IMG/VR virus record: IMGVR_UViG_3300044630_000901
Location: 1-56,971 of that record
From: a virus
Taxonomy: Duplodnaviria; Caudoviricetes
Length of the DNA stretch: 56,971 bases
Direction: 5' to 3' (one strand)
Shown here piece by piece: positions 1 to 56,971 of this stretch. The stretch's first letter is position 1. The number at the start of each line of letters is the position of its first letter. The translations under genes and the position numbers were made by a program. The notes beneath the pieces are model-generated. The model ran no database searches. It saw only the letters and a list, made by a program, of their open reading frames with translations, and was not told where the DNA came from.

Positions 1-65
1 ACCCCCACCCCCCGGCCCCGCCCTGCTTACGAGGCGCGCACATTGCATGACCAAAAAATAAAAAG

Positions 66-214
66 GTGTGTATACACACGTAGTAGTACTAAAATAAACA
101 TAAAAAAGTATAGCCTTCCCGTCATAGAGGCCCTTAAACTTCATAGACCCTAAAAAACGTGTGTATACACACCCAAAAACGCAAAAAACACCCCTACAAT
201 GTGTGTATACACAC
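66..214. repeat. Three perfect copies of the 14-bp palindrome GTGTGTATACACAC (66-79, 159-172, 201-214); putative operators
   Basis: Read directly. The third copy abuts a TACAAT -10-like hexamer (195-200) upstream of the RHH gene. Confidence 0.9.
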
Positions 215-230
215 CTCAAAAGGACCAAAA

Positions 231-422
231 ATGAAGCGCTGGAACCTGTTTTTGCCCCCAGAATTGATCGAAAAATACAAGAAAATGGCCACCCAAAAGG
301 GCGTTTCTTCGGCTGAAATGGCCCGAATCGCCATGGAAAAGTACGCTCAGGCCGTGGAAAAAGCTAAAGCGCGAGGTGACGAGACGCAAAAAGCTGCTGC
401 GGAGACTGCAAATGCTGGCTGA
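231..422 (+). CDS. Ribbon-helix-helix (CopG/Arc-like) DNA-binding protein
   Basis: ATG at 231 after AAGGA. The sequence MKRWNLFLPPELIEKYKKMATQKGVSSAEMARIAMEKY fits the RHH pattern (alternating beta strand, helix, GxSxxE turn, helix). Confidence 0.75.
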   Translation: MKRWNLFLPPELIEKYKKMATQKGVSSAEMARIAMEKYAQAVEKAKARGDETQKAAAETANAG

Positions 423-930
423 TGACACCCCCATGGACGATGCGCCTCTGGAGTACAAGCCAAAAAACGTCTCGTTCCCGCAGATCAGTGAGGAGATGGT
501 GGCCTCGGTAGCCTTGGGGTTGGAAGACGAGCTCATCGTGGCCAGTCGCCACGGTCTGTCAATCGAGCAGTACCAAGAATTGGCCGCGCAGCCGTGGTTT
601 CAGCTTCAAGTTCAGGTCAAACGCTCCGAGTACGAGAAAAACGGCGTCACGTTCAAAGCCAAGGCGGCGTGGATGGCCGGGGAGTTGCTCGATCAGGTGT
701 ACGTCACTGCGGCGTCCGGCGATGCCAGTCTGAACCAGAAGCATGAAGTCCTGAAGACCCTCATCAAGGCTGCCGGTCTGGAGCCCAAGGAGGAAAAAGT
801 CAAGGACACTGGGCCCGGGTTCAGTATCAGCATCGACTTGGGAGGTGGCCAGTCCATATCCCTGAGCAACCAGCAGACGCTGTCACCCGTTACACTGGAC
901 GCAGAGGTCAAGGAGATCAAGAATGCCTAA
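412..930 (+). CDS. Putative terminase small subunit
   Basis: ATG at 412 after GGAG. About 172 aa, helical, with a C-terminal 'FSISIDLG' strand; lies upstream of the large terminase. Confidence 0.5.
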   Translation: MLADDTPMDDAPLEYKPKNVSFPQISEEMVASVALGLEDELIVASRHGLSIEQYQELAAQPWFQLQVQVKRSEYEKNGVTFKAKAAWMAGELLDQVYVTAASGDASLNQKHEVLKTLIKAAGLEPKEEKVKDTGPGFSISIDLGGGQSISLSNQQTLSPVTLDAEVKEIKNA

Positions 931-1189
931 ATCCAAATTGGAAACCCGGCTGACACGCCAGATCGCTGCGCGGGGTGAAGACAACGCCAGCGGCATCGCA
1001 CATGGCCTGTTGGTCAAACGCGGGCACATCAAGCCGGACGGCACGCTGACCGCAGCGGGTAAGAAGCGTCAGGACTTGGGCAACGACGGTCGGGCCAAGG
1101 ACCGGGAGTCCAGATACTCGGGCGGTAAGAACAAGCCCAGTGACTACAAGTACAACGCCAAGACCAACGCAGCGACACTCAAAAAATGA
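923..1189 (+). CDS. Small basic hypothetical protein
   Basis: 88-aa K/R-rich ORF preceded by AAGGAG; overlaps the upstream stop. Confidence 0.7.
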   Translation: MPKSKLETRLTRQIAARGEDNASGIAHGLLVKRGHIKPDGTLTAAGKKRQDLGNDGRAKDRESRYSGGKNKPSDYKYNAKTNAATLKK

Positions 1190-1359
1190 TCGGCTCCTAC
1201 GAGCGCACCGCGAACCGATTGCTGCGCGGGCAGCCAAAACCAAAACCGTTCTGCCAACTGGTGAATGGCCGCTTCATCACCGGTACGCAGAGTCTTCACA
1301 GAACCCGTCAGAGCCGCACGTGGCGGTTGTTCTGGCGTCTGAAAGCACAACGAACATGA
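1186..1359 (+). CDS. Small Arg-rich hypothetical protein (57 aa, not in ORF track)
   Basis: ATGA overlaps at both ends (1186-1189 and 1356-1359), consistent with translational coupling. Confidence 0.5.
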   Translation: MIGSYERTANRLLRGQPKPKPFCQLVNGRFITGTQSLHRTRQSRTWRLFWRLKAQRT

Positions 1360-1517
1360 ACTACATGGAAAACCTGACTCAGGGGCTGGTAGACGAATTA
1401 CTGGCCGTTGTCCACAAGTACGACAACACGATGATGTTGCCGACAGCGCTGGGTTGCCTTGACATAGTTAAAGCCCAGTTGCTCCAAGAACACATGGAAG
1501 ACGACGAAGATGAGTAA
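1356..1517 (+). CDS. Small acidic hypothetical protein
   Basis: MNYMENLTQG...EDDEDE; ATGA-coupled start, overlaps the terminase start. Confidence 0.6.
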   Translation: MNYMENLTQGLVDELLAVVHKYDNTMMLPTALGCLDIVKAQLLQEHMEDDEDE

Positions 1518-2982
1518 CTACAAACCGACCGAGACCCAGCGTAACTACATGCTGGATGAATCCTACGTCCGGGTGCTGGCGGGCCCAGTGGGTGGCGGCA
1601 AGTCGGTGACGTGTGTACATGAGCTGGTGCGTCTGGCATGCGGCCAAGCGCCTAACGCCAAGGGTGTTCGCAAGACTCGGGCGATCATCGTGCGTAACAC
1701 GGCTGACCAGCTGGCGCTGACCACACGGAAGACAGTGTTCGACTGGCTGCCGCCCGGTGAGGCTGGTATCTGGAAGGCTGTGGAGAAGACGTTTATCCTG
1801 ATGGCCAAACTGCCGGATGGGACTCAGGTCGAGTCGGAATGGATTTTCATTCCACTGGATACCCCGGACGACGTGCGTAAGGCGCTGTCACTGGAGACCA
1901 CGTTCCTGTGGGGTAACGAGAGCCGAGAGCTCAACAGCGAGGTTGTGGATGGCCTGCTGTCACGTCTGAACCGATACCCCTCGGCCAAGGACGGTGGGCC
2001 CACCCGGTCGTGTGCGCTGTTCGACACCAACATGCCCGACGAGGACACATGGTGGCACGACAAAATGGAGAACCCTCCGAGCAACTGGGCAATCCACAAG
2101 CAGCCAGCGGCGATCATCAAGCCAGAGGTGTACCTTGAGCGTTTCGGCGAGGAGCCGGACGAGGTGCTGCTGGATAAGGACGAGAACGAGTGGGCGGTCA
2201 ACCCTGAGTGCGACAACTACAACCATCTGCCCAAGCAGTACTACCCCAACATCATCCCGGGCAAGACCGAGGACTGGTTGCGTGTGTACCTGCGCTCGGA
2301 GTATGGCCGCTCGCTATCCGGCACCCCGGTGTACGAGAAGACGTTCACACACGAGTTCCACGTGTCCAAGGACAAGATCAAGCCGATCCGTAGCGAGGAG
2401 TACCCGGTCATCATCGGTCTGGACTTCGGGCGCACACCGGCAGCCGTATTCAAGCAGCGCGACCCGCGTGGGCGTGTAGTGACTCTGGCCGAGCTCACCT
2501 CGGAGAACATGGGCATCGAGACGTTCTTGCGCACGAAGCTCAACCCGTTCATCGCCAACAACATGCAGGGGTGCTCGTTCCTCGTAGCGCCTGACCCAGC
2601 AGGGTACGCCAAGCAGCAGCAAGGCGAGCTGTCTCTGGTTGATATCGTCAAAAATGCCGGGTTCAAGTGCCAGAAACCACCGACAAATGACCCGGAGAAA
2701 CGGGTTCAGGCAGTCGAACGCTTGCTTGTCCAACAGTTGGAAGGTAAGGCGATGTACCTGATCGACCCGGGCTGCACGCAGCTCATCAAGGGGTTCCGCT
2801 ACGGGTACCGGTACAAAATCAAGAAGTCCGGGGAGATGGAGGACAAGCCTGACAAAAACGCTTTTTCTCACGTCCACGACGCCAACCAGTACGCAGACTC
2901 GGTCATTGACATGAACATCCGGGGGGCTACGCACAGCAGTGCGCGGCGTGAAATCAAGAAGTCCGGTTACTCGTACTCTTGA
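1510..2982 (+). CDS. terL: Terminase large subunit
   Basis: Walker A GPVGGGKS, Walker B-like LWGNE, coupling motif DTN, RNase H-like 'GLDFG' and C-terminal 'HVHDANQY'. Confidence 0.92.
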   Translation: MSNYKPTETQRNYMLDESYVRVLAGPVGGGKSVTCVHELVRLACGQAPNAKGVRKTRAIIVRNTADQLALTTRKTVFDWLPPGEAGIWKAVEKTFILMAKLPDGTQVESEWIFIPLDTPDDVRKALSLETTFLWGNESRELNSEVVDGLLSRLNRYPSAKDGGPTRSCALFDTNMPDEDTWWHDKMENPPSNWAIHKQPAAIIKPEVYLERFGEEPDEVLLDKDENEWAVNPECDNYNHLPKQYYPNIIPGKTEDWLRVYLRSEYGRSLSGTPVYEKTFTHEFHVSKDKIKPIRSEEYPVIIGLDFGRTPAAVFKQRDPRGRVVTLAELTSENMGIETFLRTKLNPFIANNMQGCSFLVAPDPAGYAKQQQGELSLVDIVKNAGFKCQKPPTNDPEKRVQAVERLLVQQLEGKAMYLIDPGCTQLIKGFRYGYRYKIKKSGEMEDKPDKNAFSHVHDANQYADSVIDMNIRGATHSSARREIKKSGYSYS

Positions 2983-3006
2983 CCGTAGCCCCTCTGGGGG
3001 TACAAT
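2979..3006 (+). promoter_or_regulatory. Putative sigma70-type promoter
   Basis: TTGACC (2979-2984), 16 nt, TACAAT (3001-3006), upstream of gene 3030. Confidence 0.45.
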
Positions 3007-3029
3007 CCCAGTAACTTCCGGAGACAGCT

Positions 3030-3836
3030 ATGTCTAACTTTTACCCATCGACTACCCTAGAGCGGCGCGACGAGGATTTTGCGTTGCAGGTCGCACGCGG
3101 ACAAGTACCCGGTCATGAGATTGTTCAGGTCTTCGGCTACAACGGCGATCTTGACCAGACAGAAGAGTCAATTTGGCCAGACGGTGGGGTAGTTCCACAT
3201 CCAGCAGCGGCGTCAGTTTTGAAGGTAAGTTCCAGCAGCGCAAGCGACACAGCAGCAGGTACTGGGGCACGCACCGTGTTTATTTCTGGTGTAGATAACG
3301 ACTTTGCTGTGGTTGGTGAAACCGTTACGTTGAATGGCCAGACGGCTGTAAACACAATCAACTCGTACCGCTACGTCAACCAGTTGTATGTGACCTCTCT
3401 GGGCTCTGGCACTGCGAACGCAGGCAACATCAACGTAGGTACAGGCACGGTAACAGCCGGTGTTCCAGCAGTTTTGTACGACATCATTGCCGTTGGTTTT
3501 AACCAGCGCACTACGGCCCACTACTGTGTCCCTGCTGGATACACAGGTTACATGGTCAAAGGTGTGATTACCTCCGGTCAAGAGACTGGCTCTTCTAGTG
3601 TTACTGCGTTTTTAAAGCAGCATGGCACCGACGACATTCTGCGGGTAGGCGCGATCTCTACGTTGAACAACGGCTCCATAGAGTACAACTTTGCTTTTCC
3701 GTATGTTATCCCAGAGAAAAATTGTGTAGGGGCTTCGGCCATTGGTGCATCGAACAACAACGCAGTCAGCGCGTTTTTCAACATCGTACTGGTCAAAGGT
3801 ACGAACGCGGCTGGACCCGGCGTACCTTGGATTTAA
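3030..3836 (+). CDS. Hypothetical beta-rich protein, probably virion-associated
   Basis: 268 aa, G/T/S/V-rich, GGAG SD, between terL and portal. Confidence 0.6.
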   Translation: MSNFYPSTTLERRDEDFALQVARGQVPGHEIVQVFGYNGDLDQTEESIWPDGGVVPHPAAASVLKVSSSSASDTAAGTGARTVFISGVDNDFAVVGETVTLNGQTAVNTINSYRYVNQLYVTSLGSGTANAGNINVGTGTVTAGVPAVLYDIIAVGFNQRTTAHYCVPAGYTGYMVKGVITSGQETGSSSVTAFLKQHGTDDILRVGAISTLNNGSIEYNFAFPYVIPEKNCVGASAIGASNNNAVSAFFNIVLVKGTNAAGPGVPWI

Positions 3837-3845
3837 GGACATCTC

Positions 3846-5927
3846 ATGGCTACAGGCATCGCCCTCATCCCCGTCGCTCGCAGCTCAGACCTTGAGCGTG
3901 AGTCCCAGAAACGCAACTCAGAGATGCAGGCCACGCCTGTCATTCAGGGTTTGGCTGCTCATGCACGCAAGCGCTGGGAATCTGCCCGTGAGGCCAAGCG
4001 GACCATCGAGGAGCGCATGCTGCAGTGTTTGCGTCAGCGTAACGGTGAGTATGACCCTGACAAACTGGCCGACATCAAGCGCCAAGGCGGCTCGGAGATT
4101 TACATCCAGCTGACAAGCGTCAAGTGCCGCGCCGCTACTAGCTGGCTGCGTGATACCTTGCTGGGTACTGGCACCGACAAGCCGTGGAGCCTTGAGGCTA
4201 CACCCGAGCCGACGCTGCCACCCGAGATGGTCCAAGAGCTGATGGCCAGCATGCAGCAGCAGTTGATGGCTCAGATGGAGCAGGGCATGGCTCCTCCAGA
4301 CCCAGTGCAGCTGCGCGAAGCGGCCATGCAGATGAAGGACGCAGCGATGCGTCGCCTGCGCGAAGAGGCCAACGAGCGCGTTGACCGCATGGAACTGAAG
4401 ATGGAAGACCAGCTCATCGAGGGTGGCTGGACTGACGCACTGAACGCGTTCTTGGACGACGTCGTGACGTTCCCCTACGCCGTGCTCAAGGGCCCTGTGA
4501 AGCGCAAGCGCAAGACGCTGGCTTGGCAGAACGGCGAGCTGGTGCCGTCTGAAGAGATTCGCAACGAGTGGGAGCGCGTTGACCCGTTCATGCTCTACTG
4601 GGCACCATGGGCCTCTGACATCCAAGACGGTTTCATCGTCGAGCGCCACCGCATGACTCGTGAAGACCTGCAAGCTCTGATGGGCGTGCCCGGGTACAAC
4701 GACGACGCCATACGCGCCGTACTCAACAGCTTCGATGCTGGCAACCTGAACGAGTGGCTGTGGACCGACAGCGCCCAAGCTACGGCTGAAGGCAAGGACA
4801 CCACACAGACCATCTTCACGACAGACCTGATCGACGCCCTGCAGATGTGGGACAGCGTCAAAGGCAGCGACCTGCTGACATGGGGCCTGTCGAAGAAAGA
4901 GATTCCTGACCCAGACCTGAACTACCCCTGCGAGGTGTGGCTGGTCGGCTCGACCGTGATCCGCGCTGTGCTGAACTACGACCCACTGGGCCGCAAGCCG
5001 TACTACGTGACCTCGTACGAGAAAGTCCCCGGCGCTGTGGCCGGTAAGGGCGTGGCCGACCTGTGCCGCGACTCCCAGAACATGGTGAACGCCTCTGCTC
5101 GCAGCTTGGCCAACAACATGGGTATCAGCTCCGGCCCTCAAGTAGGCGTGAACGTGTCGCGCCTGCCACCGGGCGAAGACATCACCGAGATGTACCCTTG
5201 GAAAATCTGGCAGTTCCAGAGCTCGGAGTTCAACGACGGCTCGCAGCCGCTGCAGTTCTTCCAGCCACAGAGCAACGCCAACGAGCTCATGGCCGTGTTC
5301 GAGAAGTTCAGCGCCCGCGCTGATGAGGACACCATGATCCCACGTTACATGACTGGCGAGAGCTCCCCCGGGGCTGGCCGCACGTCGTCTGGCTTGTCCA
5401 TGCTGATCTCCAACGCTGGCAAGGGCATCAAGCAGGTCATCAGCAACATCGACCGCGCCGTCATCGTGCCGTCTATCGAGCGCCTGTACCAAGACAACCT
5501 GCGCTACAGCAAAGACCCAGACCTGATCGGTGACGTCAAGGCCGTGGCCAAGGGCGCAACCAGCTTGGTGGTCAAGGAAGCCGAAGCTATCCGCCGCAAC
5601 GAGTTCCTGACTCTGGTGCTCAACAGCCCAGTGGCTCAGCAGATCGTCGGTATGGACGGCGCAGCGGAGCTCCTGCGCGAGCAGGCCCGCAGTCTGAGCG
5701 GCAACGTGAACCGTATCGTGCCAGACCGCCCAACGCTCACAGCCATGCAGACGCTGCAGCAGCAAAATGCTCAGCTCCAAGAGCAGCTGGCCATGATCGC
5801 AGGCGAACTCCAAGGTGGCGCTCCGGGCATGACTCAGGGCCCAGCACCGAAGAATATGTTGCCTGACGGCAGCCAAGTTGGTGGTCGTGAAGGAAATATG
5901 ATGTCCGCACGCCCCAATGGTGTTTGA
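3846..5927 (+). CDS. Portal protein
   Basis: 693 aa after terL and before scaffold/capsid; 'RTSSGLSML' portal-like motif and Q-rich C-terminus. Confidence 0.85.
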   Translation: MATGIALIPVARSSDLERESQKRNSEMQATPVIQGLAAHARKRWESAREAKRTIEERMLQCLRQRNGEYDPDKLADIKRQGGSEIYIQLTSVKCRAATSWLRDTLLGTGTDKPWSLEATPEPTLPPEMVQELMASMQQQLMAQMEQGMAPPDPVQLREAAMQMKDAAMRRLREEANERVDRMELKMEDQLIEGGWTDALNAFLDDVVTFPYAVLKGPVKRKRKTLAWQNGELVPSEEIRNEWERVDPFMLYWAPWASDIQDGFIVERHRMTREDLQALMGVPGYNDDAIRAVLNSFDAGNLNEWLWTDSAQATAEGKDTTQTIFTTDLIDALQMWDSVKGSDLLTWGLSKKEIPDPDLNYPCEVWLVGSTVIRAVLNYDPLGRKPYYVTSYEKVPGAVAGKGVADLCRDSQNMVNASARSLANNMGISSGPQVGVNVSRLPPGEDITEMYPWKIWQFQSSEFNDGSQPLQFFQPQSNANELMAVFEKFSARADEDTMIPRYMTGESSPGAGRTSSGLSMLISNAGKGIKQVISNIDRAVIVPSIERLYQDNLRYSKDPDLIGDVKAVAKGATSLVVKEAEAIRRNEFLTLVLNSPVAQQIVGMDGAAELLREQARSLSGNVNRIVPDRPTLTAMQTLQQQNAQLQEQLAMIAGELQGGAPGMTQGPAPKNMLPDGSQVGGREGNMMSARPNGV

Positions 5928-5953
5928 CTTTTTGTGAATTTGTTGTATAGAAT
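5924..5953 (+). promoter_or_regulatory. Putative sigma70 promoter for the head genes
   Basis: TTGACT (5924-5929), 18 nt, TAGAAT (5948-5953) in an AT-rich spacer. Confidence 0.55.
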
Positions 5954-5959
5954 CCACAC

Positions 5960-6202
5960 ATGAAGATTTTTGTAGGCCAAAAGCCTGACCGGCAGCACAT
6001 GCAAGCGTTGATTCGCTGCAAGCTGCAAGAAAACGAGCCCTTGTTGGCGCTGTTTCGGACGAAACTTGAGGAGACCAAAAACTCCTTGATGGTCGCAGAG
6101 GAACCGCACCGCATACACCGGCTCCAAGGTCAGGCTCAAGCCTTATCAGATTTCCTCGAAGCGGTTGAAAAATCGTCAGAGGTCTTCGACCGGATCAAGT
6201 GA
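5960..6202 (+). CDS. Small head-associated hypothetical protein
   Basis: 80 aa, helical, 'RLQGQAQAL', between portal and scaffold. Confidence 0.7.
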   Translation: MKIFVGQKPDRQHMQALIRCKLQENEPLLALFRTKLEETKNSLMVAEEPHRIHRLQGQAQALSDFLEAVEKSSEVFDRIK

Positions 6203-6299
6203 TCCGAATTTTGTAGTCCTAGCAAACCATTATGTTGGACGGCACACCGGTAACTCCGACGCCTGAAAAACAGAGTTGGCGCTTTAAAGGAAATTGAAA

Positions 6300-7271
6300 A
6301 TGGCATTGCCAAGACAAGTAGAAGCTCAGTTACGTGAACTGGAACAGATCGAGAAACAAATAGCTGAGAGCCAAAATCCAGCGCCCGCTAACCCGGAGCC
6401 GGAATCTGTGGACAAATCTTCAGCTGAATCTCCGACACCTGAGCCTGTCGTACAACAGCAAGCACCTGTCGAAACAAAGCCAGAACCGACAGAACCAGCT
6501 ATCGCTGAAGAAACATGGCAGAGTCGCTATATTGCCCTAAAAGGCAAATATGACGCCGAAGTGCCACGCTTACACGCCGACGTGCGGGAACTAAAGGCCC
6601 AAGTGGATAACCTCCGCAAAGCCGCAGAGACCAAGCCAGTCGAGACGAAGAAGCCTACAGTTGCTGAGAAGTTGGTGACTGATGCTGATGTTGAAGCATT
6701 TGGTTCGGACCTTATCGAGGTCCAGCGCAAAGTTGCCCGCGAAGTGGCAGCAGAGTTTCGTGGTGAGCTAGACGCCATGCGTGCCGAGAACGAGAAGCTG
6801 CGCGAGCAGTTGACCAGCACCGGTACCCAAGTGTCCGAAGCCAGTTTTGAGCAGCGCCTGTACCGTATGGTGCCGGACTTTGAAGCAGTCAACGCCGATC
6901 CCAAGTGGATTGCTTGGCTGAACGAAGTGGACCCGCTGCTCCGAGCCCCCCGATCTTCTGTTGCACAGCAAGCGTTCAACCGAGGCGACGCTGAAGGAGT
7001 AGCACACTACGTGGCGATGTTCAAAAAGAGCGTTGCGCCCGTGGAGCCCACTGCCGACAAAGCCACTGAGCTTGAACTTCAAATTCAGCCGAATCGTAGT
7101 GCCACAAGCACACCTCCTACCTCTCAAAAAGGTAAGATTTACACCAACGCAGACATTGAAAAGATGTTCCGCAAGGCTACTGATCTGGGTGTCAAAGGGC
7201 GCGTCGACGAGGCAAAGAAACTTGAAGCTGAAATTGATGCAGCGTTCATGGAAGGTCGCGTAACCGCGTGA
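6300..7271 (+). CDS. Capsid scaffolding protein
   Basis: Acidic/Pro-rich N-terminus, coiled coils, immediately upstream of the capsid gene; AAAGGA SD. Confidence 0.75.
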   Translation: MALPRQVEAQLRELEQIEKQIAESQNPAPANPEPESVDKSSAESPTPEPVVQQQAPVETKPEPTEPAIAEETWQSRYIALKGKYDAEVPRLHADVRELKAQVDNLRKAAETKPVETKKPTVAEKLVTDADVEAFGSDLIEVQRKVAREVAAEFRGELDAMRAENEKLREQLTSTGTQVSEASFEQRLYRMVPDFEAVNADPKWIAWLNEVDPLLRAPRSSVAQQAFNRGDAEGVAHYVAMFKKSVAPVEPTADKATELELQIQPNRSATSTPPTSQKGKIYTNADIEKMFRKATDLGVKGRVDEAKKLEAEIDAAFMEGRVTA

Positions 7272-7318
7272 TCCATGGGTAAAGCGTCACCCAACCTGTA
7301 ACTTTTTAGGAGGCCATC

Positions 7319-8320
7319 ATGGCTGCTGTTTATCCCGTCCAATCGCCGTTCAACACGAACCCTTCGTACTCCGGCGCGTTCATCCCCACCCTGTGGTCCG
7401 GCAAATTGCTGGCCAAGTTCTATCAGAACACCATGCTGTCGGAAATCGCTAACACCGATTACGAAGGCGAGTTGAAGAACCAAGGCGATACCATCCGTAT
7501 CCGCTTGGCTCCTTCGATCAGCATCTCCGACTACACCGTTGGACAGAGCCTGTCGTACGAAGTCCCCACTCCTATCTTCCAAGATATGCAAGTGAACAAG
7601 GGTAAGTACTTCGGCGTGCAAGTCAACGACGTGTTGGCCTATCAGTCCGACATGAACCTGATGAACATGTTCACCGAAGACGCTGCCAAGCAGTTGAAGA
7701 TCGCCATCGAAAACGAAGTGTTCTTCAACAACATCGTGACCGAAGGCCCTGCCGCTGCCAACGAAGGCGCTACTGCTGGTGCTATCTCTGCCGCCTACAA
7801 CTTGGGCACAGACACAGCTCCCGTGGACCAAGCCACCCCTGAGAACGTCTTGAAGGCGATCCTGCGTATGTCCACAGTGCTGGACGAGCAGAACGTGCCT
7901 GAAGATGGTCGCTGGTTGGTTATCAGCCCCTACGACCGTCACCTGTTGATGCAATCCAACATCGCTCAAGCCTACTTCACTGGCGACGCTCAGTCGACCA
8001 TCCGTAGCGGCAAGATCGGTATGTTGGACCGCTTCACTGTGTACGTGTCCAACCTGTTGCCAAAAGGCGCAGCTGGCAAAGCTCTGGTTGCCGGTCTGAC
8101 TGACCCTTCCACAGGTGGTGCTGTGACTGACGCTAAGGCCCGTCGTTTGATGGTTGCTGGTACAAAGGCTGCAATGTCTTTCGCCATGACCGTGAACAAG
8201 ACTGAGCCTCTGCGTAACCAGACTGACTTCGGCGACATCGTCCGTGGTCTGGCCGTGTACGGTCGCAAGACCGTCAAGCCTGAAGCCCTCGTGGTTGCTC
8301 AGGTTGGCTCTGCAACCTGA
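7319..8320 (+). CDS. Major capsid protein
   Basis: 333 aa with 'FIPTLWSGKLL', 'GDTIRI', 'VPEDGRWLVISP' and 'YGRKTVKPEAL'; strong AGGAGG SD, biased codons, followed by a terminator. Confidence 0.9.
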   Translation: MAAVYPVQSPFNTNPSYSGAFIPTLWSGKLLAKFYQNTMLSEIANTDYEGELKNQGDTIRIRLAPSISISDYTVGQSLSYEVPTPIFQDMQVNKGKYFGVQVNDVLAYQSDMNLMNMFTEDAAKQLKIAIENEVFFNNIVTEGPAAANEGATAGAISAAYNLGTDTAPVDQATPENVLKAILRMSTVLDEQNVPEDGRWLVISPYDRHLLMQSNIAQAYFTGDAQSTIRSGKIGMLDRFTVYVSNLLPKGAAGKALVAGLTDPSTGGAVTDAKARRLMVAGTKAAMSFAMTVNKTEPLRNQTDFGDIVRGLAVYGRKTVKPEALVVAQVGSAT

Positions 8321-8333
8321 TCGGTGGCACAAT

Positions 8334-8359
8334 AAAGGGGCTCTTCGGAGCCCCTTTTT
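8334..8359 (+). terminator. Intrinsic terminator after the capsid gene
   Basis: AAAGGGGCTC-TTCG-GAGCCCCTTT followed by TT. Confidence 0.85.
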
Positions 8360-8375
8360 ACATTTGGAGTTATGA

Positions 8376-8642
8376 ATGAACGCACTTGAGTTGATGGCCC
8401 GCCTTAACGGCCAAGTCCTCGGCCACAAAATCCGCGCAGTTGTGGATGGCAGCATTGTCGTTTTGGCACGCATGGATGGCACCGGATGGACTCTGACAGA
8501 GCAGGGCCAAGAGCTGGCCAACAAACACTCCAATGAGGTTGTGGCTGAAGCCGCTGCTAAACCAGTCAAGACCCGCAAGCCAAAAGATGTACCCGCTGAG
8601 CCCGTTGCGGTAGAATTGGCTGATGTAGAGCCTGAACTGTGA
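8376..8642 (+). CDS. Hypothetical protein
   Basis: 88-aa ORF with GGAG SD. Confidence 0.65.
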   Translation: MNALELMARLNGQVLGHKIRAVVDGSIVVLARMDGTGWTLTEQGQELANKHSNEVVAEAAAKPVKTRKPKDVPAEPVAVELADVEPEL

Positions 8643-8650
8643 GGTAGACC

Positions 8651-9328
8651 ATGGCCACCGTAAAAGTCGTTGACCTGATCGCTCGGGCGAAAACAATCCT
8701 CCAAGACGAGGATGCTGTACGGTGGACCTTGCCCGAATTGCAGTGGTGGCTAAACGACGGGTACCGAGAAACTTTGATTTTCCGCCCAGACTCAAACACC
8801 ATCACTGCCGAGTTCACTTGCGCGGCTGGCCCGCGCCAAGTGCTCACAACCATATTCCCCAACGCAACACGACTTGTGTCTGTGATGCGCAACACAGCCG
8901 CCACATCCAACAAGTACGCGGTTCGCCTTGTAGACCGACGTGTGCTGGACGACCAGCGCAAGGGCTGGTACGCTGAAACTCCCACTGTGAGCGTCGAAGA
9001 GTACATGTTTGATGCCCGCCAGCCCAAAGAGTTTCTGGTGTATCCGCCAGCGACATCGGCTGCCAAGCTCGAAGTGTCGTATGCGCAGGTCCCAACCCCA
9101 CACGCTCTTTCTGACGTACAGCTGAACGATCCTGCTACAACAGAGACGATCCGCATCGACGACACTTTTGCAAACTCACTGCTGGACTACATGCTGTACC
9201 GTGCGTACACCAAGGACGCCGAGCAGCAGGGCAACGCAGCCCGCGCTATTGCGCACTACCAAGCCTTTCAAAGCTCACTGGGCGTTGCTGCTCAGGCCAA
9301 CGCTGCCTCGCAGCCGGGAGTTGCCTAA
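8651..9328 (+). CDS. Head-tail adaptor-like protein
   Basis: 225 aa after the capsid gene; 'RWTLPELQWWLNDG' and 'LLDYMLYRAY..D' resemble podovirus adaptors. Confidence 0.65.
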   Translation: MATVKVVDLIARAKTILQDEDAVRWTLPELQWWLNDGYRETLIFRPDSNTITAEFTCAAGPRQVLTTIFPNATRLVSVMRNTAATSNKYAVRLVDRRVLDDQRKGWYAETPTVSVEEYMFDARQPKEFLVYPPATSAAKLEVSYAQVPTPHALSDVQLNDPATTETIRIDDTFANSLLDYMLYRAYTKDAEQQGNAARAIAHYQAFQSSLGVAAQANAASQPGVA

Positions 9329-9939
9329 TGGCCAAAATCTGGGATGACTTCCTGCCACTGATGTCCCCGCACCTGCCCGGGTGCCCTAACGCATCCATGC
9401 GCCTATATCTGGCTTCTACTGCGGCTGATTTCTTCGCCCGCACGTATCTGTGGCGCGAGCAGATTGACGCTATCTACGTGGCCCCAAACCAAGTTGACTA
9501 TGACTTGGACACTGACACTGGACTTGTGGAGAACGTGATCTCTGTGGTGTATGGAGAAGCCACGCTGACTCGTACAGACCTGCGCTTGATCGGCGCTGAG
9601 AAACTGTCCGAAGTAGGCGAGCCACGCGAGTACTGGATTCAGGCCGACAACAGCATCCGCATCTTCCCAACTCCCGAAGCCCGTACCTCACTGAAGGTCT
9701 ACGCCGTCTTGAAGCCCAACCGCAACGGCACTGGCGTCGAAGACTGGATTTACGAGACGTGGGCTGACACCATTGTCAGCGGTGCCATCGCTCAGCTGGC
9801 CATGACACCGGGCAAAGAATGGTCCGACATCGCGCTGGCTGGCATGCACAAGGGTTTGTACGAGCGGGCTATCACAAACGCACGCGTCCGAGATTTTCGT
9901 GGCGTACGCATGATGGTGCGTCAGCGCCCAGCGGCATAA
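9328..9939 (+). CDS. Second adaptor / tail tubular-like protein
   Basis: 203 aa, TAATG-coupled to the previous gene; structural context. Confidence 0.55.
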   Translation: MAKIWDDFLPLMSPHLPGCPNASMRLYLASTAADFFARTYLWREQIDAIYVAPNQVDYDLDTDTGLVENVISVVYGEATLTRTDLRLIGAEKLSEVGEPREYWIQADNSIRIFPTPEARTSLKVYAVLKPNRNGTGVEDWIYETWADTIVSGAIAQLAMTPGKEWSDIALAGMHKGLYERAITNARVRDFRGVRMMVRQRPAA

Positions 9940-9948
9940 GGAGCTACC

Positions 9949-10281
9949 ATGGCTGAGAAAATTAAGCTGGTTCAGGGCGACACCCGTCCAGCCATTGTTT
10001 GCACGATCACAGATGACGTGACCAACGCCGTCATTCCACTTACAGGCGCTACCGTGGTGCTGAAATTCCGCGCTGCTGGTGCCACTACACTGACCGCAAC
10101 GGTACCCGGGGCCATCACGGATGGTCCTAACGGCGTTGTTGCGTTCTACCCAGCGTCAGAGCCTACCATGTTGCAGGGTGAGCCCGGGGACTACGAAGGC
10201 GAGATCGAGATCACGTTCAGTGACGGTCAGATTCAGACTGTGTATGACCTCCTGAAATTCAAGTTGCGCGAGGACTTCTGA
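9949..10281 (+). CDS. BppU N-terminal-like Ig-fold structural protein
   Basis: 'QGDTRP...LTGATV...GDYEGEIEITFSDG' pattern. Confidence 0.55.
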   Translation: MAEKIKLVQGDTRPAIVCTITDDVTNAVIPLTGATVVLKFRAAGATTLTATVPGAITDGPNGVVAFYPASEPTMLQGEPGDYEGEIEITFSDGQIQTVYDLLKFKLREDF

Positions 10282-11189
10282 TGAGCGTTAGGGTTGTTTC
10301 CAACACAACCGCGAGCTCCACAACTTTTGTGCGGCTGCGTGCCGCTGTTGCGGTCGCTGAGGACCTTGCTGCAACGGTAGCTTACGCACTACCTGTGGCG
10401 CGGATAGACTACATCGACTTGTCCGTTGGTGCCGTACTGGATACGTCCGGGCGTTTTAAATTTATCACGGACAGCGTACTACTGCTTGATGCTCCGAAGT
10501 TTGACTTGGTCAAAGCTTTAGCTGAAGCGTCCACTACGCTTGACTCTACGTCCATATCAGCGCTCAAGAACTTGGCCGACGGCTTTGCCATGAACGATGG
10601 CTCTGAGGCTGTCGATGGTTCTGTGTATTCCTTCGCCAAGGGCATTTCCAACATTGCGTTCGCCAATGACGCTACGGCAACAGCGGCGCTTAAGCTGCTG
10701 CAGGATACTCAGGTATTGCAGGACTTGGTGGCCAAGGTATTGACTCGTCCGATTGCTGACGTTTCCAACACGACTGATAGCGAAACTGTTTCTGCGCTCA
10801 AAGGACTGTCCGACTCTGTCGAAATGCAGGACTCCCTAGTCACATTGCTTTTGTATTTGCGCACCTTTGCAAATAGCGTAGCAGTGGCAGACGCAGACGC
10901 TCGTGTGTATTCTCTGCCTAAAACAGAGCAGGTAGCGGTTTCGGACAACTATTTTATTGACTGGGCCAAAAGTCTGGCGCACAGCGTCACCCCAACAGAC
11001 GTTCCCGTCTTTTCCGTAGAAAAGCCCATCTCTGACGCACTTATTGCTGGTGAGGCAAAAATCTTGTCCTTTACCTCAGCTCGTGTAGAATCCGTCACAG
11101 TGCCTGATGTAGGGCTCTTGTCGGTGCAAGACTACTGTGACTTGAGCTACTTTGCTGAAGATTACGTAGGCTTATCACAATCTTTCTAG
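10281..11189 (+). CDS. Hypothetical structural protein with degenerate S/D/A/T repeats
   Basis: 302 aa with repeated 'SALKxLxD' units; tail region. Confidence 0.55.
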   Translation: MSVRVVSNTTASSTTFVRLRAAVAVAEDLAATVAYALPVARIDYIDLSVGAVLDTSGRFKFITDSVLLLDAPKFDLVKALAEASTTLDSTSISALKNLADGFAMNDGSEAVDGSVYSFAKGISNIAFANDATATAALKLLQDTQVLQDLVAKVLTRPIADVSNTTDSETVSALKGLSDSVEMQDSLVTLLLYLRTFANSVAVADADARVYSLPKTEQVAVSDNYFIDWAKSLAHSVTPTDVPVFSVEKPISDALIAGEAKILSFTSARVESVTVPDVGLLSVQDYCDLSYFAEDYVGLSQSF

Positions 11190-11199
11190 GAGTTCCACC

Positions 11200-11637
11200 A
11201 TGATCCGTGACGGTTTGAAAATTACCGGTGCAGTTGAAATCACGTTGTTCGACAAGAACGGCGACGTCAAAGACACCCGCAGCATCAAGAACTTGGTTGT
11301 CACCACCGGCAAAACTTTTATCGCTGGCCGCATGGTTGGCACCCCCGCTGTTATGAGCCACATGGCCATTGGCGAAGACAACACCGCTGCTGCTGTTGGT
11401 GACACCGCGCTGCTCGACGAAGCTGGTCGTGTCGCCTTGGCATCTGCAACTTCGACTGGTGCTGTTGTGACCTACACTGCGACCTTTGATGCCGGTACCG
11501 GCACTGGTGCTATTGTGGAAGCAGGCATCCTAAACAACTCTTCTGGCGGCACTTTGCTGTGCCGTTCGGTATTCCCCGTTGTCAACAAGGGCGCTGACGA
11601 CGGCATGTCGATCACTTGGACCGTCACGGTTTCCTAA
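11200..11637 (+). CDS. Tail-associated structural protein
   Basis: 'NLVVTTG...HMAIG...IVEAGI...TWTVTVS' resembles tail-fibre/collar N-terminal families. Confidence 0.6.
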   Translation: MIRDGLKITGAVEITLFDKNGDVKDTRSIKNLVVTTGKTFIAGRMVGTPAVMSHMAIGEDNTAAAVGDTALLDEAGRVALASATSTGAVVTYTATFDAGTGTGAIVEAGILNNSSGGTLLCRSVFPVVNKGADDGMSITWTVTVS

Positions 11638-11651
11638 TATAGGGGGCCGAC

Positions 11652-13718
11652 ATGGCTAGCATCACCACCCGCGCTGGCAAAGGCTCTCCGCTAACCAACG
11701 CGGAGGTTGATGCCAACTTTGATAACCTGAATACGGGCAAGCTGGAACTTTCTGGCGGCACGATGACAGGTGCGCTTACGCTTAACGCGAACCCTACGCA
11801 AGTGCTACACGCTGCCTCTAAGCAGTATGTTGACGGCTTGGTTGCCTCTGGCATCCACTTCCACCAACCAGTGCGTGTAGAGGCTCCTGCTAACCTGAAC
11901 GCAACATACAACAACGGCACCGCAGGTGTGGGGGCAACCCTGACAAACGCAGGCACACAGGCTGCGTTGGTTGTTGATGGCGTGACTGTAAGCGCGGCAG
12001 ATCGAGTCCTTGTCTATGAGCAGACCGACCAGACACAAAACGGCGTGTACGTCGTCACCGATGCGGGCTCGGGCTCAACCAACTGGGTTTTGACGCGCTC
12101 GGCTGACACAAATACCTACGTCATCAACAATGCCAGCGGATTAAGCGAAGGCTCGACTGTATTCGTTCAGCAAGGTACAACAGGCGCTGGCGAGACATAC
12201 ACCTGCAACACCAGTGGCACCATCACCTTTGGCACGACCAACATTTCGTTCGCCCAGATTTCTGCTGCCCAAATTTATTCTGCGGGCACTGGCCTGACAC
12301 TATCTGGCACCCAGTTTGCTGTAGCGGCTGACCAGCTGCTTCCTTCACAGTCCGGCAACGATGGTAAGTACCTGAAGACGGACGGTAGCACTACTTCGTG
12401 GGCGACGCTTACAAACCCCAACAACGGCACTCTGACGCTGGCGGTGGCAGGCACCGGCTTGTCCGGGGGAACAACCTTCACAGCTGACCAAGCAAGCAAC
12501 GCGACGTTTACTGTGACATCCGACGCTACCAGCGCCAACACAGTTGGCACCGTCGTCGCTAGAGATGGGTCTGGTAACTTCAGCGCTGGCACGATAACAG
12601 CCAACTTGACAGGAACAGCGTCTTCGGCCACAGCGCTTGCGACCGGTCGAACTGTTGCCATGACAGGGGACGTTGCGTACACGAGCGAAAGCTTTGACGG
12701 CACGGCCAACGTAACCGGCACAGCTACTTTGGCCAACACCACAGTCACGGCTGGAAGTTACACAAACGCGAGCATTACCGTAGATGCAAAAGGACGCCTC
12801 ACTGCGGCGTCAAGCGGCTCTGGCGGTGGCGTCACATCCATTGCTGGCACTGCCAACCAGATTACAGCTTCTGCATCCACCGGCGCAGTTACCCTTAGTC
12901 TGCCAGCAACCATCAACGTCAATACCAGCGGGAACGCGGCTACAGCTAGTACCGCATCTCAGGTAACAGTCAACTACAGCAACGACTCTGCCAGTACTTA
13001 CCAGATGCTGTGGGGGTCTGGCAACAGCGTGTACGGCACAGCCGGAATTTACTGCAATCCTTCTACGGATTATTTGTATGCCAACTCGATGTATTCCACT
13101 GGAGGCTGGCATCGAACTTCTGGAGCTACGGGCATATATTACGAGTCCTATGGACGGGGGATGAATCCTGCTGACGGCGCTGTTTCGTACGGCAACAACT
13201 GCGTTTACGGCAGTGGGCTAAACGGCTGGCAGGGTTGGTCGGTAAACACCAGCAACAATTGCATTTTGATGTCCAACAGCAGCACCCACGGGTTTTATAA
13301 TCCAGCTGGTGGGCTCTGGCAGGCTCAATGGGATAACTCTGGAAACGTAACTTGGAACGGCAACGTATCGGCGTATTCTGACTTGCGACTGAAAGAAAAC
13401 GTCAGGGAAATTGACGACGTTACAAAGCGCCGCGATACGCTGGCAAAAGCGGCTATCAAGTACGAGCGTGATGGGCGTACTAGAATTGGTTATGGCGCTC
13501 AAATCCTACGCGACAACGGCTGTTCTGAGTTTGTGGCGGAAGCTGATGACGCAATGAAAATTTCCACTGGCTTGGGGACTCTGTCGGTGGACTATGGTGA
13601 AACTACCTCGGTCCTTGCAGTGGCGTCCAAAATGACTGATATGCGTGTAGCTGAGCTGGAAGCTCGCGTTGCGCAACTCGAAGCATTGGTAGAAAAGGTG
13701 TTGAGTCATGGACGTTAA
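11652..13718 (+). CDS. Tail fibre with C-terminal intramolecular chaperone (peptidase S74-like)
   Basis: G/T/A-rich fibre repeats; 'YSDLRLKENVREID' autocleavage motif and terminal coiled coil. Confidence 0.85.
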   Translation: MASITTRAGKGSPLTNAEVDANFDNLNTGKLELSGGTMTGALTLNANPTQVLHAASKQYVDGLVASGIHFHQPVRVEAPANLNATYNNGTAGVGATLTNAGTQAALVVDGVTVSAADRVLVYEQTDQTQNGVYVVTDAGSGSTNWVLTRSADTNTYVINNASGLSEGSTVFVQQGTTGAGETYTCNTSGTITFGTTNISFAQISAAQIYSAGTGLTLSGTQFAVAADQLLPSQSGNDGKYLKTDGSTTSWATLTNPNNGTLTLAVAGTGLSGGTTFTADQASNATFTVTSDATSANTVGTVVARDGSGNFSAGTITANLTGTASSATALATGRTVAMTGDVAYTSESFDGTANVTGTATLANTTVTAGSYTNASITVDAKGRLTAASSGSGGGVTSIAGTANQITASASTGAVTLSLPATINVNTSGNAATASTASQVTVNYSNDSASTYQMLWGSGNSVYGTAGIYCNPSTDYLYANSMYSTGGWHRTSGATGIYYESYGRGMNPADGAVSYGNNCVYGSGLNGWQGWSVNTSNNCILMSNSSTHGFYNPAGGLWQAQWDNSGNVTWNGNVSAYSDLRLKENVREIDDVTKRRDTLAKAAIKYERDGRTRIGYGAQILRDNGCSEFVAEADDAMKISTGLGTLSVDYGETTSVLAVASKMTDMRVAELEARVAQLEALVEKVLSHGR

Positions 13719-13968
13719 AATCCTCCAGCATGATGTGCAAACTGCAAAAGCCACTATCCGCTTCACGCACGACGGCGCTGTTGTAGAGAACGAGTACGAC
13801 CTACTTTTGGTCTTACCTGACATGAAGTCAACCTTAAACAGAACCGGCAGCACGTTTGATGCAGAAATGCAAAACGCTGTGATTGCGACGCTAACAGGCT
13901 GGATGCAGCAGGCAGTCGATAGCGGCACCTTTAAAGCCCAGCGCCTGCAAAGCTTGCAAGGCATCTAA
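13708..13968 (+). CDS. Hypothetical tail-cassette protein
   Basis: 86-aa ORF overlapping the fibre stop. Confidence 0.6.
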   Translation: MDVKILQHDVQTAKATIRFTHDGAVVENEYDLLLVLPDMKSTLNRTGSTFDAEMQNAVIATLTGWMQQAVDSGTFKAQRLQSLQGI

Positions 13969-13969
13969 C

Positions 13970-14386
13970 ATGGGAACCGTCACGCAATACAACTTGGCCA
14001 ACGTGCAAGCTGCGCTTGGCGGGGGAAACCCCATATCCATGAGCGAGTATTACCGTGGTGGGCCTTATGTTCCGACAACAGGAACAACAACTGTTACAGA
14101 AGGTCCGTTATACACGCTAAACTCCTATGACTGGTACGAGTCTGGGAGCTACCTAAATATATACTGGGCCGGTACTATGGTTTACTCCTCGAGTAGTAAC
14201 TACGGCGCAACGAGTATAGCAGTTGGCTCTGTTACATATTTTAGAGGCACAGTCCAAAGAGTATTTTTTGGAACCTACAACTTCTCTGTGAGTAGGCAGT
14301 ACCCATCGACTGTTGCTATCAACACAGGGGTTCCTTCTTCAGGGAAAATTTCAATTGCACAATTGTACGGAGCAAGAAATCCATGA
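13970..14386 (+). CDS. Putative small tail-tip/adhesin protein
   Basis: 'GGGNPISMSEYYRGG..VP' and 'VPSSGKISIAQLYG' flank a Tyr/Ser-rich insert. Confidence 0.5.
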   Translation: MGTVTQYNLANVQAALGGGNPISMSEYYRGGPYVPTTGTTTVTEGPLYTLNSYDWYESGSYLNIYWAGTMVYSSSSNYGATSIAVGSVTYFRGTVQRVFFGTYNFSVSRQYPSTVAINTGVPSSGKISIAQLYGARNP

Positions 14387-14733
14387 ACATTCAACACAAA
14401 GTCGTTCAGATCGACACACACCCCGAAAAAGAAGGTCATCAGCACGTTGTGTCCGGTGTGCAGTGGCTTATGGTCGCAACCCGCAGTGGTTTTGAGTCTG
14501 TTGCGGTTGTACATTCCATTTTGCCAATTGGTGATCTTTCTCAGTTTACGCCAATTGAGCAGCTTACAAAAGAGCAACTGATCGCATGGGCTATAGCTTC
14601 TCAGGGCGGTCAGGAGTGGGTTGACAGCATGATGGCACACCACGATAGGTGTTTGGCTTTCGACGAAGCTCGTGCGGGTACAGTCCCATACACAGGCCAG
14701 CTTGCCTTTACGTTGGACACCCAACCAGAGTAA
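14383..14733 (+). CDS. Hypothetical tail-cassette protein
   Basis: 116 aa, 'FTPIEQLTKEQLIAW', ATGA-coupled. Confidence 0.6.
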   Translation: MNIQHKVVQIDTHPEKEGHQHVVSGVQWLMVATRSGFESVAVVHSILPIGDLSQFTPIEQLTKEQLIAWAIASQGGQEWVDSMMAHHDRCLAFDEARAGTVPYTGQLAFTLDTQPE

Positions 14734-14766
14734 AATCAGCCAACCCTTACCACGCCGAGTTCCGAC

Positions 14767-14991
14767 ATGGACAATCAACAGCTTTTCAACCTAGTCGTAT
14801 CCGTCGCTGGCTTTCTGGCGATCTATGTCATCAACAACCTGACCCGCACGATTCAGCGGCTGGAGGACAAGGTCAACGAGCTGCCGCACACCTACGTGGC
14901 CAAGGATGACTACCGATCTGACATCAGTGAGATCAAGTCCATGGTCAAGCAGATTTTCGACAAGCTGGACGGCAAGGCCGATAAGACATGA
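14767..14991 (+). CDS. Small membrane-anchored coiled-coil protein at the start of the lysis region
   Basis: N-terminal TM followed by a coiled coil ending 'IFDKLDGKADK'. Confidence 0.7.
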   Translation: MDNQQLFNLVVSVAGFLAIYVINNLTRTIQRLEDKVNELPHTYVAKDDYRSDISEIKSMVKQIFDKLDGKADKT

Positions 14992-15080
14992 GAGACTTCG
15001 CCGAGGCTCTTGTCGCGGCGGTTTTCATAGTCGGTATTGTCATTTGGACAGTAAAAGTAGTAGTTGAGGTACTGAGGTAA
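14988..15080 (+). CDS. 30-aa single-TM peptide (not in ORF track)
   Basis: MRDFAEALVAAVFIVGIVIWTVKVVVEVLR; ATGA and TAATG overlaps with its neighbours. Confidence 0.55.
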   Translation: MRDFAEALVAAVFIVGIVIWTVKVVVEVLR

Positions 15081-15571
15081 TGGACCCACTAACCGCGTTA
15101 GCGGCGGTAAGCGCTGCAGTCAACCTCGTCAAGAAAGCTGTCAAGACAGTCGATGACGTGCGTAGCCTCGGCCCTGTGTTGGGTAAATACTTCGATGCCA
15201 AGGCAGATGCTGTCAAGGTGCTCGAAGCGTCCAACAAAGGCGGGTTCGCTGGCTCCAACATGGGCAAGGCCGTGGAGCTGGAGCTGGCCATTGAGAACGC
15301 TCGCCAGTTCGAGGAGCAGGTCAAGCAGTTGTTCTTCCCTCACAACATGGACGTCTGGGAGAAGATCGTCAACCGCCGTGCCCAGATGGATGCGGACGAC
15401 AAGGCCCAGCGCCGCAGAGCCGCTGATGCAGCCAAGCAGGCCATCAAAAAGCGCAAGGAAGACATCGAGTTGTGGACTGCCATTACGCTGGCCACCATCG
15501 TCTTTGTGGTGCTCATGTGGATCGGCGTCGAGATCGTCTACTACTGCCGGGAGTTCAAATGTGGAAGTTGA
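15080..15571 (+). CDS. Hypothetical protein with C-terminal TM helix
   Basis: 'MDPLTALAAVSAA' start, coiled coil, hydrophobic C-terminal segment. Confidence 0.7.
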   Translation: MDPLTALAAVSAAVNLVKKAVKTVDDVRSLGPVLGKYFDAKADAVKVLEASNKGGFAGSNMGKAVELELAIENARQFEEQVKQLFFPHNMDVWEKIVNRRAQMDADDKAQRRRAADAAKQAIKKRKEDIELWTAITLATIVFVVLMWIGVEIVYYCREFKCGS

Positions 15572-15771
15572 TTTTGCCTCTTCTGTTTCTGGCTGGCTGT
15601 GAAGAGCAGTACCGGTATTTCTGCCAGAACCCTGACAACTTTCAAAAAGAGCAGTGTCAGAAGCCTCGCTGCCAGTTTACGCAGACTTGCCCTGAGTACA
15701 TGGTCGCACCCGTTTTGGAGAAACAAATTGAGCAAACCAAACCAGCTTCCGAGCCAACACCTGTCCGCTGA
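15559..15771 (+). CDS. Cys-rich lipoprotein
   Basis: MWKLILPLLFLAGC lipobox, GGAG SD, four further Cys. Confidence 0.7.
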   Translation: MWKLILPLLFLAGCEEQYRYFCQNPDNFQKEQCQKPRCQFTQTCPEYMVAPVLEKQIEQTKPASEPTPVR

Positions 15772-16243
15772 CCAGATTGAGGTCCGCATCTGGGGTTTCG
15801 TGGTCGTCATGATTACGTTGATCCTGACTTTTATTGTTGTTGCGCTGCTGTACTCGGTGACGTTCGTTACCCAGCCTATCAAGTCGATGGCCCCCATTGA
15901 CCAAGCGTATACCAAGATGCTCAACGACATCGTGCTGCTGATCGTTGGCGGTATCGGCGGCATTGTCGGCAAGCGGGCTATTGGCTCTATGGCTAATGCT
16001 GTGACGGGCGGTACGCCACCTGCTGCTCCTGCAGCCACACCTACCACGCCGCCTGCTCCGGCACCCGCTCCACAGCCTACCCCTGCTCCTTCAGTGCTGC
16101 CCAACTTCAACTGGATGGGGTTCAAGAACCCTGACCTCGACGAGTCGTGGACCCCCGGACCGCCACCCACTACACCCCCAGAGCATATGGAAGATGACGG
16201 GGAGCGCGAAGTTCTGGCCATTGCTCGCCAAGAGGTGAAGTGA
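15728..16243 (+). CDS. Two-TM membrane protein, holin candidate
   Basis: Probable TTG start after GGAG; two TM helices and a Pro-rich tail; upstream of the spanins and endolysin. Confidence 0.5.
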   Translation: MSKPNQLPSQHLSADQIEVRIWGFVVVMITLILTFIVVALLYSVTFVTQPIKSMAPIDQAYTKMLNDIVLLIVGGIGGIVGKRAIGSMANAVTGGTPPAAPAATPTTPPAPAPAPQPTPAPSVLPNFNWMGFKNPDLDESWTPGPPPTTPPEHMEDDGEREVLAIARQEVK

Positions 16244-16743
16244 TGTTCGGCATACCACTCCCGTGGGCTCTGTGCGGCGCTGCTGTTATAGCAGTCGTCA
16301 CCTACTTCACCGGGCACCACAAGGGCTGGGCCCAGCGTGACGCAGAGATGCAGGTAGAGATTGCCCGCAAGAACGAAGAGTCCCGCGCCAAAGAGCAGGA
16401 GATGGCCAAGGCTGTCACCGCTAAAGACGAAGAACTGAGAAAGGCAAACACCGATGTCGCCAAGAAACAAACTGACCTTAATCGCCTCATTGCTGCTGGC
16501 AGGGTGCGCCTCCCCACCTCCAGTTGTGTACAAGCCAGCCCAAGTGCCGCCCCTGCCACCGGAAATAGCCCAGAAGCGGGAGCCAAACCTGACGGACAGA
16601 CTGACCAAGCTACTGCTGACGAGCGAGAAACCCTCCGACTCATCGCCCAAATCGCTGCAGACGGAGACAAAGCCATCAACCAGCTCAACGCCTGCATCGA
16701 CGCCTACAACGAAGTGAGGAACACACTCAATGGTCAACGCTGA
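16240..16743 (+). CDS. Inner-membrane spanin (Rz-like)
   Basis: N-terminal TM, coiled coil, 'GRVRL', 'ADGDKAINQLNACIDAY'. Confidence 0.85.
   Translation: MMFGIPLPWALCGAAVIAVVTYFTGHHKGWAQRDAEMQVEIARKNEESRAKEQEMAKAVTAKDEELRKANTDVAKKQTDLNRLIAAGRVRLPTSSCVQASPSAAPATGNSPEAGAKPDGQTDQATADERETLRLIAQIAADGDKAINQLNACIDAYNEVRNTLNGQR
16454..16717 (+). CDS. Outer-membrane spanin (Rz1-like), embedded in Rz
   Basis: +1-frame ORF fully inside Rz with LLAGC lipobox and Pro-rich body. Confidence 0.8.
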   Translation: MSPRNKLTLIASLLLAGCASPPPVVYKPAQVPPLPPEIAQKREPNLTDRLTKLLLTSEKPSDSSPKSLQTETKPSTSSTPASTPTTK

Positions 16744-17329
16744 ACAACTCAAGCAACTGCATATCGACCCCAAGTGGGTTGACCCGCTGAACGAAACCTT
16801 CGAGCGCTTCAGCATCTTGACACCTCGCCAGCAGGCTGCCTTCCTCGGCCAGTGTGGGCACGAGTGCGGGAACTTCCGTGTGCTGGAGGAGAACCTGAAC
16901 TACCGGGCTGAGACGCTGATGAAAATCTGGCCACGCCGCTTTCCGACGCTGGAGATCGCCAACCAGTACGCCAAGAACCCCAAGAAGATAGCCAACAAGG
17001 TCTACGCTGACCGCATGGGCAACCGCGATGAGGCTTCCGGTGATGGCTACCGCTTCCGTGGTCGCGGGTGCATCCAGCTTACTGGCTCGGCCAACTACTT
17101 CCACGCAGGCAAGGCGCTGGGCGTCGATCTGATTATGGAGCCCGACTTGGTGGCTACGCCGCAGTACGCCGCGCTGACTGCCGGATTCTTCTGGAACACG
17201 CAGAAGCTGAACGCCATTGCCGAGTCAGGCAACAATCTGGCCCTGACCAAGAAGATCAACGGCGGAACCATCGGCCTGAACGACCGAATCTTGCACACCA
17301 ACCACGCCTTAGAGGTACTTGGCGGGTGA
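16730..17329 (+). CDS. Endolysin, glycoside hydrolase family 19
   Basis: 'AAFLGQCGHEC', 'ENLNY', 'FRGRGCIQLTG..NY', 'INGGTIGL.DR'. Confidence 0.92.
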   Translation: MVNAEQLKQLHIDPKWVDPLNETFERFSILTPRQQAAFLGQCGHECGNFRVLEENLNYRAETLMKIWPRRFPTLEIANQYAKNPKKIANKVYADRMGNRDEASGDGYRFRGRGCIQLTGSANYFHAGKALGVDLIMEPDLVATPQYAALTAGFFWNTQKLNAIAESGNNLALTKKINGGTIGLNDRILHTNHALEVLGG

Positions 17330-17370
17330 ACCACCCACGGGTACAATCGGCCAGATTACAGGAGCTCTGA

Positions 17371-18360
17371 ATGGCACAACAGTTTACGAACAACGCTCGG
17401 GCGCTTCTGGTGTCCGGCATATCCGATACAGCTACTACGCTGGTTATTGAGACGGACAAAGCCGACTTGTTCCCGGTGGCCAACGTCGGTACTGGGTTTT
17501 TGCCTTCGTCCAACAACTGGTTTAAGCTAACGCTGCAGAACTCGTCTGGCGCGGTAGAGATTGTCGCCGTGCGTACCCGCAACGCTGGCTCGGCCATTCT
17601 GTCGAACGTGATCCGTGGCTATGATGGAACTACGGCAATTTCGTTTTCCGCAGGCACAGTTGTAGGTTTGCGCCTGACGTCTGCCGACATCGAGTCAATC
17701 TTGTATTTGCCCGGTGCAGACAACGCTTTCACTGGCGACAACACTTTTAGTGGCAGCAACACTTTCAGCGGTGATACAGCGCTTGGAACCCCCGTTAGTG
17801 GCAATTTGACGAACATGGCGGGCCTGCCACTTACATCTGGCGTAACAGGCGTTTTGCCTATCGCCAACGGTGGTACAGGTGCTACAACAGCAACAGACGT
17901 ACGCGCTGCTCTCGATGTACCTACACGCACTGGCGGGTCGGCCTCTGGTACGTGGGCTATCAGCATTTCCGGTAACGCTGCTACCGCGACAAACGCTACA
18001 AACGCGGCAAACGCTACAAACGCGACAAACGCGACAAACGCGACAAACGCCGGTTATGCAACCAGCGCCGGTTCGGCGTCCACCGCTGGTAACGCTAGCA
18101 CAGTGACTACCGTCAGTACGGCCCAAGTCTTGAATGCTACCGCTGCAGCTTCAGCTGGCGGAGTCGGTACGTACGGCAGTTATTTCACGCAATTAGGCTT
18201 CACAGTGGGTGGTACGACTACCGGTAGCAGTATTTTTAGCGGGGGTGCGGGCACTTGGAGGTGCATGACTAAAAGCCAACCTGTAACTGTGTATGTACCT
18301 TCCGGGTGTAGTGCCGCGTTTGCAACTCACTGGACATATGAATTCCTCCGCATTTCTTAA
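17371..18360 (+). CDS. Second tail fibre/spike protein
   Basis: 'GVLPIANGGTGAT' fibre motif, TNA repeats, C-terminal 'GTWRCM...FLRIS'. Confidence 0.75.
   Translation: MAQQFTNNARALLVSGISDTATTLVIETDKADLFPVANVGTGFLPSSNNWFKLTLQNSSGAVEIVAVRTRNAGSAILSNVIRGYDGTTAISFSAGTVVGLRLTSADIESILYLPGADNAFTGDNTFSGSNTFSGDTALGTPVSGNLTNMAGLPLTSGVTGVLPIANGGTGATTATDVRAALDVPTRTGGSASGTWAISISGNAATATNATNAANATNATNATNATNAGYATSAGSASTAGNASTVTTVSTAQVLNATAAASAGGVGTYGSYFTQLGFTVGGTTTGSSIFSGGAGTWRCMTKSQPVTVYVPSGCSAAFATHWTYEFLRIS
17989..18051 (+). repeat. 7 x 9-bp tandem repeat (RCAAACGCN) encoding Thr/Ala-Asn-Ala
   Basis: Read directly. Confidence 0.9.
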
Positions 18361-18368
18361 GGATCATC

Positions 18369-18620
18369 ATGCAAGCAGAACTGACATCCCTGAGCAACCC
18401 GGTGTGGGTTGATGCGGACCATACTGCCATCAATTGCGCAATCACGACATCGCAGTTCGGCACCGAGGTTTTACCGTTCACAGCTTCGCCAAACGATTCA
18501 GAAGCCCACGGTCGCGCTATTTTTGCCGACATCGTTGCTGGCAAGTACGGCCCTATTGCAGAATACGTCGCGCCACCAACACCAGAGCAGCCTGACGTAA
18601 GTGGGGCCCAGACGCTGTGA
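18369..18620 (+). CDS. Putative tail fibre assembly chaperone
   Basis: 'NPVW...INC...PFTASPND...HGRAIF...GKYGPIAEY', directly after the fibre gene. Confidence 0.7.
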   Translation: MQAELTSLSNPVWVDADHTAINCAITTSQFGTEVLPFTASPNDSEAHGRAIFADIVAGKYGPIAEYVAPPTPEQPDVSGAQTL

Positions 18621-18895
18621 AAGCTCCCCTAGTCCCTGTTTTTGCCTTGCGGCAAGACGGCACTACGCTTAACGTGTACCATGCCGAAAAGGGGACTGGA
18701 CTGCCAAAGCACGAGCATACGTATTCACACTTGACGCTGTGTCATGCCGGGTCGCTGGTAGTGCGTAAAGAAGGCCGTGAACTGGTCATGACCAAAGACA
18801 CGCAGCCAGTCAACCTTGTAGCCGCAGAGTGGCATGAGATAGAGGCGTTGGAAGACGGGACTGTGTTTGTGAACGTGTTTTCTGAAAGCCGCTGA
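18617..18895 (+). CDS. Cupin-domain protein
   Basis: 'LPKHEHTYSH...AGS' and 'WHEIEALEDGTVFVN' cupin motifs. Confidence 0.8.
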   Translation: MKAPLVPVFALRQDGTTLNVYHAEKGTGLPKHEHTYSHLTLCHAGSLVVRKEGRELVMTKDTQPVNLVAAEWHEIEALEDGTVFVNVFSESR

Positions 18896-18912
18896 TCGCG
18901 CAAGGAACAACC

Positions 18913-20925
18913 ATGACTGCTGTAAACATAAAAGCATTTCGGGGTACGATCCCCCGCGTTGGCGAACGCCTGCTACCGCCAAACAACGCTTCGGTGGCAG
19001 TCAACTGCAAGATCACATCTGGCAACCTTGAGCCCATCGCTGGGCTTGGTCTGGTCTACTCAACTAATCGCAACATCAAGACCACATTCCGGTACCGCGC
19101 CTTCGTTGACGGAGCGTATACCGACAACTGGTTGACGTGGGAAGAAGATGTCAACGTAGTCCCATCACCTAACGCCAACGACCAGTATGGCCGTTTCTAC
19201 TTCACGAGCGAGTCATTCGAGCCGCGCATGTCTACGTACAGCTCGGCAATCACATCTGTGCCGTACCCAACTGCATGGTTCTCGCTAGGGACGGCTGCAC
19301 CAACGGTGGCTCCTTCAGTGGCCCATACAGGCGGCTCAGGTGATGTGGAGTCGCGCTCTTATGTATACACATACGTCACCGCATACGGTGAAGAGTCTCC
19401 CCCATCCCCTCCTTCTACTCTGTACACGGCAGCTGTCAACGCCACATGGAACCTGACCAGCATGCAGACGGCTCCCCCGAACACCGGGTCTCTGTCCGCC
19501 GCAGTGGCCGTTACGACCAACACAGTTGAGGTGACGCTGAACAGCGTGTTTGGCATCGCCCAGTACGACACATTGACCTTTGCTAGCGTAGCTGGCATGA
19601 CAGACCTGAACGGTTCTCATCGTGTTCAGTCGGTTAACGTCGCCACCAATAAAGTCATCGTGGCTCTAGCCACAGCACAGACCTACACATCGGGTGGAAC
19701 GTGGGCTCGCAACGCTCGCTTTAACACAACCGGTATGGTCAAGCGCATCTACCGTACAGTGGGCACCAGCGGCTTGTTCTTGTACGTCGGTGAAGTTCCT
19801 GTTGCCACTACGTCTTTCAACGACACCGTGGTCGCTGCTGACCTTGGTGAAGAGCTGCCAACTGCGGACTCTGCGCTACCACCCAAAAACCTGACGAGCC
19901 TTATCAGTCTGCCCAACGGCTGCTTGGCTGGCATCGCCGGTAACGAGCTGTGCTTCAGCGACCCGTACATGCCATACTCGTGGCCACTGCGTAACCGCTA
20001 CTCTTTCTCTGGCGTTGGCGTTGCAGCCGTTGCCGCCAGCAACTCGGTTATTGTTCTGACCGAGTCTTTCCCCATCCTGTATACAGGCTCTGACCCCGAA
20101 GGCATGAGCGGCAGTACTTTGGAGACCTACGCCCCTTGCGTGGCCAAACGTGGTGTTGTTGACGTTGGTGGCGGGGCCATATACCCCAGCTTCGACGGCT
20201 TGTGGCTCGTGTCTACCCAACAGGTGGAGTGCCTTACACGCAAGCTGTACCGCGAAGAAGAGTGGACTCTCCTCAACCCAGCCACGTTTGATGCCGCTCT
20301 TCACGACGGTCAGTACTACGCGGCCTATGCTGGCCAGACCAACAGCAAAATCCTAATCCTGAACATTGCAGAACCGGACAGCGTCACAGAAGTAGCTGAG
20401 CTCGCTGATGATGTGTACCGCAACGAACTCGACGGTAGGTTGTATGTAGCGCAGGGTAAAAAACTGTACGCTTGGGACAGCAACGTGGGCAGTAAATATG
20501 AGAGCGACTGGCGCAGCGTAGACATGCAGTTCCCAGCCCCAGTAAAGTTCTCCTCGGCACAGATTCACGCCGACTTTGCGGCGATTGTGCCCGTTGACAC
20601 ATCCCAGATAGCAGCCAACGAAGCGCTGATTACTTTAGGCGCTGACGCTGTATCTGGACATATAAACGGGTTCGAGGTGTTGTCTTTAGAGATCAATGGC
20701 AGCTACATCATTCCAACAGGCCTGAGCACGCCGCGCAAGGTTCAGTTCACTCTGTTCTCCCGTGACGTACCTGTCTTCACGAAGACTGTCACCTCGAATC
20801 GTTTCTTCCGCCTGCCAGCTGGTTTAGCCAGCGATGTGTACTCTGTTGGGATAAGCTCTTCTGTCAAGGTGTACAACGTCGCCATAGCTGAATCAGTTGA
20901 AGAGTTGTCGAAGGTATCTGCATGA
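18913..20925 (+). CDS. Tail nozzle / stabilisation protein (tail tubular protein B-like)
   Basis: 670 aa, beta-rich, 'ELCFSDPY.P.SWP'; precedes the GNAT and ejection genes as in podoviruses. Confidence 0.65.
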   Translation: MTAVNIKAFRGTIPRVGERLLPPNNASVAVNCKITSGNLEPIAGLGLVYSTNRNIKTTFRYRAFVDGAYTDNWLTWEEDVNVVPSPNANDQYGRFYFTSESFEPRMSTYSSAITSVPYPTAWFSLGTAAPTVAPSVAHTGGSGDVESRSYVYTYVTAYGEESPPSPPSTLYTAAVNATWNLTSMQTAPPNTGSLSAAVAVTTNTVEVTLNSVFGIAQYDTLTFASVAGMTDLNGSHRVQSVNVATNKVIVALATAQTYTSGGTWARNARFNTTGMVKRIYRTVGTSGLFLYVGEVPVATTSFNDTVVAADLGEELPTADSALPPKNLTSLISLPNGCLAGIAGNELCFSDPYMPYSWPLRNRYSFSGVGVAAVAASNSVIVLTESFPILYTGSDPEGMSGSTLETYAPCVAKRGVVDVGGGAIYPSFDGLWLVSTQQVECLTRKLYREEEWTLLNPATFDAALHDGQYYAAYAGQTNSKILILNIAEPDSVTEVAELADDVYRNELDGRLYVAQGKKLYAWDSNVGSKYESDWRSVDMQFPAPVKFSSAQIHADFAAIVPVDTSQIAANEALITLGADAVSGHINGFEVLSLEINGSYIIPTGLSTPRKVQFTLFSRDVPVFTKTVTSNRFFRLPAGLASDVYSVGISSSVKVYNVAIAESVEELSKVSA

Positions 20926-21116
20926 CCAAAGCTGCTATCCCAGCTGTACTGACTGGCAAGCCCGACTTGGATCGGGCGCTGGCTTCCATGAAGCAAAACA
21001 TCGACATCATCACGGCGCAGGCACGCAATGTACAGAGGCTTGAGCCCCTACCAGCCACAGCATCGCTGGCTGACGTGATTGAGCGCCTGAACGCTGTTGT
21101 GGCCAGACTGCAGTGA
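20922..21116 (+). CDS. Small hypothetical virion protein
   Basis: 64 aa, 'ASLADVIERLN', ATGA-coupled. Confidence 0.6.
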   Translation: MTKAAIPAVLTGKPDLDRALASMKQNIDIITAQARNVQRLEPLPATASLADVIERLNAVVARLQ

Positions 21117-21135
21117 TTGCGCCATAATGACGCCC

Positions 21136-21552
21136 ATGGCAGAACTCGTATTTGACCAACAAGACCTGATTGGCTCTTGGGTAGCTGACAAAGTGGGCCA
21201 TGGCGCTAGCTGGGGTAGTTTCTACGCTATTGGTGTTATGAGTGGTGGCCAAGTGCTCGCCGGGGTTGTCATCAACAACTACAACGGTGCCAATGCTACA
21301 TGCCACATTGCAATTGCCCAGCAAACTAAAGCGATCATTCCGCTGTTTAGAGCTGTCTGCGACTACGCGTTCAATTACTGCAAGCTCAAAAGATTGACTG
21401 GCATGGTTCCCTCAAATGAGCCTAAAATACTGGCATTTGACAAACACCTCGGGTTCGAGGAAGAGTTTGTTATGAAGGACGGTGCCCCCGGTGCCGACAT
21501 GCATGTTTTGGTAATGCGGCCCGACACCTGTCCGTGGCTGCGCAAGGAGTAA
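21136..21552 (+). CDS. GNAT-fold acetyltransferase-like protein
   Basis: 'YAF..CKLKRLTG.V..N..IL.FDKHLGFEEE' RimJ/L-like motif; start could also be 21127. Confidence 0.75.
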   Translation: MAELVFDQQDLIGSWVADKVGHGASWGSFYAIGVMSGGQVLAGVVINNYNGANATCHIAIAQQTKAIIPLFRAVCDYAFNYCKLKRLTGMVPSNEPKILAFDKHLGFEEEFVMKDGAPGADMHVLVMRPDTCPWLRKE

Positions 21553-21555
21553 ATC

Positions 21556-22371
21556 ATGGGCGGTAAATCAGGTCCTCCACCACCAGACTACAGCGCAATG
21601 GCTGCGGCCAACAAGTACGCTGCTGATGTGTCAGAAAAGCTAGGCACACGTCAAATGGACTTTGCTGAGCGCCAGTATGAGGAAATGAAACCTCTGGCAG
21701 AACGTGTTGCTGCGCAACAGATGGCTGCACAAGACCAACAAATGCGGCAAGCGCAGGAATACTACGACTACCAGACGGGCACGTTCCGACCAGTTGAACA
21801 GGGGCTTGTTAAGCAGGCCCAAGAGTTCGACACAGAAGCTTTCCGCGAACAGCTTGCGTCTCAGGCTGCTGCTGATACTGCCCGTGCGTTCGGTACCGCC
21901 GAAGGTGTGACAGCTCGTAACTTGGCTCGACGCGGTGTGGGCCCCGGCTCTGGTAACGCCATGGCCATGCAGAATCAAAACGCTCTGACCCTTGCATCGG
22001 CTCGTGCTGGTGCTGCCACAGGTGCTCGCGAACGAGCTGAACAAACGGGCTTCGCCCGTAAGCTGGACGTTGTTGGTCTTGGACGTAACCTGCCCGGAGC
22101 GTCTACCGCTGCGTACCAGAGTGCTACGGCTGCAGGCACCGCTGGAGCCAATACGGCTATGGCACCGGGTAATCAGTTCGCCGGAGCGTTTGGTCAAGGT
22201 GCCAACACAGTTATGGGCGGCGCTCAGATGGGCATTCAAGGCCAAGGCCAAATTCTCAATTCACAGACTTCTGTGTTCAACACTGCGCAGAGTAAGGCTG
22301 ATCCTCTGGCATCCATTGCCGGTATGGCAATTGGCGGTTGGGCTGGTGGCGGTTTTAAAGGGTTGGGTTAA
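21556..22371 (+). CDS. Internal virion / DNA ejection protein (small)
   Basis: A/G/Q-rich, 'MGGKSG' start, hydrophobic Gly-rich C-terminus; podovirus synteny. Confidence 0.65.
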   Translation: MGGKSGPPPPDYSAMAAANKYAADVSEKLGTRQMDFAERQYEEMKPLAERVAAQQMAAQDQQMRQAQEYYDYQTGTFRPVEQGLVKQAQEFDTEAFREQLASQAAADTARAFGTAEGVTARNLARRGVGPGSGNAMAMQNQNALTLASARAGAATGARERAEQTGFARKLDVVGLGRNLPGASTAAYQSATAAGTAGANTAMAPGNQFAGAFGQGANTVMGGAQMGIQGQGQILNSQTSVFNTAQSKADPLASIAGMAIGGWAGGGFKGLG

Positions 22372-22373
22372 TC

Positions 22374-23969
22374 ATGGCAGATTTCTTCAAAGGCCTCACC
22401 GGTGGCTTCCAGACCGGTCTCCAGTTGGGTCAGCAGTTGCGCCAGCGCCGTCAGGAGGACGAACTGGCCAAGGCGTACGCCAAGCCGGAAGAATTCACCG
22501 ACTACACTCCAGAGCAGATGCAACAGATTCAGGGCCTGCAGGCTTCTGGGGCCTACGACGTCACTGCTGTTCCGGGCGCTGAGGGCACTGCGCCAACGCT
22601 TCGGTACGTCCCGCGTCAGGGGCTGGACTTGCAAGGTGATATACCTGCTGCGGCTGGGATTGAGATTGCACCTCAGCGCGTTCAGCGTTACGGCACCCAG
22701 ACCGTCGCCGGTCAGTTTGATCCTACGGCTCTGCGTGGTTTGCAGATGAAGGAAGCTGCTCGTGTTTTGGGTAGCTACGGCGATGTTCGTGGCGCTGCTG
22801 CACTGGAAGCTCAAGCAGAAGAGCAAGCATACCAAGCCAAAAAGCGTCCACTAGAACTGGCTGGCTTGGAGCGTCAGGCTAAACTGGGTGATATTCAGCT
22901 GACTGAAGCTGAGCGAAACGCCGCTGCCAGCAAGCGACAGGAAGACTTTTCCATGTTCGCGGCTGAGCGCCCAGAGGCTACTGTGGCTGAGCTCAAGGAA
23001 GCTGCGTTCAAGCAGTTCAAGTTCACCCCCGATCAGTGGCAGAAGACTGTCACAACACGCCTTGGCATCGAGAATGCCGAGATGGACTCGTTCAAGAACA
23101 GCATCAAAAAGAAGCTGCAGGGCAAGAACCTTTCGCAGCTTGGTTCGTTGTACAACTCAGACCCTGACTTCGACGACAAGACTGACTTGGCCATCGTGCC
23201 CGGTAAGGGTGGCGCGGTTACGCTGAACTTTATCGACAAGGCTACAGGTCGTGTGTCCGGCTCACAATCGTTCAAGAGCGAAGCTCTGGCCACCGAGTAC
23301 CTGAACAAGCAAGCTACTGAGCCTGAGACCATTGGTTCTTGGATGATGAACCTGCGCAAAACTGAAGCCGCCATTGGTGCGAGCGAGGCTTCCACAGCTA
23401 AAGACAGAGCGCAGGCAAACCGTTACTCTCGGGATGAGGGCGAGAAAGGTCTGACCAAGAAAGTGGCTGACGTGGAAGCTAGCCTTGGTCGCAAACTGAC
23501 TGAGCCTGAAAAACTGACTCTGTTTGGACTCACATCCAAACCACGCGATGAAAAACCTGTCAAGGTTGAGGATGCTGGCGTTCAGTACAAAGTTGACGGC
23601 AAGTTAGTGCAGACTGACGGCATGGGCGGTTTCATCTCCGCCAAGGGTATCCTGCCAGAAGCACGACCAACTGTTTTGAAAGCAGCCGGGGTGTCAGACA
23701 ACAACATGAGTCGGTTGATGTGGAGCAATGACGGCGAAGCCGTAATGTTCAATAACGAAGAGTATGACGTCAAAGACAAGCGTGACATGGCCAAGCTGAA
23801 CAAAGCTTTAGAGGCTTACGACACGATGAACCGCAGCATTGCCGAGGAAGCACGGCTGAGGTCTAACCCCACAGGCCCATCTGGGTTTCAGGGTGCTCGT
23901 ACTACAGGTGTCGGCCCAGCTTCTACATATGGTGTTGCTCCGGGCGCTCAAAGCATTTACGGACGCTGA
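22374..23969 (+). CDS. Internal virion / DNA ejection protein (medium)
   Basis: 531 aa, helical, between the small and giant putative ejection proteins. Confidence 0.6.
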   Translation: MADFFKGLTGGFQTGLQLGQQLRQRRQEDELAKAYAKPEEFTDYTPEQMQQIQGLQASGAYDVTAVPGAEGTAPTLRYVPRQGLDLQGDIPAAAGIEIAPQRVQRYGTQTVAGQFDPTALRGLQMKEAARVLGSYGDVRGAAALEAQAEEQAYQAKKRPLELAGLERQAKLGDIQLTEAERNAAASKRQEDFSMFAAERPEATVAELKEAAFKQFKFTPDQWQKTVTTRLGIENAEMDSFKNSIKKKLQGKNLSQLGSLYNSDPDFDDKTDLAIVPGKGGAVTLNFIDKATGRVSGSQSFKSEALATEYLNKQATEPETIGSWMMNLRKTEAAIGASEASTAKDRAQANRYSRDEGEKGLTKKVADVEASLGRKLTEPEKLTLFGLTSKPRDEKPVKVEDAGVQYKVDGKLVQTDGMGGFISAKGILPEARPTVLKAAGVSDNNMSRLMWSNDGEAVMFNNEEYDVKDKRDMAKLNKALEAYDTMNRSIAEEARLRSNPTGPSGFQGARTTGVGPASTYGVAPGAQSIYGR

Positions 23970-24012
23970 TCGGCATGCGACAATGTCGCATGCAACAGAT
24001 TGAAGGGTATCT

Positions 24013-27000
24013 ATGTCACGCCGCCTGACCGACGAAGAAATTGCAGCGCGATACAGCCAGCAGTACCGAGTGGAAACCCCGGAAGCTGGTTTGTCGGAGT
24101 TAGGCGGCTCGGCCATAGATCGCCTGCAGGCCAAAGCTTATGGTTTGGTCGAGCCCTTGGGGCTCTCGCGTGACTACCGTCTGGCTCAAGAAGCTGAAGC
24201 TGAGCGCACATCCAATCGCTACTACGACACCAATCAGGGTGCCGTTGGCTCCTACAAAAACATCTCAGGCGTCGGTGACGTTGGTCGCTACGCAGCCGAG
24301 TTGGGGGTTCAGTCGCTCCCTGAAATTGTGCCTGTCGTTGGCGCTGGCCTTGTGGGCGGACCAGTCGCTGCTTTTGGTGTCGCAGGTCTCAGCGGTATTG
24401 GCGAAGTCATGCAGGCTCAACGCGAGCAAAGTGGTCGCACTGATTTGACGGCCATCCCTCTCGGCTTGGCCTATGGTGGCGTTGAAGCTGCCACTGGTAT
24501 CGTCGGCAAGCTGGCTGGTACTGGTATTCGCGCAGAACGTGCTGCGGCTGTTGCCAACCGTTACTTGGACAACCTAGGTGGCTTCACTGGCGGCGCAGCT
24601 CGCACAGGGGCTGCTGCTGGTCGCACTGGCTTCTCTGAGGCTGTTGGTGAAGTGGGTCAGGAGTACATCTCCAATGTAGGCCGTCTGGCTATCGACCCAC
24701 GCGTTGACCTGTTCAGCCCCGAAGCATTGAATGACTATGCTGAGTCTTTTGTTGGTGGTGGTCTGCTGGGCGGTCTGCTTGGTGGTGCTGCCGGTGGCTG
24801 GCGTCGCAGTCAGGGTTTCCGTGATTCCACTCGTGAGCGAGACCTGACCTCTTCCATGGCCGAACAAGAGCCAGAACTTCAGCGCCCACTGGATAGCCAG
24901 TTTGTTACCCAAGACCAGACTCTCGGCCTGCAGTCGTTCATCAACCAGAACGTGGGCGTAACTCGCCCCAAGCGCCGTGACTACGCAGCCCAGTTCAAGG
25001 CTGCATACGATGAGCCTACCGGCCAGTTCGTCAACGACCCAGAAACCGGCATTGAGCGCCCCCTGACAGTGGGCGAAGCCCTGCAGCGCTCGCAGGCTCC
25101 ACTGGACATGACGCAGGAAAAACCTGCTGATGCAGCAGCTACTGCTCAAGTGGTTGCCAACACAGTGCGCGACCCACGCTCGTACGAGCTGCGCGATACG
25201 TTTGGCGTCATCCCCACCCCATCTTCTTTGCAACTGTACTCAGACATTCAGGCTTCTGGTTTGCCAGTAGATTCCGATATGCTGGTAGGTGTGTGGGCGT
25301 ACGCCGGTGAAAAGCCGATGACACCCAAGCGTCTGGAAAAAGCGCAGCAGTTGCTGGATGCTGCCATCATTGAAGCTCGCAAGGAGGCACCAAGTGGCAC
25401 AGGAATTTCTACTGTACAGCAGCCTGCAGGAAGCGTGGGAGTCGGGAGCCCTGTCGTTCAAGGAGGTCTGGGAGATGCAGGACGCCCTGCTCCTGTCGCA
25501 GGAGCAGTGGTCGGAGGTGCCCCAGCAGCTGGAGCCCCACTTCAACAAGCTGGCGTTCTTCCAATCACTGCCGGAGAACCGGCTACCCCTGTAACTACGA
25601 CTGCCCCTGCAGCCGCCCCCGCGCCGGAGACTCGTTTCCGTCGTGCCCCTAGACCAATGACAGTTTTGGAAGCCGCAAATGCCGCTAAAGCCGCTCAAGC
25701 CCAGCAAACAGAAACGCAAGGACAAACGGCACCTGCCGCCGCAGGACCAGTCGTAGACGAACGCCAAGCCGTTCTGCAGCAAATCTTTGGCACCCGCGAC
25801 GGTGACATCATTTTTGACGTGGTGGGTATGGGCATGTCCGAGCCAGAAGCTGCTGCCAAGTATGGTCTGGCTCGTCAGACTATTCAAAAGATTGCTGGTG
25901 CTACCGGTGCCGAGCAGCGTGCCGCGAAGATTCAGCGTGCCAAGGCTCAAAAAGGCATTACTGACGAGCAGATCGCTACAGCGTTTCAGGTTGCCCCGCA
26001 GGAAGAACTAGGCTCCGAGGTAGAGCGCGACATTTTTGGCGCTGGTGCCGCTCAAGGTGCCATCACAGAAGGCGAGGCCATTGAAGCTGGCCTTGAGAAC
26101 ATTGTCAAGACTGCCGGGGCTGGAACCTCAGAGGTTGAAGGCTTTACCAAGCTGGACAAAGCTGTAATGACTGTGTTGGAGCGAATCGCTAGCTTGCGAG
26201 ATGCCGTGTCCAAAGCCAAGAGCGAAGCAGAACTGACGGGGCTAAAAACCAAGCTACAAGAGGCACAAGACAATTTGGCTGGCTTGACTGAAAAAGTCAA
26301 ATCCGTTGAGAAAAAAGCTCAGGGTGAAGTGCGTCGCACTGCTGGCAAAGTAACCGAACCAACTGTTGAAGGAGAAGCTGATGCCGTTCAAGTCGAAAGC
26401 CCAGCAGGGGTATCTGTTCAGCCAGAAGCCGGAACTGGCGAAAAAGTGGGCCGACAAGTACGGGGTGCCAAAAAGCCTGCCGCAGAAGGTAAAGCCCAAG
26501 TCCCAGCCAAAGTCCTCACCGAAGCCGAGCAAGCCGCCCAAGCGTGGGATGTAGTCGTTGCTGACTATCCACAGGCTCCCAAGTTTGCTGAACTGACAAA
26601 GGCTCAGCAGCAGGACTTCATTGAGTTTGGCCCCGGCAACTGGGAGCGCGGTGACGTTGAGCTTGAGCTGACCAAGTTGGCCAAGGCTGGCATGAAGTTT
26701 GGTACTGAAGCAGCACCAGCACAAGACCGCGAGCCCTACACAGCCAAACAATTGCTGGCTGAGCTCAAAGCGTTTATTCGTGCTGACATTCCTAAGCGCA
26801 AGCTGATGGTTGTGGGTAGCGTGGCTGACTTGCTGACGTCTCCAGACGCAAAAATCCGAGCTGTTGGTGCCGCGTTGCAGCTGCAAGGGGCATACGGCGT
26901 GGCCGTAGATGGTCGTGCGTTCTTGATTGCAAACCGAATCAAGCAAGGTTCTGGTCGGGCCAAGTTCATGCACGAAGTTGGTGGCCACTTGGGTCTGGAC

Positions 27001-30000
27001 AATTTGCTCACTAAGGCAGATCAGGACAAGCTGGTCAACCAGATCAAATCTTGGGCCAAGAAAGCTGACGGCTCTTTGGAAGCTGAACTGGCACTGCAAG
27101 CCTTCGAGCGTGTTGTAGCTGCCCAGACTCCTAAAGAAGACCAGCGCTCAGAACTGATTGCGTATTTCATTGAGTCGGCCATGGAGATGGGTGTTGACCC
27201 AACTGCCGCTACCGATACCAAGCTGTCCGGCCCTCTGCGCGAATGGTTCCGTACGTTGTGGGCTGCATTTAAGGTGGCTGCTCGCAAGCTGGGCATTAAG
27301 CCAGAGTCCATGACAGCACAAGACGTTGTCAACTTGGCTTACGGCGCTGCTCGTTTGGAGATCAACGGCACATGGCACGGCACTGCTGCTGCGTTCCGTA
27401 ACTTCCGCAACAAATACATCGGCTCTGGTGAGGGTGCAACCGCTTATGGCTGGGGTACTTACTTGGCCCAGCGTGTTGGTATTGCCAAGGGATACTGGTC
27501 TGCTGACGTTGACAGAAAGACTGCCAATCCAACAGCTACGTACGACGGTCGCCCACTTAAAGACATTGATAGCGAGATCGGAGTCAAAGAGCAGTTCGGT
27601 CTTGACCTAAATGAAGAAGAGCAGGCGCTCAGACTTATCCTTCCAATCCTTAATGCGAATCTGGATAATGGCGACAATGATGCGCTGCGGTCTGCCAACA
27701 TGACAATTGCCAAACGCGGGTCTGGGGCGCTGACTGGGAAACTATACAAACCAGCCTCAGACTGGCTGGACAAGAACTATTCCAAGTTCAAAGTAGTGCC
27801 CGGCAAACAGCCAGAAGGCAACTTGATGCGTGTTGACACTGCCGTGGACGACGACCGTGTGTTTAACTACGACACGTTGGTCATTAAGCAGCCAAACTAT
27901 GTGGCCGACAAGCTCATGGAGCTGCTTGACCCTGTTGCTGACGAGATTCTGGATCGCACCAACAAAGACGTTGAAGAGCTGACTGGCAGAGACCTGATCG
28001 GCACTGGCGAGAACGACCTTGGGTTGCTCAGCAACCTCATCATGGATGACGCCATTTCTTTGCCAGCTGGCCAAGACAAGCAGTTCGATGAAGCTGTACG
28101 CCAAGGTAAATTCCACGAAGCGGCCAGCCACTTCTTGCGTGCATCTGGCATTCAAGGCATTAAGTTTTACGACGCCCGTAGTAGAGGCTCTGCTTCCACA
28201 GCAATCTCATTTGACGGTAAGACTTATAACCGGGACGAGCTGCGCGACAAATCACGTGAGGCTAGCCAAGCAAACGACGCCGCCAAGACAATGAAGTTTC
28301 TGATGCTGCGCGATATTCTGCGCAACGGCGTGGACGATGTGATGGCAAGCCTAGAGGAAAAAGTCTCTAAACAGGCCGACAGCTATGAGCAAATTTACCT
28401 TGATTCAGCTGCACGGTACAACGTTAAAGTAAACCCTGCCGAAGAGCGAGCACGTGCTGAAAAAGAAGCCAATGAGGATTTTGCTGGCCAACAGCTGGCA
28501 TGGCTCAAAGCCAATAAGAAACTCATCTCCATTGAGCAACTGCCAAAGCTGCGTAACTTAATCATCTTTGATGACAAGGACATCTTCCGTGTGGGTGGAG
28601 AAGCTGCTGCTGATCGCCAGCGCATGAAGTTTGGTAAGAACGCCCCGACGAAAGGGCTGATCGACCGCAACATTGCCAAGCTGCCAAAGCAGTCCCAACA
28701 GCCAGTCAAGCGCGTGGCTGAAGCTCTTGGTGATCTTGGCGGCAAGTACCTTGACTACGCCGTCTTTACAAACGATCTGGTCAAGCGTGCTCAGGCTCTG
28801 GGTCTGGGCGCTGCCAAGACTTTCTCCGACCGCCTTGCTGCACGCAACGCCAAGGTCAGTGAGGAAGAGCGCAAGATCGAAAAGATCGCTGATGGCTACG
28901 CTCTGATCGAGGACGCCAACAAAGGCTCCGGCCCCGGCTCGGTCAACGAGTTCTTGTTTGAGTCCACCCGCACAGGTAAGTGGGGCTATGGCAAGTACCG
29001 CGATGCCAAGATGGGTGCTGCGTTCGATGCGTTGGGCCCCAAGGCTCAGCAGTTCGTCAAAGACGTGTTTGCCCATGGCGATGCCATGCTGTCCAACAAG
29101 AAGCGCATTGTGCTGAACGCCACCAACTCTGAGTACGACGCCATGATTAAGGCAGCTCAGGACGATGGCGACACCCAGACAGAAGCTAAGCTCAAGGCCG
29201 AGAAAGCCGCTACGCTCAAGCGCTTCCAGACACTGTTCCGCATCCGTGAGGGTGTGCCCTACGCGCCAATCAAGCGTACTGGTGCCTATGTGGTGATCGG
29301 TGAGTCTGATGCGTACAAAGCTGCCAAGGCCAAGAACGACACAGCGACCGTCAAGAAGCTGGAGTCTGACCCAGACCACTACCATGTGTCGTTCGTGGAC
29401 ACCAAACTGCAAGCCCGTAACCTGAGCGACAAGCTGTCCGATCAGGGTGTGTTTGTTGAGCCGCAGATTGTCAAGCGCTCGGAGTCCTTTGACGAGGCTT
29501 TCAGTGGTGAGGCCATGCTGCCTGCCCTGACCAAGATGCGTGCCGCTGTGGACCGTCGTGCCCAAGACGCCAACGGCAAGAAAGACCCATCCGCTGGCAA
29601 GCTGCTGAACATCATCAACCAGTTGTACTTGGAGGCGTTGGCTGAGGGTAGTGCCCGCAAGTCTGAAATGCGTCGCCGTGGTGTGGCCGGTGAAGTGGAC
29701 ATGCTCCAGTCGTTTACCCAGCAAGGCCGTGCCGATGCCAACTTCTTGGCCAGCGTTGAGTATGAGCCGAAGATTCAGGATGCCTTGCAGCAGATGCGTA
29801 ACCAGTCCCGCACTGGCGACCGTGAGCGCAAGTCCGAAATCTTTGATGAGCTGACCCAGCGTTACGCTGACTCGTTGGAGCCAAAGAACAATCCGTTCAT
29901 CAACGGCCTGACCAACATGGCATCCAAGTTCTTCTTGGCTTCCAGCCCCGGCTACTACCTGCAGAACTTGACTCAGCCATTCATGATGTCCCTGCCTGCC

Positions 30001-31428
30001 ATGGCTGGTCGTCACGACTACACCAAAGCCGCTGCTGAGCTGGCCAAGGCGTACACCGAGCTGGGCCCACTGTTCAAAGACGTGAAGCTGTTCGACCAGC
30101 AGTTTGACTTCTCCAAGGTTCCAGCAGACGTGCGTGCCGCTATCAACGACTTGGTCAACCAAGGCAAGATCGACATTGGTCTGGCCACTGAGATCAACGA
30201 GTACAAGGTAGACGCCGATGGAAAACTCAGCCAGTTTGCACAGCGCCTGAACAAAGGCATGCGTATGGCCGTCCAGAAAGTGGAAGCTACCAACCGCTTG
30301 TCTACGGCCATTGCTGCGTACCGCTTGGAGTTTGAGCGGGCCAAGAACGACCCAAAGATTGCAGACCCTAAAGCTGCAGCCACGCAGTACGCTGCTGACA
30401 TTCTGACTGACACCCATGGTGACTACACCGCCTTCAACGCTCCTCGTGCGTTTAACACCCAGTGGGGCAAGGTGGCTTTGCAGTTCCGCAAGTTCCAGTT
30501 GATTCAGATCGCGTTCTATGCCAAGTTGTTCCGCGACTTAGGGCGGACACCCGAAGAGCGTGCTGTGGCAATGAAGACTCTGGCCTACTCGCTGAGCCAC
30601 ACTGCTGTGTTCGCTGGCATGATGGGCTTGCCCGGCTACGCTGCCATCTCTGCTATCTTGGGCTTCTTCGGTGACGAGGATGAGCCATACGACCTGACTG
30701 CTGAGATGCGCAAGGCGCTTGGCCCAGAGTGGGCTGACATGATTATGCGCGGAGCCCCCACCGTTGTTGGTATGGACTTGTCCGGCAAGATTGGCTCCGG
30801 CAACATGCTGTCCATCATGCCGTTTAGCGACGCTGACTTGACTACCACTTCAGGCCAAGCGGAAGCTGTCGGTACGTTCTTCGGTGGCGCTGCATTGGGT
30901 ATGACATCGCGTGTTGCCGACGGCCTGCTGCTCATGCTCAAAGGCGACTACTACAAGGGCCTCGAGCGCGTTATGCCAAAGGGCGTGTCTGACGCCCTCA
31001 AGGCTGGCCGACAAGGTGCCGAAGGTATGACCCGCCGCAACGGTGATGTGATCTTGCCTGACAACGATATTGGTGCAATCGACACAGTGCTGACTGCATT
31101 GGGTGTGCCAGCCGTGAAGCAGGCTGTTACCTACGAGCGTCAAAACCGTATGAACGACATCACCAAGAACTTCAGCGACCGCACCACGCGCATCAAGAAC
31201 GACTACGCCAAGGCTGTCCGTGAAAAAGACACTGAAGGCATGGCCGAAGCCCGAACTGCATGGACAAAACTGCAGCAGGCACGCCAACGTAACGGCCTCA
31301 AACCTCAGCCAGTGTCAACACTGCTGAAAGCCCCGCAGGAGCAGAAGGCTCGGGAGCAGCGCACCGTGGGCGGTGTGGCGTACCGCGAAGGCCAGAAGAA
31401 ACTGGCAGAATCAGTGGCTGAGAATTAA
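24013..31428 (+). CDS. Giant internal virion 'polyvalent' protein (metallopeptidase-like, ADP-ribosyltransferase-like and PLxRFG-like domains)
   Basis: 2471 aa; Gly-rich hydrophobic N-terminus, 'FMHEVGGHLG', 'WHGT...IGSGEG..AYGWGTY...GIQGIKFYD...NLIIFDD', 'YAPIKRTGAYVV'. Confidence 0.75.
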   Translation: MSRRLTDEEIAARYSQQYRVETPEAGLSELGGSAIDRLQAKAYGLVEPLGLSRDYRLAQEAEAERTSNRYYDTNQGAVGSYKNISGVGDVGRYAAELGVQSLPEIVPVVGAGLVGGPVAAFGVAGLSGIGEVMQAQREQSGRTDLTAIPLGLAYGGVEAATGIVGKLAGTGIRAERAAAVANRYLDNLGGFTGGAARTGAAAGRTGFSEAVGEVGQEYISNVGRLAIDPRVDLFSPEALNDYAESFVGGGLLGGLLGGAAGGWRRSQGFRDSTRERDLTSSMAEQEPELQRPLDSQFVTQDQTLGLQSFINQNVGVTRPKRRDYAAQFKAAYDEPTGQFVNDPETGIERPLTVGEALQRSQAPLDMTQEKPADAAATAQVVANTVRDPRSYELRDTFGVIPTPSSLQLYSDIQASGLPVDSDMLVGVWAYAGEKPMTPKRLEKAQQLLDAAIIEARKEAPSGTGISTVQQPAGSVGVGSPVVQGGLGDAGRPAPVAGAVVGGAPAAGAPLQQAGVLPITAGEPATPVTTTAPAAAPAPETRFRRAPRPMTVLEAANAAKAAQAQQTETQGQTAPAAAGPVVDERQAVLQQIFGTRDGDIIFDVVGMGMSEPEAAAKYGLARQTIQKIAGATGAEQRAAKIQRAKAQKGITDEQIATAFQVAPQEELGSEVERDIFGAGAAQGAITEGEAIEAGLENIVKTAGAGTSEVEGFTKLDKAVMTVLERIASLRDAVSKAKSEAELTGLKTKLQEAQDNLAGLTEKVKSVEKKAQGEVRRTAGKVTEPTVEGEADAVQVESPAGVSVQPEAGTGEKVGRQVRGAKKPAAEGKAQVPAKVLTEAEQAAQAWDVVVADYPQAPKFAELTKAQQQDFIEFGPGNWERGDVELELTKLAKAGMKFGTEAAPAQDREPYTAKQLLAELKAFIRADIPKRKLMVVGSVADLLTSPDAKIRAVGAALQLQGAYGVAVDGRAFLIANRIKQGSGRAKFMHEVGGHLGLDNLLTKADQDKLVNQIKSWAKKADGSLEAELALQAFERVVAAQTPKEDQRSELIAYFIESAMEMGVDPTAATDTKLSGPLREWFRTLWAAFKVAARKLGIKPESMTAQDVVNLAYGAARLEINGTWHGTAAAFRNFRNKYIGSGEGATAYGWGTYLAQRVGIAKGYWSADVDRKTANPTATYDGRPLKDIDSEIGVKEQFGLDLNEEEQALRLILPILNANLDNGDNDALRSANMTIAKRGSGALTGKLYKPASDWLDKNYSKFKVVPGKQPEGNLMRVDTAVDDDRVFNYDTLVIKQPNYVADKLMELLDPVADEILDRTNKDVEELTGRDLIGTGENDLGLLSNLIMDDAISLPAGQDKQFDEAVRQGKFHEAASHFLRASGIQGIKFYDARSRGSASTAISFDGKTYNRDELRDKSREASQANDAAKTMKFLMLRDILRNGVDDVMASLEEKVSKQADSYEQIYLDSAARYNVKVNPAEERARAEKEANEDFAGQQLAWLKANKKLISIEQLPKLRNLIIFDDKDIFRVGGEAAADRQRMKFGKNAPTKGLIDRNIAKLPKQSQQPVKRVAEALGDLGGKYLDYAVFTNDLVKRAQALGLGAAKTFSDRLAARNAKVSEEERKIEKIADGYALIEDANKGSGPGSVNEFLFESTRTGKWGYGKYRDAKMGAAFDALGPKAQQFVKDVFAHGDAMLSNKKRIVLNATNSEYDAMIKAAQDDGDTQTEAKLKAEKAATLKRFQTLFRIREGVPYAPIKRTGAYVVIGESDAYKAAKAKNDTATVKKLESDPDHYHVSFVDTKLQARNLSDKLSDQGVFVEPQIVKRSESFDEAFSGEAMLPALTKMRAAVDRRAQDANGKKDPSAGKLLNIINQLYLEALAEGSARKSEMRRRGVAGEVDMLQSFTQQGRADANFLASVEYEPKIQDALQQMRNQSRTGDRERKSEIFDELTQRYADSLEPKNNPFINGLTNMASKFFLASSPGYYLQNLTQPFMMSLPAMAGRHDYTKAAAELAKAYTELGPLFKDVKLFDQQFDFSKVPADVRAAINDLVNQGKIDIGLATEINEYKVDADGKLSQFAQRLNKGMRMAVQKVEATNRLSTAIAAYRLEFERAKNDPKIADPKAAATQYAADILTDTHGDYTAFNAPRAFNTQWGKVALQFRKFQLIQIAFYAKLFRDLGRTPEERAVAMKTLAYSLSHTAVFAGMMGLPGYAAISAILGFFGDEDEPYDLTAEMRKALGPEWADMIMRGAPTVVGMDLSGKIGSGNMLSIMPFSDADLTTTSGQAEAVGTFFGGAALGMTSRVADGLLLMLKGDYYKGLERVMPKGVSDALKAGRQGAEGMTRRNGDVILPDNDIGAIDTVLTALGVPAVKQAVTYERQNRMNDITKNFSDRTTRIKNDYAKAVREKDTEGMAEARTAWTKLQQARQRNGLKPQPVSTLLKAPQEQKAREQRTVGGVAYREGQKKLAESVAEN
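25394..25594 (+). CDS. Overprinted gene (+1 frame) inside the giant gene; 66-aa acidic protein
   Basis: AAGGAGG (25381-25387), 6 nt, GTG start; the host frame turns into low-complexity G/A/P/V sequence here. Confidence 0.6.
   Translation: MAQEFLLYSSLQEAWESGALSFKEVWEMQDALLLSQEQWSEVPQQLEPHFNKLAFFQSLPENRLPL
26381..26554 (+). CDS. Overprinted gene (+1 frame) inside the giant gene; 57-aa basic protein MPFKSKAQ...
   Basis: AAGGAG SD, 6 nt, ATG; MPFKSKAQQGYLFSQKPELAKKW resembles small phage proteins I recall as stand-alone genes. Confidence 0.7.
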   Translation: MPFKSKAQQGYLFSQKPELAKKWADKYGVPKSLPQKVKPKSQPKSSPKPSKPPKRGM

Positions 31429-31439
31429 GGAGCACCCAG

Positions 31440-31694
31440 ATGGCAAAGACACCAGCATGGCAACGCAAAGAAGGCAAAGACCCCAAGGGGGGTCTTAACG
31501 CCAAGGGGCGTGCGTCTTACAACAAAGCTAACCCCGGCAAGCCGGGGCTCAAGGCTCCTCAACCAGAGGGTGGCCCACGACGCGACTCATTTTGTTCTCG
31601 GATGGAGGGCATGAAGGAGAAGCTGACCAGTGCAAAAACTGCCAAAGACCCCAACAGTCGAATCAACAAGAGCCTGCGTGCTTGGAAATGCTAA
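31440..31694 (+). CDS. Small basic phage protein (DUF6321-like)
   Basis: 'AWQRKEGK..KGGLNAKGRASY...RRDSFCSRM...DPNSRINKSLRAWKC'. Confidence 0.75.
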   Translation: MAKTPAWQRKEGKDPKGGLNAKGRASYNKANPGKPGLKAPQPEGGPRRDSFCSRMEGMKEKLTSAKTAKDPNSRINKSLRAWKC

Positions 31695-31706
31695 CCGGAG
31701 AACACC

Positions 31707-31850
31707 ATGATGTATGGAAAAATGATGATGGCCAAGGCCCCAGCAAAAGCTGGTAAGAAAGCTGCTCCTTTCAAGCCATGTGCCAAGTGTCCCAACCCAG
31801 CCAAATGCGCCAAGATGGGCGCTTGTATGGCCAAAGCCAAGGCGAAATAA
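31707..31850 (+). CDS. 47-aa Lys/Ala/Met-rich peptide with four Cys (not in ORF track)
   Basis: GGAG SD; MMYGKMMMAKAPAKAGKKAAPFKPCAKCPNPAKCAKMGACMAKAKAK. Confidence 0.65.
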   Translation: MMYGKMMMAKAPAKAGKKAAPFKPCAKCPNPAKCAKMGACMAKAKAK

Positions 31851-31851
31851 C

Positions 31852-32013
31852 ATGATGAACGGCAAGAAAAGTGCTGCCTACGAGAAGCTCGACAAGCAAG
31901 AAGAGAAGATCGAAGACCGCAAAAAGAAAATCAAGGCTGTCGAAATGGAGAAGATGATCCGTGGGATTGTCCGCTCTGAGATGGCTAAAGGTTCAAAGCC
32001 TAAGTCCAAGTGA
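31852..32013 (+). CDS. Small charged hypothetical protein
   Basis: MMNGKKSAAYEKLDK..., starts 1 nt after the upstream stop. Confidence 0.6.
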   Translation: MMNGKKSAAYEKLDKQEEKIEDRKKKIKAVEMEKMIRGIVRSEMAKGSKPKSK

Positions 32014-32016
32014 CGT

Positions 32017-32047
32017 AAAAAAACCCCCGGGCCTTTCGACTCGGGGG
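32017..32047 (-). terminator. Intrinsic terminator at the convergence of the two arms
   Basis: A7 tract followed by CCCCCGGG...CTCGGGGG hairpin (U-tail on the - strand). Confidence 0.7.
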
Positions 32048-32095
32048 CTAAAGTTCCTCAACACAAAGGAGCTGACATGACAATCAGCGGGGGAA

Positions 32096-35000
32096 TCATA
32101 CCTCGTTGACTGCGTCACCGTCAAACTGGTTGCTGACCAAGGACAACACTGGAGTTGTCGATTCAGCGTTAAGACGTCGTGTGTCAATCACAATGCAGCG
32201 TGTCTGCTGCGACGTGCAGTCCGTGCCACGGGTGATGACAAACTTCTCGCCTTGAGATATGAGGGCACCATCGTCCTTGAGGCTGGCCACCATCGAGTGA
32301 TAGTCCATGCGGTTGGCCATGCACCAGTCGCGCACTTCCTTCTGAGACAAGATCAAGCGACCGGCCAGCTCTTTGTTGTTGACCGTGCCGAGGATGTAGC
32401 GTCCAGCGATTGGGCCATTGACTCGGTTGCGCGGGGTCTCAGGACCACGACCGTCACGGCTGTCACGGCACTCGGTGGTTACGATGATGCGTTGGCTGAG
32501 CATGCCGACCATGCGCTGGAACCCGTCCTCAGAAGACACGGTGTTGTTCTCGTTGACAGACTCGGCCAGCTCGCGCAGCAGGTTCACGGTGAACTTGTAC
32601 AGCTCCTTGATGTCAAACTGGACAATGCCCAGCTTCTTGGCGATCTTGGCAATCACGATGGTGCAGGCACTGTGGGCACGGTAGAAACGGAACTTGGGGT
32701 TGGACAGCACCTCAGTGAACTTGCCCAGCATGGTCTGCATGTCACGGTACACCTCGGCTTCGTTGGCCAGAATGTACTTGACCATGGCGGCTCCCGCATG
32801 GCCGGAGTTGGCAGTCATCTTCTTGATGTTCTCAGCGGCCACCATGGCTGAAGCAGACCTCCAAGCGTCCTCACCGTCATCAGTCTCAGGGTAGTCGGCC
32901 CGGTTCACCAGCATCAGAGAGTCGTAGCGGTCCACGTTCAGCTGAATCAGGCGCACGGCTTCGGCCTGCGAGTTGGCTTGGTTAGCGGCCAGCAGTCCGT
33001 AGAAGTCACGGTTGCCAGTCACGTACACGTTGAGACGCCACTCGGACGACTTGGCGAACACCACACCGCCGCCCTTGGAAGTCAGTCGAACCTTGTCTTG
33101 GCCGTTGGACACGCCGTAGGCCACGTCACTGAACACACCAGCTTCCATGTTGGTCAGCTCATCAGCCAGCACCGGGATGTTGTTGTACACACCCAGCGTA
33201 GCCCACAGAGCGTTGGTGGTGAAGCCTTCCTTGGAGTTCAGGGTCATCTTCTCAGGGTTGCCGAACGCAGCCAGCGCAGCGTGACAGGCAGTGGTCTTGC
33301 CGCGACCAGACTTGCCGCCTTGCAGAGCCAGAATCAGACCCTTGTACAGGTCTTCGCAGTGGTGCGATACCAGTGAACCCCAGCCAGCGCAGATGGCGTA
33401 CTGCCAGTGGACAGCCTCGGGGCGGTTGTACATGAAGTTCAGGGCTTCGGCGTAGCCTTCCAAGCTGCCACGGCTGTTCTTGAACGTAGCGGCACGCTCC
33501 TTGGCGTTGCCGCCGACCAGCACTTTGCGCTCGCTGCCGTCTTCCAAATACAGGGTCTCACCAATCAGGAACGACTTGTGGTCATCCTTCCAGCCAAAGG
33601 CCGTCATGGTGTTGGTCTCGGTGATGCTGCGCTTTAGTGACTGCAGCTGGTCCAGCAGGTATGCCGCCATGTGCTCTCCAGCGTTTTTGTGATTGCTCTT
33701 TGTGAGCTCGTACCGGGCCATGGCCCTGAGCAGATCGGTGGGTGACGCCACTGACTCGCCTGAAATCTCAAAGTCACGGATGCGCTTGTCGGGTAGATGC
33801 AACCGGATGCCATAACGGAACGTGCCGTCTTCGCCACGGATGCGGGTTGTTGGGTAGAACAGGTTCTCGCAGAACGGGAAAATCTGCAGCACGCCCTCTT
33901 TGTCAGGTATGAGGCGGCTCAGCAAACCGGAGTCCCACTGGTAGCCACGTGGGAGCGCTGGCACAGTCGCTTGCTCCTCAACACCTTCCTCAGTAACAGT
34001 CTCTTCGACCGTCGCTTCTGGCTCGGGCATTACTCGGCCAAGCTGGAGAGGTGTAGTGATCTTGCCCTTGAACGTGCAGCCGTTGCAGCCGTCAGGGTTG
34101 CAGCCTTGGAAGGACTCGCAGGTTGTCGGGCCAGCGTTCCATGAGTCGTACTTGACGTCCCAGTCGAGGCTGGTGTGGCCAGAGTCTTCCCGGTTGGAAG
34201 TCCATGACTGAGCCAGCTCCCGTCCGTCCTCACAGAAAGTCAGCAGCCCGATAACGCGCCGCCAGACTTCATACTCCACGTCACCCATGGTGTCGCGCAT
34301 GGCACCAACTTGCTGGCACTTGCTGGCCATCTCGTCGGCGCTGACTGGAACGTCTGGGTATTGTGTCAGGTGGGCGGTCAGGTCCGAATTAAGGTCAGTC
34401 GGCTGATACTGTTTCTTGGGCGTCTCTTTGATCGGCTTGACGCCGTTCTCTTTGGCGTAGGCAAACAGCGTTACCGCGAACTCTTTGGGGTCAATAGCTT
34501 CACATGCGGCCAGCAGCTTAACTGTCTTGGCGTCGCCGTTCTTGCGGTTGGTCGAACCTACGGGGCGCAGGATGGAGCTGAAGTCAGCCGTACGCGTTGG
34601 GTCAGCGATGACCTTGGCGTGAGCCAGCGTAGCCTTGAGGACCGTAGCCACCTTGCGCCACAGCTCGTGGCCAATCTCATGTGTCAGGGGCCAGTAGGCA
34701 TGCACACCGTTGCCGGAATCAACCAGCATGGGGCGTGGGATACCAACGTCCTTGGCGAACTTGGCCATGGCCACACAAGCGTCTTTCTTGGTCAGGTAGC
34801 CCTGCCCCTTGTCGAACTTGTCTTGGCCGCAGTCTACGTCCACCCAAAACGCCTTGGCTTTGTCCCAGTTCTCAGGGATGCGGTACTTGCGTTTGGGGTT
34901 GCCCTTGACGTCGAGCTCTTCCAACTCGATCACGGCTTTTTGGTAGGACGCGCACGCATGGTACACCGACAGCTGCTTGCTGCCAGCCATACCCTCAATG

Positions 35001-35128
35001 GCTTCGGCCATTGACTCAAGATCAGTGTAGACCTTGTGAGCCGGGAATTTGTAGCCCTCTTTGAACAGGGCTAGGTAATGTATGCCGAACTCCGGCAGTA
35101 TTGTTTTGAGGAACTCAAGGGTGTTCAT
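32096..35128 (-). CDS. Primase-helicase fusion (AEP/RepB-like primase + DUF927 helicase)
   Basis: 'FWVDVD', 'DSGNGVHAYW', Cys cluster 'CESF..CNPDGCNGC', Walker A 'GKSGRGKT', Walker B 'VLADE'. Confidence 0.85.
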   Translation of the reverse strand: MNTLEFLKTILPEFGIHYLALFKEGYKFPAHKVYTDLESMAEAIEGMAGSKQLSVYHACASYQKAVIELEELDVKGNPKRKYRIPENWDKAKAFWVDVDCGQDKFDKGQGYLTKKDACVAMAKFAKDVGIPRPMLVDSGNGVHAYWPLTHEIGHELWRKVATVLKATLAHAKVIADPTRTADFSSILRPVGSTNRKNGDAKTVKLLAACEAIDPKEFAVTLFAYAKENGVKPIKETPKKQYQPTDLNSDLTAHLTQYPDVPVSADEMASKCQQVGAMRDTMGDVEYEVWRRVIGLLTFCEDGRELAQSWTSNREDSGHTSLDWDVKYDSWNAGPTTCESFQGCNPDGCNGCTFKGKITTPLQLGRVMPEPEATVEETVTEEGVEEQATVPALPRGYQWDSGLLSRLIPDKEGVLQIFPFCENLFYPTTRIRGEDGTFRYGIRLHLPDKRIRDFEISGESVASPTDLLRAMARYELTKSNHKNAGEHMAAYLLDQLQSLKRSITETNTMTAFGWKDDHKSFLIGETLYLEDGSERKVLVGGNAKERAATFKNSRGSLEGYAEALNFMYNRPEAVHWQYAICAGWGSLVSHHCEDLYKGLILALQGGKSGRGKTTACHAALAAFGNPEKMTLNSKEGFTTNALWATLGVYNNIPVLADELTNMEAGVFSDVAYGVSNGQDKVRLTSKGGGVVFAKSSEWRLNVYVTGNRDFYGLLAANQANSQAEAVRLIQLNVDRYDSLMLVNRADYPETDDGEDAWRSASAMVAAENIKKMTANSGHAGAAMVKYILANEAEVYRDMQTMLGKFTEVLSNPKFRFYRAHSACTIVIAKIAKKLGIVQFDIKELYKFTVNLLRELAESVNENNTVSSEDGFQRMVGMLSQRIIVTTECRDSRDGRGPETPRNRVNGPIAGRYILGTVNNKELAGRLILSQKEVRDWCMANRMDYHSMVASLKDDGALISQGEKFVITRGTDCTSQQTRCIVIDTRRLNAESTTPVLSLVSNQFDGDAVNEV

Positions 35129-35177
35129 GCGTCACCCACTGTTGTTTTTCTGCAACTCATAGCCACTCCAGAAAGCG

Positions 35178-35198
35178 AAAAAGCCCGCTGACGGGCTT
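35178..35198 (-). terminator. Putative terminator after gene 35247-36179
   Basis: AAGCCCG-CTGA-CGGGCTT preceded by an A-run. Confidence 0.55.
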
Positions 35199-35246
35199 GG
35201 AAGAGTAGGGCCAGTGTACTTCAACGTCACTGGCCCCACAAGTTGC

Positions 35247-36179
35247 TTAGTCGTCGAAACTGATACCGTCGAGGTCGAGGTCCATGTCATCGTCAACTGG
35301 AGCTGGCTTAGGAGCTGGCTTGGCAGCAGCTTTGGGCTTGGCCACCGGAGCGGGGGCTTCCTCTTCCTCAACTACCGGCTTAGCTTTGGGCTTGGCCACA
35401 GGAGCTGGGGCTTCCTCTTCCTCAGCGGCAGCAGGAGCTTCAGCAGCAATAGCGGCAGCCACGGACGAACCGAGGATGTTGGATACCACGTCAGACGCAG
35501 CGATCTCTTGGACTTCAGCAAAGCCGTCGTCGTCCAGCAGGCCCACAGCGGAGAAGGTCAGCTTGGGAGATTCAGCTTGCAAGTCAAAGCCAACCTTGGT
35601 GACAACCATGTTGTAGCCAACACCGCGCTTGGCCAACATCTGACCGTACTCGCCCAGAGCCTTGATAGACGCTGGAGGAACGCGCAGCAGCATGGCGTCA
35701 TTGATCTGACCGGCAGGAGCCACGGCCATACGGACGGCGTCGGCGCAAGCCTTGCCCTTGGTAGCACCCTTCTCTGAGACACGCGAGCCCCACTGGTTGT
35801 GTGGGCAGGTAGCGCACTTCTTGGCCTGCTTGTTCTGAGCGTCCGCAGCTGGCTCAACGCCGTCGTTGGAGTAGCAGTCAGGCTTCTGGCCTTCGCTGGA
35901 GTCCTTGTCGTAGCCCTTGATGTAGAAAACCTTGCTGGTGCCCTTGTTGGCCTTGAGCAACACCACGTTCAGGCTGGTAGCAGCGCTGTCTGGGTCTTTG
36001 GGGTTCATCTGGATTTCGCGCTCGCCGTCGCGGACGACTGCAAACACTTTGCCCTTGATGGAGATGACAGGGAAGCCACCACCAGCGTGAGCGGTCAGAT
36101 CGGAGTTGAGCGCAGCGATGTCAACTTTTTTGAGGAATGAAGGCAGGTTGCTGCCAGAGTCGAATGGAATGATGTTCAT
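35247..36179 (-). CDS. Putative ssDNA-binding protein
   Basis: Cys motif 'C.S.DG..P...CATCP.NQWGS...KAC', A/P/E linker, acidic-aromatic tail 'DLDGISFDD'; in the replication module. Confidence 0.55.
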   Translation of the reverse strand: MNIIPFDSGSNLPSFLKKVDIAALNSDLTAHAGGGFPVISIKGKVFAVVRDGEREIQMNPKDPDSAATSLNVVLLKANKGTSKVFYIKGYDKDSSEGQKPDCYSNDGVEPAADAQNKQAKKCATCPHNQWGSRVSEKGATKGKACADAVRMAVAPAGQINDAMLLRVPPASIKALGEYGQMLAKRGVGYNMVVTKVGFDLQAESPKLTFSAVGLLDDDGFAEVQEIAASDVVSNILGSSVAAAIAAEAPAAAEEEEAPAPVAKPKAKPVVEEEEAPAPVAKPKAAAKPAPKPAPVDDDMDLDLDGISFDD

Positions 36180-36206
36180 GGTTTTCTCTGTGAAGGGAGG
36201 AGGAGT

Positions 36207-36593
36207 TTATGCCGAACGGCGGATGTTGACAACGCGCTCTGAGCGAATATTTATGCCCGGTGGTAACTCGTTGTCGTTGTTGTCGCGGAACTGTTCAATG
36301 GCGGTCTTTGCAGCCCGCACCTCGATCAAGCTCCACTCTTCGTTGGCCTTCACAAATTCCATGAAGGCTTCACGATCTGCAACGCTGGCGGTTGTACGCA
36401 CAGCGGTGTAAGCCGTACCAAACTCAGTCTTCACTGAGTCCATGCCGGTCTTGTTAAATACGTCCAGCAGCTTGGCTTCGAGCTTGTCCATCTTTTCAGT
36501 GATGGGGGCAACTGAGGCTTCAAACTCGGACTTCATCTGCGCTTTCTTGTCACGGAGCTGTATGTACAGCGTGACGGCTTCTGATAATTTCAT
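36207..36593 (-). CDS. Conserved-looking replication-module hypothetical protein
   Basis: 128 aa, coiled coil plus 'SVKTEFGT...LPPGI'. Confidence 0.7.
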   Translation of the reverse strand: MKLSEAVTLYIQLRDKKAQMKSEFEASVAPITEKMDKLEAKLLDVFNKTGMDSVKTEFGTAYTAVRTTASVADREAFMEFVKANEEWSLIEVRAAKTAIEQFRDNNDNELPPGINIRSERVVNIRRSA

Positions 36594-38161
36594 TGGTCTA
36601 TCCGCTCTTTCATCATGTCGAGTAACACACCCTGCATGGACTGTTTGTCCTGCAGTCTCTTATACACACGCCGCTCAACATCCGTACCTGCAATGTGAAC
36701 GATCACTGTGGTTCTTGTCTGGCCCGGTCGCCTTACGCGAGCACAAGCCTGTTCGTAAGTCTCATTCGAGTGAACCGGGGCGTACCACACGATGGTGGTT
36801 GCTGCCGTCAGTGTCAGCCCGTGGCTCATGGTCGATGCGTTAGCCACCAACACACGAGGGTCTAGACCTCGTTGAAACTCACCAAAAATTCGGTCGCGCT
36901 CGGATTTGCTAGTTCCGCCATGCACCGTTTCTACCGTCCAGTCCTTACGCAGTTCTGACGCCACACTTTCCAGTGCGCCGGTCAGTGGCACAAACACGAT
37001 GACTTTGCCTTCGGACTCTTCGATGATTTCCTTGAGCACGTCCATGCGTGGCTTGGATGGGATGACAACCTCTTCGCCGTCTGTCCCGTATGCGACACCA
37101 CATGCGATCTGAATCAACTTGTTGGCTTTCACAGCCTCGTTGACAGCCAGAATCTGCCCACCGGAGTACTCGGTAGCCAGCTTGTTCATCATGTCCTTGT
37201 AGGCCTTGTCCTGCTCCTTGGTGAGGGCCACCTCGCGGGTAATGAATGTCTGCTCTGGCAAGTCCACGCAGTCATCCAGTGAGAACCGGATAGCTGGCTG
37301 CATCATCTGGTACACGGCGTCGTTGGCGTCTTGGCGTGCTGCCCACTTGAACGGTGTGATCTGCCGCATCACGCGGTCACGGAACGCACTGAAATACTTG
37401 GGCACGTTGTTGTTATCTGGTGTCACCAGCTTGCACTGGGCCCATGCGTCGGTAGGAGCGTTAGGCGTTGGTGAGCCAGTCATGCCCCACACACGGCGTG
37501 TGGACTGCTTGTTGCAGATGGTGTTCAGAATCTTCCAGCGGTCAGTGCCAGAGTTACGTGCCAACGCAAGCTCGTCTACAACGATCAGATCAATGTCAGG
37601 GCGCTTGGCCAGCTCGTCTTTGATGGTGGCCAGCCCGTCGATGTTGATGACGTAGACATGCACGTCCTGCTTGAGCAGCTTGATACGTCTGTCCCGTGAA
37701 CCGTGCAGTACCACGCAGTCTAAGTGCGGGAACGTCTGGAACACTGAGTCAGCCCACGTACGCTCCATGGTAGACAGCGGACACACAACGAGCATCTTCT
37801 TGACTGTCTTGGTGCGACGTAGATAGTCGTACGCCCACAGTGCGCTGTTGGTCTTGCCAGTGCCCATACCGTTGAGGCAGAACGCACGGCTGTTCATAGA
37901 CAGAAATGAAGCCGTCTCCAGTTGAGCGGAGAACGGACTGTGCCTACCACTGACCTTGGGCCAGTCATAGTGCATGGGCATGGGGTCAGGAACCTCGAAG
38001 CCCAAGTTACGCAGCACCCGAGTTTCATCAGGTCTGTGTGGCACTGCTACCAGTGTCGCGCCTTTGTGTTCGACCAACACTGAGGTTGGTATGACAGTCG
38101 TTACTCGTGTCGGGTTGCGAAGCTTGAGTACGACTGCTTTTTTATCTTTGTGAATTAGCAT
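36590..38161 (-). CDS. SNF2-family (SF2) helicase
   Basis: 'GMGTGKT', 'IVVDE', 'MTGSP', 'HGLTL', 'QACARVRRPGQ'. Confidence 0.9.
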   Translation of the reverse strand: MLIHKDKKAVVLKLRNPTRVTTVIPTSVLVEHKGATLVAVPHRPDETRVLRNLGFEVPDPMPMHYDWPKVSGRHSPFSAQLETASFLSMNSRAFCLNGMGTGKTNSALWAYDYLRRTKTVKKMLVVCPLSTMERTWADSVFQTFPHLDCVVLHGSRDRRIKLLKQDVHVYVINIDGLATIKDELAKRPDIDLIVVDELALARNSGTDRWKILNTICNKQSTRRVWGMTGSPTPNAPTDAWAQCKLVTPDNNNVPKYFSAFRDRVMRQITPFKWAARQDANDAVYQMMQPAIRFSLDDCVDLPEQTFITREVALTKEQDKAYKDMMNKLATEYSGGQILAVNEAVKANKLIQIACGVAYGTDGEEVVIPSKPRMDVLKEIIEESEGKVIVFVPLTGALESVASELRKDWTVETVHGGTSKSERDRIFGEFQRGLDPRVLVANASTMSHGLTLTAATTIVWYAPVHSNETYEQACARVRRPGQTRTTVIVHIAGTDVERRVYKRLQDKQSMQGVLLDMMKERIDQ

Positions 38162-38460
38162 GGGTTGAGTGATTTGTGAAGTGCCATGGCCTCGCTAAAA
38201 ATAAGCGGCTTCCAAACGAAGAGCCCTCGTTCTTGTTCAGCTTCAAACTCATGGTTAATCTTGTCCTGCATTTTTTTATTACGGTCGCGGTTGCGTTCGT
38301 GTCGCAAAGCTAGTTTTTTTGCCGGTGTTCCAGACGAAACACCAAGCACCCTAGCGGCTTGTGTGTAATTCATACCTTGGATGTTTATGAGATTCCACGC
38401 AAAGCAGTAGAGCATGTCGTCGTAACTATCTTCGAGGTCGTAGTAGTGGTTTATTAGCAT
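38155..38460 (-). CDS. Hypothetical HTH-like protein, AT-rich
   Basis: 'MNYTQAARVLGVS' helix-turn-helix-like segment. Confidence 0.55.
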   Translation of the reverse strand: MLINHYYDLEDSYDDMLYCFAWNLINIQGMNYTQAARVLGVSSGTPAKKLALRHERNRDRNKKMQDKINHEFEAEQERGLFVWKPLIFSEAMALHKSLNPC

Positions 38461-38663
38461 GTGAGTTTCATTGCAACAAGAGCTGCTGTGACCCCTTCAT
38501 CGGTTTGTTCAAATGGCATTTCGTGGATTTCGTCGCTAATGTCGTGCCTTGTTCGCCAGCGGACCAGCAGTTGGTCGTTGATGTAGTCGCGCATCATCGT
38601 GATGGCGATGATGCCCTCCGGTACTTGCTGGCCGAACCACGGTAGTGGCATGGCCCGGGTCAT
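38454..38663 (-). CDS. Hypothetical protein
   Basis: Probable start 38663 or 38651; ends 'AALVAMKLTC'. Confidence 0.55.
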   Translation of the reverse strand: MTRAMPLPWFGQQVPEGIIAITMMRDYINDQLLVRWRTRHDISDEIHEMPFEQTDEGVTAALVAMKLTC

Positions 38664-38694
38664 CGGGTGGGGGTTGCTCCAGTTGCCACGGTCT

Positions 38695-38961
38695 TCACTT
38701 ATCGGGGTTGTAAGAGCCACTACCCTTCCTCCACCCACGGTTGGTTGCGCGTTCTTGGACTGTGGTGTTGCCCTTGTGGTTGCCGCCGCCATTCTCCAGC
38801 GACTTCTTGTGGGCCACGTCCTTACCATCACCGACTTTGGCTTTGCCGTCTTTGATAGCTTCGCGCCGTGCAGCGTTGTTCTTCACACGCTTGGCCACTT
38901 CTTCAGGGCGAGCGTTGTAGGCTTTTTGATATTCAAGTTTGCGGGGTGTTGACTTCGTCAT
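38695..38961 (-). CDS. Small HNH-like protein
   Basis: 'GDGKDVAHKK.L..GG.N...N.......NR' HNH-type pattern. Confidence 0.7.
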   Translation of the reverse strand: MTKSTPRKLEYQKAYNARPEEVAKRVKNNAARREAIKDGKAKVGDGKDVAHKKSLENGGGNHKGNTTVQERATNRGWRKGSGSYNPDK

Positions 38962-39277
38962 TTGGTCTCTCCAGTTTGAAGTAGATATCAATTGAATTGA
39001 ACAGGGTTTTCAGGTCATCAGGATTGTCCACCACCCAAGCAAAGCCTTCAGCTTTTTGTATGGCCTCGATGACCCTGTCTTGATTGGCCGTCGTCTGGTT
39101 ACGCTTGCCGGGAGCCTTGGTCTCAATGGCCACGAACAGCCCACGGTAGCAGCAGATGATGTCCGGGATACCGACCTGCCCCATGCCATTAGACACAGGC
39201 ATAAAGAACCATGCGCCGATGGACTTGAGGTATTTCTTGCAAGCGTCTTTGACGACGCCCTCTGGGGTTTTAGCCAT
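38933..39277 (-). CDS. VRR-NUC domain nuclease
   Basis: 'GIPDII...FVAIETKAPG...T..Q'. Confidence 0.85.
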   Translation of the reverse strand: MAKTPEGVVKDACKKYLKSIGAWFFMPVSNGMGQVGIPDIICCYRGLFVAIETKAPGKRNQTTANQDRVIEAIQKAEGFAWVVDNPDDLKTLFNSIDIYFKLERPNDEVNTPQT

Positions 39278-39926
39278 TCTTCCTCCCGTTGAATTCACAG
39301 CTCAATACTGGACACCACGCCTTACACAGCCCTGACGTTTTGGCTGGCCACTTGTCTCTCTCATAAGCAGACTCCAGCTTGGCCACACGAGGTACGAACC
39401 CCTGCCAGATGATGGGCACTTCAGCTCGTTGGCGAGGCTGCCAGTCGATCTTCTTTTCCTTGAGCCAGATGAAACCTGTAGTGACCTTCTCGACTTCAGG
39501 GTGGTGGGCGAACACGTAGTTGGCGTATAGGTCTAACTGCTCGGTGGGCTTGCGCTTGCCGGTCTTGTAGTCGGCGACCACAGCGTGCTGGCCGTGGATA
39601 ACAACCAAGTCAGCGATGCCGCGAGTCCATGCGCCTTTCCATGCGGTGGGCTGGAAGTTGCGATCAAGAGCGTACTCCATCTCGCACAGCTTCTTGCCCG
39701 GCAGGGCAGCCAGCTTGAACGCCAGCTTCTGCCACTGGTCCATGCCTTCCGGCAGCATGACGCCGTCTTTGATGAAGTCTTCAAAGGCAGTGTGTACCCT
39801 TGTACCCCACTCAGTGTGTACCGTAGGCGGCTCGACAATGTCTCGCTTGACCTTGAGGTGATAGAACTTTCTTGGGCAGGTCTCGAACGTATCAAGTTGG
39901 CTGTACGTCCATGCTGGGTTTGTCAT
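39270..39926 (-). CDS. PD-(D/E)XK (Cas4/RecB-like) nuclease
   Basis: 'CPR', 'GT.VH', 'GIADL...DYKTGK', 'QL..Y', 'C..WCPV..C'. Confidence 0.85.
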   Translation of the reverse strand: MTNPAWTYSQLDTFETCPRKFYHLKVKRDIVEPPTVHTEWGTRVHTAFEDFIKDGVMLPEGMDQWQKLAFKLAALPGKKLCEMEYALDRNFQPTAWKGAWTRGIADLVVIHGQHAVVADYKTGKRKPTEQLDLYANYVFAHHPEVEKVTTGFIWLKEKKIDWQPRQRAEVPIIWQGFVPRVAKLESAYERDKWPAKTSGLCKAWCPVLSCEFNGRKNG

Positions 39927-40023
39927 GTTGTTCCAATGCGGTGTCGCCCCAATGCGTCATTTGACGGTTGGGGCTTTGCGTTCTGAAGCTCTATGGTAGC
40001 AGCTTGATGAGTGGTGTCAACGA

Positions 40024-41979
40024 TTATTTCACTTCGCCGTACGTGTCACCCAAGTCGCCTTCAGACCACGTGATGAGCTCAGGCCACCATGATACGCCCT
40101 TACGCATGACGCCCTGCAATTCGTCAAGAACCTCTTGGGCAACGGTAGCTGGAACGATGTAGACCAACTCGTCATGAACCGCCAGCGATGGGCGATACGC
40201 GGTGCGTTTGTACATCGTCATGGCATGCTCGGCGATCACGTCACGGGCAAGGGCTTGCACCAAGTTCTCAACGCCTTTTCCAGCGTAGATGCGAGCTCGT
40301 GAGCGGCCACTGCCGTACCACCATTCGGTCTTGCCGTTGTCCATTTCCTTGGTCAGGCCGGGGTAGTGAATCTTGCGACCAGACGGCAGACGCACAGCGT
40401 TCTTCTCTGTGATGCATAGACCCCACGGGTCAATGGCTGTCTCGATGCCTTGCGCAATGCTGGGCAGGCTGTTCTGAAAAGACTTCCAGCCTTTAACAAT
40501 GTCGTGGTACGTATCACGCCACGCTGTTACAACTTCCAAGGACTCAGCTTCTGACAACTCCAGACCGCCCATCAGCTTGGCCACCTTGCGGAACGTAGGA
40601 GCGCCAGCGCCGAAGCCCAGACCCAACTGCGCGATCTTGGCCAGCTGTCGCTGGTCTTTAGACACATCGCTCTCGTCGATGCCGTAGCGTGCGGCAGCAA
40701 ACGATTTGTACAGGTCAGCCTCAACGTCGTTGTTGTACAAGTCCATGGACTGCTTGACCTTCCACAAGAAGTGGTTGACCCGCAATTCAATACCGGACAA
40801 GTCAGCTACGACAACCTTGTGTCCCTTGGGGGCACGCAGTGAGTTACGCAGCGCGTCGGACGGCTTGGGACTCTTGGGGTTGATGCGCGGCAGGTTCTGC
40901 ATGTTGTACTGCTCACCAGACCAGCGGCCAGTGGTGTCAGCGCCAGCGTACTTGAGTGGCACGGGAAGACGACCGCCACAGACGTCAGCGGCTTTTATAA
41001 ACGCTTGCAGTCGTGTCTCCAGCAGTGTGGACTTGACCTCAAGGCGTACACGGGCGGCAGCAGCAACGATAGGGTCTTCGTGGTCTTGCAGTGCGATGAA
41101 CGCATCGTCAGTCTTGGCCAGTGCTGGTGTCATCTTGGCCGGGTTGGTGGGCGACTGCTTCATGGGCACTTCCACGCCGCGAGTCTTGAGCAGTTCACCG
41201 AACTTGGCAGCGCTGGCCATGGTCATGCGGACATACTCTTCGGGGTCGGTGGGGTCGCCTTCAAGCTTACGGGCCACGGACTCAGCTTGCGTAAACAGCA
41301 AGTCGTACAGGTCGTTGAGTGACTTGGCCTTCTCAGCTTTCACATCCTCAAGCGCCTTGTTCACCATGGCGTAGTCAAGCTCGAACTTGGGCTCAACCAA
41401 CATACGTGTAGTCATGTCGATCTGCAACAGCTCTGCCTTGGGGAATCCCTTGGCCAGCTTCTTGAACAACTCAGCGCACAGGTCAGTGTCCACCTTGTTG
41501 TACTCTTCCATCTGAGCTAGCTCATCAGGGCTGAAGTCACACAGGTGTTTGCCCTTGGTGTTCGTGGCTTCGAGGTCCAGCTTGGCACCGACCTTCAACT
41601 CAGCGGCCAGCTTCTTGAGTGACACGCCTGTCAGGAATTTACCCCCTACAGACACGCCAGTCTTGGAGTACTTGGACCGTGCCATAGCAGCAGTGCAGCC
41701 GTACATCTTGGGCTTGATGCCGAAGCGCCATGCAAGAATCATGGCGTCGAAGCCTGACATGTTGTGACCGATAACGATCTTGTCGCTCCAGTCCATGTCC
41801 TGCATGTGCCTTCTGATCTTGTCCTCACCGAACAGCACGTAGGTCGGCTCGTCGCCTTCACGAATGGCCACTGAAATGATTTCGGTGTCGGGGTGCTGCA
41901 CGTACTCGGTTGGAGACATGCGACTCAGTGTGTGCGTCGTGCTCCAGTACGATTCAAAGTCTATGTAGACGGGTGTCAT
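40024..41979 (-). CDS. polA: Family A DNA polymerase with 3'-5' exonuclease
   Basis: ExoI 'IDFES', ExoII 'HN..FD', 'TGRWSG', 'NMQNLP', motif A 'DLSGIELR', motif B 'RQLAKIAQLG', motif C 'VHDE'. Confidence 0.93.
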   Translation of the reverse strand: MTPVYIDFESYWSTTHTLSRMSPTEYVQHPDTEIISVAIREGDEPTYVLFGEDKIRRHMQDMDWSDKIVIGHNMSGFDAMILAWRFGIKPKMYGCTAAMARSKYSKTGVSVGGKFLTGVSLKKLAAELKVGAKLDLEATNTKGKHLCDFSPDELAQMEEYNKVDTDLCAELFKKLAKGFPKAELLQIDMTTRMLVEPKFELDYAMVNKALEDVKAEKAKSLNDLYDLLFTQAESVARKLEGDPTDPEEYVRMTMASAAKFGELLKTRGVEVPMKQSPTNPAKMTPALAKTDDAFIALQDHEDPIVAAAARVRLEVKSTLLETRLQAFIKAADVCGGRLPVPLKYAGADTTGRWSGEQYNMQNLPRINPKSPKPSDALRNSLRAPKGHKVVVADLSGIELRVNHFLWKVKQSMDLYNNDVEADLYKSFAAARYGIDESDVSKDQRQLAKIAQLGLGFGAGAPTFRKVAKLMGGLELSEAESLEVVTAWRDTYHDIVKGWKSFQNSLPSIAQGIETAIDPWGLCITEKNAVRLPSGRKIHYPGLTKEMDNGKTEWWYGSGRSRARIYAGKGVENLVQALARDVIAEHAMTMYKRTAYRPSLAVHDELVYIVPATVAQEVLDELQGVMRKGVSWWPELITWSEGDLGDTYGEVK

Positions 41980-41981
41980 TG

Positions 41982-42245
41982 TTACTCCAGTTTGTTTGCG
42001 ATTTTGTACGCCCGCCACAGAGTGCCAATCTCTGAGTCGCAGCTCTCTGCGTAATCGAGAAAGCCTCTGAGTTCTTGCAATCCCTTGACCATGGTAGTAG
42101 TCAGCGTGATGGACTCACTGCCATCATTGAGCGTGATTGTGCCGGGAGCGTTAGTTGTGCCAATGCCAAGATTGCCAGAAGCGCTCAGCGTCATGCGTGG
42201 CGTGAGTTGAGGCTGGGTTGCGAAGACGACGGGTGCGCCGCTCAT
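41982..42245 (-). CDS. Hypothetical protein
   Basis: 87 aa, TGATG-coupled; contains 'RMTLSASGNLGIGTT'. Confidence 0.6.
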   Translation of the reverse strand: MSGAPVVFATQPQLTPRMTLSASGNLGIGTTNAPGTITLNDGSESITLTTTMVKGLQELRGFLDYAESCDSEIGTLWRAYKIANKLE

Positions 42246-42685
42246 CAGTACATGCCCTCAAGGTTAGGCGGTGTGTAGTCTGGACCCTTGGCGACTTTGC
42301 CGTGCTCGTTGAAGATGGGCTGGCCGTTCTTGTCGAACTTGCTCCAGTTGCTGCTGTTGACCGCAGCGATAGCCTGCGTAGTCTTCATACCAGCGCAGTG
42401 GCCACAACCAACGCCAGTGACAACCTGATCGCCAATGGAGTCTAGGAATTCCTTGCGGTCGTTAATACTGGCAGACAACTCGCCGCTCTTGAGCATACGT
42501 GCCAGCGCGTTGAGGGCTACTCTGGTAGACCGGACCTCATACTCCACACCATCAGAGTTGAAGTCCAGTGTGTCGATCATCTCAACGATCTCCTCAAAGT
42601 GACAACCCAGCTGGACGCTAAAGTCCGCCTCAGTCGGTTGTGGTCTGGCACGCTTGTGCCACAGTTCAATTTGGTCGATGCTCAT
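42245..42685 (-). CDS. MazG-like (all-alpha) NTP pyrophosphohydrolase
   Basis: 'EE..E', 'E.LD...D', 'SNWSKFD..G.PI....GKV.KGP.Y.PP.L'. Confidence 0.8.
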   Translation of the reverse strand: MSIDQIELWHKRARPQPTEADFSVQLGCHFEEIVEMIDTLDFNSDGVEYEVRSTRVALNALARMLKSGELSASINDRKEFLDSIGDQVVTGVGCGHCAGMKTTQAIAAVNSSNWSKFDKNGQPIFNEHGKVAKGPDYTPPNLEGMY

Positions 42686-42957
42686 TACTTCTCCAATGCG
42701 TTTATTGCCATGATGCGTGCGATGACGTCCGGGATTTTCTCGTCGTCCTTGACGATGTACAGCTCGTGTGTCCAGTCGTTGCCCATCTTAACGGGCTTGT
42801 ACTGCGACGACTTGACGATGTAGCCGTTGGTGGCTTTGATGATGTTAAAAGTTAGCAGGGCATCTTCCTCAGTCACCCTATTTGCCCTAACCAAGTCTGG
42901 CGTAAGCGCTACGTCGTTTGACATAAGCCAGTTACGGAACCATTGTTTGATGCTCAT
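42685..42957 (-). CDS. Hypothetical protein (paralogue of 42957-43280)
   Basis: 'I.KATNGYIV...IARIMAINALEK'. Confidence 0.65.
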   Translation of the reverse strand: MSIKQWFRNWLMSNDVALTPDLVRANRVTEEDALLTFNIIKATNGYIVKSSQYKPVKMGNDWTHELYIVKDDEKIPDVIARIMAINALEK

Positions 42958-43280
42958 TACTTCTCCAGTTGGAATGCAACCATCGCTGCTGCAATGATCT
43001 CGTTGACTTCAGTGATGGTATGTGCGATGTGCGTCTCGTACTCGTAGCCATCTCTGGTTCCGATGTTGACTACAAAGCCGTTGGCGACTTGCTGCACTTC
43101 GATGTTGCCACTGAAGATTTTCTTGCTTGTGGCTCTGCGGGCTATGCGCTCCGCACCTAACATGCCTTGGCTGGTGATTGAACTCTGTATGGCACCCTGC
43201 AAGCCAGCGGTAGTCAGTACGCTTTGCGCTGCGTTTTGTGCGCTATTGCCAATGAGGGCGTGCATCAAGTTTCCGAACAT
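42957..43280 (-). CDS. Hypothetical protein
   Basis: 'VQQVANGFVV...IAAAMVAFQLEK'. Confidence 0.65.
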   Translation of the reverse strand: MFGNLMHALIGNSAQNAAQSVLTTAGLQGAIQSSITSQGMLGAERIARRATSKKIFSGNIEVQQVANGFVVNIGTRDGYEYETHIAHTITEVNEIIAAAMVAFQLEK

Positions 43281-43615
43281 TTGCGTGTCTCCAGTGAAAG
43301 CAAGAAGAGGATGCAGCACCCGGCGTGAGCAAGGTGAGAGAGCCCAGTTTCAGGATCGTCTTTTTGGTTACCACGGTTGTACGTAGCCAAGTGCCGGAAC
43401 GCTGCAGCTAAGTAGCGAGTCTCGCCATCCTCTACATGCTTCCAGTTGTCACGAGCATACTTACGGGCACCGAAGTCCAAGACCTTGACGATTTCTTCTA
43501 CTGCATCCCATGGGAGCAAGGTGTAGTCTGGTTTGTCTGTGTCGTATTTCATACCGTGTGTTTTCAGCATTTGCTGCATAGCTTCCTCTTCCTCTGTAGT
43601 CCATTCTGCTGTCAT
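43265..43615 (-). CDS. dATP/dGTP diphosphohydrolase-like protein (DUF5664-type)
   Basis: 'G.KYD.DK....LLP...GARKY..DNW...RHL...DPETGLSHLAHA.C'. Confidence 0.85.
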   Translation of the reverse strand: MTAEWTTEEEEAMQQMLKTHGMKYDTDKPDYTLLPWDAVEEIVKVLDFGARKYARDNWKHVEDGETRYLAAAFRHLATYNRGNQKDDPETGLSHLAHAGCCILFLLSLETRKCSET

Positions 43616-43863
43616 CTTGTCGCCCCTTTGGTTGGGTGTGGGCAATCCTCTGGTGGGATAACCACGCACCATATTGCCTTGTAAGCCTTACGAGATGCTG
43701 ACTCCCAACGGTCGATGTATGCGTCGGGTAGCGCTTTCAACGTGCGCCGGATGTTGGACTCTGTTCTGTCTGGGAACTCAGCAATGAGCTGCTTCATGGT
43801 CATACCATCCGGTCTGGCTCGCAGTGCTGCACGTATCTCATGTGATGCGTATCTTCTTGTCAT
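43612..43863 (-). CDS. Winged-HTH-like hypothetical protein
   Basis: 'IRAALRARPDGMT...DAYIDRW...AIWCVV.PP.DCP.P'. Confidence 0.6.
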   Translation of the reverse strand: MTRRYASHEIRAALRARPDGMTMKQLIAEFPDRTESNIRRTLKALPDAYIDRWESASRKAYKAIWCVVIPPEDCPHPTKGATR

Positions 43864-44075
43864 TCATCGTCCCGGTCAAACGTAGGCAGTGGGCACCAGT
43901 GTGTCCAGCGGTCAGCGTCGCGCCACACACCAAGGACAGCGACGCCCAACTTTCTGTCAATCATCAGCATCTTTGCTCCTCTTGGTGGTGAATACTTCGT
44001 AGCATCCAGCCACTTGTTGTTAACGTCCACGACAGCGAACTGATCGCTGGTCATCTTGATGTTGGTCATTGCCAT
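43860..44075 (-). CDS. DUF551-like hypothetical protein
   Basis: 'W......PP...WTHWCPLP'. Confidence 0.55.
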   Translation of the reverse strand: MAMTNIKMTSDQFAVVDVNNKWLDATKYSPPRGAKMLMIDRKLGVAVLGVWRDADRWTHWCPLPTFDRDDE

Positions 44076-44407
44076 AGTCCTTTCCCGCCAACGAATGTTG
44101 TCTTGATTTTTGCTTGCTTCATCACAGCTACCTTCTTCAGATAGCTCTTGCGACTGCGCTCTTCCTGCGGCTGCGTGCTCTTTGGTTGAGCGTCTTCACC
44201 GTCACCGAAGGTGTACAGCTTAACTCTATTGCGCCCATCGGCTTCGTTGGAGTAGTCAACGACATAGATCATCTTCTGCCTCTTAAGCTCGGTGAGCAGC
44301 TTGCCCACAGTCTTAGGCGGTACGCCGGTACGTGCTGCCAGATCAAGTCTACTGGCTGGCCCTTGCATCAGGGCTTTGAATACCTGCACCATCTGCACGA
44401 TGTTCAT
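44066..44407 (-). CDS. HTH DNA-binding protein
   Basis: 'ASRLDLAARTGVPPKTVGKLL'. Confidence 0.65.
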   Translation of the reverse strand: MNIVQMVQVFKALMQGPASRLDLAARTGVPPKTVGKLLTELKRQKMIYVVDYSNEADGRNRVKLYTFGDGEDAQPKSTQPQEERSRKSYLKKVAVMKQAKIKTTFVGGKGLWQ

Positions 44408-44541
44408 GTGGTGCGCTCCAAGTAAACGAACAATACGAATGCCGCCATGTACAGAAACCACATGAACACCCCCCATCTTTTTGGTAAGTGCGGTGCAAGG
44501 AACACGCTGGCCATTAGTAGGAAGTAATCTGAGTCTTTCAT
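44404..44541 (-). CDS. 45-aa membrane peptide (not in ORF track)
   Basis: MKDSDYFLLMASVFLAPHLPKRWGVFMWFLYMAAFVLFVYLERTT; ATGA overlaps at both ends. Confidence 0.55.
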   Translation of the reverse strand: MKDSDYFLLMASVFLAPHLPKRWGVFMWFLYMAAFVLFVYLERTT

Positions 44542-44672
44542 TCTTTCTCCTTCACGCAGGTACAGGCGTACCCGCTTGCGTCATAGCCCAAGCCCTTGCA
44601 GTAGGTGCAAAGAGGGTCTGCGGTTTGCTTTACTGGCATGAACCAGTCAAAGAGTTGGTCGAGCCACTTCAT
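44538..44672 (-). CDS. 44-aa Zn-finger-like peptide (not in ORF track)
   Basis: 'CTYCKGLG...CTC'; ATGA overlaps at both ends. Confidence 0.6.
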   Translation of the reverse strand: MKWLDQLFDWFMPVKQTADPLCTYCKGLGYDASGYACTCVKEKE

Positions 44673-45139
44673 GTGTTCTCCAATATAGGTGTCATCTTCT
44701 TGAGCCTGTATTCCTCTTGGACAATGGCAATAGCTTTGTCCATGTCTTTCAACGTCACGACTTCCATCTGGGCATCGTGCAACTCCATGGCAGTGTTGAG
44801 TGCGTTCATCTCGTGAGCCTTGAGGATAAAGCTGCCGGACACTACACCACGCTTGCCTACGTCACGTAGGGCTTGCAGTCCATCACGAACCACATCGCTG
44901 TAGTCTTGGCCGAAGCCAAGCCGCGCAAACGCCTCAGTCATGTTGACCATGGCAATCAGTGTGTCGATGTCAGCACGCTTGGCCAAGCCCTTGGTCAGTG
45001 TCTCCATGGCTCCATGATTCTTGATCTTGAGGTCAAGCATGAACGCTGTGTGGCTGTTGACCGGGGATAGGCTCTCCAGTACGTACCCAACTGGGTTGAG
45101 CAGCACGCGCTTGGGTCTGTATGCACTACGTTTTCTCAC
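44669..45139 (-). CDS. Hypothetical protein
   Basis: 156-aa helical ORF. Confidence 0.7.
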   Translation of the reverse strand: MRKRSAYRPKRVLLNPVGYVLESLSPVNSHTAFMLDLKIKNHGAMETLTKGLAKRADIDTLIAMVNMTEAFARLGFGQDYSDVVRDGLQALRDVGKRGVVSGSFILKAHEMNALNTAMELHDAQMEVVTLKDMDKAIAIVQEEYRLKKMTPILENT

Positions 45140-45142
45140 TGT

Positions 45143-45271
45143 TCACTTTCTGTTGGAGTATCTGGTCCAGCACTTGTGGCACATCCACTTGCCACGCATC
45201 TCTATGCCGCCCAAGGGTTCTGATTCGTTGCCGCATTTGTCACACGTTTTAAGTTTCTGCATGCGCGACAT
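45143..45271 (-). CDS. Small Zn-finger protein
   Basis: 'CDKC...WMCHKC'. Confidence 0.6.
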   Translation of the reverse strand: MSRMQKLKTCDKCGNESEPLGGIEMRGKWMCHKCWTRYSNRK

Positions 45272-45560
45272 AGCCGCCTCGGTCGTCTCGCGGAATGAGT
45301 TTGTCGAAGGCAGTCGCGGTGGTCTGGAATTCATCGAGTATCTGTGGGTTGGTTGTTGCAATCCAGTTCAGGAGTTGCATGAGTTGTTTGTTGATCTGCC
45401 GCGACGTGTTCAGCTCTAGTCGCAACGAGGCCAATTCACCTTGGAGGAGTTGAAAGTTGGAGTTGGCCACTGATATGGCTTCTTGTAGGCGACGGGGTGC
45501 GAACGAATCGCCGCCGCTGTAGGCTTGCTCAACTGGCTGGGGTAGTTGTGTCAAGTACAT
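45249..45560 (-). CDS. Coiled-coil hypothetical protein
   Basis: 'LMQLLNWIATTNPQILDEF'. Confidence 0.6.
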   Translation of the reverse strand: MYLTQLPQPVEQAYSGGDSFAPRRLQEAISVANSNFQLLQGELASLRLELNTSRQINKQLMQLLNWIATTNPQILDEFQTTATAFDKLIPRDDRGGYVAHAET

Positions 45561-45561
45561 A

Positions 45562-46032
45562 TCAACCCCCAAAGATTTGTTTGAGTTCGTCGTACAGCGC
45601 ACGGGCTTTGAGGATGGACATGTTGCTGAGCATCTCTGACACGTTGGTCTCTTGCTTGGGCGCTACCACTGGTGCTTTAGGGGTCGCAACTTTAGCAGCT
45701 TTCTTTGGCCTTCTGACGTAGCCCTTCGCATAGTCTTGCGCCACAGTAAAGTAAGTGGGACCTGCTGGTGAGTCAACGGTGCGAATCAACCCTCGCGTAA
45801 CAAACTGGGACAACAAAGACGAAGAGGACGCCCGCATAACGCCAGCGGTTTCAGCCAACGCAACGAGTCTTGCTCGGTTGCATCCGGGGTTGTCTTTGAT
45901 GATCTTAAAAAACGATGCGGACACGCTTGTTGAAGGTTCTGGTTCTTGCATGGTGATTACCGGTTGTGTTGTACCCTCGTCGTCAAACTTTAAGGCTTCG
46001 AGTTTCTTCAATTCAGATTTCAAGTCAGGCAT
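45562..46032 (-). CDS. Winged-HTH hypothetical protein
   Basis: 'IKDNPG...SSLLSQFVTRGLI'. Confidence 0.65.
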   Translation of the reverse strand: MPDLKSELKKLEALKFDDEGTTQPVITMQEPEPSTSVSASFFKIIKDNPGCNRARLVALAETAGVMRASSSSLLSQFVTRGLIRTVDSPAGPTYFTVAQDYAKGYVRRPKKAAKVATPKAPVVAPKQETNVSEMLSNMSILKARALYDELKQIFGG

Positions 46033-46672
46033 ATTCTTCCTCCAGTTCGTCAATGATTTCGGTGAGCATGTCGTTGGCGTCCAATGACTCCAACACAGAT
46101 TCGTCAGATGTAAGGTAGTCGTACTCGACTTCGAGTCGGCTGTACAGGTCGCGCATGTGGCGCTTGAACTCTTCCTCTAACTCGTCTTCTAGATTGGCAA
46201 AGTCATAGCCCTTCAAGATAGCCACGAATGCTGCGTTCTGAATGTCAGTGTCGTATGGGCTGTTCATGACTAAGAACTCGTCCAGCTCGGACTCTGTGAA
46301 GTCGTCTGGGTTAACCATGTCAGATGAGAACGATGTGCAGTTCTCGTGGTAGTAATGACCTCTATGGTCTACGCTGAATCGCCAAGCGTTGCAAGCCAGA
46401 CCTATGAGTGCTGGACACGTATACCCAACAGACGCAAGGAACTTAGACCAGTCGTCAACACGCCCTTCAAAGCATGCACCGTCACCCTGCGACCAGAAGC
46501 CGCTGAAGTACATCTTGTCTACCTCAATGCCTACATCCTCCATATCGTGTTTGAATACGTCGTACACACCATCCCACCATTCGATGTGGTCTACGTTCCA
46601 GTTGCGATGCTTGTCCAGTATCTCGTCTTGCTGCCGCTTGGTCAGTGCCTTAAATCTTTCGAGGGGTGTCAT
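46025..46672 (-). CDS. Acidic phage hypothetical protein
   Basis: 'FSGFWSQGDGACF...YYHE...LY..LE.EYDYLTSDE'. Confidence 0.7.
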   Translation of the reverse strand: MTPLERFKALTKRQQDEILDKHRNWNVDHIEWWDGVYDVFKHDMEDVGIEVDKMYFSGFWSQGDGACFEGRVDDWSKFLASVGYTCPALIGLACNAWRFSVDHRGHYYHENCTSFSSDMVNPDDFTESELDEFLVMNSPYDTDIQNAAFVAILKGYDFANLEDELEEEFKRHMRDLYSRLEVEYDYLTSDESVLESLDANDMLTEIIDELEEEYA

Positions 46673-46959
46673 GTGAGCTCCATTGCAATTCTGTCTGCCA
46701 TAGACTTGAAGACCGCAGCATTCAGATGCTTGTTGAAATCGTCTTCTTCCAGCTGCGGCCAGTTGTAGGCTCCAGCATCTTTTAAGTGTCTCCCCGTAGT
46801 TGGGCCCCATGTGTTGACGCGCCTAGCGTGACCGCCTTTCCATTCAAAAGCTACCGGTGTCTCGTAGCTGATTAGGATGCTCACACCGAACACGTGAACT
46901 CTGTTAAGTGGTGTTGCCCTACTCGTTGCTCTTGATACAGATACACATGCGTTTGTCAT
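46669..46959 (-). CDS. Hypothetical protein
   Basis: 'ISYETPVAF...GPTTGRHL'. Confidence 0.65.
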   Translation of the reverse strand: MTNACVSVSRATSRATPLNRVHVFGVSILISYETPVAFEWKGGHARRVNTWGPTTGRHLKDAGAYNWPQLEEDDFNKHLNAAVFKSMADRIAMELT

Positions 46960-47051
46960 AGCGGTGCGTCCTCGTGGTTGTCTGGGTTGAACTTGGGCAC
47001 TCTCGTGCCGCTATCTTTGGGGTTGGGAAACGCAGGGAACGGCCATGTCAT
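46956..47051 (-). CDS. 31-aa Pro-rich peptide (not in ORF track)
   Basis: MTWPFPAFPNPKDSGTRVPKFNPDNHEDAPL; ATGA overlaps at both ends. Confidence 0.55.
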   Translation of the reverse strand: MTWPFPAFPNPKDSGTRVPKFNPDNHEDAPL

Positions 47052-47239
47052 TTGACTCTCCAATACTTACGCGTCTCTTGCACAATCGCTGGCTCCTTGG
47101 GCAGGATGGGGTCGTACTTGTTGCCGAACGGTGGTGTCCAGCCGAAGCGTCGCCACGTAGCCTGCACGTCAGCGCCAGAGGTCCACTTGTAGTCGGGGTG
47201 GCCGACCGGGATGGTTGGGTATGTGATCTTGTCTGTCAT
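47048..47239 (-). CDS. Hypothetical protein
   Basis: 'DVQATWRRFGWTPP'. Confidence 0.65.
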   Translation of the reverse strand: MTDKITYPTIPVGHPDYKWTSGADVQATWRRFGWTPPFGNKYDPILPKEPAIVQETRKYWRVK

Positions 47240-47460
47240 GTGTTTGCTCCTTCAAGTTTCTGTGCTGCTTCGTATGCCACGCGCAGCTCGGGGTTTGTCT
47301 TGTCGATGTACTCGATGAACTTGCCCATCTCTTCGCAGTCATACTCAAGGTCTTCGATTCGATCTTCACACTGGGATATATCAGAGCGTAGTCGGCTGTT
47401 CTCTTCCTGATAGTGAGAAAGCTCATCTTCCATCTCTGCTATCTGATCTGCTAGGCTCAT
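47236..47460 (-). CDS. Coiled-coil hypothetical protein
   Basis: 74 aa, ATGA-coupled. Confidence 0.65.
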   Translation of the reverse strand: MSLADQIAEMEDELSHYQEENSRLRSDISQCEDRIEDLEYDCEEMGKFIEYIDKTNPELRVAYEAAQKLEGANT

Positions 47461-47705
47461 TCCTCTGCTCCTTCAAGTCGCTTGATTGCCTTGTACTGCT
47501 CAATGCTGCCGGGGTAGTACTGGTTGGCGAACGCTACGAAGCGCTCAAGCTCGCTCTTGTCCGCCGCAAGCCTGTTGGTGTTCTCAATCGTTTTGCGCAG
47601 CGCACCCTTGATAGAGCTCAACTCTTCCTCCAGTATCTCCACGTGCTTGGTCAGCCTGTCAACCTTAGCCTTAGCAGCTCTGGCTTCGAGCTGGTGGTTG
47701 TTCAT
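47457..47705 (-). CDS. Coiled-coil hypothetical protein (paralogue of 47236-47460)
   Basis: 82 aa, ATGA-coupled. Confidence 0.65.
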   Translation of the reverse strand: MNNHQLEARAAKAKVDRLTKHVEILEEELSSIKGALRKTIENTNRLAADKSELERFVAFANQYYPGSIEQYKAIKRLEGAEE

Positions 47706-48373
47706 GATGCCTGTGCCAGCTTAGCTGCAATAGCTGCTGCTGTAAGTCCCTCAGTGTCGTACGACTCAACGATCAGCTTACGCTGTGTCGCACGCTCAAC
47801 CTTACGATCAAGGCGTTCAATGTCGTCTCGGTCGATGTACATACGCACACCGGGGAACAGCTTGACCGCCTCGTTGAGTGACTTGCACTTCTTGAGGAAC
47901 TCAGAGATATCGTCGCTGACTTTCTCCCATCGTGCGTTGAGTGCGAACTCAAGTACGGCATCATCCCAACGTGCAAGCAACTCACTACGACCGGGCATAT
48001 CTTCTGGCAAGGCACGCAGCTGGTCAATAGTCAACTCGGAGCTTGACTTGTTCCAGTAGTCTTTCGATGGGCGTGTGTACGCCATGGTCAAACCATTGAA
48101 TCGAACATGCGTCTTCAATTCTCGGCCATCTTCAGTGACGCCCCATACAGTTACGTCGGCCTCTGGCACACATACCATCCAGTCTTTGGGGATAATGTCT
48201 TTGAGGTGTACGTGCTCAGCACCCCAGCATCCGATGTTGTACAACTGACTGGCGTCAACTTGAATTTTCTTGTCAATGTTCGGCAGGTCACTAGCTCTCT
48301 CGGCCATGCGCATCTTGTTGATGACTGACTGCACGCGAGTGATAAGTTCCTTGGTGATGTATACGGTTGCCAT
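47702..48373 (-). CDS. Hypothetical protein (possibly Nmad5-like)
   Basis: 223 aa; 'L..C.SLNEAVKLFP' near the C-terminus. Confidence 0.55.
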   Translation of the reverse strand: MATVYITKELITRVQSVINKMRMAERASDLPNIDKKIQVDASQLYNIGCWGAEHVHLKDIIPKDWMVCVPEADVTVWGVTEDGRELKTHVRFNGLTMAYTRPSKDYWNKSSSELTIDQLRALPEDMPGRSELLARWDDAVLEFALNARWEKVSDDISEFLKKCKSLNEAVKLFPGVRMYIDRDDIERLDRKVERATQRKLIVESYDTEGLTAAAIAAKLAQAS

Positions 48374-48374
48374 G

Positions 48375-48641
48375 TCAGTTTCCTTCTTCGAGTTTGATTA
48401 GTGTTGAGACGTAGACCATCGCTTCTGTGAGCGTTATTGGTTCTTTGAAGGGCCCATAGTGTGTATGGGGTACCTTGTTGATTGAGACGTTGACGTGCCA
48501 GCCTTGCTGGTTGCGCACTACCTGCACGCCAACGGTGTTACTCCGCTCTATGCGGATACGTTCACTCTTCTGTATCGGGTGATTCGTCGAGGAATTCACT
48601 GATAGATTGTCGGAGAGCATCGCGCTGTTCTTGTGTGGCAT
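48375..48641 (-). CDS. Hypothetical protein (start uncertain)
   Basis: Ends 'EAMVYVSTLIKLEEGN'. Confidence 0.45.
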   Translation of the reverse strand: MPHKNSAMLSDNLSVNSSTNHPIQKSERIRIERSNTVGVQVVRNQQGWHVNVSINKVPHTHYGPFKEPITLTEAMVYVSTLIKLEEGN

Positions 48642-48723
48642 CAGCCGCTAGTGCGTCGTAGCACATACGGAAAATACCGTTGTATGTTTCGATCAGGTTC
48701 TCAAGTTGGTCTTTTGCGTCCAT
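48562..48723 (-). CDS. Hypothetical protein
   Basis: MDAKDQLENL..., GGAG SD. Confidence 0.55.
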   Translation of the reverse strand: MDAKDQLENLIETYNGIFRMCYDALAADATQEQRDALRQSISEFLDESPDTEE

Positions 48724-48724
48724 G

Positions 48725-49831
48725 TCATTGCTCCAAGGTAAAGTGGATATTGTCGCCGTATGGAGCCTCAATGTCACTAGAGATACACCAGACCACGGGA
48801 TAGTCAGGCGCGTTCTCTTGATGGAACGATGTGTAGCCGTCGGTCAAACAGACAAAGACCTCCGGCTTGATGCCTTCCTTGTCGATGTAGTTGAAGCCCT
48901 CTTCCATGTCAGTGCCGCCGCCGCAGTAGAAGGTGAGTGCTACTTCTTCGCCCTGCTCGAACACCTCGTGCTTGGCCACCGCAGTGTCAACGTACAAGAT
49001 GTGGGTGCGGGTTGGATTGCACAGCGACACGATGCGCTGTAAGTGACCGTTGTAGTGGTCGAGCTCGACCTTGCTGATAGAACCAGACACGTCAACTTGA
49101 ATGACGATCTCACCCATCTCTGGGGACTTGCCGGTGGACGGCAGGTATGCGTTGGCGAAGCGACGGTTGGGTCGTGCCCATGTGTAGTCACCACGGGTGA
49201 ACGCTGTCATGTAGCGCTCAAGGATATCGTGCCACGGTGTGTGGCTGTCGATGAGGTCAGCGACGATCTTGGCCAGACTACCGGGCATCTTGCCCTGAGC
49301 CTTGGCTGCTTGGGCTGCTTGGGCAATCTCCACACGAGTCTCAGCGTCGATACGATCAGCCTCCTCTTGCGTCATGGGAGAGCCGCGATCAATCAGGTCA
49401 TCACCGGTACCACCGGGGCCGCCGCCGCTAGGATTGTCGGGCAGCTTGTTGTAAATCTCGTCAACAGTCTCGTCCTTAGAACCGGGCATGTTGACACCAC
49501 CCTCGATCATGGAGCCGATGCCTGCGTCCTTGAGCATGTCGTTAATCCATGCGTCGCCAGCGATGTTCCACTTCTTGCGGTTGCGAGTACCGACACGGGC
49601 AGCATGCTGACCGATGACATGGCCGACCTCATGGCACAGCAGGAATACAAGCTCGTCAACAGACAGCTTCTCAACGAACTGCTCGTTGTAGTAAATCTGG
49701 CCGCGCTGGTCAACAGCCGCAGTAGGAATGGTGTTGTCAGGGATAAGCTTGCGCTTCATCAGGATGGAAGCGAAGAAGGGATGTTGCGTGACTACAGCAA
49801 CTTTGGCGCGGTCGAGTTTGGTAACTGCCAT
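48725..49831 (-). CDS. Metallopeptidase (HExxH, DUF2201-like) fused to a vWA domain
   Basis: 'LCHEVGH', 'WNIAGD..IN', MIDAS 'DVSGS', 'GGGTD', 'LTDG'. Confidence 0.88.
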   Translation of the reverse strand: MAVTKLDRAKVAVVTQHPFFASILMKRKLIPDNTIPTAAVDQRGQIYYNEQFVEKLSVDELVFLLCHEVGHVIGQHAARVGTRNRKKWNIAGDAWINDMLKDAGIGSMIEGGVNMPGSKDETVDEIYNKLPDNPSGGGPGGTGDDLIDRGSPMTQEEADRIDAETRVEIAQAAQAAKAQGKMPGSLAKIVADLIDSHTPWHDILERYMTAFTRGDYTWARPNRRFANAYLPSTGKSPEMGEIVIQVDVSGSISKVELDHYNGHLQRIVSLCNPTRTHILYVDTAVAKHEVFEQGEEVALTFYCGGGTDMEEGFNYIDKEGIKPEVFVCLTDGYTSFHQENAPDYPVVWCISSDIEAPYGDNIHFTLEQ

Positions 49832-49840
49832 GATGACTCC

Positions 49841-50380
49841 TTAGAAAGTAACGATGTTGATTGGCTCAGTGCCTCTGAGAAGGTCTGCAACTGCTTTAGA
49901 TTTGTCTTTCATCTCCTGTGTAGTGTGCTCGGCCAAGATTTCTACAACCTTACGGGTTGACTCTTTGTCTTGGAGGTTGCAGTAGAAGTTGTCGTCGAGG
50001 GTGCTTATGCTGCTCATGGCGTCGTCATAGCGGGCACGGTAGTAGCCGCTGTTGTACTCCGGGTGCTCAAGGAGCCACGCAGTCCAGTCAGTATGAACAA
50101 CCTCTGCAATGTGTGGGGCAGCTGCTTCTGACAGACCGACGATACGCATGCCTCGGTATCCGTTGACTACGCTGCACTGAATGTTGAACTTCTCGGCCAA
50201 GTTCTCAGCCAGCCTGCGAGACTGTGATGACCAGCCGCCAGTGATAGCCCTTGCCTCGATCATTCGGATGATGCTGTTACGCATCCTTGCAGTGAGACGT
50301 TGTGGGTACAGCGTAACTGTTGTCTCTGTACCGGGCATACCAGTGATACGCCCGCGCTCGTTGTTATTCATGTCGTTCAT
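49841..50380 (-). CDS. Hypothetical protein
   Basis: 179-aa ORF. Confidence 0.65.
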   Translation of the reverse strand: MNDMNNNERGRITGMPGTETTVTLYPQRLTARMRNSIIRMIEARAITGGWSSQSRRLAENLAEKFNIQCSVVNGYRGMRIVGLSEAAAPHIAEVVHTDWTAWLLEHPEYNSGYYRARYDDAMSSISTLDDNFYCNLQDKESTRKVVEILAEHTTQEMKDKSKAVADLLRGTEPINIVTF

Positions 50381-50574
50381 TTGCTCTCCTCGAAGTAATA
50401 GCTGTCATCTCTTTGCACGATCTTTCCTTTCTTTTCGTACACGCCAACCAGCCAGTTGGCATACTTGTTTGCCCGTCGCTCTTCCTGAGCAGCTGCATTG
50501 CGCAGCACTGAGTTACGCCACAGCAGTACAGCTACAGCGAGCATCAGGATGTATTCGAGTTCAGAGAAGTTCAT
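50377..50574 (-). CDS. Small membrane-anchored protein
   Basis: N-terminal TM 'YILMLAVAVLLW'. Confidence 0.6.
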   Translation of the reverse strand: MNFSELEYILMLAVAVLLWRNSVLRNAAAQEERRANKYANWLVGVYEKKGKIVQRDDSYYFEESK

Positions 50575-51443
50575 GCGAACGCTCCCATTCGTGCGGCGAC
50601 TTCCTCCAGCTTGCGCTTGGCTTCGCTGCGCTTGTTAGGTGAACCCTTAATCATCTCGACGTCTGCCAAGTAACCCTGTGCTGATTCCTCCAGTGCAGTG
50701 ATCTCGTCGAGCAGTGCTTGCGTTGGGTTGATTGCCAGCTTGCGTGCCAGCTTGCATCCCTCGATCACGTTGTCGATCAGGCTGTTGTGGAAGCGCTCAC
50801 CCTTGGCACCTTGGTACTCAGCGAGCTTGGTTACAAGCGAGGCGATGGGCTTGAGCATGCGCTGGATGGTGTCCACGTTGACTGCGGCTGAGGCTTCTTC
50901 CTCTGCACGTTTGAACGCTGCCAAGTCGTCGTCACTGAGGTCGAACAGGAAGTGCGATGCGTCTGCCATGGGCTGGAACCGAAGCTCGGCTGACATGGAC
51001 AACCTGAACTGCTCGGCGCTGGGGTACTCGGAAGCGTTGGCACGACCGGCTGCATGGCCAGAGTTGCGGTACATGACGTCATCAGTCACTAGCTGGTCAT
51101 ACATTGGCATGTAAGTATCAAGCAACTTGTCAACCTCTGCGATGCGGTGCTTCATCTCCTGTGTGTACTCCATGTACATGTCGTTCGGCAGGATACGTGG
51201 GCCAGCGTCAACGTAAGGCAGCGTGTGCTTCTTGTGATAGGCGTAGACCTCGCCGTACTTGGCCATGATCTGGTTGATAGCTGAGTCCTTGTTCTTGAAC
51301 AGCTTGGTCAGCACAGTCAGGCTTGTATCGTTCTCCTGCTGTTGTAAGGTTGCTGTAAGTCCATGGTCCCGCTTGGTGAGTGCTGCACGGCGAAGTGTCA
51401 GCTTGACGAGGACTGCCTTGTCAGATAGTTTGGTGTGTATCAT
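50571..51443 (-). CDS. DUF3150-like helical protein
   Basis: 290 aa 'HTLPY...G.RILP...YPS...', between the AAA and vWA genes. Confidence 0.55.
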   Translation of the reverse strand: MIHTKLSDKAVLVKLTLRRAALTKRDHGLTATLQQQENDTSLTVLTKLFKNKDSAINQIMAKYGEVYAYHKKHTLPYVDAGPRILPNDMYMEYTQEMKHRIAEVDKLLDTYMPMYDQLVTDDVMYRNSGHAAGRANASEYPSAEQFRLSMSAELRFQPMADASHFLFDLSDDDLAAFKRAEEEASAAVNVDTIQRMLKPIASLVTKLAEYQGAKGERFHNSLIDNVIEGCKLARKLAINPTQALLDEITALEESAQGYLADVEMIKGSPNKRSEAKRKLEEVAARMGAFA

Positions 51444-51452
51444 GTTTACTCC

Positions 51453-51662
51453 TTACTTGATGAGGTCTGCGATGGTTGATGGAGTGACCTTAGTCGGTTG
51501 TGGTTGAGCTTCCATTGCGATTGATGCAAGCATGGCCAACAAGGTTTCCCCAACAGACTGGGCCGACGCATCGTCGCTTGTGAACATAACCTTGGCTCCA
51601 GAGTCAAGGAATACCACGCCGCCGTTGTCAGGGATGATGACTTTTATGTCATGTCGTTTCAT
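51453..51662 (-). CDS. Hypothetical protein
   Basis: 69-aa ORF, GGAG SD. Confidence 0.55.
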   Translation of the reverse strand: MKRHDIKVIIPDNGGVVFLDSGAKVMFTSDDASAQSVGETLLAMLASIAMEAQPQPTKVTPSTIADLIK

Positions 51663-51663
51663 A

Positions 51664-51945
51664 TCATTGCTCCAGTTTGATGATTGCCACGGCGTATGCC
51701 TTGGCTGCTTTCAGGGAGCGGAACGTCCGGCTCCCGTCGTGATTGACAAATTGGCAGTCCCACTTGCGGTCGCCTATTTTGGTGACCCATGCGACGGTGA
51801 CTTTCCACACGCCGGACAGTGGAAGTGCGAAGTTGTGGGCCAGTGGGTCCTTGTCCCAGACCTTCTTGAGGTGGTGCTGTACTTGCCATACGGTTGGGAC
51901 GCCGCTGTTCGCTTGCATCAGCTCTTCTTCCCATTCGTACCTCAT
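51664..51945 (-). CDS. Hypothetical protein ('F...EAKAY' family)
   Basis: MRYEWEEE...FRSLKAAKAYAVAIIKLEQ. Confidence 0.65.
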   Translation of the reverse strand: MRYEWEEELMQANSGVPTVWQVQHHLKKVWDKDPLAHNFALPLSGVWKVTVAWVTKIGDRKWDCQFVNHDGSRTFRSLKAAKAYAVAIIKLEQ

Positions 51946-52217
51946 GTCTCTAACCTCACAACAGCATCCGCCCAAGCCTTGGCTTCATGGACATGGGCGA
52001 ACTCCGGTATGTGTTCTGGTTCGTCAATCCAGTAGCGGCGGTCGTAGACCTGCCAGCGTTCACGGCCACCGCCGAAGGCAACTCGTGTGCGGCCCATATA
52101 CATGACGTCGAACAGCTTGCGCCGTACCCATAGCTTGTCGGACCCTGAAACAAATCCGCTCAGAGTCCACGTCTCGCCCTCGTTGTTCGTGTTCCAGTTG
52201 AGTTCGGTGATCTTCAT
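51942..52217 (-). CDS. Hypothetical protein ('F...EAKAY' family)
   Basis: MKITELNW...IPEFAHVHEAKAWADAVVRLET. Confidence 0.65.
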   Translation of the reverse strand: MKITELNWNTNNEGETWTLSGFVSGSDKLWVRRKLFDVMYMGRTRVAFGGGRERWQVYDRRYWIDEPEHIPEFAHVHEAKAWADAVVRLET

Positions 52218-52507
52218 AGGCTTAGCCTCACCATTGCTGTGACCCATGCCATAGCGTCCTCCTTGTTGCTGAACTTGGGTATGTCGGATTTGCGCAGCTC
52301 GTTGAGACTGGGACTCAGAGGGTGAACAGTGGCATGCCACTTGCCCCAGTACGGTGACTTGGAGTTGTCGTCGTAGGTGACGGTAGCTACTACTTGCACT
52401 TCTGCTTCGCGGAATGGGTTGTGAGCCCAGCTCACGTCGCGCTTGTAGTAGTACCGGTCACCCTTGCGACCGGGTTTCTCCCAACGGTAGTTGGAGTAGG
52501 TTGCCAT
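52214..52507 (-). CDS. Hypothetical protein ('F...EAKAY' family)
   Basis: MATYSNYRW...IPKFSNKEDAMAWVTAMVRLSL. Confidence 0.65.
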   Translation of the reverse strand: MATYSNYRWEKPGRKGDRYYYKRDVSWAHNPFREAEVQVVATVTYDDNSKSPYWGKWHATVHPLSPSLNELRKSDIPKFSNKEDAMAWVTAMVRLSL

Positions 52508-52515
52508 TGGTCAGT

Positions 52516-53076
52516 TCATCGTGCGTCCAGCACCTCAACCACTTTGGCCAGTGTGGCTTCGGCATCAGCGATCTTGGCTTCGATCTTCTTGGACTTGGTG
52601 GCCACGCCCTTGAGGTCGGCGATCTCGCGCTCGATGGTCTTGATTGCGTCGATCAGTTGCTCGTCAGTGAGTGCTGTGACGTCGGCGTTGTTGATGTAGG
52701 TGACGGTCTTGAAAGTGATCTTGTTGGACATGTTGGTTTCCTCGGTGGTTTCAGTTGATTGGGTGGATTGATTGGCTAGGTATTCAGCGATCAGTCGCTT
52801 GCTGACGTGGTACTTGTCGGCGTCGTTGACGTGCCATGAGTAGTCTGGTTTGTGCCCGCCCATGCGGTGCCACAGCTCGATGTAGATGAAGGCCCACTCG
52901 ACACTGGTTGGTATGTCGTGGAGATATGCACGAAGGGGGTCTACGTATGTCCTGACCAAGCGTGTGAACTGGTAGAAGTTGCCGCGCTCGGCTTCATGCT
53001 GGGCCTTGGTTACGAAGACATGCTCGTTCTCCAAGGCCCAGATGTATTGGGCTGTGATGAAGTCCTCGCGAATCAC
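52516..53076 (-). CDS. Hypothetical two-domain protein
   Basis: 186 aa; aromatic N-terminal domain, T/E linker, C-terminal coiled coil. Confidence 0.65.
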   Translation of the reverse strand: MIREDFITAQYIWALENEHVFVTKAQHEAERGNFYQFTRLVRTYVDPLRAYLHDIPTSVEWAFIYIELWHRMGGHKPDYSWHVNDADKYHVSKRLIAEYLANQSTQSTETTEETNMSNKITFKTVTYINNADVTALTDEQLIDAIKTIEREIADLKGVATKSKKIEAKIADAEATLAKVVEVLDAR

Positions 53077-54071
53077 ATCAGCACCTCAGCGTTCTTGCTG
53101 GCCCACTCAACGAATGCACGGCTGTGCTTGATCGTAGGCTGCAACTTGATCGCGTCCTTGGTTGCCATGACGTTGAACTCAGGGGACATACGCGACAGGT
53201 ACTTGGATACACGGTCGAAGTTGTCCTTGGTAGACTTACGAGCCAGCGCACCAGTCAAGGCGTACAGAGTCGCAGGGTCTTGAGGCACGTCAGCACCAGC
53301 TGGGTCGAGCAGGATAGAGTCAACGTCAGGCAGTGACATGTAGATACGACGGAAGCCTGTGTACTCAGCAGCTGCACCCTCGCCGACCTCACCGGCCACG
53401 TTGTCGAAGAACAGGCCAGAGTCAAGGCTGTCAGGGATAAGGTCAACGCGCTCCCATGCACGTGGCGTAGGGTTAGCGAAGCGATTGGCGTCGAACTCGG
53501 ACAGCAAGCCGGGACGGAAGCGCAGGAACTGAATCAACACAGGGTCAATGTCAGCATCGAGCGCCCACTCAGTCCAGTCGTCGATGTTCTCTTGGAACTC
53601 GAAGCGCCGTGTGCGGTTGGCCAGCTTAGAGGTGATGCGGTTCGCGCCGGATTTATCCTCTGTCCTGTTGCCAGTGGCGATGATGAACAACTGATCGGAC
53701 AGCTTGAGGTTGCCAGCACGACGGTCGTATATAACACCGCACAGCGCGTTCTGCATGGGCACAGGCGCGTCCGACAGTTCCTCCAGAATGAGTGCTGATC
53801 GACCTGTACCCTCGCGCAGTTGATAGAACTCTTGGGGTGGAACCCAGCGTGTGTACTCGCCAGTGTTGTCAGGCACACCCAGCACGTCTACAGGGTCACG
53901 CAGGGACGCAGTGAACTCGACGACATTCTCGATGCCAAGGGACTGAACAATGTCACGGGCACAGGCTGACTTACCACCACCGGGAGCACCGAGGATGAAC
54001 GGTACGACGGCGTTACCACCATCGACTTGGAACTGAGAGAGCACGGATGTTTTGATGTTGCTATAGCGCAT
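53073..54071 (-). CDS. MoxR-like AAA+ ATPase
   Basis: Walker A 'GAPGGGKS', Walker B 'LILEEL', 'QNAL', sensor 'ATGNR', 'LANR', 'TPRAWE'. Confidence 0.88.
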   Translation of the reverse strand: MRYSNIKTSVLSQFQVDGGNAVVPFILGAPGGGKSACARDIVQSLGIENVVEFTASLRDPVDVLGVPDNTGEYTRWVPPQEFYQLREGTGRSALILEELSDAPVPMQNALCGVIYDRRAGNLKLSDQLFIIATGNRTEDKSGANRITSKLANRTRRFEFQENIDDWTEWALDADIDPVLIQFLRFRPGLLSEFDANRFANPTPRAWERVDLIPDSLDSGLFFDNVAGEVGEGAAAEYTGFRRIYMSLPDVDSILLDPAGADVPQDPATLYALTGALARKSTKDNFDRVSKYLSRMSPEFNVMATKDAIKLQPTIKHSRAFVEWASKNAEVLM

Positions 54072-54197
54072 GGTTTTTCCTTGTGTGTTGAGGATTGATT
54101 GAATGTGCGTCTGGATGCCTGCCCCTGAGCGTGACGCATTAACGTCAGGGTAGCCTGAATGTGTGAATGATTGTGCGTATGTAAGCTGTCGTGATGC

Positions 54198-54470
54198 TTA
54201 CACGTTGAGTCTATTTACTGCAAGGCCAATGAGGGATTGCTCCTCTACATATGCCTTGGCTTCTTCGAGCGTGTCGAATCGTTTTGGGGGCGCTGGTGAC
54301 ACAGTGCCGTATATATTGGCCTCATACGAGTCTGCATGAACCTTGATGTATCCAACGGCATCTACATGCACGTATTTGTTCTCGTCAGCCCAGTCGTATG
54401 TTCTTATGCGCACCTTGGGTGTTATGGTGCAGCGCAGGTACACCTCACCGTTTTCCCATATGAATCTCAT
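54198..54470 (-). CDS. Hypothetical protein ('F...EAKAY' family)
   Basis: MRFIWENG...RFDTLEEAKAYVE...AVNRLNV. Confidence 0.65.
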   Translation of the reverse strand: MRFIWENGEVYLRCTITPKVRIRTYDWADENKYVHVDAVGYIKVHADSYEANIYGTVSPAPPKRFDTLEEAKAYVEEQSLIGLAVNRLNV

Positions 54471-54694
54471 GTGCCCTCCAGTTTCTCCACCACGTAGTGG
54501 GTGAGGATGAAGTTCTTGGCGTCTTCGAGGTTGTCGAACTTCTTGTTCTCTGTGTGTATGCTGTTGATGCAAGCAATGAACTCGTTTGTAGCCATGGTGC
54601 ATCTGACGTAACCCAGTAGTTTCTCGTCGTCATCCAGCAGGTCATGCCATGTGTACTGTTTGTGAGCGCCTTCGTATGTGTCATCCCATTTCAT
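54467..54694 (-). CDS. Hypothetical protein ('F...EAKAY' family)
   Basis: MKWDDTY...KFDNLEDAKNFI...VVEKLEGT. Confidence 0.65.
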   Translation of the reverse strand: MKWDDTYEGAHKQYTWHDLLDDDEKLLGYVRCTMATNEFIACINSIHTENKKFDNLEDAKNFILTHYVVEKLEGT

Positions 54695-55013
54695 CGTCAC
54701 CCTCCAGTCTCTTGGCGACATATGCGGCTAGTGCCTCCTTGGTGTTGGGTATGAAGATCATCCCAGCGAACTCCCTGTCGGCGTCGCACAGGCCATTGAA
54801 CTTGCTTGCATTAGAGTTGAGGCAGTTATTACCATCGAACGAACAGCCATCGCATACGCCTACCCTGAGCCAAGGCACAGGCTTGTACCATTGGTCATTG
54901 ACTCGTATCTTTGATCTCATCCCGGCCTCCATACAATCATGTCTAGTAGAAGAATGGCGAACCCGATCAGGTACGCCGCTATCAATGCAATCAGTCTTGG
55001 TTTCATATCCCAT
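54681..55013 (-). CDS. Cys-rich hypothetical protein
   Basis: 'CDGCSF...C...C...GMIF'; start uncertain. Confidence 0.6.
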   Translation of the reverse strand: MGYETKTDCIDSGVPDRVRHSSTRHDCMEAGMRSKIRVNDQWYKPVPWLRVGVCDGCSFDGNNCLNSNASKFNGLCDADREFAGMIFIPNTKEALAAYVAKRLEGDDEMG

Positions 55014-55221
55014 CCAGTTTGATTAGTACAGCCAGCATGTTGGCCGACTCGTTGCTTGGTTTCCATACGATGCGGGAGTTACCACAGCCAGTTGGCAGCA
55101 TGTCGCATATGGATGTTTTGAGGCCGCCTATACAGAGGTCGCAACCTTCACCTCTGTCGTCGTCGGCTATGAACTCCAGCATCTGCGTCTTGAACGTGTC
55201 GCCGGGTTGATACTCTTTCAC
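55003..55221 (-). CDS. Cys-rich hypothetical protein
   Basis: GTGA-coupled start; 'CDLC...C...C...IVW'. Confidence 0.6.
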   Translation of the reverse strand: MKEYQPGDTFKTQMLEFIADDDRGEGCDLCIGGLKTSICDMLPTGCGNSRIVWKPSNESANMLAVLIKLDGI

Positions 55222-55343
55222 AATTCCCCCCAGCCTGACTGCACGCGAGCGATGAGTGCTGAGAACGTGATACGCCTGAGTGTGCCGTACCCGTCGTCTT
55301 GCCATACTGAGGGGATGCTGCCTCGCTGTGCGTGTATGGTCAT
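55218..55343 (-). CDS. Small hypothetical protein
   Basis: MTIHAQRG...WQDDGYGTL; coupled overlaps. Confidence 0.5.
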   Translation of the reverse strand: MTIHAQRGSIPSVWQDDGYGTLRRITFSALIARVQSGWGEL

Positions 55344-55555
55344 GACAGTTTCTCCATGATCTTTATGCCCTTCTCCATGCCTTCGCGGTAGTTGTCGAAC
55401 CCGTTGGCCAGCATGGCTATATAGATGAACGCGTATGTCACCCACTGCATGACGTCTGGGTCTTTGGGCAACAGATGGTTTGTGGCTACGCCCATGACGA
55501 TGAGACAGGCTAGCTGTATCGGGCGGCTGAATGCGCGTTTGATGGTGTCTTTCAT
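55340..55555 (-). CDS. Small two-TM membrane protein
   Basis: Two hydrophobic segments. Confidence 0.6.
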   Translation of the reverse strand: MKDTIKRAFSRPIQLACLIVMGVATNHLLPKDPDVMQWVTYAFIYIAMLANGFDNYREGMEKGIKIMEKLS

Positions 55556-55893
55556 TTGTTACCCTCCAGTTTGTTTACTACCAAGTGCGCCCTGTACTCA
55601 GGGAATTTAGACGGTGCAACGAATATCGTGCCGTTGTCGCCGCAGTCATGGCGTTTGAATTCCGGGGTGCCGAGCCCATCACCTCGGCTGTCCTTCGCGT
55701 CGGCCATGAGTCTGCAGTGTTTGAAGTCATGGTCGTTTTCTTTGTCAGCCCTGTAGAACGCACAGCCTTCGTGTGGTGAGTGGGATGGGGGCTCCATCTC
55801 TGGGACGATCAGATACCAACGTCTGTGTATCTTCATGCGTGGGTAGTAGTCTGCGTCCAGCGTGGTGGGGTCGGGGGTTCGTGTCTTTGCCAT
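55552..55893 (-). CDS. Cys/His-rich hypothetical protein
   Basis: 'HEGCAF...C...C...GTIF'. Confidence 0.6.
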   Translation of the reverse strand: MAKTRTPDPTTLDADYYPRMKIHRRWYLIVPEMEPPSHSPHEGCAFYRADKENDHDFKHCRLMADAKDSRGDGLGTPEFKRHDCGDNGTIFVAPSKFPEYRAHLVVNKLEGNK

Positions 55894-55894
55894 G

Positions 55895-56140
55895 TCACAC
55901 CGCCTTGCCCAATACGTCACGGACATAGTCATACATGAGTTTGTATGCAACCTTTGACTGGCGCATCCTCATGTGGTGGTAGATAGCTTCCAAGCGAGCC
56001 TTGGCTTCATAGTCGTCCATCGGTGCGTTGGATGGGTTGCGTCCACGACGCTCCAACTCTTCCATCAGGTCGTCGGTGTCCAACTCGCTGAAGTCAACGT
56101 CCACGTCAACTGCTACGGTCACTGTGGTGTGTCTGCTCAT
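55895..56140 (-). CDS. Hypothetical protein
   Basis: 'VDVDVDFSELDTDDLMEELERRG'. Confidence 0.65.
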   Translation of the reverse strand: MSRHTTVTVAVDVDVDFSELDTDDLMEELERRGRNPSNAPMDDYEAKARLEAIYHHMRMRQSKVAYKLMYDYVRDVLGKAV

Positions 56141-56361
56141 GGCTGTCTCCATTCACGCTGGGTTGTGATGATGGTGTACCCCAAGGCGGCTATTCGCATC
56201 AGGGTCTGGTCGGTGAGCACTTTGGTGCCTGCAATGTCGGCGAATGTCTGTGCCGTGGCGCATACTGGATACGCAACCTGTTTGCCGTATTGGTCTTTGA
56301 GTTCGATGCGAATGGTGAGTGGTGAGGCTTTTGTGGGGATGGTGTATGAGGGTGTCGCCAT
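56137..56361 (-). CDS. Small phage early protein
   Basis: 'YG....YPVC..A..FA.IAGTK.LT......I..LGY'; GGAG SD. Confidence 0.7.
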   Translation of the reverse strand: MATPSYTIPTKASPLTIRIELKDQYGKQVAYPVCATAQTFADIAGTKVLTDQTLMRIAALGYTIITTQREWRQP

Positions 56362-56375
56362 GAGGTTCTCCATAT

Positions 56376-56637
56376 GTGTGTATACGCACGTTATCTTGAG
56401 AATCGTTCGGCCAAGTATTCCCGATATGCGAACTCGGGGTCGTCCATGTCCAGTGGACTGTGATCTGTGCTGGCCTCGAAAACATACGGTTCATCGATGG
56501 GGTCGTCCATGTGTGTATACACACGTTCAGTTGCGGGCAGGATGAAATAGTGTCGGGACATGATGACTCCTGTGATGTGTGTATACACACGTTTTGTTGA
56601 TTGGATGCGTGAGGCCATGAGGTGTGTATACACACCT
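56376..56637. repeat. Four copies of the GTGTGTATACACAC palindrome (56376-56389 with one mismatch, 56511-56524, 56577-56590, 56622-56635)
   Basis: Read directly; the last copy extends to the 18-bp palindrome AGGTGTGTATACACACCT (56620-56637). Confidence 0.9.
56391..56561 (-). CDS. First early gene, 56-aa acidic peptide
   Basis: AGGAG SD before ATG at 56561; contains one palindrome copy. Confidence 0.5.
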   Translation of the reverse strand: MSRHYFILPATERVYTHMDDPIDEPYVFEASTDHSPLDMDDPEFAYREYLAERFSR

Positions 56638-56971
56638 ATCCAAAAGTTGAGGGGGTAATTATCCAAAAGTTGAGGGGCTTGGATAATTAGGGGGCGGGCT
56701 GGAACCCGCATGGATACTGGCTTGGCGAGGGGGTATTAGGGTTTACCCTACTCGAATTATCCAAGTCTGAAAAAGGGGGTCAGGATTTTTAGGGGTCGTG
56801 ATTATTGCGCGGCGCTTCATGCGCTTTGCACGAACAACACACGCATCTACACGTGTACTCTAAAATCTTGGATAATTGTCTAATTGTCTAATTGCACGTC
56901 TAACCCATTGATTTTAAAGGAAAACCTAATTAGACAAGGGCAAAGACCCCTTGGATAGTTGTCTAATTGCA
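56637..56971. repeat. Iterated 10-mers TTGGATAATT/TTGTCTAATT in both orientations plus an 18-bp direct repeat; origin- or packaging-like region
   Basis: Copies at 56657, 56679, 56755, 56868, 56876, 56884, 56928, 56951 and 56959; TATCCAAAAGTTGAGGGG at 56637 and 56660. Confidence 0.8.
56901..56913 (-). promoter_or_regulatory. IHF consensus site
   Basis: The - strand reads AATCAATGGGTTA, an exact match to WATCAANNNNTTR. Confidence 0.5.

Follow-up and report, generated by a model that had tools for sequence, protein, structure and literature searches.

Out-of-frame nested genes are a textbook feature of tiny viruses and of spanins. The gene for the o-spanin Rz1 is embedded in Rz of phage lambda, and gene 18.7 of phage T7 lies in gene 18.5; both are small +1-frame genes with their own start, and in each pair both products are functional. 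Rz1 itself is a secreted lipoprotein that carries a signal peptide and a lipobox cysteine and binds the product of its host gene. In phiX174, gene B lies in A and gene E in D, and gene K is also overprinted, an economy explained by the limits on genome size in genomes of 4-6 kb. A second frame is reached by a different route in lambda G/GT and T7 10A/10B, where programmed frameshifting generates fusions that share an N-terminus. The overprinted genes of small viruses are the subject of a review (PMC8227390).

Nested genes are absent from the annotation of large tailed phages because gene callers forbid them. The locus described here lies in a stretch of 56,971 nucleotides (the window) from a member of the Caudoviricetes, IMG/VR record IMGVR_UViG_3300044630_000901. 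Within a giant gene for an ejection protein, positions 25394..25594 are, on comparative grounds, very probably a genuine overprinted gene that is translated separately.

A small reading frame within a giant gene

The giant host gene (24013..31428, plus strand) has 2471 codons and encodes an internal-virion or ejection 'polyvalent' protein. The C-terminal domain is of the PLxRFG/DarB-like kind: residues 1855-2466 match phrog_10089 (E 1.5e-57), tblastn finds matching genes annotated as PLxRFG/DarB-like in 46 phage records, and the neighbouring genes encode an internal virion protein (phrog_511) and a virion structural protein. The match to ART-PolyVal (PF18760; E 0.013) scores 16.7 bits against a cut-off of 31.2 and so falls below the Pfam threshold, and a PDB sequence search with the giant protein returned nothing useful.

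Nested gene 1 (25394..25594, plus strand) is wholly contained in this gene, in its +1 frame, and the host ORF is open throughout. A Shine-Dalgarno-like (SD) site, AAGGAGG (25381..25387), is followed by a 6-nt spacer (caccaa), a GTG start codon at 25394-25396, 66 codons and a TAA stop at 25592-25594, exactly as in an earlier, sequence-only reading of this DNA, whose peptide is identical to the translation obtained here. The stop-to-stop ORF extends over 25322..25594, the ORF listing gives 25358..25594 from an upstream ATG, and no internal promoter-like site was found for the nested gene. That reading had also noted that the main frame over the interval becomes a G/A/P/V low-complexity 'linker'. 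This composition is seen both in the window, where it occupies codons 461-528 (25393..25596, plus strand) as the -1-frame shadow of nested gene 1, and in 50 unique homologues, in which the overlap encodes 25% G, 16% A, 12.5% V and 11% P.

The giant gene holds another such frame. Nested gene 2 (26381..26554, plus strand), also in the +1 frame, has an ATG start, 57 codons and its own AAGGAG (26369-26374); its product is basic (pI 10.5) and unrelated to that of nested gene 1, which lies 800 bases upstream.

Taken from the window sequence by itself, the openness of the nested ORF is at chance level and is not significant. In 20000 synonymous redraws, with the main-frame residues fixed and codons sampled from the giant gene's own usage, the +1 frame remained unbroken 43% of the time, and the giant gene contains 9 stop-free +1 runs of at least 66 codons. 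What exceeds chance is seen only in the comparison with relatives and in codon usage. The codon usage of the nested frame correlates with that of the phage at r 0.42, inside the range of real genes and against a +1-frame background with a mean of 0.02 and a 95th percentile of 0.21; the main frame over the overlap, at r 0.10, resembles a non-coding frame. Codon usage points to the nested frame as the older of the overlapping pair.

Conservation of the nested frame and its start signals

Relatives were collected in a manner unbiased with respect to the nested peptide, using the N-terminal 900 aa of the main frame as query, which yielded 18 loci on 17 contigs (loci L017 and L018 lie on the same contigs as L050 and L051 of the peptide-based sample described below). 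According to the sequence-only reading, +1-frame stops or loss of the SD or start in close homologues would speak against a gene; instead, 16 of the 17 contigs carry an intact +1 ORF with the same stop, and only L015 is without the gene. L015 keeps the giant gene and its PLxRFG end, yet the nested gene is missing from its whole record, so the nested gene is dispensable or replaceable.

A search with the peptide itself found 58 loci, all of which carry the nested ORF as main+1 inside a long ORF (599-1820 aa within the fetched locus), an openness that is partly by construction because these loci were ascertained on the peptide. A start codon is found at the conserved place in 57 of the 58 sequences (ATG in 28, GTG in 26 and TTG in 3), and the exception, L049, comes from the same contig as L006, where GTG is present. 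In 46 of 50 unique sequences the start is preceded, at a distance of 5-7 nt, by an SD core of at least 4 nt (GGAG, AGGA or GAGG). Close relatives retain the SD and start behind three upstream sequences that are unrelated to one another, and distant relatives add further contexts; some contexts place an ATG, with an SD of its own, two codons farther upstream, and in 8 of 15 close sequences the conserved start is the sole start codon available. Judged by these signals, nested gene 1 has its own putative translation initiation site. Ribosomes would initiate internally, at the SD and GTG of the giant gene's late mRNA, and would make the small protein on its own, not as a frameshift fusion.

Wherever a relative has the region, the nested ORF is open and its start and stop keep their positions, and the gene always lies about 460-580 residues into the giant gene, behind an N-terminal module, and was never found outside it. 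What surrounds it varies. Loci L003 and L009 have identical peptides in different upstream contexts, and variation in the peptide does not follow that of the segment just upstream. Downstream, the modules of the giant gene are unrelated at the BLAST level, with only 1 of 16 distant loci (L068) matching residues 909-1171 of the window's giant protein, and the C-terminal PLxRFG domain was found in 3 of the 5 records searched; one of those 3, L015, is the record that lacks the nested gene. The phages that carry the gene are uncultured. Against cultured phages, blastn with 24900-26100 gave no match, and tblastn of three family peptides against 50,697 records gave none except one at E 0.1.

Opposite patterns of constraint in the two frames

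Selection on the two frames was compared in a 15-sequence codon alignment that excluded L014, of which just the downstream part was available, L017, a partial locus at a contig end, and L018, which is too distant; L015, in which the region is absent, was left out of the comparison of upstream contexts among close relatives and of the codon-diversity, dN/dS and pNN/pNS analyses. Over main-frame codons 462-527, diversity at positions 1, 2 and 3 is 0.267, 0.146 and 0.141, as against about 0.45, 0.40 and 0.62 in the flanks. The edges of this trough coincide with the borders of the nested ORF, and within it the synonymous sites of the main frame are frozen (0.14 vs ~0.6).

The frame-specific dN/dS comparison that had been suggested for homologues gave a clear reversal: by the NG86 method, an estimator that like others of its kind is biased in overlaps, dN/dS in the overlap is 1.29 for the main frame, 0.27 for the +1 frame and 1.49 for the +2 frame, and in the flanks it is 0.25-0.26 for the main frame and 0.97-1.11 for the +1 frame. 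An OLGenie-style split gives a +1-frame pNN/pNS of 0.31 in the overlap vs 0.76-0.88 in the flanks, and a main-frame pNN/pSN of 0.81 in the overlap. Fitch reconstruction on a tree of the 50 unique sequences assigns 356, 280 and 516 changes to nested positions 1, 2 and 3 (chi-square p 4e-17). Amino-acid identity is 0.52 for the nested frame vs 0.39 for the main frame, the nested frame being the higher in 1199 of 1225 pairs of these sequences, a pairwise count that re-uses shared ancestry. These substitution patterns are the signature of purifying selection on the nested frame. The main frame has no stop over the overlap in any of the 50 unique sequences, and random synonymous recoding of the nested peptide leaves it open in only 12% of trials; by the same comparisons it appears nearly unconstrained, or neutral, apart from staying open.

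Other explanations of the interval

A conserved interval of this kind might contain no gene. It could be a nucleotide-conserved joint between mosaic modules, recently spread by recombination, with a +1 ORF that arose by accident because G/A/P/V codons seldom make +1 stops. An open frame is expected 43% of the time, and the giant gene has nine comparable runs; the conserved island does sit between modules that are swapped among relatives, and a wastewater run includes a 205-letter contig covering just 25394-25598. Recent spread, however, would reduce diversity at every codon position and still leave main position 3 the most variable, and it is position 1 that varies most and position 3 least. 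Also unexplained by a mere joint are the re-creation of start and SD in unrelated upstream sequences, the constancy of the family in length and fold at 26-35% identity, and gene-like codon usage in the nested frame only, which together make this reading very unlikely. The same ORF could instead be entered by programmed frameshifting, which would fuse a truncated N-terminus of the giant protein to the 66 residues. SD-like sites stimulate frameshifting in prfB and dnaX, the AAGGAGG could act as such a stimulator, and in the window the 24 codons before the GTG are free of +1-frame stops. Relatives argue strongly for separate initiation: an in-frame stop directly precedes the ATG in 5 loci (L052, L057, L061, L064 and L065) and a stop occurs within 8 codons in 10 more (15 in all), the conserved unit opens with an interchangeable start codon (ATG, GTG or TTG), family proteins begin MSA or MA, and the aligned upstream sequences have no conserved slippery run. 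A frameshift product is on this evidence highly improbable.

The constraint might also belong to something other than a sense-strand protein. The window has an antisense ORF of 236 aa (25240..25950, minus strand), phased so that it and the nested sense frame have their third codon positions on shared nucleotides, which gives both the same most variable position. The antisense phase, though, has stops over the interval in 25 of the 50 unique sequences, up to 5 in each; the diversity trough ends at the borders of the sense ORF and not at 25240 or 25950; and, read in the antisense frame, the changes counted would make position 2 more variable than position 1 (356 vs 280). There is next to no likelihood that this ORF is the constrained frame. 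An RNA element in the giant mRNA, whether a structure or a regulatory site, would likewise conserve synonymous sites, as such elements typically do. Positions 24000-27000 give no Rfam match at E<=1, the predicted fold energy is the same as that of shuffled sequences (z 0.06), and three-periodic substitution together with amino-acid conservation at 26-35% identity is a property of coding sequence, leaving an RNA element a negligible probability. The overprinted gene is the preferred reading.

The nested product and its possible role

The product of nested gene 1 is a 7.8-kDa acidic peptide (pI 4.3, net charge -7) that begins MAQEFLLYSS, lacks Cys and a hydrophobic N-terminus, and looks cytoplasmic; three helices are predicted, at residues 9-17, 22-34 and 44-57. 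Its family comprises 72 clusters at 50% identity (E<=1e-3), nearly all of 64-71 aa and with an MSA or MA start (MSAxQ), and 83 of 102 members have no Cys; length and fold are kept across the family down to 26-35% identity. An AlphaFold2 model from 69 sequences has a pLDDT of 83.6 and a pTM of 0.61, the five models ranging from 80.7 to 83.6. As modelled, the product is an acidic member, of about 66-68 aa, of an uncharacterised family with a confidently predicted three-helix fold. The peptide has no match in Pfam or PHROG, and a scan of 69 family members against both found no recurring family, each weak family being matched by a single member. A PDB profile search with the peptide gave a best hit at only E 0.4, Foldseek with both models gave nothing at E<=0.001 in PDB or BFVD, the wide VIA-align search gave generic three-helix matches only (best Z 4.9 and 4.2 for the two models), and the ESM Atlas returned only unnamed 'hypothetical' clusters. 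Nothing was found in single-protein viral scans with P0044, P0028 and P0085.

The start signals, the switch of selection between frames, the deep family and the fold bear out the proposal of the sequence-only reading that the linker holds a genuine overprinted gene and that it is the alternative frame on which selection acts. The chaperone or inhibitor role that it attached to the product is conjectural, and its example, a product that neutralises a peptidase or ART domain of the giant protein, found no support and is disfavoured, because the downstream modules vary among carriers and are unrelated at the BLAST level, the ART hint is below threshold, and L015 keeps the giant gene without the nested one. 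Only position ties the function of the nested gene to the giant protein; prediction of a complex between the peptide and giant-protein residues 1-460 and 528-790 scored 0.00, which is no answer and is informative neither way. Because the gene was never found outside the giant gene and always lies behind its N-terminal module, about 460-580 residues in, a role in the virion-interior or ejection pathway with the giant protein, as a co-packaged factor or as a helper in assembly or packaging, is a tentative suggestion, with probability somewhat against it. A small acidic inhibitor directed at the host is the next guess, and an unlikely one.

A broader and rather doubtful possibility is that the small gene is the older, native one and the linker of the giant protein the overprint. 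Giant genes would then have been built by reading through small genes between modules, each G/A/P/V linker, two of them in the window, would be the -1-frame shadow of a small gene that still functions, the nested genes would double as joints for module shuffling, and their products, made in cis on the shared mRNA, would serve the folding, packaging or ejection of the giant protein. If nested gene 1 is what it appears to be, giant ejection or polyvalent genes hide a whole family, of 72 clusters at 50% identity, that exists as nothing but their shadow, and the exchange of modules that makes these genes mosaic turns on conserved nested genes. Linkers of low complexity in giant phage proteins can then be dual-coding, and so are not to be dismissed or freely engineered. 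The family would offer a clean natural system for asking which of two overlapping frames is older, and its product would be a new mini-protein, confidently folded by prediction and made late, that is a candidate assembly helper or host-directed factor.

Relationship to other overlapping phage genes

The host gene resembles those of the polyvalent DarB-like proteins (Iyer et al. 2017, PMC5512222) in its giant multi-module architecture, virion-associated context and PLxRFG/DarB-like end; its ART-PolyVal hint is a weak one. The main text of that paper describes no nested genes and has no occurrence of 'overlapping' or 'linker', and a literature search, with supplements outside its scope, turned up no description of genes nested in those for polyvalent or ejection proteins.

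Like Rz1 in Rz and 18.7 in 18.5, nested gene 1 is a small same-strand +1 gene wholly inside a larger phage gene. Unlike Rz1, the peptide is acidic and has neither a signal peptide nor a lipobox cysteine, and so is not an o-spanin of the Rz1 type; unlike Rz, the host is a 2471-aa virion protein of which the overlapped part is a nearly unconstrained linker. With lambda G/GT and T7 10A/10B the locus shares the use of a second frame within a late structural gene, and it differs from them in that stops directly upstream and a conserved SD and start point to separate initiation. As in phiX174, coding is dual and out of frame, one frame being well conserved while the other is disordered or has an odd composition. 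The phage here, however, has 57 kb of DNA, and structure and gene-like character belong to the small nested frame, the disordered text to the large host gene.

A reading frame nested within the giant gene

The giant gene, a 2471-codon ORF on the plus strand (24013..31428), carries in its +1 frame a 66-codon ORF, here called nested gene 1, which runs on the same strand from a GTG at 25394 to a TAA at 25592-25594 and is preceded, across a 6-base spacer, by the SD sequence AAGGAGG (25381-25387). The sequence-only reading had described exactly this arrangement, and both its coordinates and its translated peptide were reproduced, as was the low-complexity, G/A/P/V-rich text of the main frame over the same interval. 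The C-terminal 610 residues of the giant protein resemble DarB-like/PLxRFG proteins (phrog_10089, E 1.5e-57), and tblastn with the giant protein gave matches of PLxRFG/DarB-like type in 46 phage records. Adjoining the gene upstream are genes for an internal virion protein (phrog_511) and a virion structural protein, and farther upstream those for terminase, portal and major head protein; DNA polymerase and primase/helicase lie on the opposite strand of the window, whose 56,971 bases are estimated to be ~98% complete. The DarB-like/PLxRFG end and virion-type neighbours thus make giant ejection protein a fair name. Residues ~1121-1163 (window 27373-27501) resemble ART-PolyVal below the significance threshold (PF18760; E 0.013, with 16.7 bits where the cut-off is 31.2), and residues 607-627 give a weak HTH_23-like match. 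The giant gene also contains a 619-codon antisense ORF (28558..30417, minus strand); at this G+C, non-coding frames often contain long ORFs.

In the window sequence, the openness of nested gene 1 by itself proves nothing. When main-frame residues were held fixed and synonymous codons redrawn from the giant gene's own usage (20,000 trials), the +1 frame was open across all 66 codons in 43% of trials, and in nine places the +1 frame of the giant gene runs for 66 codons or more without a stop. Codon usage is one signal by which nested gene 1 stands out without comparison: its correlation with the phage's ordinary genes is r 0.42 (real-gene in-frame 66-codon windows, mean 0.58, 5th percentile 0.33; +1-frame windows, mean 0.02, 95th percentile 0.21), and that of the main frame over the overlap is r 0.10. 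The nested frame has a GC content of 0.67/0.31/0.85 at codon positions 1/2/3, and the rest of the giant gene one of 0.63/0.44/0.61.

Conservation of the frame and its start signals

An unbiased sample of relatives, gathered with the first 900 main-frame residues as query, comprised 18 loci (17 viral contigs, 25-94% identity). The window and 14 of these loci entered a codon alignment; L014, L017 and L018, incomplete or too divergent, were left out, as was L015, from which the region is absent. All 14 aligned loci have the +1 frame open up to one shared stop, and their peptides are closely similar; a check for +1-frame stops in homologues had been proposed, and in these loci none interrupts the frame. 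L017 and L018 share contigs with L050 and L051, both of which carry nested gene 1, and the gene is present on 16 of the 17 contigs. The giant gene of L015 keeps its N-terminal module, a second nested gene (see below) and the PLxRFG end (57% identity) and has a shorter linker; profile searching across all 51 kb of its record detected no nested gene 1, which indicates that the gene can be lost.

Searches with a profile of 15 peptides and with sub-alignments of more distant members yielded 58 loci (40 viral, 1 MAG-binned contig, 7 metagenome contigs and 10 further viral). In every one the peptide ORF lies within a long ORF (599-1820 aa in the fetched stretch), always in the main+1 frame and opposite G/A/P/V/T/S-rich text; openness in this set stems partly from ascertainment, but the start, SD, length and upstream-stop features do not. 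Of the 58, 57 have a start codon at the conserved position (ATG 28, GTG 26, TTG 3), the odd one, L049, being the contig of L006, where the GTG is present. An SD core stands 5-7 nt 5' of the start in 46 of 50 unique sequences, and in five loci an in-frame stop immediately precedes the ATG. Close relatives display three unrelated upstream sequences, each with a correctly spaced SD and start: AAGGAGG, 6 nt and GTG; AAGGAG, 5 nt and GTG; and AAGGAG or GGGAG, 6 nt and an ATG two codons farther upstream. In 8 of 15 sequences no other ATG, GTG or TTG precedes the conserved core within the open frame.

Frame-specific selection

Over codons 462-527, mean pairwise diversity at main-frame positions 1/2/3 is 0.267/0.146/0.141, as against ~0.45/0.40/0.62 and ~0.3/0.25/0.5 in the upstream and downstream 66-codon blocks; in 20-codon sliding windows the trough extends from codon ~461 to ~528, with position 1 the most variable inside it. 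The earlier suggestion that selection acts on the alternative frame is upheld by NG86 dN/dS, which in overlap and flanks respectively is 0.27 and 0.97-1.11 for the +1 frame, 1.29 and 0.25-0.26 for the main frame, and 1.49 and 1.29-1.30 for the +2 frame, the contrast between overlap and flank being what counts, as pairs share ancestry and the estimators are approximate in overlaps. When the effect on the other frame is held constant, +1-frame pNN/pNS is 0.31 in the overlap and 0.76-0.88 in the flanks, and main-frame pNN/pSN is 0.81 and 0.41-0.61. The fewest changes that a tree of all 50 unique sequences requires at positions 1/2/3 of the nested frame are 356/280/516 (p 4e-17), and the distant subgroup L052-L059 again has the inverted main-frame pattern (0.09/0.042/0.027). 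Mean identity is 0.52 for the nested peptide versus 0.39 for the main-frame text, the former being higher in 1199 of 1225 pairs. No main-frame stop occurs over nested gene 1 in the 50 unique sequences, yet when the nested peptide was recoded at random with synonymous codons the main frame stayed open in only 12% of trials; both frames are thus maintained, which amounts to true dual coding.

A recombination joint between modules, with no gene present, would neither invert the codon-position pattern nor recreate SD and start signals, and is accordingly very improbable. Stops immediately upstream of the ATG make production as a frameshift fusion from the main frame more doubtful still. In an antisense ORF (25240..25950, minus strand, 236 codons) the third codon positions match those of nested gene 1, but this ORF is broken over the interval in 25 of the 50 unique homologues and so is not the constrained frame; there is scarcely any chance that it is the gene, or that an RNA element, which tests did not support, underlies the conservation. 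Judged from these comparisons, nested gene 1 very probably encodes a real, separately initiated, selected and foldable small protein.

The nested peptide family

At 50% identity, exhaustive profile searching gave 72 clusters with E<=1e-3, of which 17 reach <=1e-10; almost all are 64-71 aa long, with the consensus MSAxxxxLxxxLxxAVxxGALSLxEAWxLQDxxLL...P..L.P...RL.L......NxLPx. Among the unique sequences 49 of 50 encode 66-70 aa; the exception, L045 (2501-2659), has lost 13 codons in frame, and with them most of helix 2, leaving 53 aa, and may be a defective copy. A 90%-identity database gave 21 matches, for the most part "hypothetical proteins" of 66 aa; their contigs, 0.5-7.7 kb long, truncate the giant ORF, so that a gene caller could choose the small one. 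The family is acidic throughout (median pI 4.4, median net charge -7), and 65 of 102 peptides end in a hydrophobic-Pro-hydrophobic C-terminus. AlphaFold2 predicts three helices (9-17, 22-34 and 44-57), with pLDDT rising from 72.9 (38 sequences) to 83.6 (69 sequences). Several invariant residues would be structural in this model: a Gly ending helix 1, an S/T-x-x-E capping box with which helix 2 opens, and a Pro that precedes helix 3. No relative was found in Pfam, PHROG or PDB, or by fold search.

A second nested gene and the age of the frame

Farther along the giant gene, AAGGAG (26369-26374), 6 nt and an ATG open nested gene 2 (26381..26554, plus strand), 57 codons in the +1 frame. It coincides with a second sharp trough in main-frame synonymous diversity (third position 0.02-0.06, position 1 most variable), its SD and ATG are kept across different upstream contexts, and tblastn located it in ~45 fetched loci, including L015. 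The product is a conserved, basic protein (57 aa, pI 10.5) that begins MPFKSKAQQGYLFSQKP and matches no Pfam family. Nested gene 2 strengthens the case for overprinting.

Judged by its codon usage and GC pattern, and by its fold and its conservation, the nested frame of nested gene 1 looks native and the linker its shadow. Such an arrangement is consistent with adjacent module genes having fused by read-through over a small gene that lay between them; no free-standing copy of nested gene 1 occurs among the 58 contexts sampled, and strong selection on the nested frame could alone yield the look of a native gene. Two wastewater runs, X15 and X16, labelled RNA-Seq cDNA but probably DNA, contain short high-depth contigs over just the two nested genes (25394-25598, 26370-26461), one of 205 letters spanning 25394-25598. 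Sharing of the nested-gene islands alone among many phage variants would give such contigs; the modules on either side differ between relatives, as at mosaic joints.

Possible function

Nested gene 1 was found solely inside the giant gene, always ~460-580 residues into its ORF and in one copy per record in each of four carrier records searched. Carrier giant ORFs have 3393 codons in the record of L076 and 2367 in that of L051. The giant proteins are strongly mosaic: 7 of 16 distant carriers share any BLAST-level segment with the window's protein, and only one shares residues 909-1171, which hold the ART-PolyVal hint. A search of 5 records recovered the PLxRFG end in 3, single-sequence searches detecting none in the carriers G004 and G006. 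This mosaicism and the patchy PLxRFG end make an antidote specific to one downstream enzymatic module unlikely, and with it the earlier idea that the peptide neutralises the giant protein's peptidase or ART domain.

Literature searches, supplements excepted, returned no description of nested genes in PLxRFG/polyvalent or internal virion/ejection proteins, and the word "overlapping" is absent from the main text of the polyvalent-protein paper (PMC5512222). Weakly favoured is a role in the virion-interior or ejection pathway, for which the peptide would be synthesised in cis with the giant protein; a somewhat less likely second choice is that it acts as an acidic inhibitor of a host target, made late or co-ejected.

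What the first reader, a model, noticed from the sequence alone, without database searches (positions are those of the whole stretch)
26369..26554. Hidden gene 2: MPFKSKAQ-type basic protein nested in the giant gene
Seen: AAGGAG, 6 nt, ATG opens a 57-aa +1-frame ORF, MPFKSKAQQGYLFSQKPELAKKWADKYGVPKSLPQKV...; the main frame reads 'GEADAVQVESPAGVSVQPEAGTGEKVG'. From memory (not searched), MPFKSKAQ... peptides occur as stand-alone small phage genes, and 'DA(I/V)Q...V.VQPE' linkers recur in giant phage proteins. Inference: those linkers are the shadow of a widespread, unannotated nested gene. With hidden gene 1, this giant gene would act as a nested operon, the best candidate here for an undescribed system.
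Basis: partly seen in the sequence, partly recalled or inferred. Interest (0 to 1): 0.85.

Follow-up and report, generated by a model that had tools for sequence, protein, structure and literature searches.

The report
Hidden small gene inside giant phage gene
A 57-residue, very basic protein gene lies in a shifted reading frame inside a giant phage virion-protein gene; the same small gene stands alone in many other phages and evolves like a real gene here, so it is probably a functional embedded gene that annotation misses.

Summary
AAGGAG (26369-26374), a 6-nt spacer and ATG 26381 open a 57-codon ORF (26381-26554) in the +1 frame of a 2471-aa ORF (24013-31428), the last gene of the virion module.

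ORF length alone is unremarkable: 4 of 34 ATG-started alternative-frame ORFs in that gene reach 57 aa. Homology and the substitution pattern carry the case.
- The peptide belongs to a large viral family of small proteins that start MPFKS: 4445 cluster representatives at E<=1e-3.
- Among 80 related viral contigs, 30 copies are embedded, always in this relative frame. Nineteen sit in giant ORFs and 11 in a ~405-aa gene between portal and capsid. Another 47 are free-standing (16 ambiguous) and 3 are N-terminal fusions.
- In embedded copies, 46-56% of codon differences are synonymous in the peptide frame (47% in free copies). Only 3-13% are synonymous in the host frame.
- Host third-position variation falls from 0.54 to 0.07 per site.
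- The host "DA[VI]Q..V[PS]VQ.E" linker is therefore the peptide's shadow.
- A second embedded gene (25394-25594) gives the same signal.

Translation and function are untested. My best guess is a head-associated basic protein. Embedded phage genes are a known kind; this family and its arrangement appear undescribed.

The parts
26369..26374 (+). Shine-Dalgarno-like AAGGAG, 6 nt before the embedded ATG
   Evidence: In host cluster A, 9 of 9 copies have an SD match of >=4 nt in -17..-5, against 23.6% of 898 other ATGs in the same host genes. The host residues encoded there differ between copies (EGE, LEK, VGE).
26381..26554 (+). Embedded gene ('hidden gene 2'): 57 codons plus TAG, +1 frame relative to the host ORF
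   Evidence: It is the only copy in this 98%-complete virus record. Homologues.
26381..26485 (+). Conserved N-terminal domain of the peptide (aa 1-35), predicted as two helices (6-15, 17-27)
   Evidence: Invariant M1 P2 F3 S5 Q8 A20 in 93 sequences. AF2 pLDDT is 83-93 over aa 1-30. Differences per site at host codon positions 1/2/3 are 0.246/0.091/0.069, against 0.337/0.278/0.543 in the rest of the gene.
26486..26551 (+). Lys/Pro/Ser-rich basic tail of the peptide (aa 36-57), predicted without regular structure
   Evidence: The tail varies in length and sequence across the family. It shows no codon-phase preference (0.39/0.34/0.34). The host frame (LTEAEQAAQAWDVV) becomes conserved here.
24013..31428 (+). 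Host gene: 2471-aa giant virion protein, last gene of the structural block
   Evidence: Its C-terminal residues 1855-2466 match phrog_10089 'DarB-like antirestriction' at E=1.5e-57. That region is ~27% identical to the giant 'PLxRFG/DarB-like' proteins of ~60-kb phages such as Erwinia PEp14. Upstream genes match internal virion protein families.
25381..25387 (+). Shine-Dalgarno AAGGAGG of the second embedded gene
   Evidence: a 6-nt spacer leads to GTG 25394.
25394..25594 (+). Second embedded gene ('hidden gene 1'): 66 codons, GTG start, +1 frame, acidic product (pI 4.3)
   Evidence: This is the only other stretch of the host gene with the codon-phase switch. The +1-frame peptide and its stop are conserved in L006, L007, L008 and L011. 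tblastn matches the +1-frame peptide in all 7 close relatives (L005-L009, L011, L086), and in no other locus. Eleven called homologues of 66-91 aa begin at the same V/L/M-AQEF.

Best explanation
ORF 26381-26554 is a functional protein-coding gene embedded out of frame (+1) in the giant virion-protein gene.

Shown by computation:
- It belongs to a large, almost purely viral family of small proteins. Each has an invariant MPFKS..Q N-terminus, a ~30-residue two-helix hairpin and a variable Lys-rich tail.
- The family occurs in three arrangements: free-standing, embedded, or fused to the N-terminus of a larger protein.
- In embedded copies purifying selection acts on the peptide frame. The host frame only has to stay open, and its linker motif is a by-product of the peptide's codons.

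Inferred:
- The peptide is made by internal initiation at its own SD and ATG on the late structural mRNA, independently of the giant protein.
- The embedded state probably arose when a neighbouring ORF extended over an older small gene. That makes the small gene the older partner, the reverse of classical overprinting.

Function (inferred, about 0.35): the family sits next to portal, MuF-like, scaffold-position and giant internal-protein genes. I therefore read it as a head-associated, probably packaged, small basic protein. The hairpin would dock on a head or cargo component, and the tail would bind DNA or act as a linker. It would work together with the gene that hosts it.
For: Homology
- 26 called small proteins all start MPFKS/MPFQS, except P0016, which carries a 30-residue leader before it.
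- A profile of 93 members finds 4445 cluster representatives at E<=1e-3 and 915 at E<=1e-10 among 1.84 billion. In the listed 150 the domain nearly always starts at residue 1.
- PHROG phrog_1375 matches at E=6.3e-4.

Arrangement
- Of 80 viral loci, 30 are embedded, 47 free (16 of them with an open -1 frame, hence ambiguous) and 3 fused.
- All 30 embedded copies lie in the same relative frame.
- The hosts fall into 5 BLASTP clusters.
- 3 of 21 bacterial or MAG contigs are also embedded.
- 68 cultured Flavobacterium phage records match. One was inspected: a 42-aa ORF lies inside a 3694-aa CDS.

Selection
- Stops in the host frame across the peptide ORF: 0 in 31 of 31 embedded copies, a mean of 2.83 in 48 free copies.
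- Codon F3 is TTC in 30 of 30 distinct embedded copies (TTT would give a host TAA). It is TTC in 26 of 45 free copies.
- Synonymous share of codon differences in the peptide frame: 0.46, 0.47 and 0.56 in the three embedded groups, 0.47 in free copies. In the host frame: 0.03, 0.08 and 0.13, against 0.05 for the non-coding -1 frame of free copies.
- In a 5-genome codon alignment, host third-position differences drop from 0.543 to 0.069 per site and the maximum moves to host position 1, which is peptide position 3.
- A scan of 1965 ungapped codons places all ten top pos1/pos3 windows at this site or at hidden gene 1.

Initiation
- An SD of >=4 nt is present in 9 of 9 cluster-A copies against a 23.6% background.

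Natural un-embedded control
- In L033 and L063 a giant gene 39% identical over 1200 aa to an embedding host (L043) lacks the nest. The peptide gene sits 9 and 7 nt after its stop.

Sole copy in this genome.

Context
- L021: portal (phrog_6547), then the 400-aa host, then a capsid-position protein.
- L019: the peptide lies upstream of a 274-aa ORF and the major head protein.
- L035: a MuF-like gene, then a 926-aa MPFKS fusion, then the major head protein.

Fold: helices 6-15 and 17-27, mean pLDDT 78.9.
Against: - No tool here shows that the peptide is translated or present in virions.
- The SD signal is absent in the low-GC groups: 0 of 11 copies in the ~405-aa hosts and 3 of 9 in cluster B, which is not above background. 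From general knowledge such hosts often do not use SD.
- The 80 viral loci are the best of at least 363 confirmed relatives, ranked by likeness to this window's peptide. The embedded share is therefore not a population estimate.
- Sequences within a group are related, so pairwise counts are not independent events.
- The peptide tree has 44 columns and only 4 well-supported branches. It needs at least 4 changes between embedded and not embedded, yet cannot exclude a single origin of embedding.
- Function is unsupported by any direct test. There is no Pfam family and no Foldseek match at E<=1e-3. The non-MPFKS parts of 10 fusion proteins are uninformative.
- Cultured phages whose giant genes are related to this host (PEp14, Skulduggery and others) gave no hit to the peptide. 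Such giants therefore do not universally need it.
Confidence: 0.82

Rival explanations
1. Dead relic. A small gene was swallowed when two neighbouring ORFs fused. Its frame merely has not yet decayed, and only the giant protein is made.
For: The ORF length alone is not unusual (4 of 34 alternative-frame ORFs are >=57 aa). There is no expression evidence. The low-GC groups lack an SD.
Against: The ORF is intact, with ATG and 39-66 codons, in all 31 embedded copies across 5 host clusters. The synonymous share of differences in the peptide frame (0.46-0.56) equals that of free-standing genes (0.47). Host synonymous sites are about 8-fold suppressed. It is the only copy in a 98%-complete genome.
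Confidence: 0.05
2. Frameshift product. The MPFKS frame is joined to the host frame by programmed ribosomal frameshifting. One route starts at the embedded ATG and slips -1 in the Lys-rich tail, giving an MPFKS-headed C-terminal giant fragment that mimics the natural N-terminal fusions. The other route has host ribosomes slipping +1 and terminating in the peptide frame.
For: Natural N-terminal fusions exist: L035 (926 aa), L057, L083 and L093, plus roughly 50 of the 150 best profile hits at 106-531 aa. Two of these fusions carry HExxH motifs (P0175, P0125), and the window's giant has HEVGGH about 160 aa after the nest.
Against: Canonical X_XXY_YYZ heptamers in the peptide frame occur in only 5 of 31 embedded copies. 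They are at non-conserved positions, there are none in the window, and they are rarer than in free copies (15 of 48). The embedded peptides keep their own stop and the same length range as free copies. The invariant M1-P2-F3 and the upstream SD argue for initiation at the ATG, not entry from the host frame.
Confidence: 0.05
3. The constraint comes from a nucleic-acid element in the giant gene (RNA structure, packaging or regulatory site), not from a second protein.
For: Suppressed synonymous variation is also what an RNA or DNA element would give.
Against: Residual variation is concentrated at peptide codon position 3 and is synonymous in that frame. The same protein sequence is conserved in free-standing genes with very different nucleotide sequences and GC content. 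Rfam gave no match at E<=1 in 25200-26800.
Confidence: 0.02
4. Assembly or reading artefact. The giant ORF is really two genes with a free-standing peptide gene between them, joined by a sequencing frameshift.
For: Free-standing copies next to giant genes do exist (L033, L063).
Against: The host frame is open across the nest in 30 independent viral contigs, in 3 contigs from bacterial or MAG assemblies (L086, L099, L101) and in the one cultured-phage record inspected. Codon choice specifically avoids host-frame stops (TTC 30 of 30). Complete host ORFs of 2301-3807 aa span both sides.
Confidence: 0.02
5. Rival for function only. The peptide is not a virion component. It is an early-acting or membrane-active basic amphipathic peptide, or a host-takeover factor, that merely shares the late operon.
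For: Invariance of the N-terminal residues across phages with very different capsid and portal families suggests a partner that is conserved across hosts, such as DNA, membrane or a host factor. No structural or family match constrains the function.
Against: Wherever neighbours could be named, the gene sits in the head or virion module and is fused to, embedded in or directly follows virion-module genes.
Confidence: 0.25

Closest known systems
Lambda Rz/Rz1 two-component spanin genes (Rz1 embedded in the +1 frame of Rz)
   Same: A complete small gene lies out of frame, on the same strand, inside a larger phage gene. The same pair of genes occurs embedded in some phages and separated in others, which indicates functional coupling of the two products. 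The Rz1 frame and the embedded/overlapped/separated architecture classes are recalled. I saw only the search listing and abstract starts of PMC6139136 and PMC5295617.
   Different: There is no sequence or functional relation. The peptide has no lipoprotein signal and sits in the head/virion module, not the lysis cassette. Hosts are giant virion proteins or a scaffold-position gene. A third, fused, architecture is common. Interaction of the two products is not shown.
PHROG family phrog_1375 (unknown function)
   Same: The peptide's residues 3-26 match profile positions 17-40 of 70 at E=6.3e-4. Seven of 10 N-terminal fusion proteins match the same profile positions at E between 4.9e-8 and 7.2e-4.
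   Different: The match is partial and weak. The PHROG has no function and, as a cluster of called proteins, says nothing about embedded copies.
Pfam DUF3008 (PF11450), small basic proteins of bacteria and viruses
   Same: A nearest Pfam-bearing ESM-Atlas cluster (score 0.81, 15% of members with DUF3008) is a lead only. The resemblance of motifs is recalled, not tested.
   Different: No hmmscan match at E<=1 for the peptide or any of 26 family members. No match of PF11450 anywhere in the window at E<=10. It is not a member by these tests.
Classical overprinting in small viruses (for example phiX174 genes E in D and B in A)
   Same: Two proteins are read from one stretch of DNA in different frames, with reduced synonymous variation. 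This is general knowledge; the review PMC8227390 was seen as a listing and abstract start only.
   Different: Here the embedded gene is the older, widely conserved partner, because it exists free-standing in thousands of clusters. The host frame across it is the younger, unconstrained reading. That is the reverse of a new gene born inside an old one.
Giant 'PLxRFG / DarB-like' polyvalent virion proteins (host gene)
   Same: The C-terminal ~600 aa match phrog_10089 at E=1.5e-57. They are ~27% identical to the giant proteins of PEp14, Skulduggery, SopranoGao, PBC5 and others.
   Different: Those cultured phages gave no hit to the peptide. In the polyvalent-protein paper (PMC5512222) a term search of the main text for embedded, reading frame, frameshift, PLxRFG, linker and small basic found 2 passages. 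Neither concerns out-of-frame genes.

Membership tests
MPFKS small basic phage protein family (defined here, alignment A2; overlaps phrog_1375) | N-terminus M-P-F-K-S-x-x-Q at residue 1, with invariant P17/A20/K21 and an L-P pair near residue 33 | tested here: met
   The window peptide carries all of them. The profile search places the match at residues 1-4x of almost all of the 150 best hits.
MPFKS small basic phage protein family (defined here, alignment A2; overlaps phrog_1375) | Short protein (about 35-95 aa) with a two-helix N-domain followed by a variable Lys-rich tail | tested here: met
   57 aa with 14 K. AF2 predicts helices 6-15 and 17-27 and no regular structure after residue 27.
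phrog_1375 | HMM match at E<=1e-3 | tested here: met
   E=6.3e-4, 21.1 bits, covering only 24 of the 70 profile positions.
Pfam DUF3008 (PF11450) | HMM match over the curated cut-off (24 bits) | tested here: not met
   No match at E<=1. No match in the whole window at E<=10.
Embedded (out-of-frame, same-strand) phage gene, Rz1-in-Rz kind | The complete ORF with its own start and stop lies inside a longer ORF in another frame of the same strand | tested here: met
   26381-26554 lies inside 24013-31428, in frame +1.
Embedded (out-of-frame, same-strand) phage gene, Rz1-in-Rz kind | Purifying selection on the embedded frame | tested here: met
Embedded (out-of-frame, same-strand) phage gene, Rz1-in-Rz kind | Own translation-initiation signal | tested here: met
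   AAGGAG plus a 6-nt spacer. 9 of 9 in cluster A against a 23.6% background. Not met in the low-GC groups (0 of 11 and 3 of 9).
Embedded (out-of-frame, same-strand) phage gene, Rz1-in-Rz kind | The embedded product is actually translated | not testable with these tools
   This needs ribosome profiling or mass spectrometry.
DarB-like / PLxRFG giant virion protein (host gene) | Match to the family's C-terminal region | tested here: met
   phrog_10089 at E=1.5e-57 over residues 1855-2466. tblastn gives ~27% identity over >=83% of the query in each of the 25 listed of 33 records.
DarB-like / PLxRFG giant virion protein (host gene) | Antirestriction activity or helicase/methylase domains of P1 DarB | tested here: not met
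   Pfam finds no helicase or methylase domain in the 2471-aa protein at E<=1. The activity itself was not tested.

The most novel reading that the evidence does not exclude
The MPFKS peptide is an ancient, near-universal head-module protein of tailed phages. Neighbouring genes for capsid-internal cargo (giant ejection/polyvalent proteins, scaffold-position proteins) have repeatedly engulfed it, fused to it or captured it. On this reading the hairpin is a portable capsid- or cargo-docking handle and the Lys-rich tail binds packaged DNA. Embedding would then be a way to lock the synthesis of the handle to that of its cargo. The recognisable host-frame shadow DA[VI]Q..V[PS]VQ.E would become a sequence signature for finding hidden genes in giant phage proteins. 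In this phage an acidic 66-aa second embedded gene would be its partner or chaperone.
Probability: 0.25. Interest if true: 0.8.

Novelty: new variant of a known kind. Interest (0 to 1): 0.66.

Why it matters
- Annotation: gene callers forbid embedded genes. A conserved protein family is therefore invisible in the embedded copies found here, including the one cultured Flavobacterium phage record I opened (68 such records match). Even free-standing copies are unannotated in two GenBank phages.
- Evolution: the older gene is the embedded one. The linker of the giant protein is an unconstrained read-through of it. This is a clear natural case of gene engulfment rather than overprinting. It also explains a recurrent 'linker motif' in giant phage proteins as a coding shadow.
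- Biology: the family's three arrangements tie it to giant packaged proteins and to the scaffold position. Free copies can follow the portal or a giant gene, embedded copies sit in giant or scaffold-position genes, and fused copies head larger proteins. That gives a concrete handle on how such cargo is brought into or organised in capsids.
- Method: the codon-phase scan found both embedded genes and nothing else in 1965 ungapped codon columns. It is a cheap screen for more such cases.

Tried and rejected
- Megablast of the giant gene against 50,697 phage records gave no match.
- tblastn of the L021 peptide against the phage records gave no match at E<=1.
- The search for homologous proteins with lengths 'longer' scored none of 4 candidates. 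The tool itself calls this weak evidence. Fusions were later found by the profile search.
- Pfam on the peptide, on 26 family members, on hosts and on 10 fusion proteins gave nothing informative. The only hits were DUF5661 in P0130 and GGDEF_2 in P0156.
- PHROGs found no family for the 402-aa host, for the L035 and L083 fusions or for the L054 host.
- Foldseek of the AF2 model against the PDB gave no match at E<=1e-3. The ten weak rows are short helical fragments.
- Complex prediction with the window's portal protein (693 aa, no alignment) and the peptide (alignment A2) returned 'no answer', with scores 0.00 and 0.00. This is not evidence either way.
- The -1 frameshift idea was rejected.
- An RNA-element explanation found no Rfam match.
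- DUF3008 membership was not met.
- The peptide tree was too short (44 columns) to count origins of embedding.
- Literature: 'MPFKS' anywhere in the text found 7 papers. Six were listed, five of them with unrelated titles. In the one phage paper the hit is a C-terminal coincidence in a predicted Acr candidate (PMC12919940, passage read).
- Searches on overlapping or embedded genes with internal virion protein, polyvalent protein and synonymous constraint, and on the elemoviruses, listed nothing that describes this family or its arrangement.
- I considered Papyrus gp8 (between portal and a MuF-like gene) as a member. The match is weak (E=0.6) and it lacks the MPFKS start, so it remains a lead only.
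Full report
**What is there**

The window is a virus record of 56,971 bases, estimated 98% complete. It carries terminase, portal (3846-5927), major head protein (7319-8320), fibre-like proteins and internal virion proteins. A 2471-aa ORF (24013-31428) closes the rightward structural block. The C-terminal ~600 residues of that ORF match phrog_10089 'DarB-like antirestriction' at E=1.5e-57. They are ~27% identical to the giant 'PLxRFG/DarB-like' proteins of ~60-kb phages such as Erwinia PEp14 and Pseudomonas Skulduggery.

- AAGGAG lies at 26369-26374, followed by six bases and ATG at 26381.
- The ATG opens a 57-codon ORF that ends with TAG at 26552-26554, in the +1 frame.
- The product is MPFKSKAQQGYLFSQKPELAKKWADKYGVPKSLPQKVKPKSQPKSSPKPSKPPKRGM, with pI 10.5, 14 Lys and 1 Arg.
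- An ORF of this length is not unusual in itself. The giant gene holds 34 ATG-started alternative-frame ORFs, and 4 of them have at least 57 codons.

**A real protein family**

- A word-based search found 26 called proteins of 43-94 aa. All start MPFKS or MPFQS, except one with a 30-residue leader, and each has a variable Lys-rich tail.
- A profile of 93 members scored 4445 cluster representatives at E<=1e-3 and 915 at E<=1e-10 in 1.84 billion. Among the 150 best, the match begins at residue 1 in nearly all. Most are 48-100 aa, and roughly 50 are 106-531 aa with the domain at the N-terminus.
- The family overlaps phrog_1375, of unknown function.
- It has no Pfam family. DUF3008, which an ESM-Atlas lead and my memory suggested, is not matched.
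- Atlas neighbours are all viral. Only 21 loci turned up in 185,579 species genomes, 19 of them MAG or other uncultured-bin contigs.
- AlphaFold2 with the 93-row alignment gives two helices (6-15, 17-27) and an unstructured tail, with mean pLDDT 78.9. Foldseek finds nothing at E<=1e-3.

**Three arrangements**

I classified the 80 best viral loci, taken from at least 363 confirmed relatives. The classification used.
- 30 copies lie wholly inside a longer same-strand ORF.
- 47 are free-standing. In 16 of these the -1 frame is also open, so they are ambiguous.
- 3 head a larger protein (L035 with 926 aa, L057 and L083).
- Every embedded copy has the same relative frame as in the window.

The hosts fall into five BLASTP clusters:
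- Cluster A holds the window and 8 relatives.
- Cluster B holds 9 low-GC giants of 975-3807 aa.
- L047 and L054 stand alone. L047 shares phrog_11358 with the window's protein.
- The last cluster is 11 copies of a ~405-aa gene, with the nest at codons ~50-100.

In giant hosts the nest lies 475-1148 codons from the N-terminal end of the host open frame as held; the 475 is in L055, whose host is cut at its 5' end. The ~405-aa host sits between a portal (phrog_6547, E=1.5e-152) and a capsid-position structural protein.

Three more embedded copies occur in MAG contigs (L086, L099, L101). In addition, 68 records of cultured Flavobacterium elemoviruses match. In the one record I opened, a 42-aa MPFKS ORF sits inside an annotated 3694-aa 'structural protein' and is not annotated.

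Free copies lie in the head module:
- In L019 the peptide lies upstream of a 274-aa ORF and the major head protein.
- In L035 the order is MuF-like gene, then MPFKS fusion, then a 148-aa ORF, then major head protein.

In Synechococcus phage S-CBS2 and Phage C75C1, free 36- and 34-aa copies lie in unannotated gaps.

**Which frame is under selection**

Five independent measures agree.

1. Stops in the host frame. It has no stop across the peptide ORF in 31 of 31 embedded copies. In 48 free copies the same frame has 2.83 stops on average.
2. Codon choice. Codon F3 is TTC in 30 of 30 distinct embedded copies, because TTT followed by AAR would create a host TAA. Among free copies 19 of 45 use TTT. 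The host 'DA[VI]Q' is simply nAT-GCC-[GA]TT-CAA read one base early. All 28 distinct host readings have A at position 2 and Q at position 4.
3. Synonymous share of codon differences within groups:

| Group | Peptide frame | Host (-1) frame |
|---|---|---|
| Cluster A (embedded) | 0.46 | 0.03 |
| Cluster B (embedded) | 0.47 | 0.08 |
| ~405-aa group (embedded) | 0.56 | 0.13 |
| Free copies | 0.47 | 0.05 (non-coding frame) |

4. Codon phase. In a codon alignment of five complete host genes, differences per site at host positions 1/2/3 are 0.337/0.278/0.543 over 1908 columns outside the nest. Over peptide residues 1-35 they are 0.246/0.091/0.069. Divergence collapses, and its maximum moves to the third position of the peptide frame.
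5. Sliding scan. A 30-codon scan of 1965 ungapped columns puts all ten highest pos1/pos3 ratios at two places only: residues 790-796 (this nest) and 463-470.

Over the peptide's tail the phase signal fades (0.39/0.34/0.34). There the host motif LTEAEQAAQAWDVV becomes conserved.

**Initiation**

In cluster A, 9 of 9 copies have an SD match of >=4 nt at -17..-5, against 23.6% of 898 other ATGs in the same genes. The host residues encoded there differ between copies. The low-GC groups show no SD: 0 of 11 and 3 of 9, with a background of 24-34%. From general knowledge, many such hosts initiate without SD.

**Coupling to the host gene**

L033 and L063 carry a giant gene that is 39% identical over 1200 residues to the embedding host of L043. 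It lacks the nest, and the peptide gene follows its stop after 9 and 7 bases. The same pair of genes thus exists both embedded and separated.

The embedded copy is the only copy in this genome. Each listed elemovirus record shows a single matching place.

**Most likely mechanism**

Shown by computation: this is an intact, selected member of a widespread protein family, read in the +1 frame of the giant gene.

Inferred:
- The ~6.4-kDa peptide is made by internal initiation on the late structural mRNA.
- The embedding arose by extension or fusion of neighbouring ORFs over a pre-existing small gene, so the linker of the giant protein is the younger reading.
- Function, at about 0.35: a head-associated, probably packaged, basic protein that acts with capsid-internal cargo.

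**Rivals**

- A decaying relic is contradicted by the selection data.
- Programmed frameshifting is contradicted by the rarity and non-conservation of slippery heptamers: 5 of 31 embedded copies, none in the window, against 15 of 48 free copies.
- An RNA element is contradicted by the codon-phase pattern and by an empty Rfam search.
- An assembly artefact is contradicted by the number of independent contigs.

**The second embedded gene**

The other phase-switch region is a +1-frame ORF with AAGGAGG (25381-25387), six bases and GTG 25394, running 66 codons to 25594. Its product is acidic, with pI 4.3.
- Its peptide and stop are conserved in L006, L007, L008 and L011.
- tblastn matches the peptide in all 7 close relatives (L005-L009, L011, L086) and in no other locus.
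- Eleven called homologues (71-91% identical, all on contigs of at most 2457 bases) begin at the same V/L/M-AQEF.
- No free-standing context could be shown.

So the giant gene does carry two embedded genes. Whether the three products work together is open.

**Comparison and novelty**

Embedded out-of-frame genes are known in phages. Lambda Rz1 in Rz is the closest architectural analogue, including its separated forms in other phages. That comparison is recalled; I saw only listings and abstract starts of the relevant papers.

New here are the family, its hosts, the fused third state and the direction of events, with an old gene engulfed by a younger reading. My searches found no description:
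- the motif search;
- the topic searches;
- a term search of the main text of the polyvalent-protein paper PMC5512222.

**Limits**

- There is no evidence of translation or virion presence.
- The loci are the best-scoring subset, so the shares of each arrangement are not population estimates.
- Pairwise counts use related sequences.
- The 44-column tree cannot count origins of embedding.
- Only one elemovirus record was inspected.

Noticed in passing
window 25381-25594 (+): A second embedded +1-frame gene lies in the same giant ORF: AAGGAGG, 6 nt, then GTG 25394, 66 codons, acidic product (pI 4.3). It shows the same codon-phase switch as the MPFKS nest. It is conserved in 7 close relatives only, and 11 called homologues sit on short contigs. 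An acidic and a basic peptide inside one gene could be partners.
   Followed up: partly
L001 3001-3111 (Synechococcus phage S-CBS2, GU936714.1) and L002 3001-3105 (Phage C75C1, OQ984151.1): Free-standing MPFKS genes of 36 and 34 aa lie in gaps between annotated CDSs. They are not annotated in the GenBank records.
   Followed up: yes
L064 7973-8350 (+), also L059-L061 and L067: In a high-GC group, a 125-aa ORF with an HTH-like C-terminal half starts at an ATG 28 nt upstream of the peptide's ATG. It contains the whole 41-aa peptide ORF in the same relative frame. This may be a third, small class of host, or the downstream gene may use another start. A 43-aa basic ORF ends at the peptide's ATG.
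   Followed up: partly
window ~27040-27060 (giant protein motif HEVGGH, about 160 aa after the nest); proteins P0175 and P0125: The giant protein has an HExxxH-like motif (FMHEVGGHLGL) shortly after the nest. Two natural N-terminal MPFKS fusion proteins carry HEFGHG and HELGHA motifs. No family match was obtained.
   Followed up: no
L085 host CDS 5340-16424 (Flavobacterium phage elemoC_14-1A): The host-frame string EDAVQKQ occurs twice in the 3694-aa protein. One occurrence is at the embedded gene and one is about 150 residues upstream, where I did not translate the +1 frame. The upstream copy may be a remnant of a duplicated nest.
   Followed up: no
L033 72-7991 and L063 1-4206: Giant genes are mosaic. 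The L033 giant shares only its C-terminal ~1200 aa with the L043 host, and the N-terminal ~1400 aa are unrelated by BLASTP. The part that carries the nest is therefore an exchangeable module.
   Followed up: partly
L003 2977-3138 (Mycobacterium phage Papyrus gp8): A 53-aa basic protein lies directly after the portal gene and before a MuF-like gene. It shows a weak match (E=0.6) to residues 3-26 of the peptide but has an Arg/Lys-rich leader instead of the MPFKS start. It may be a distant branch of the family.
   Followed up: no
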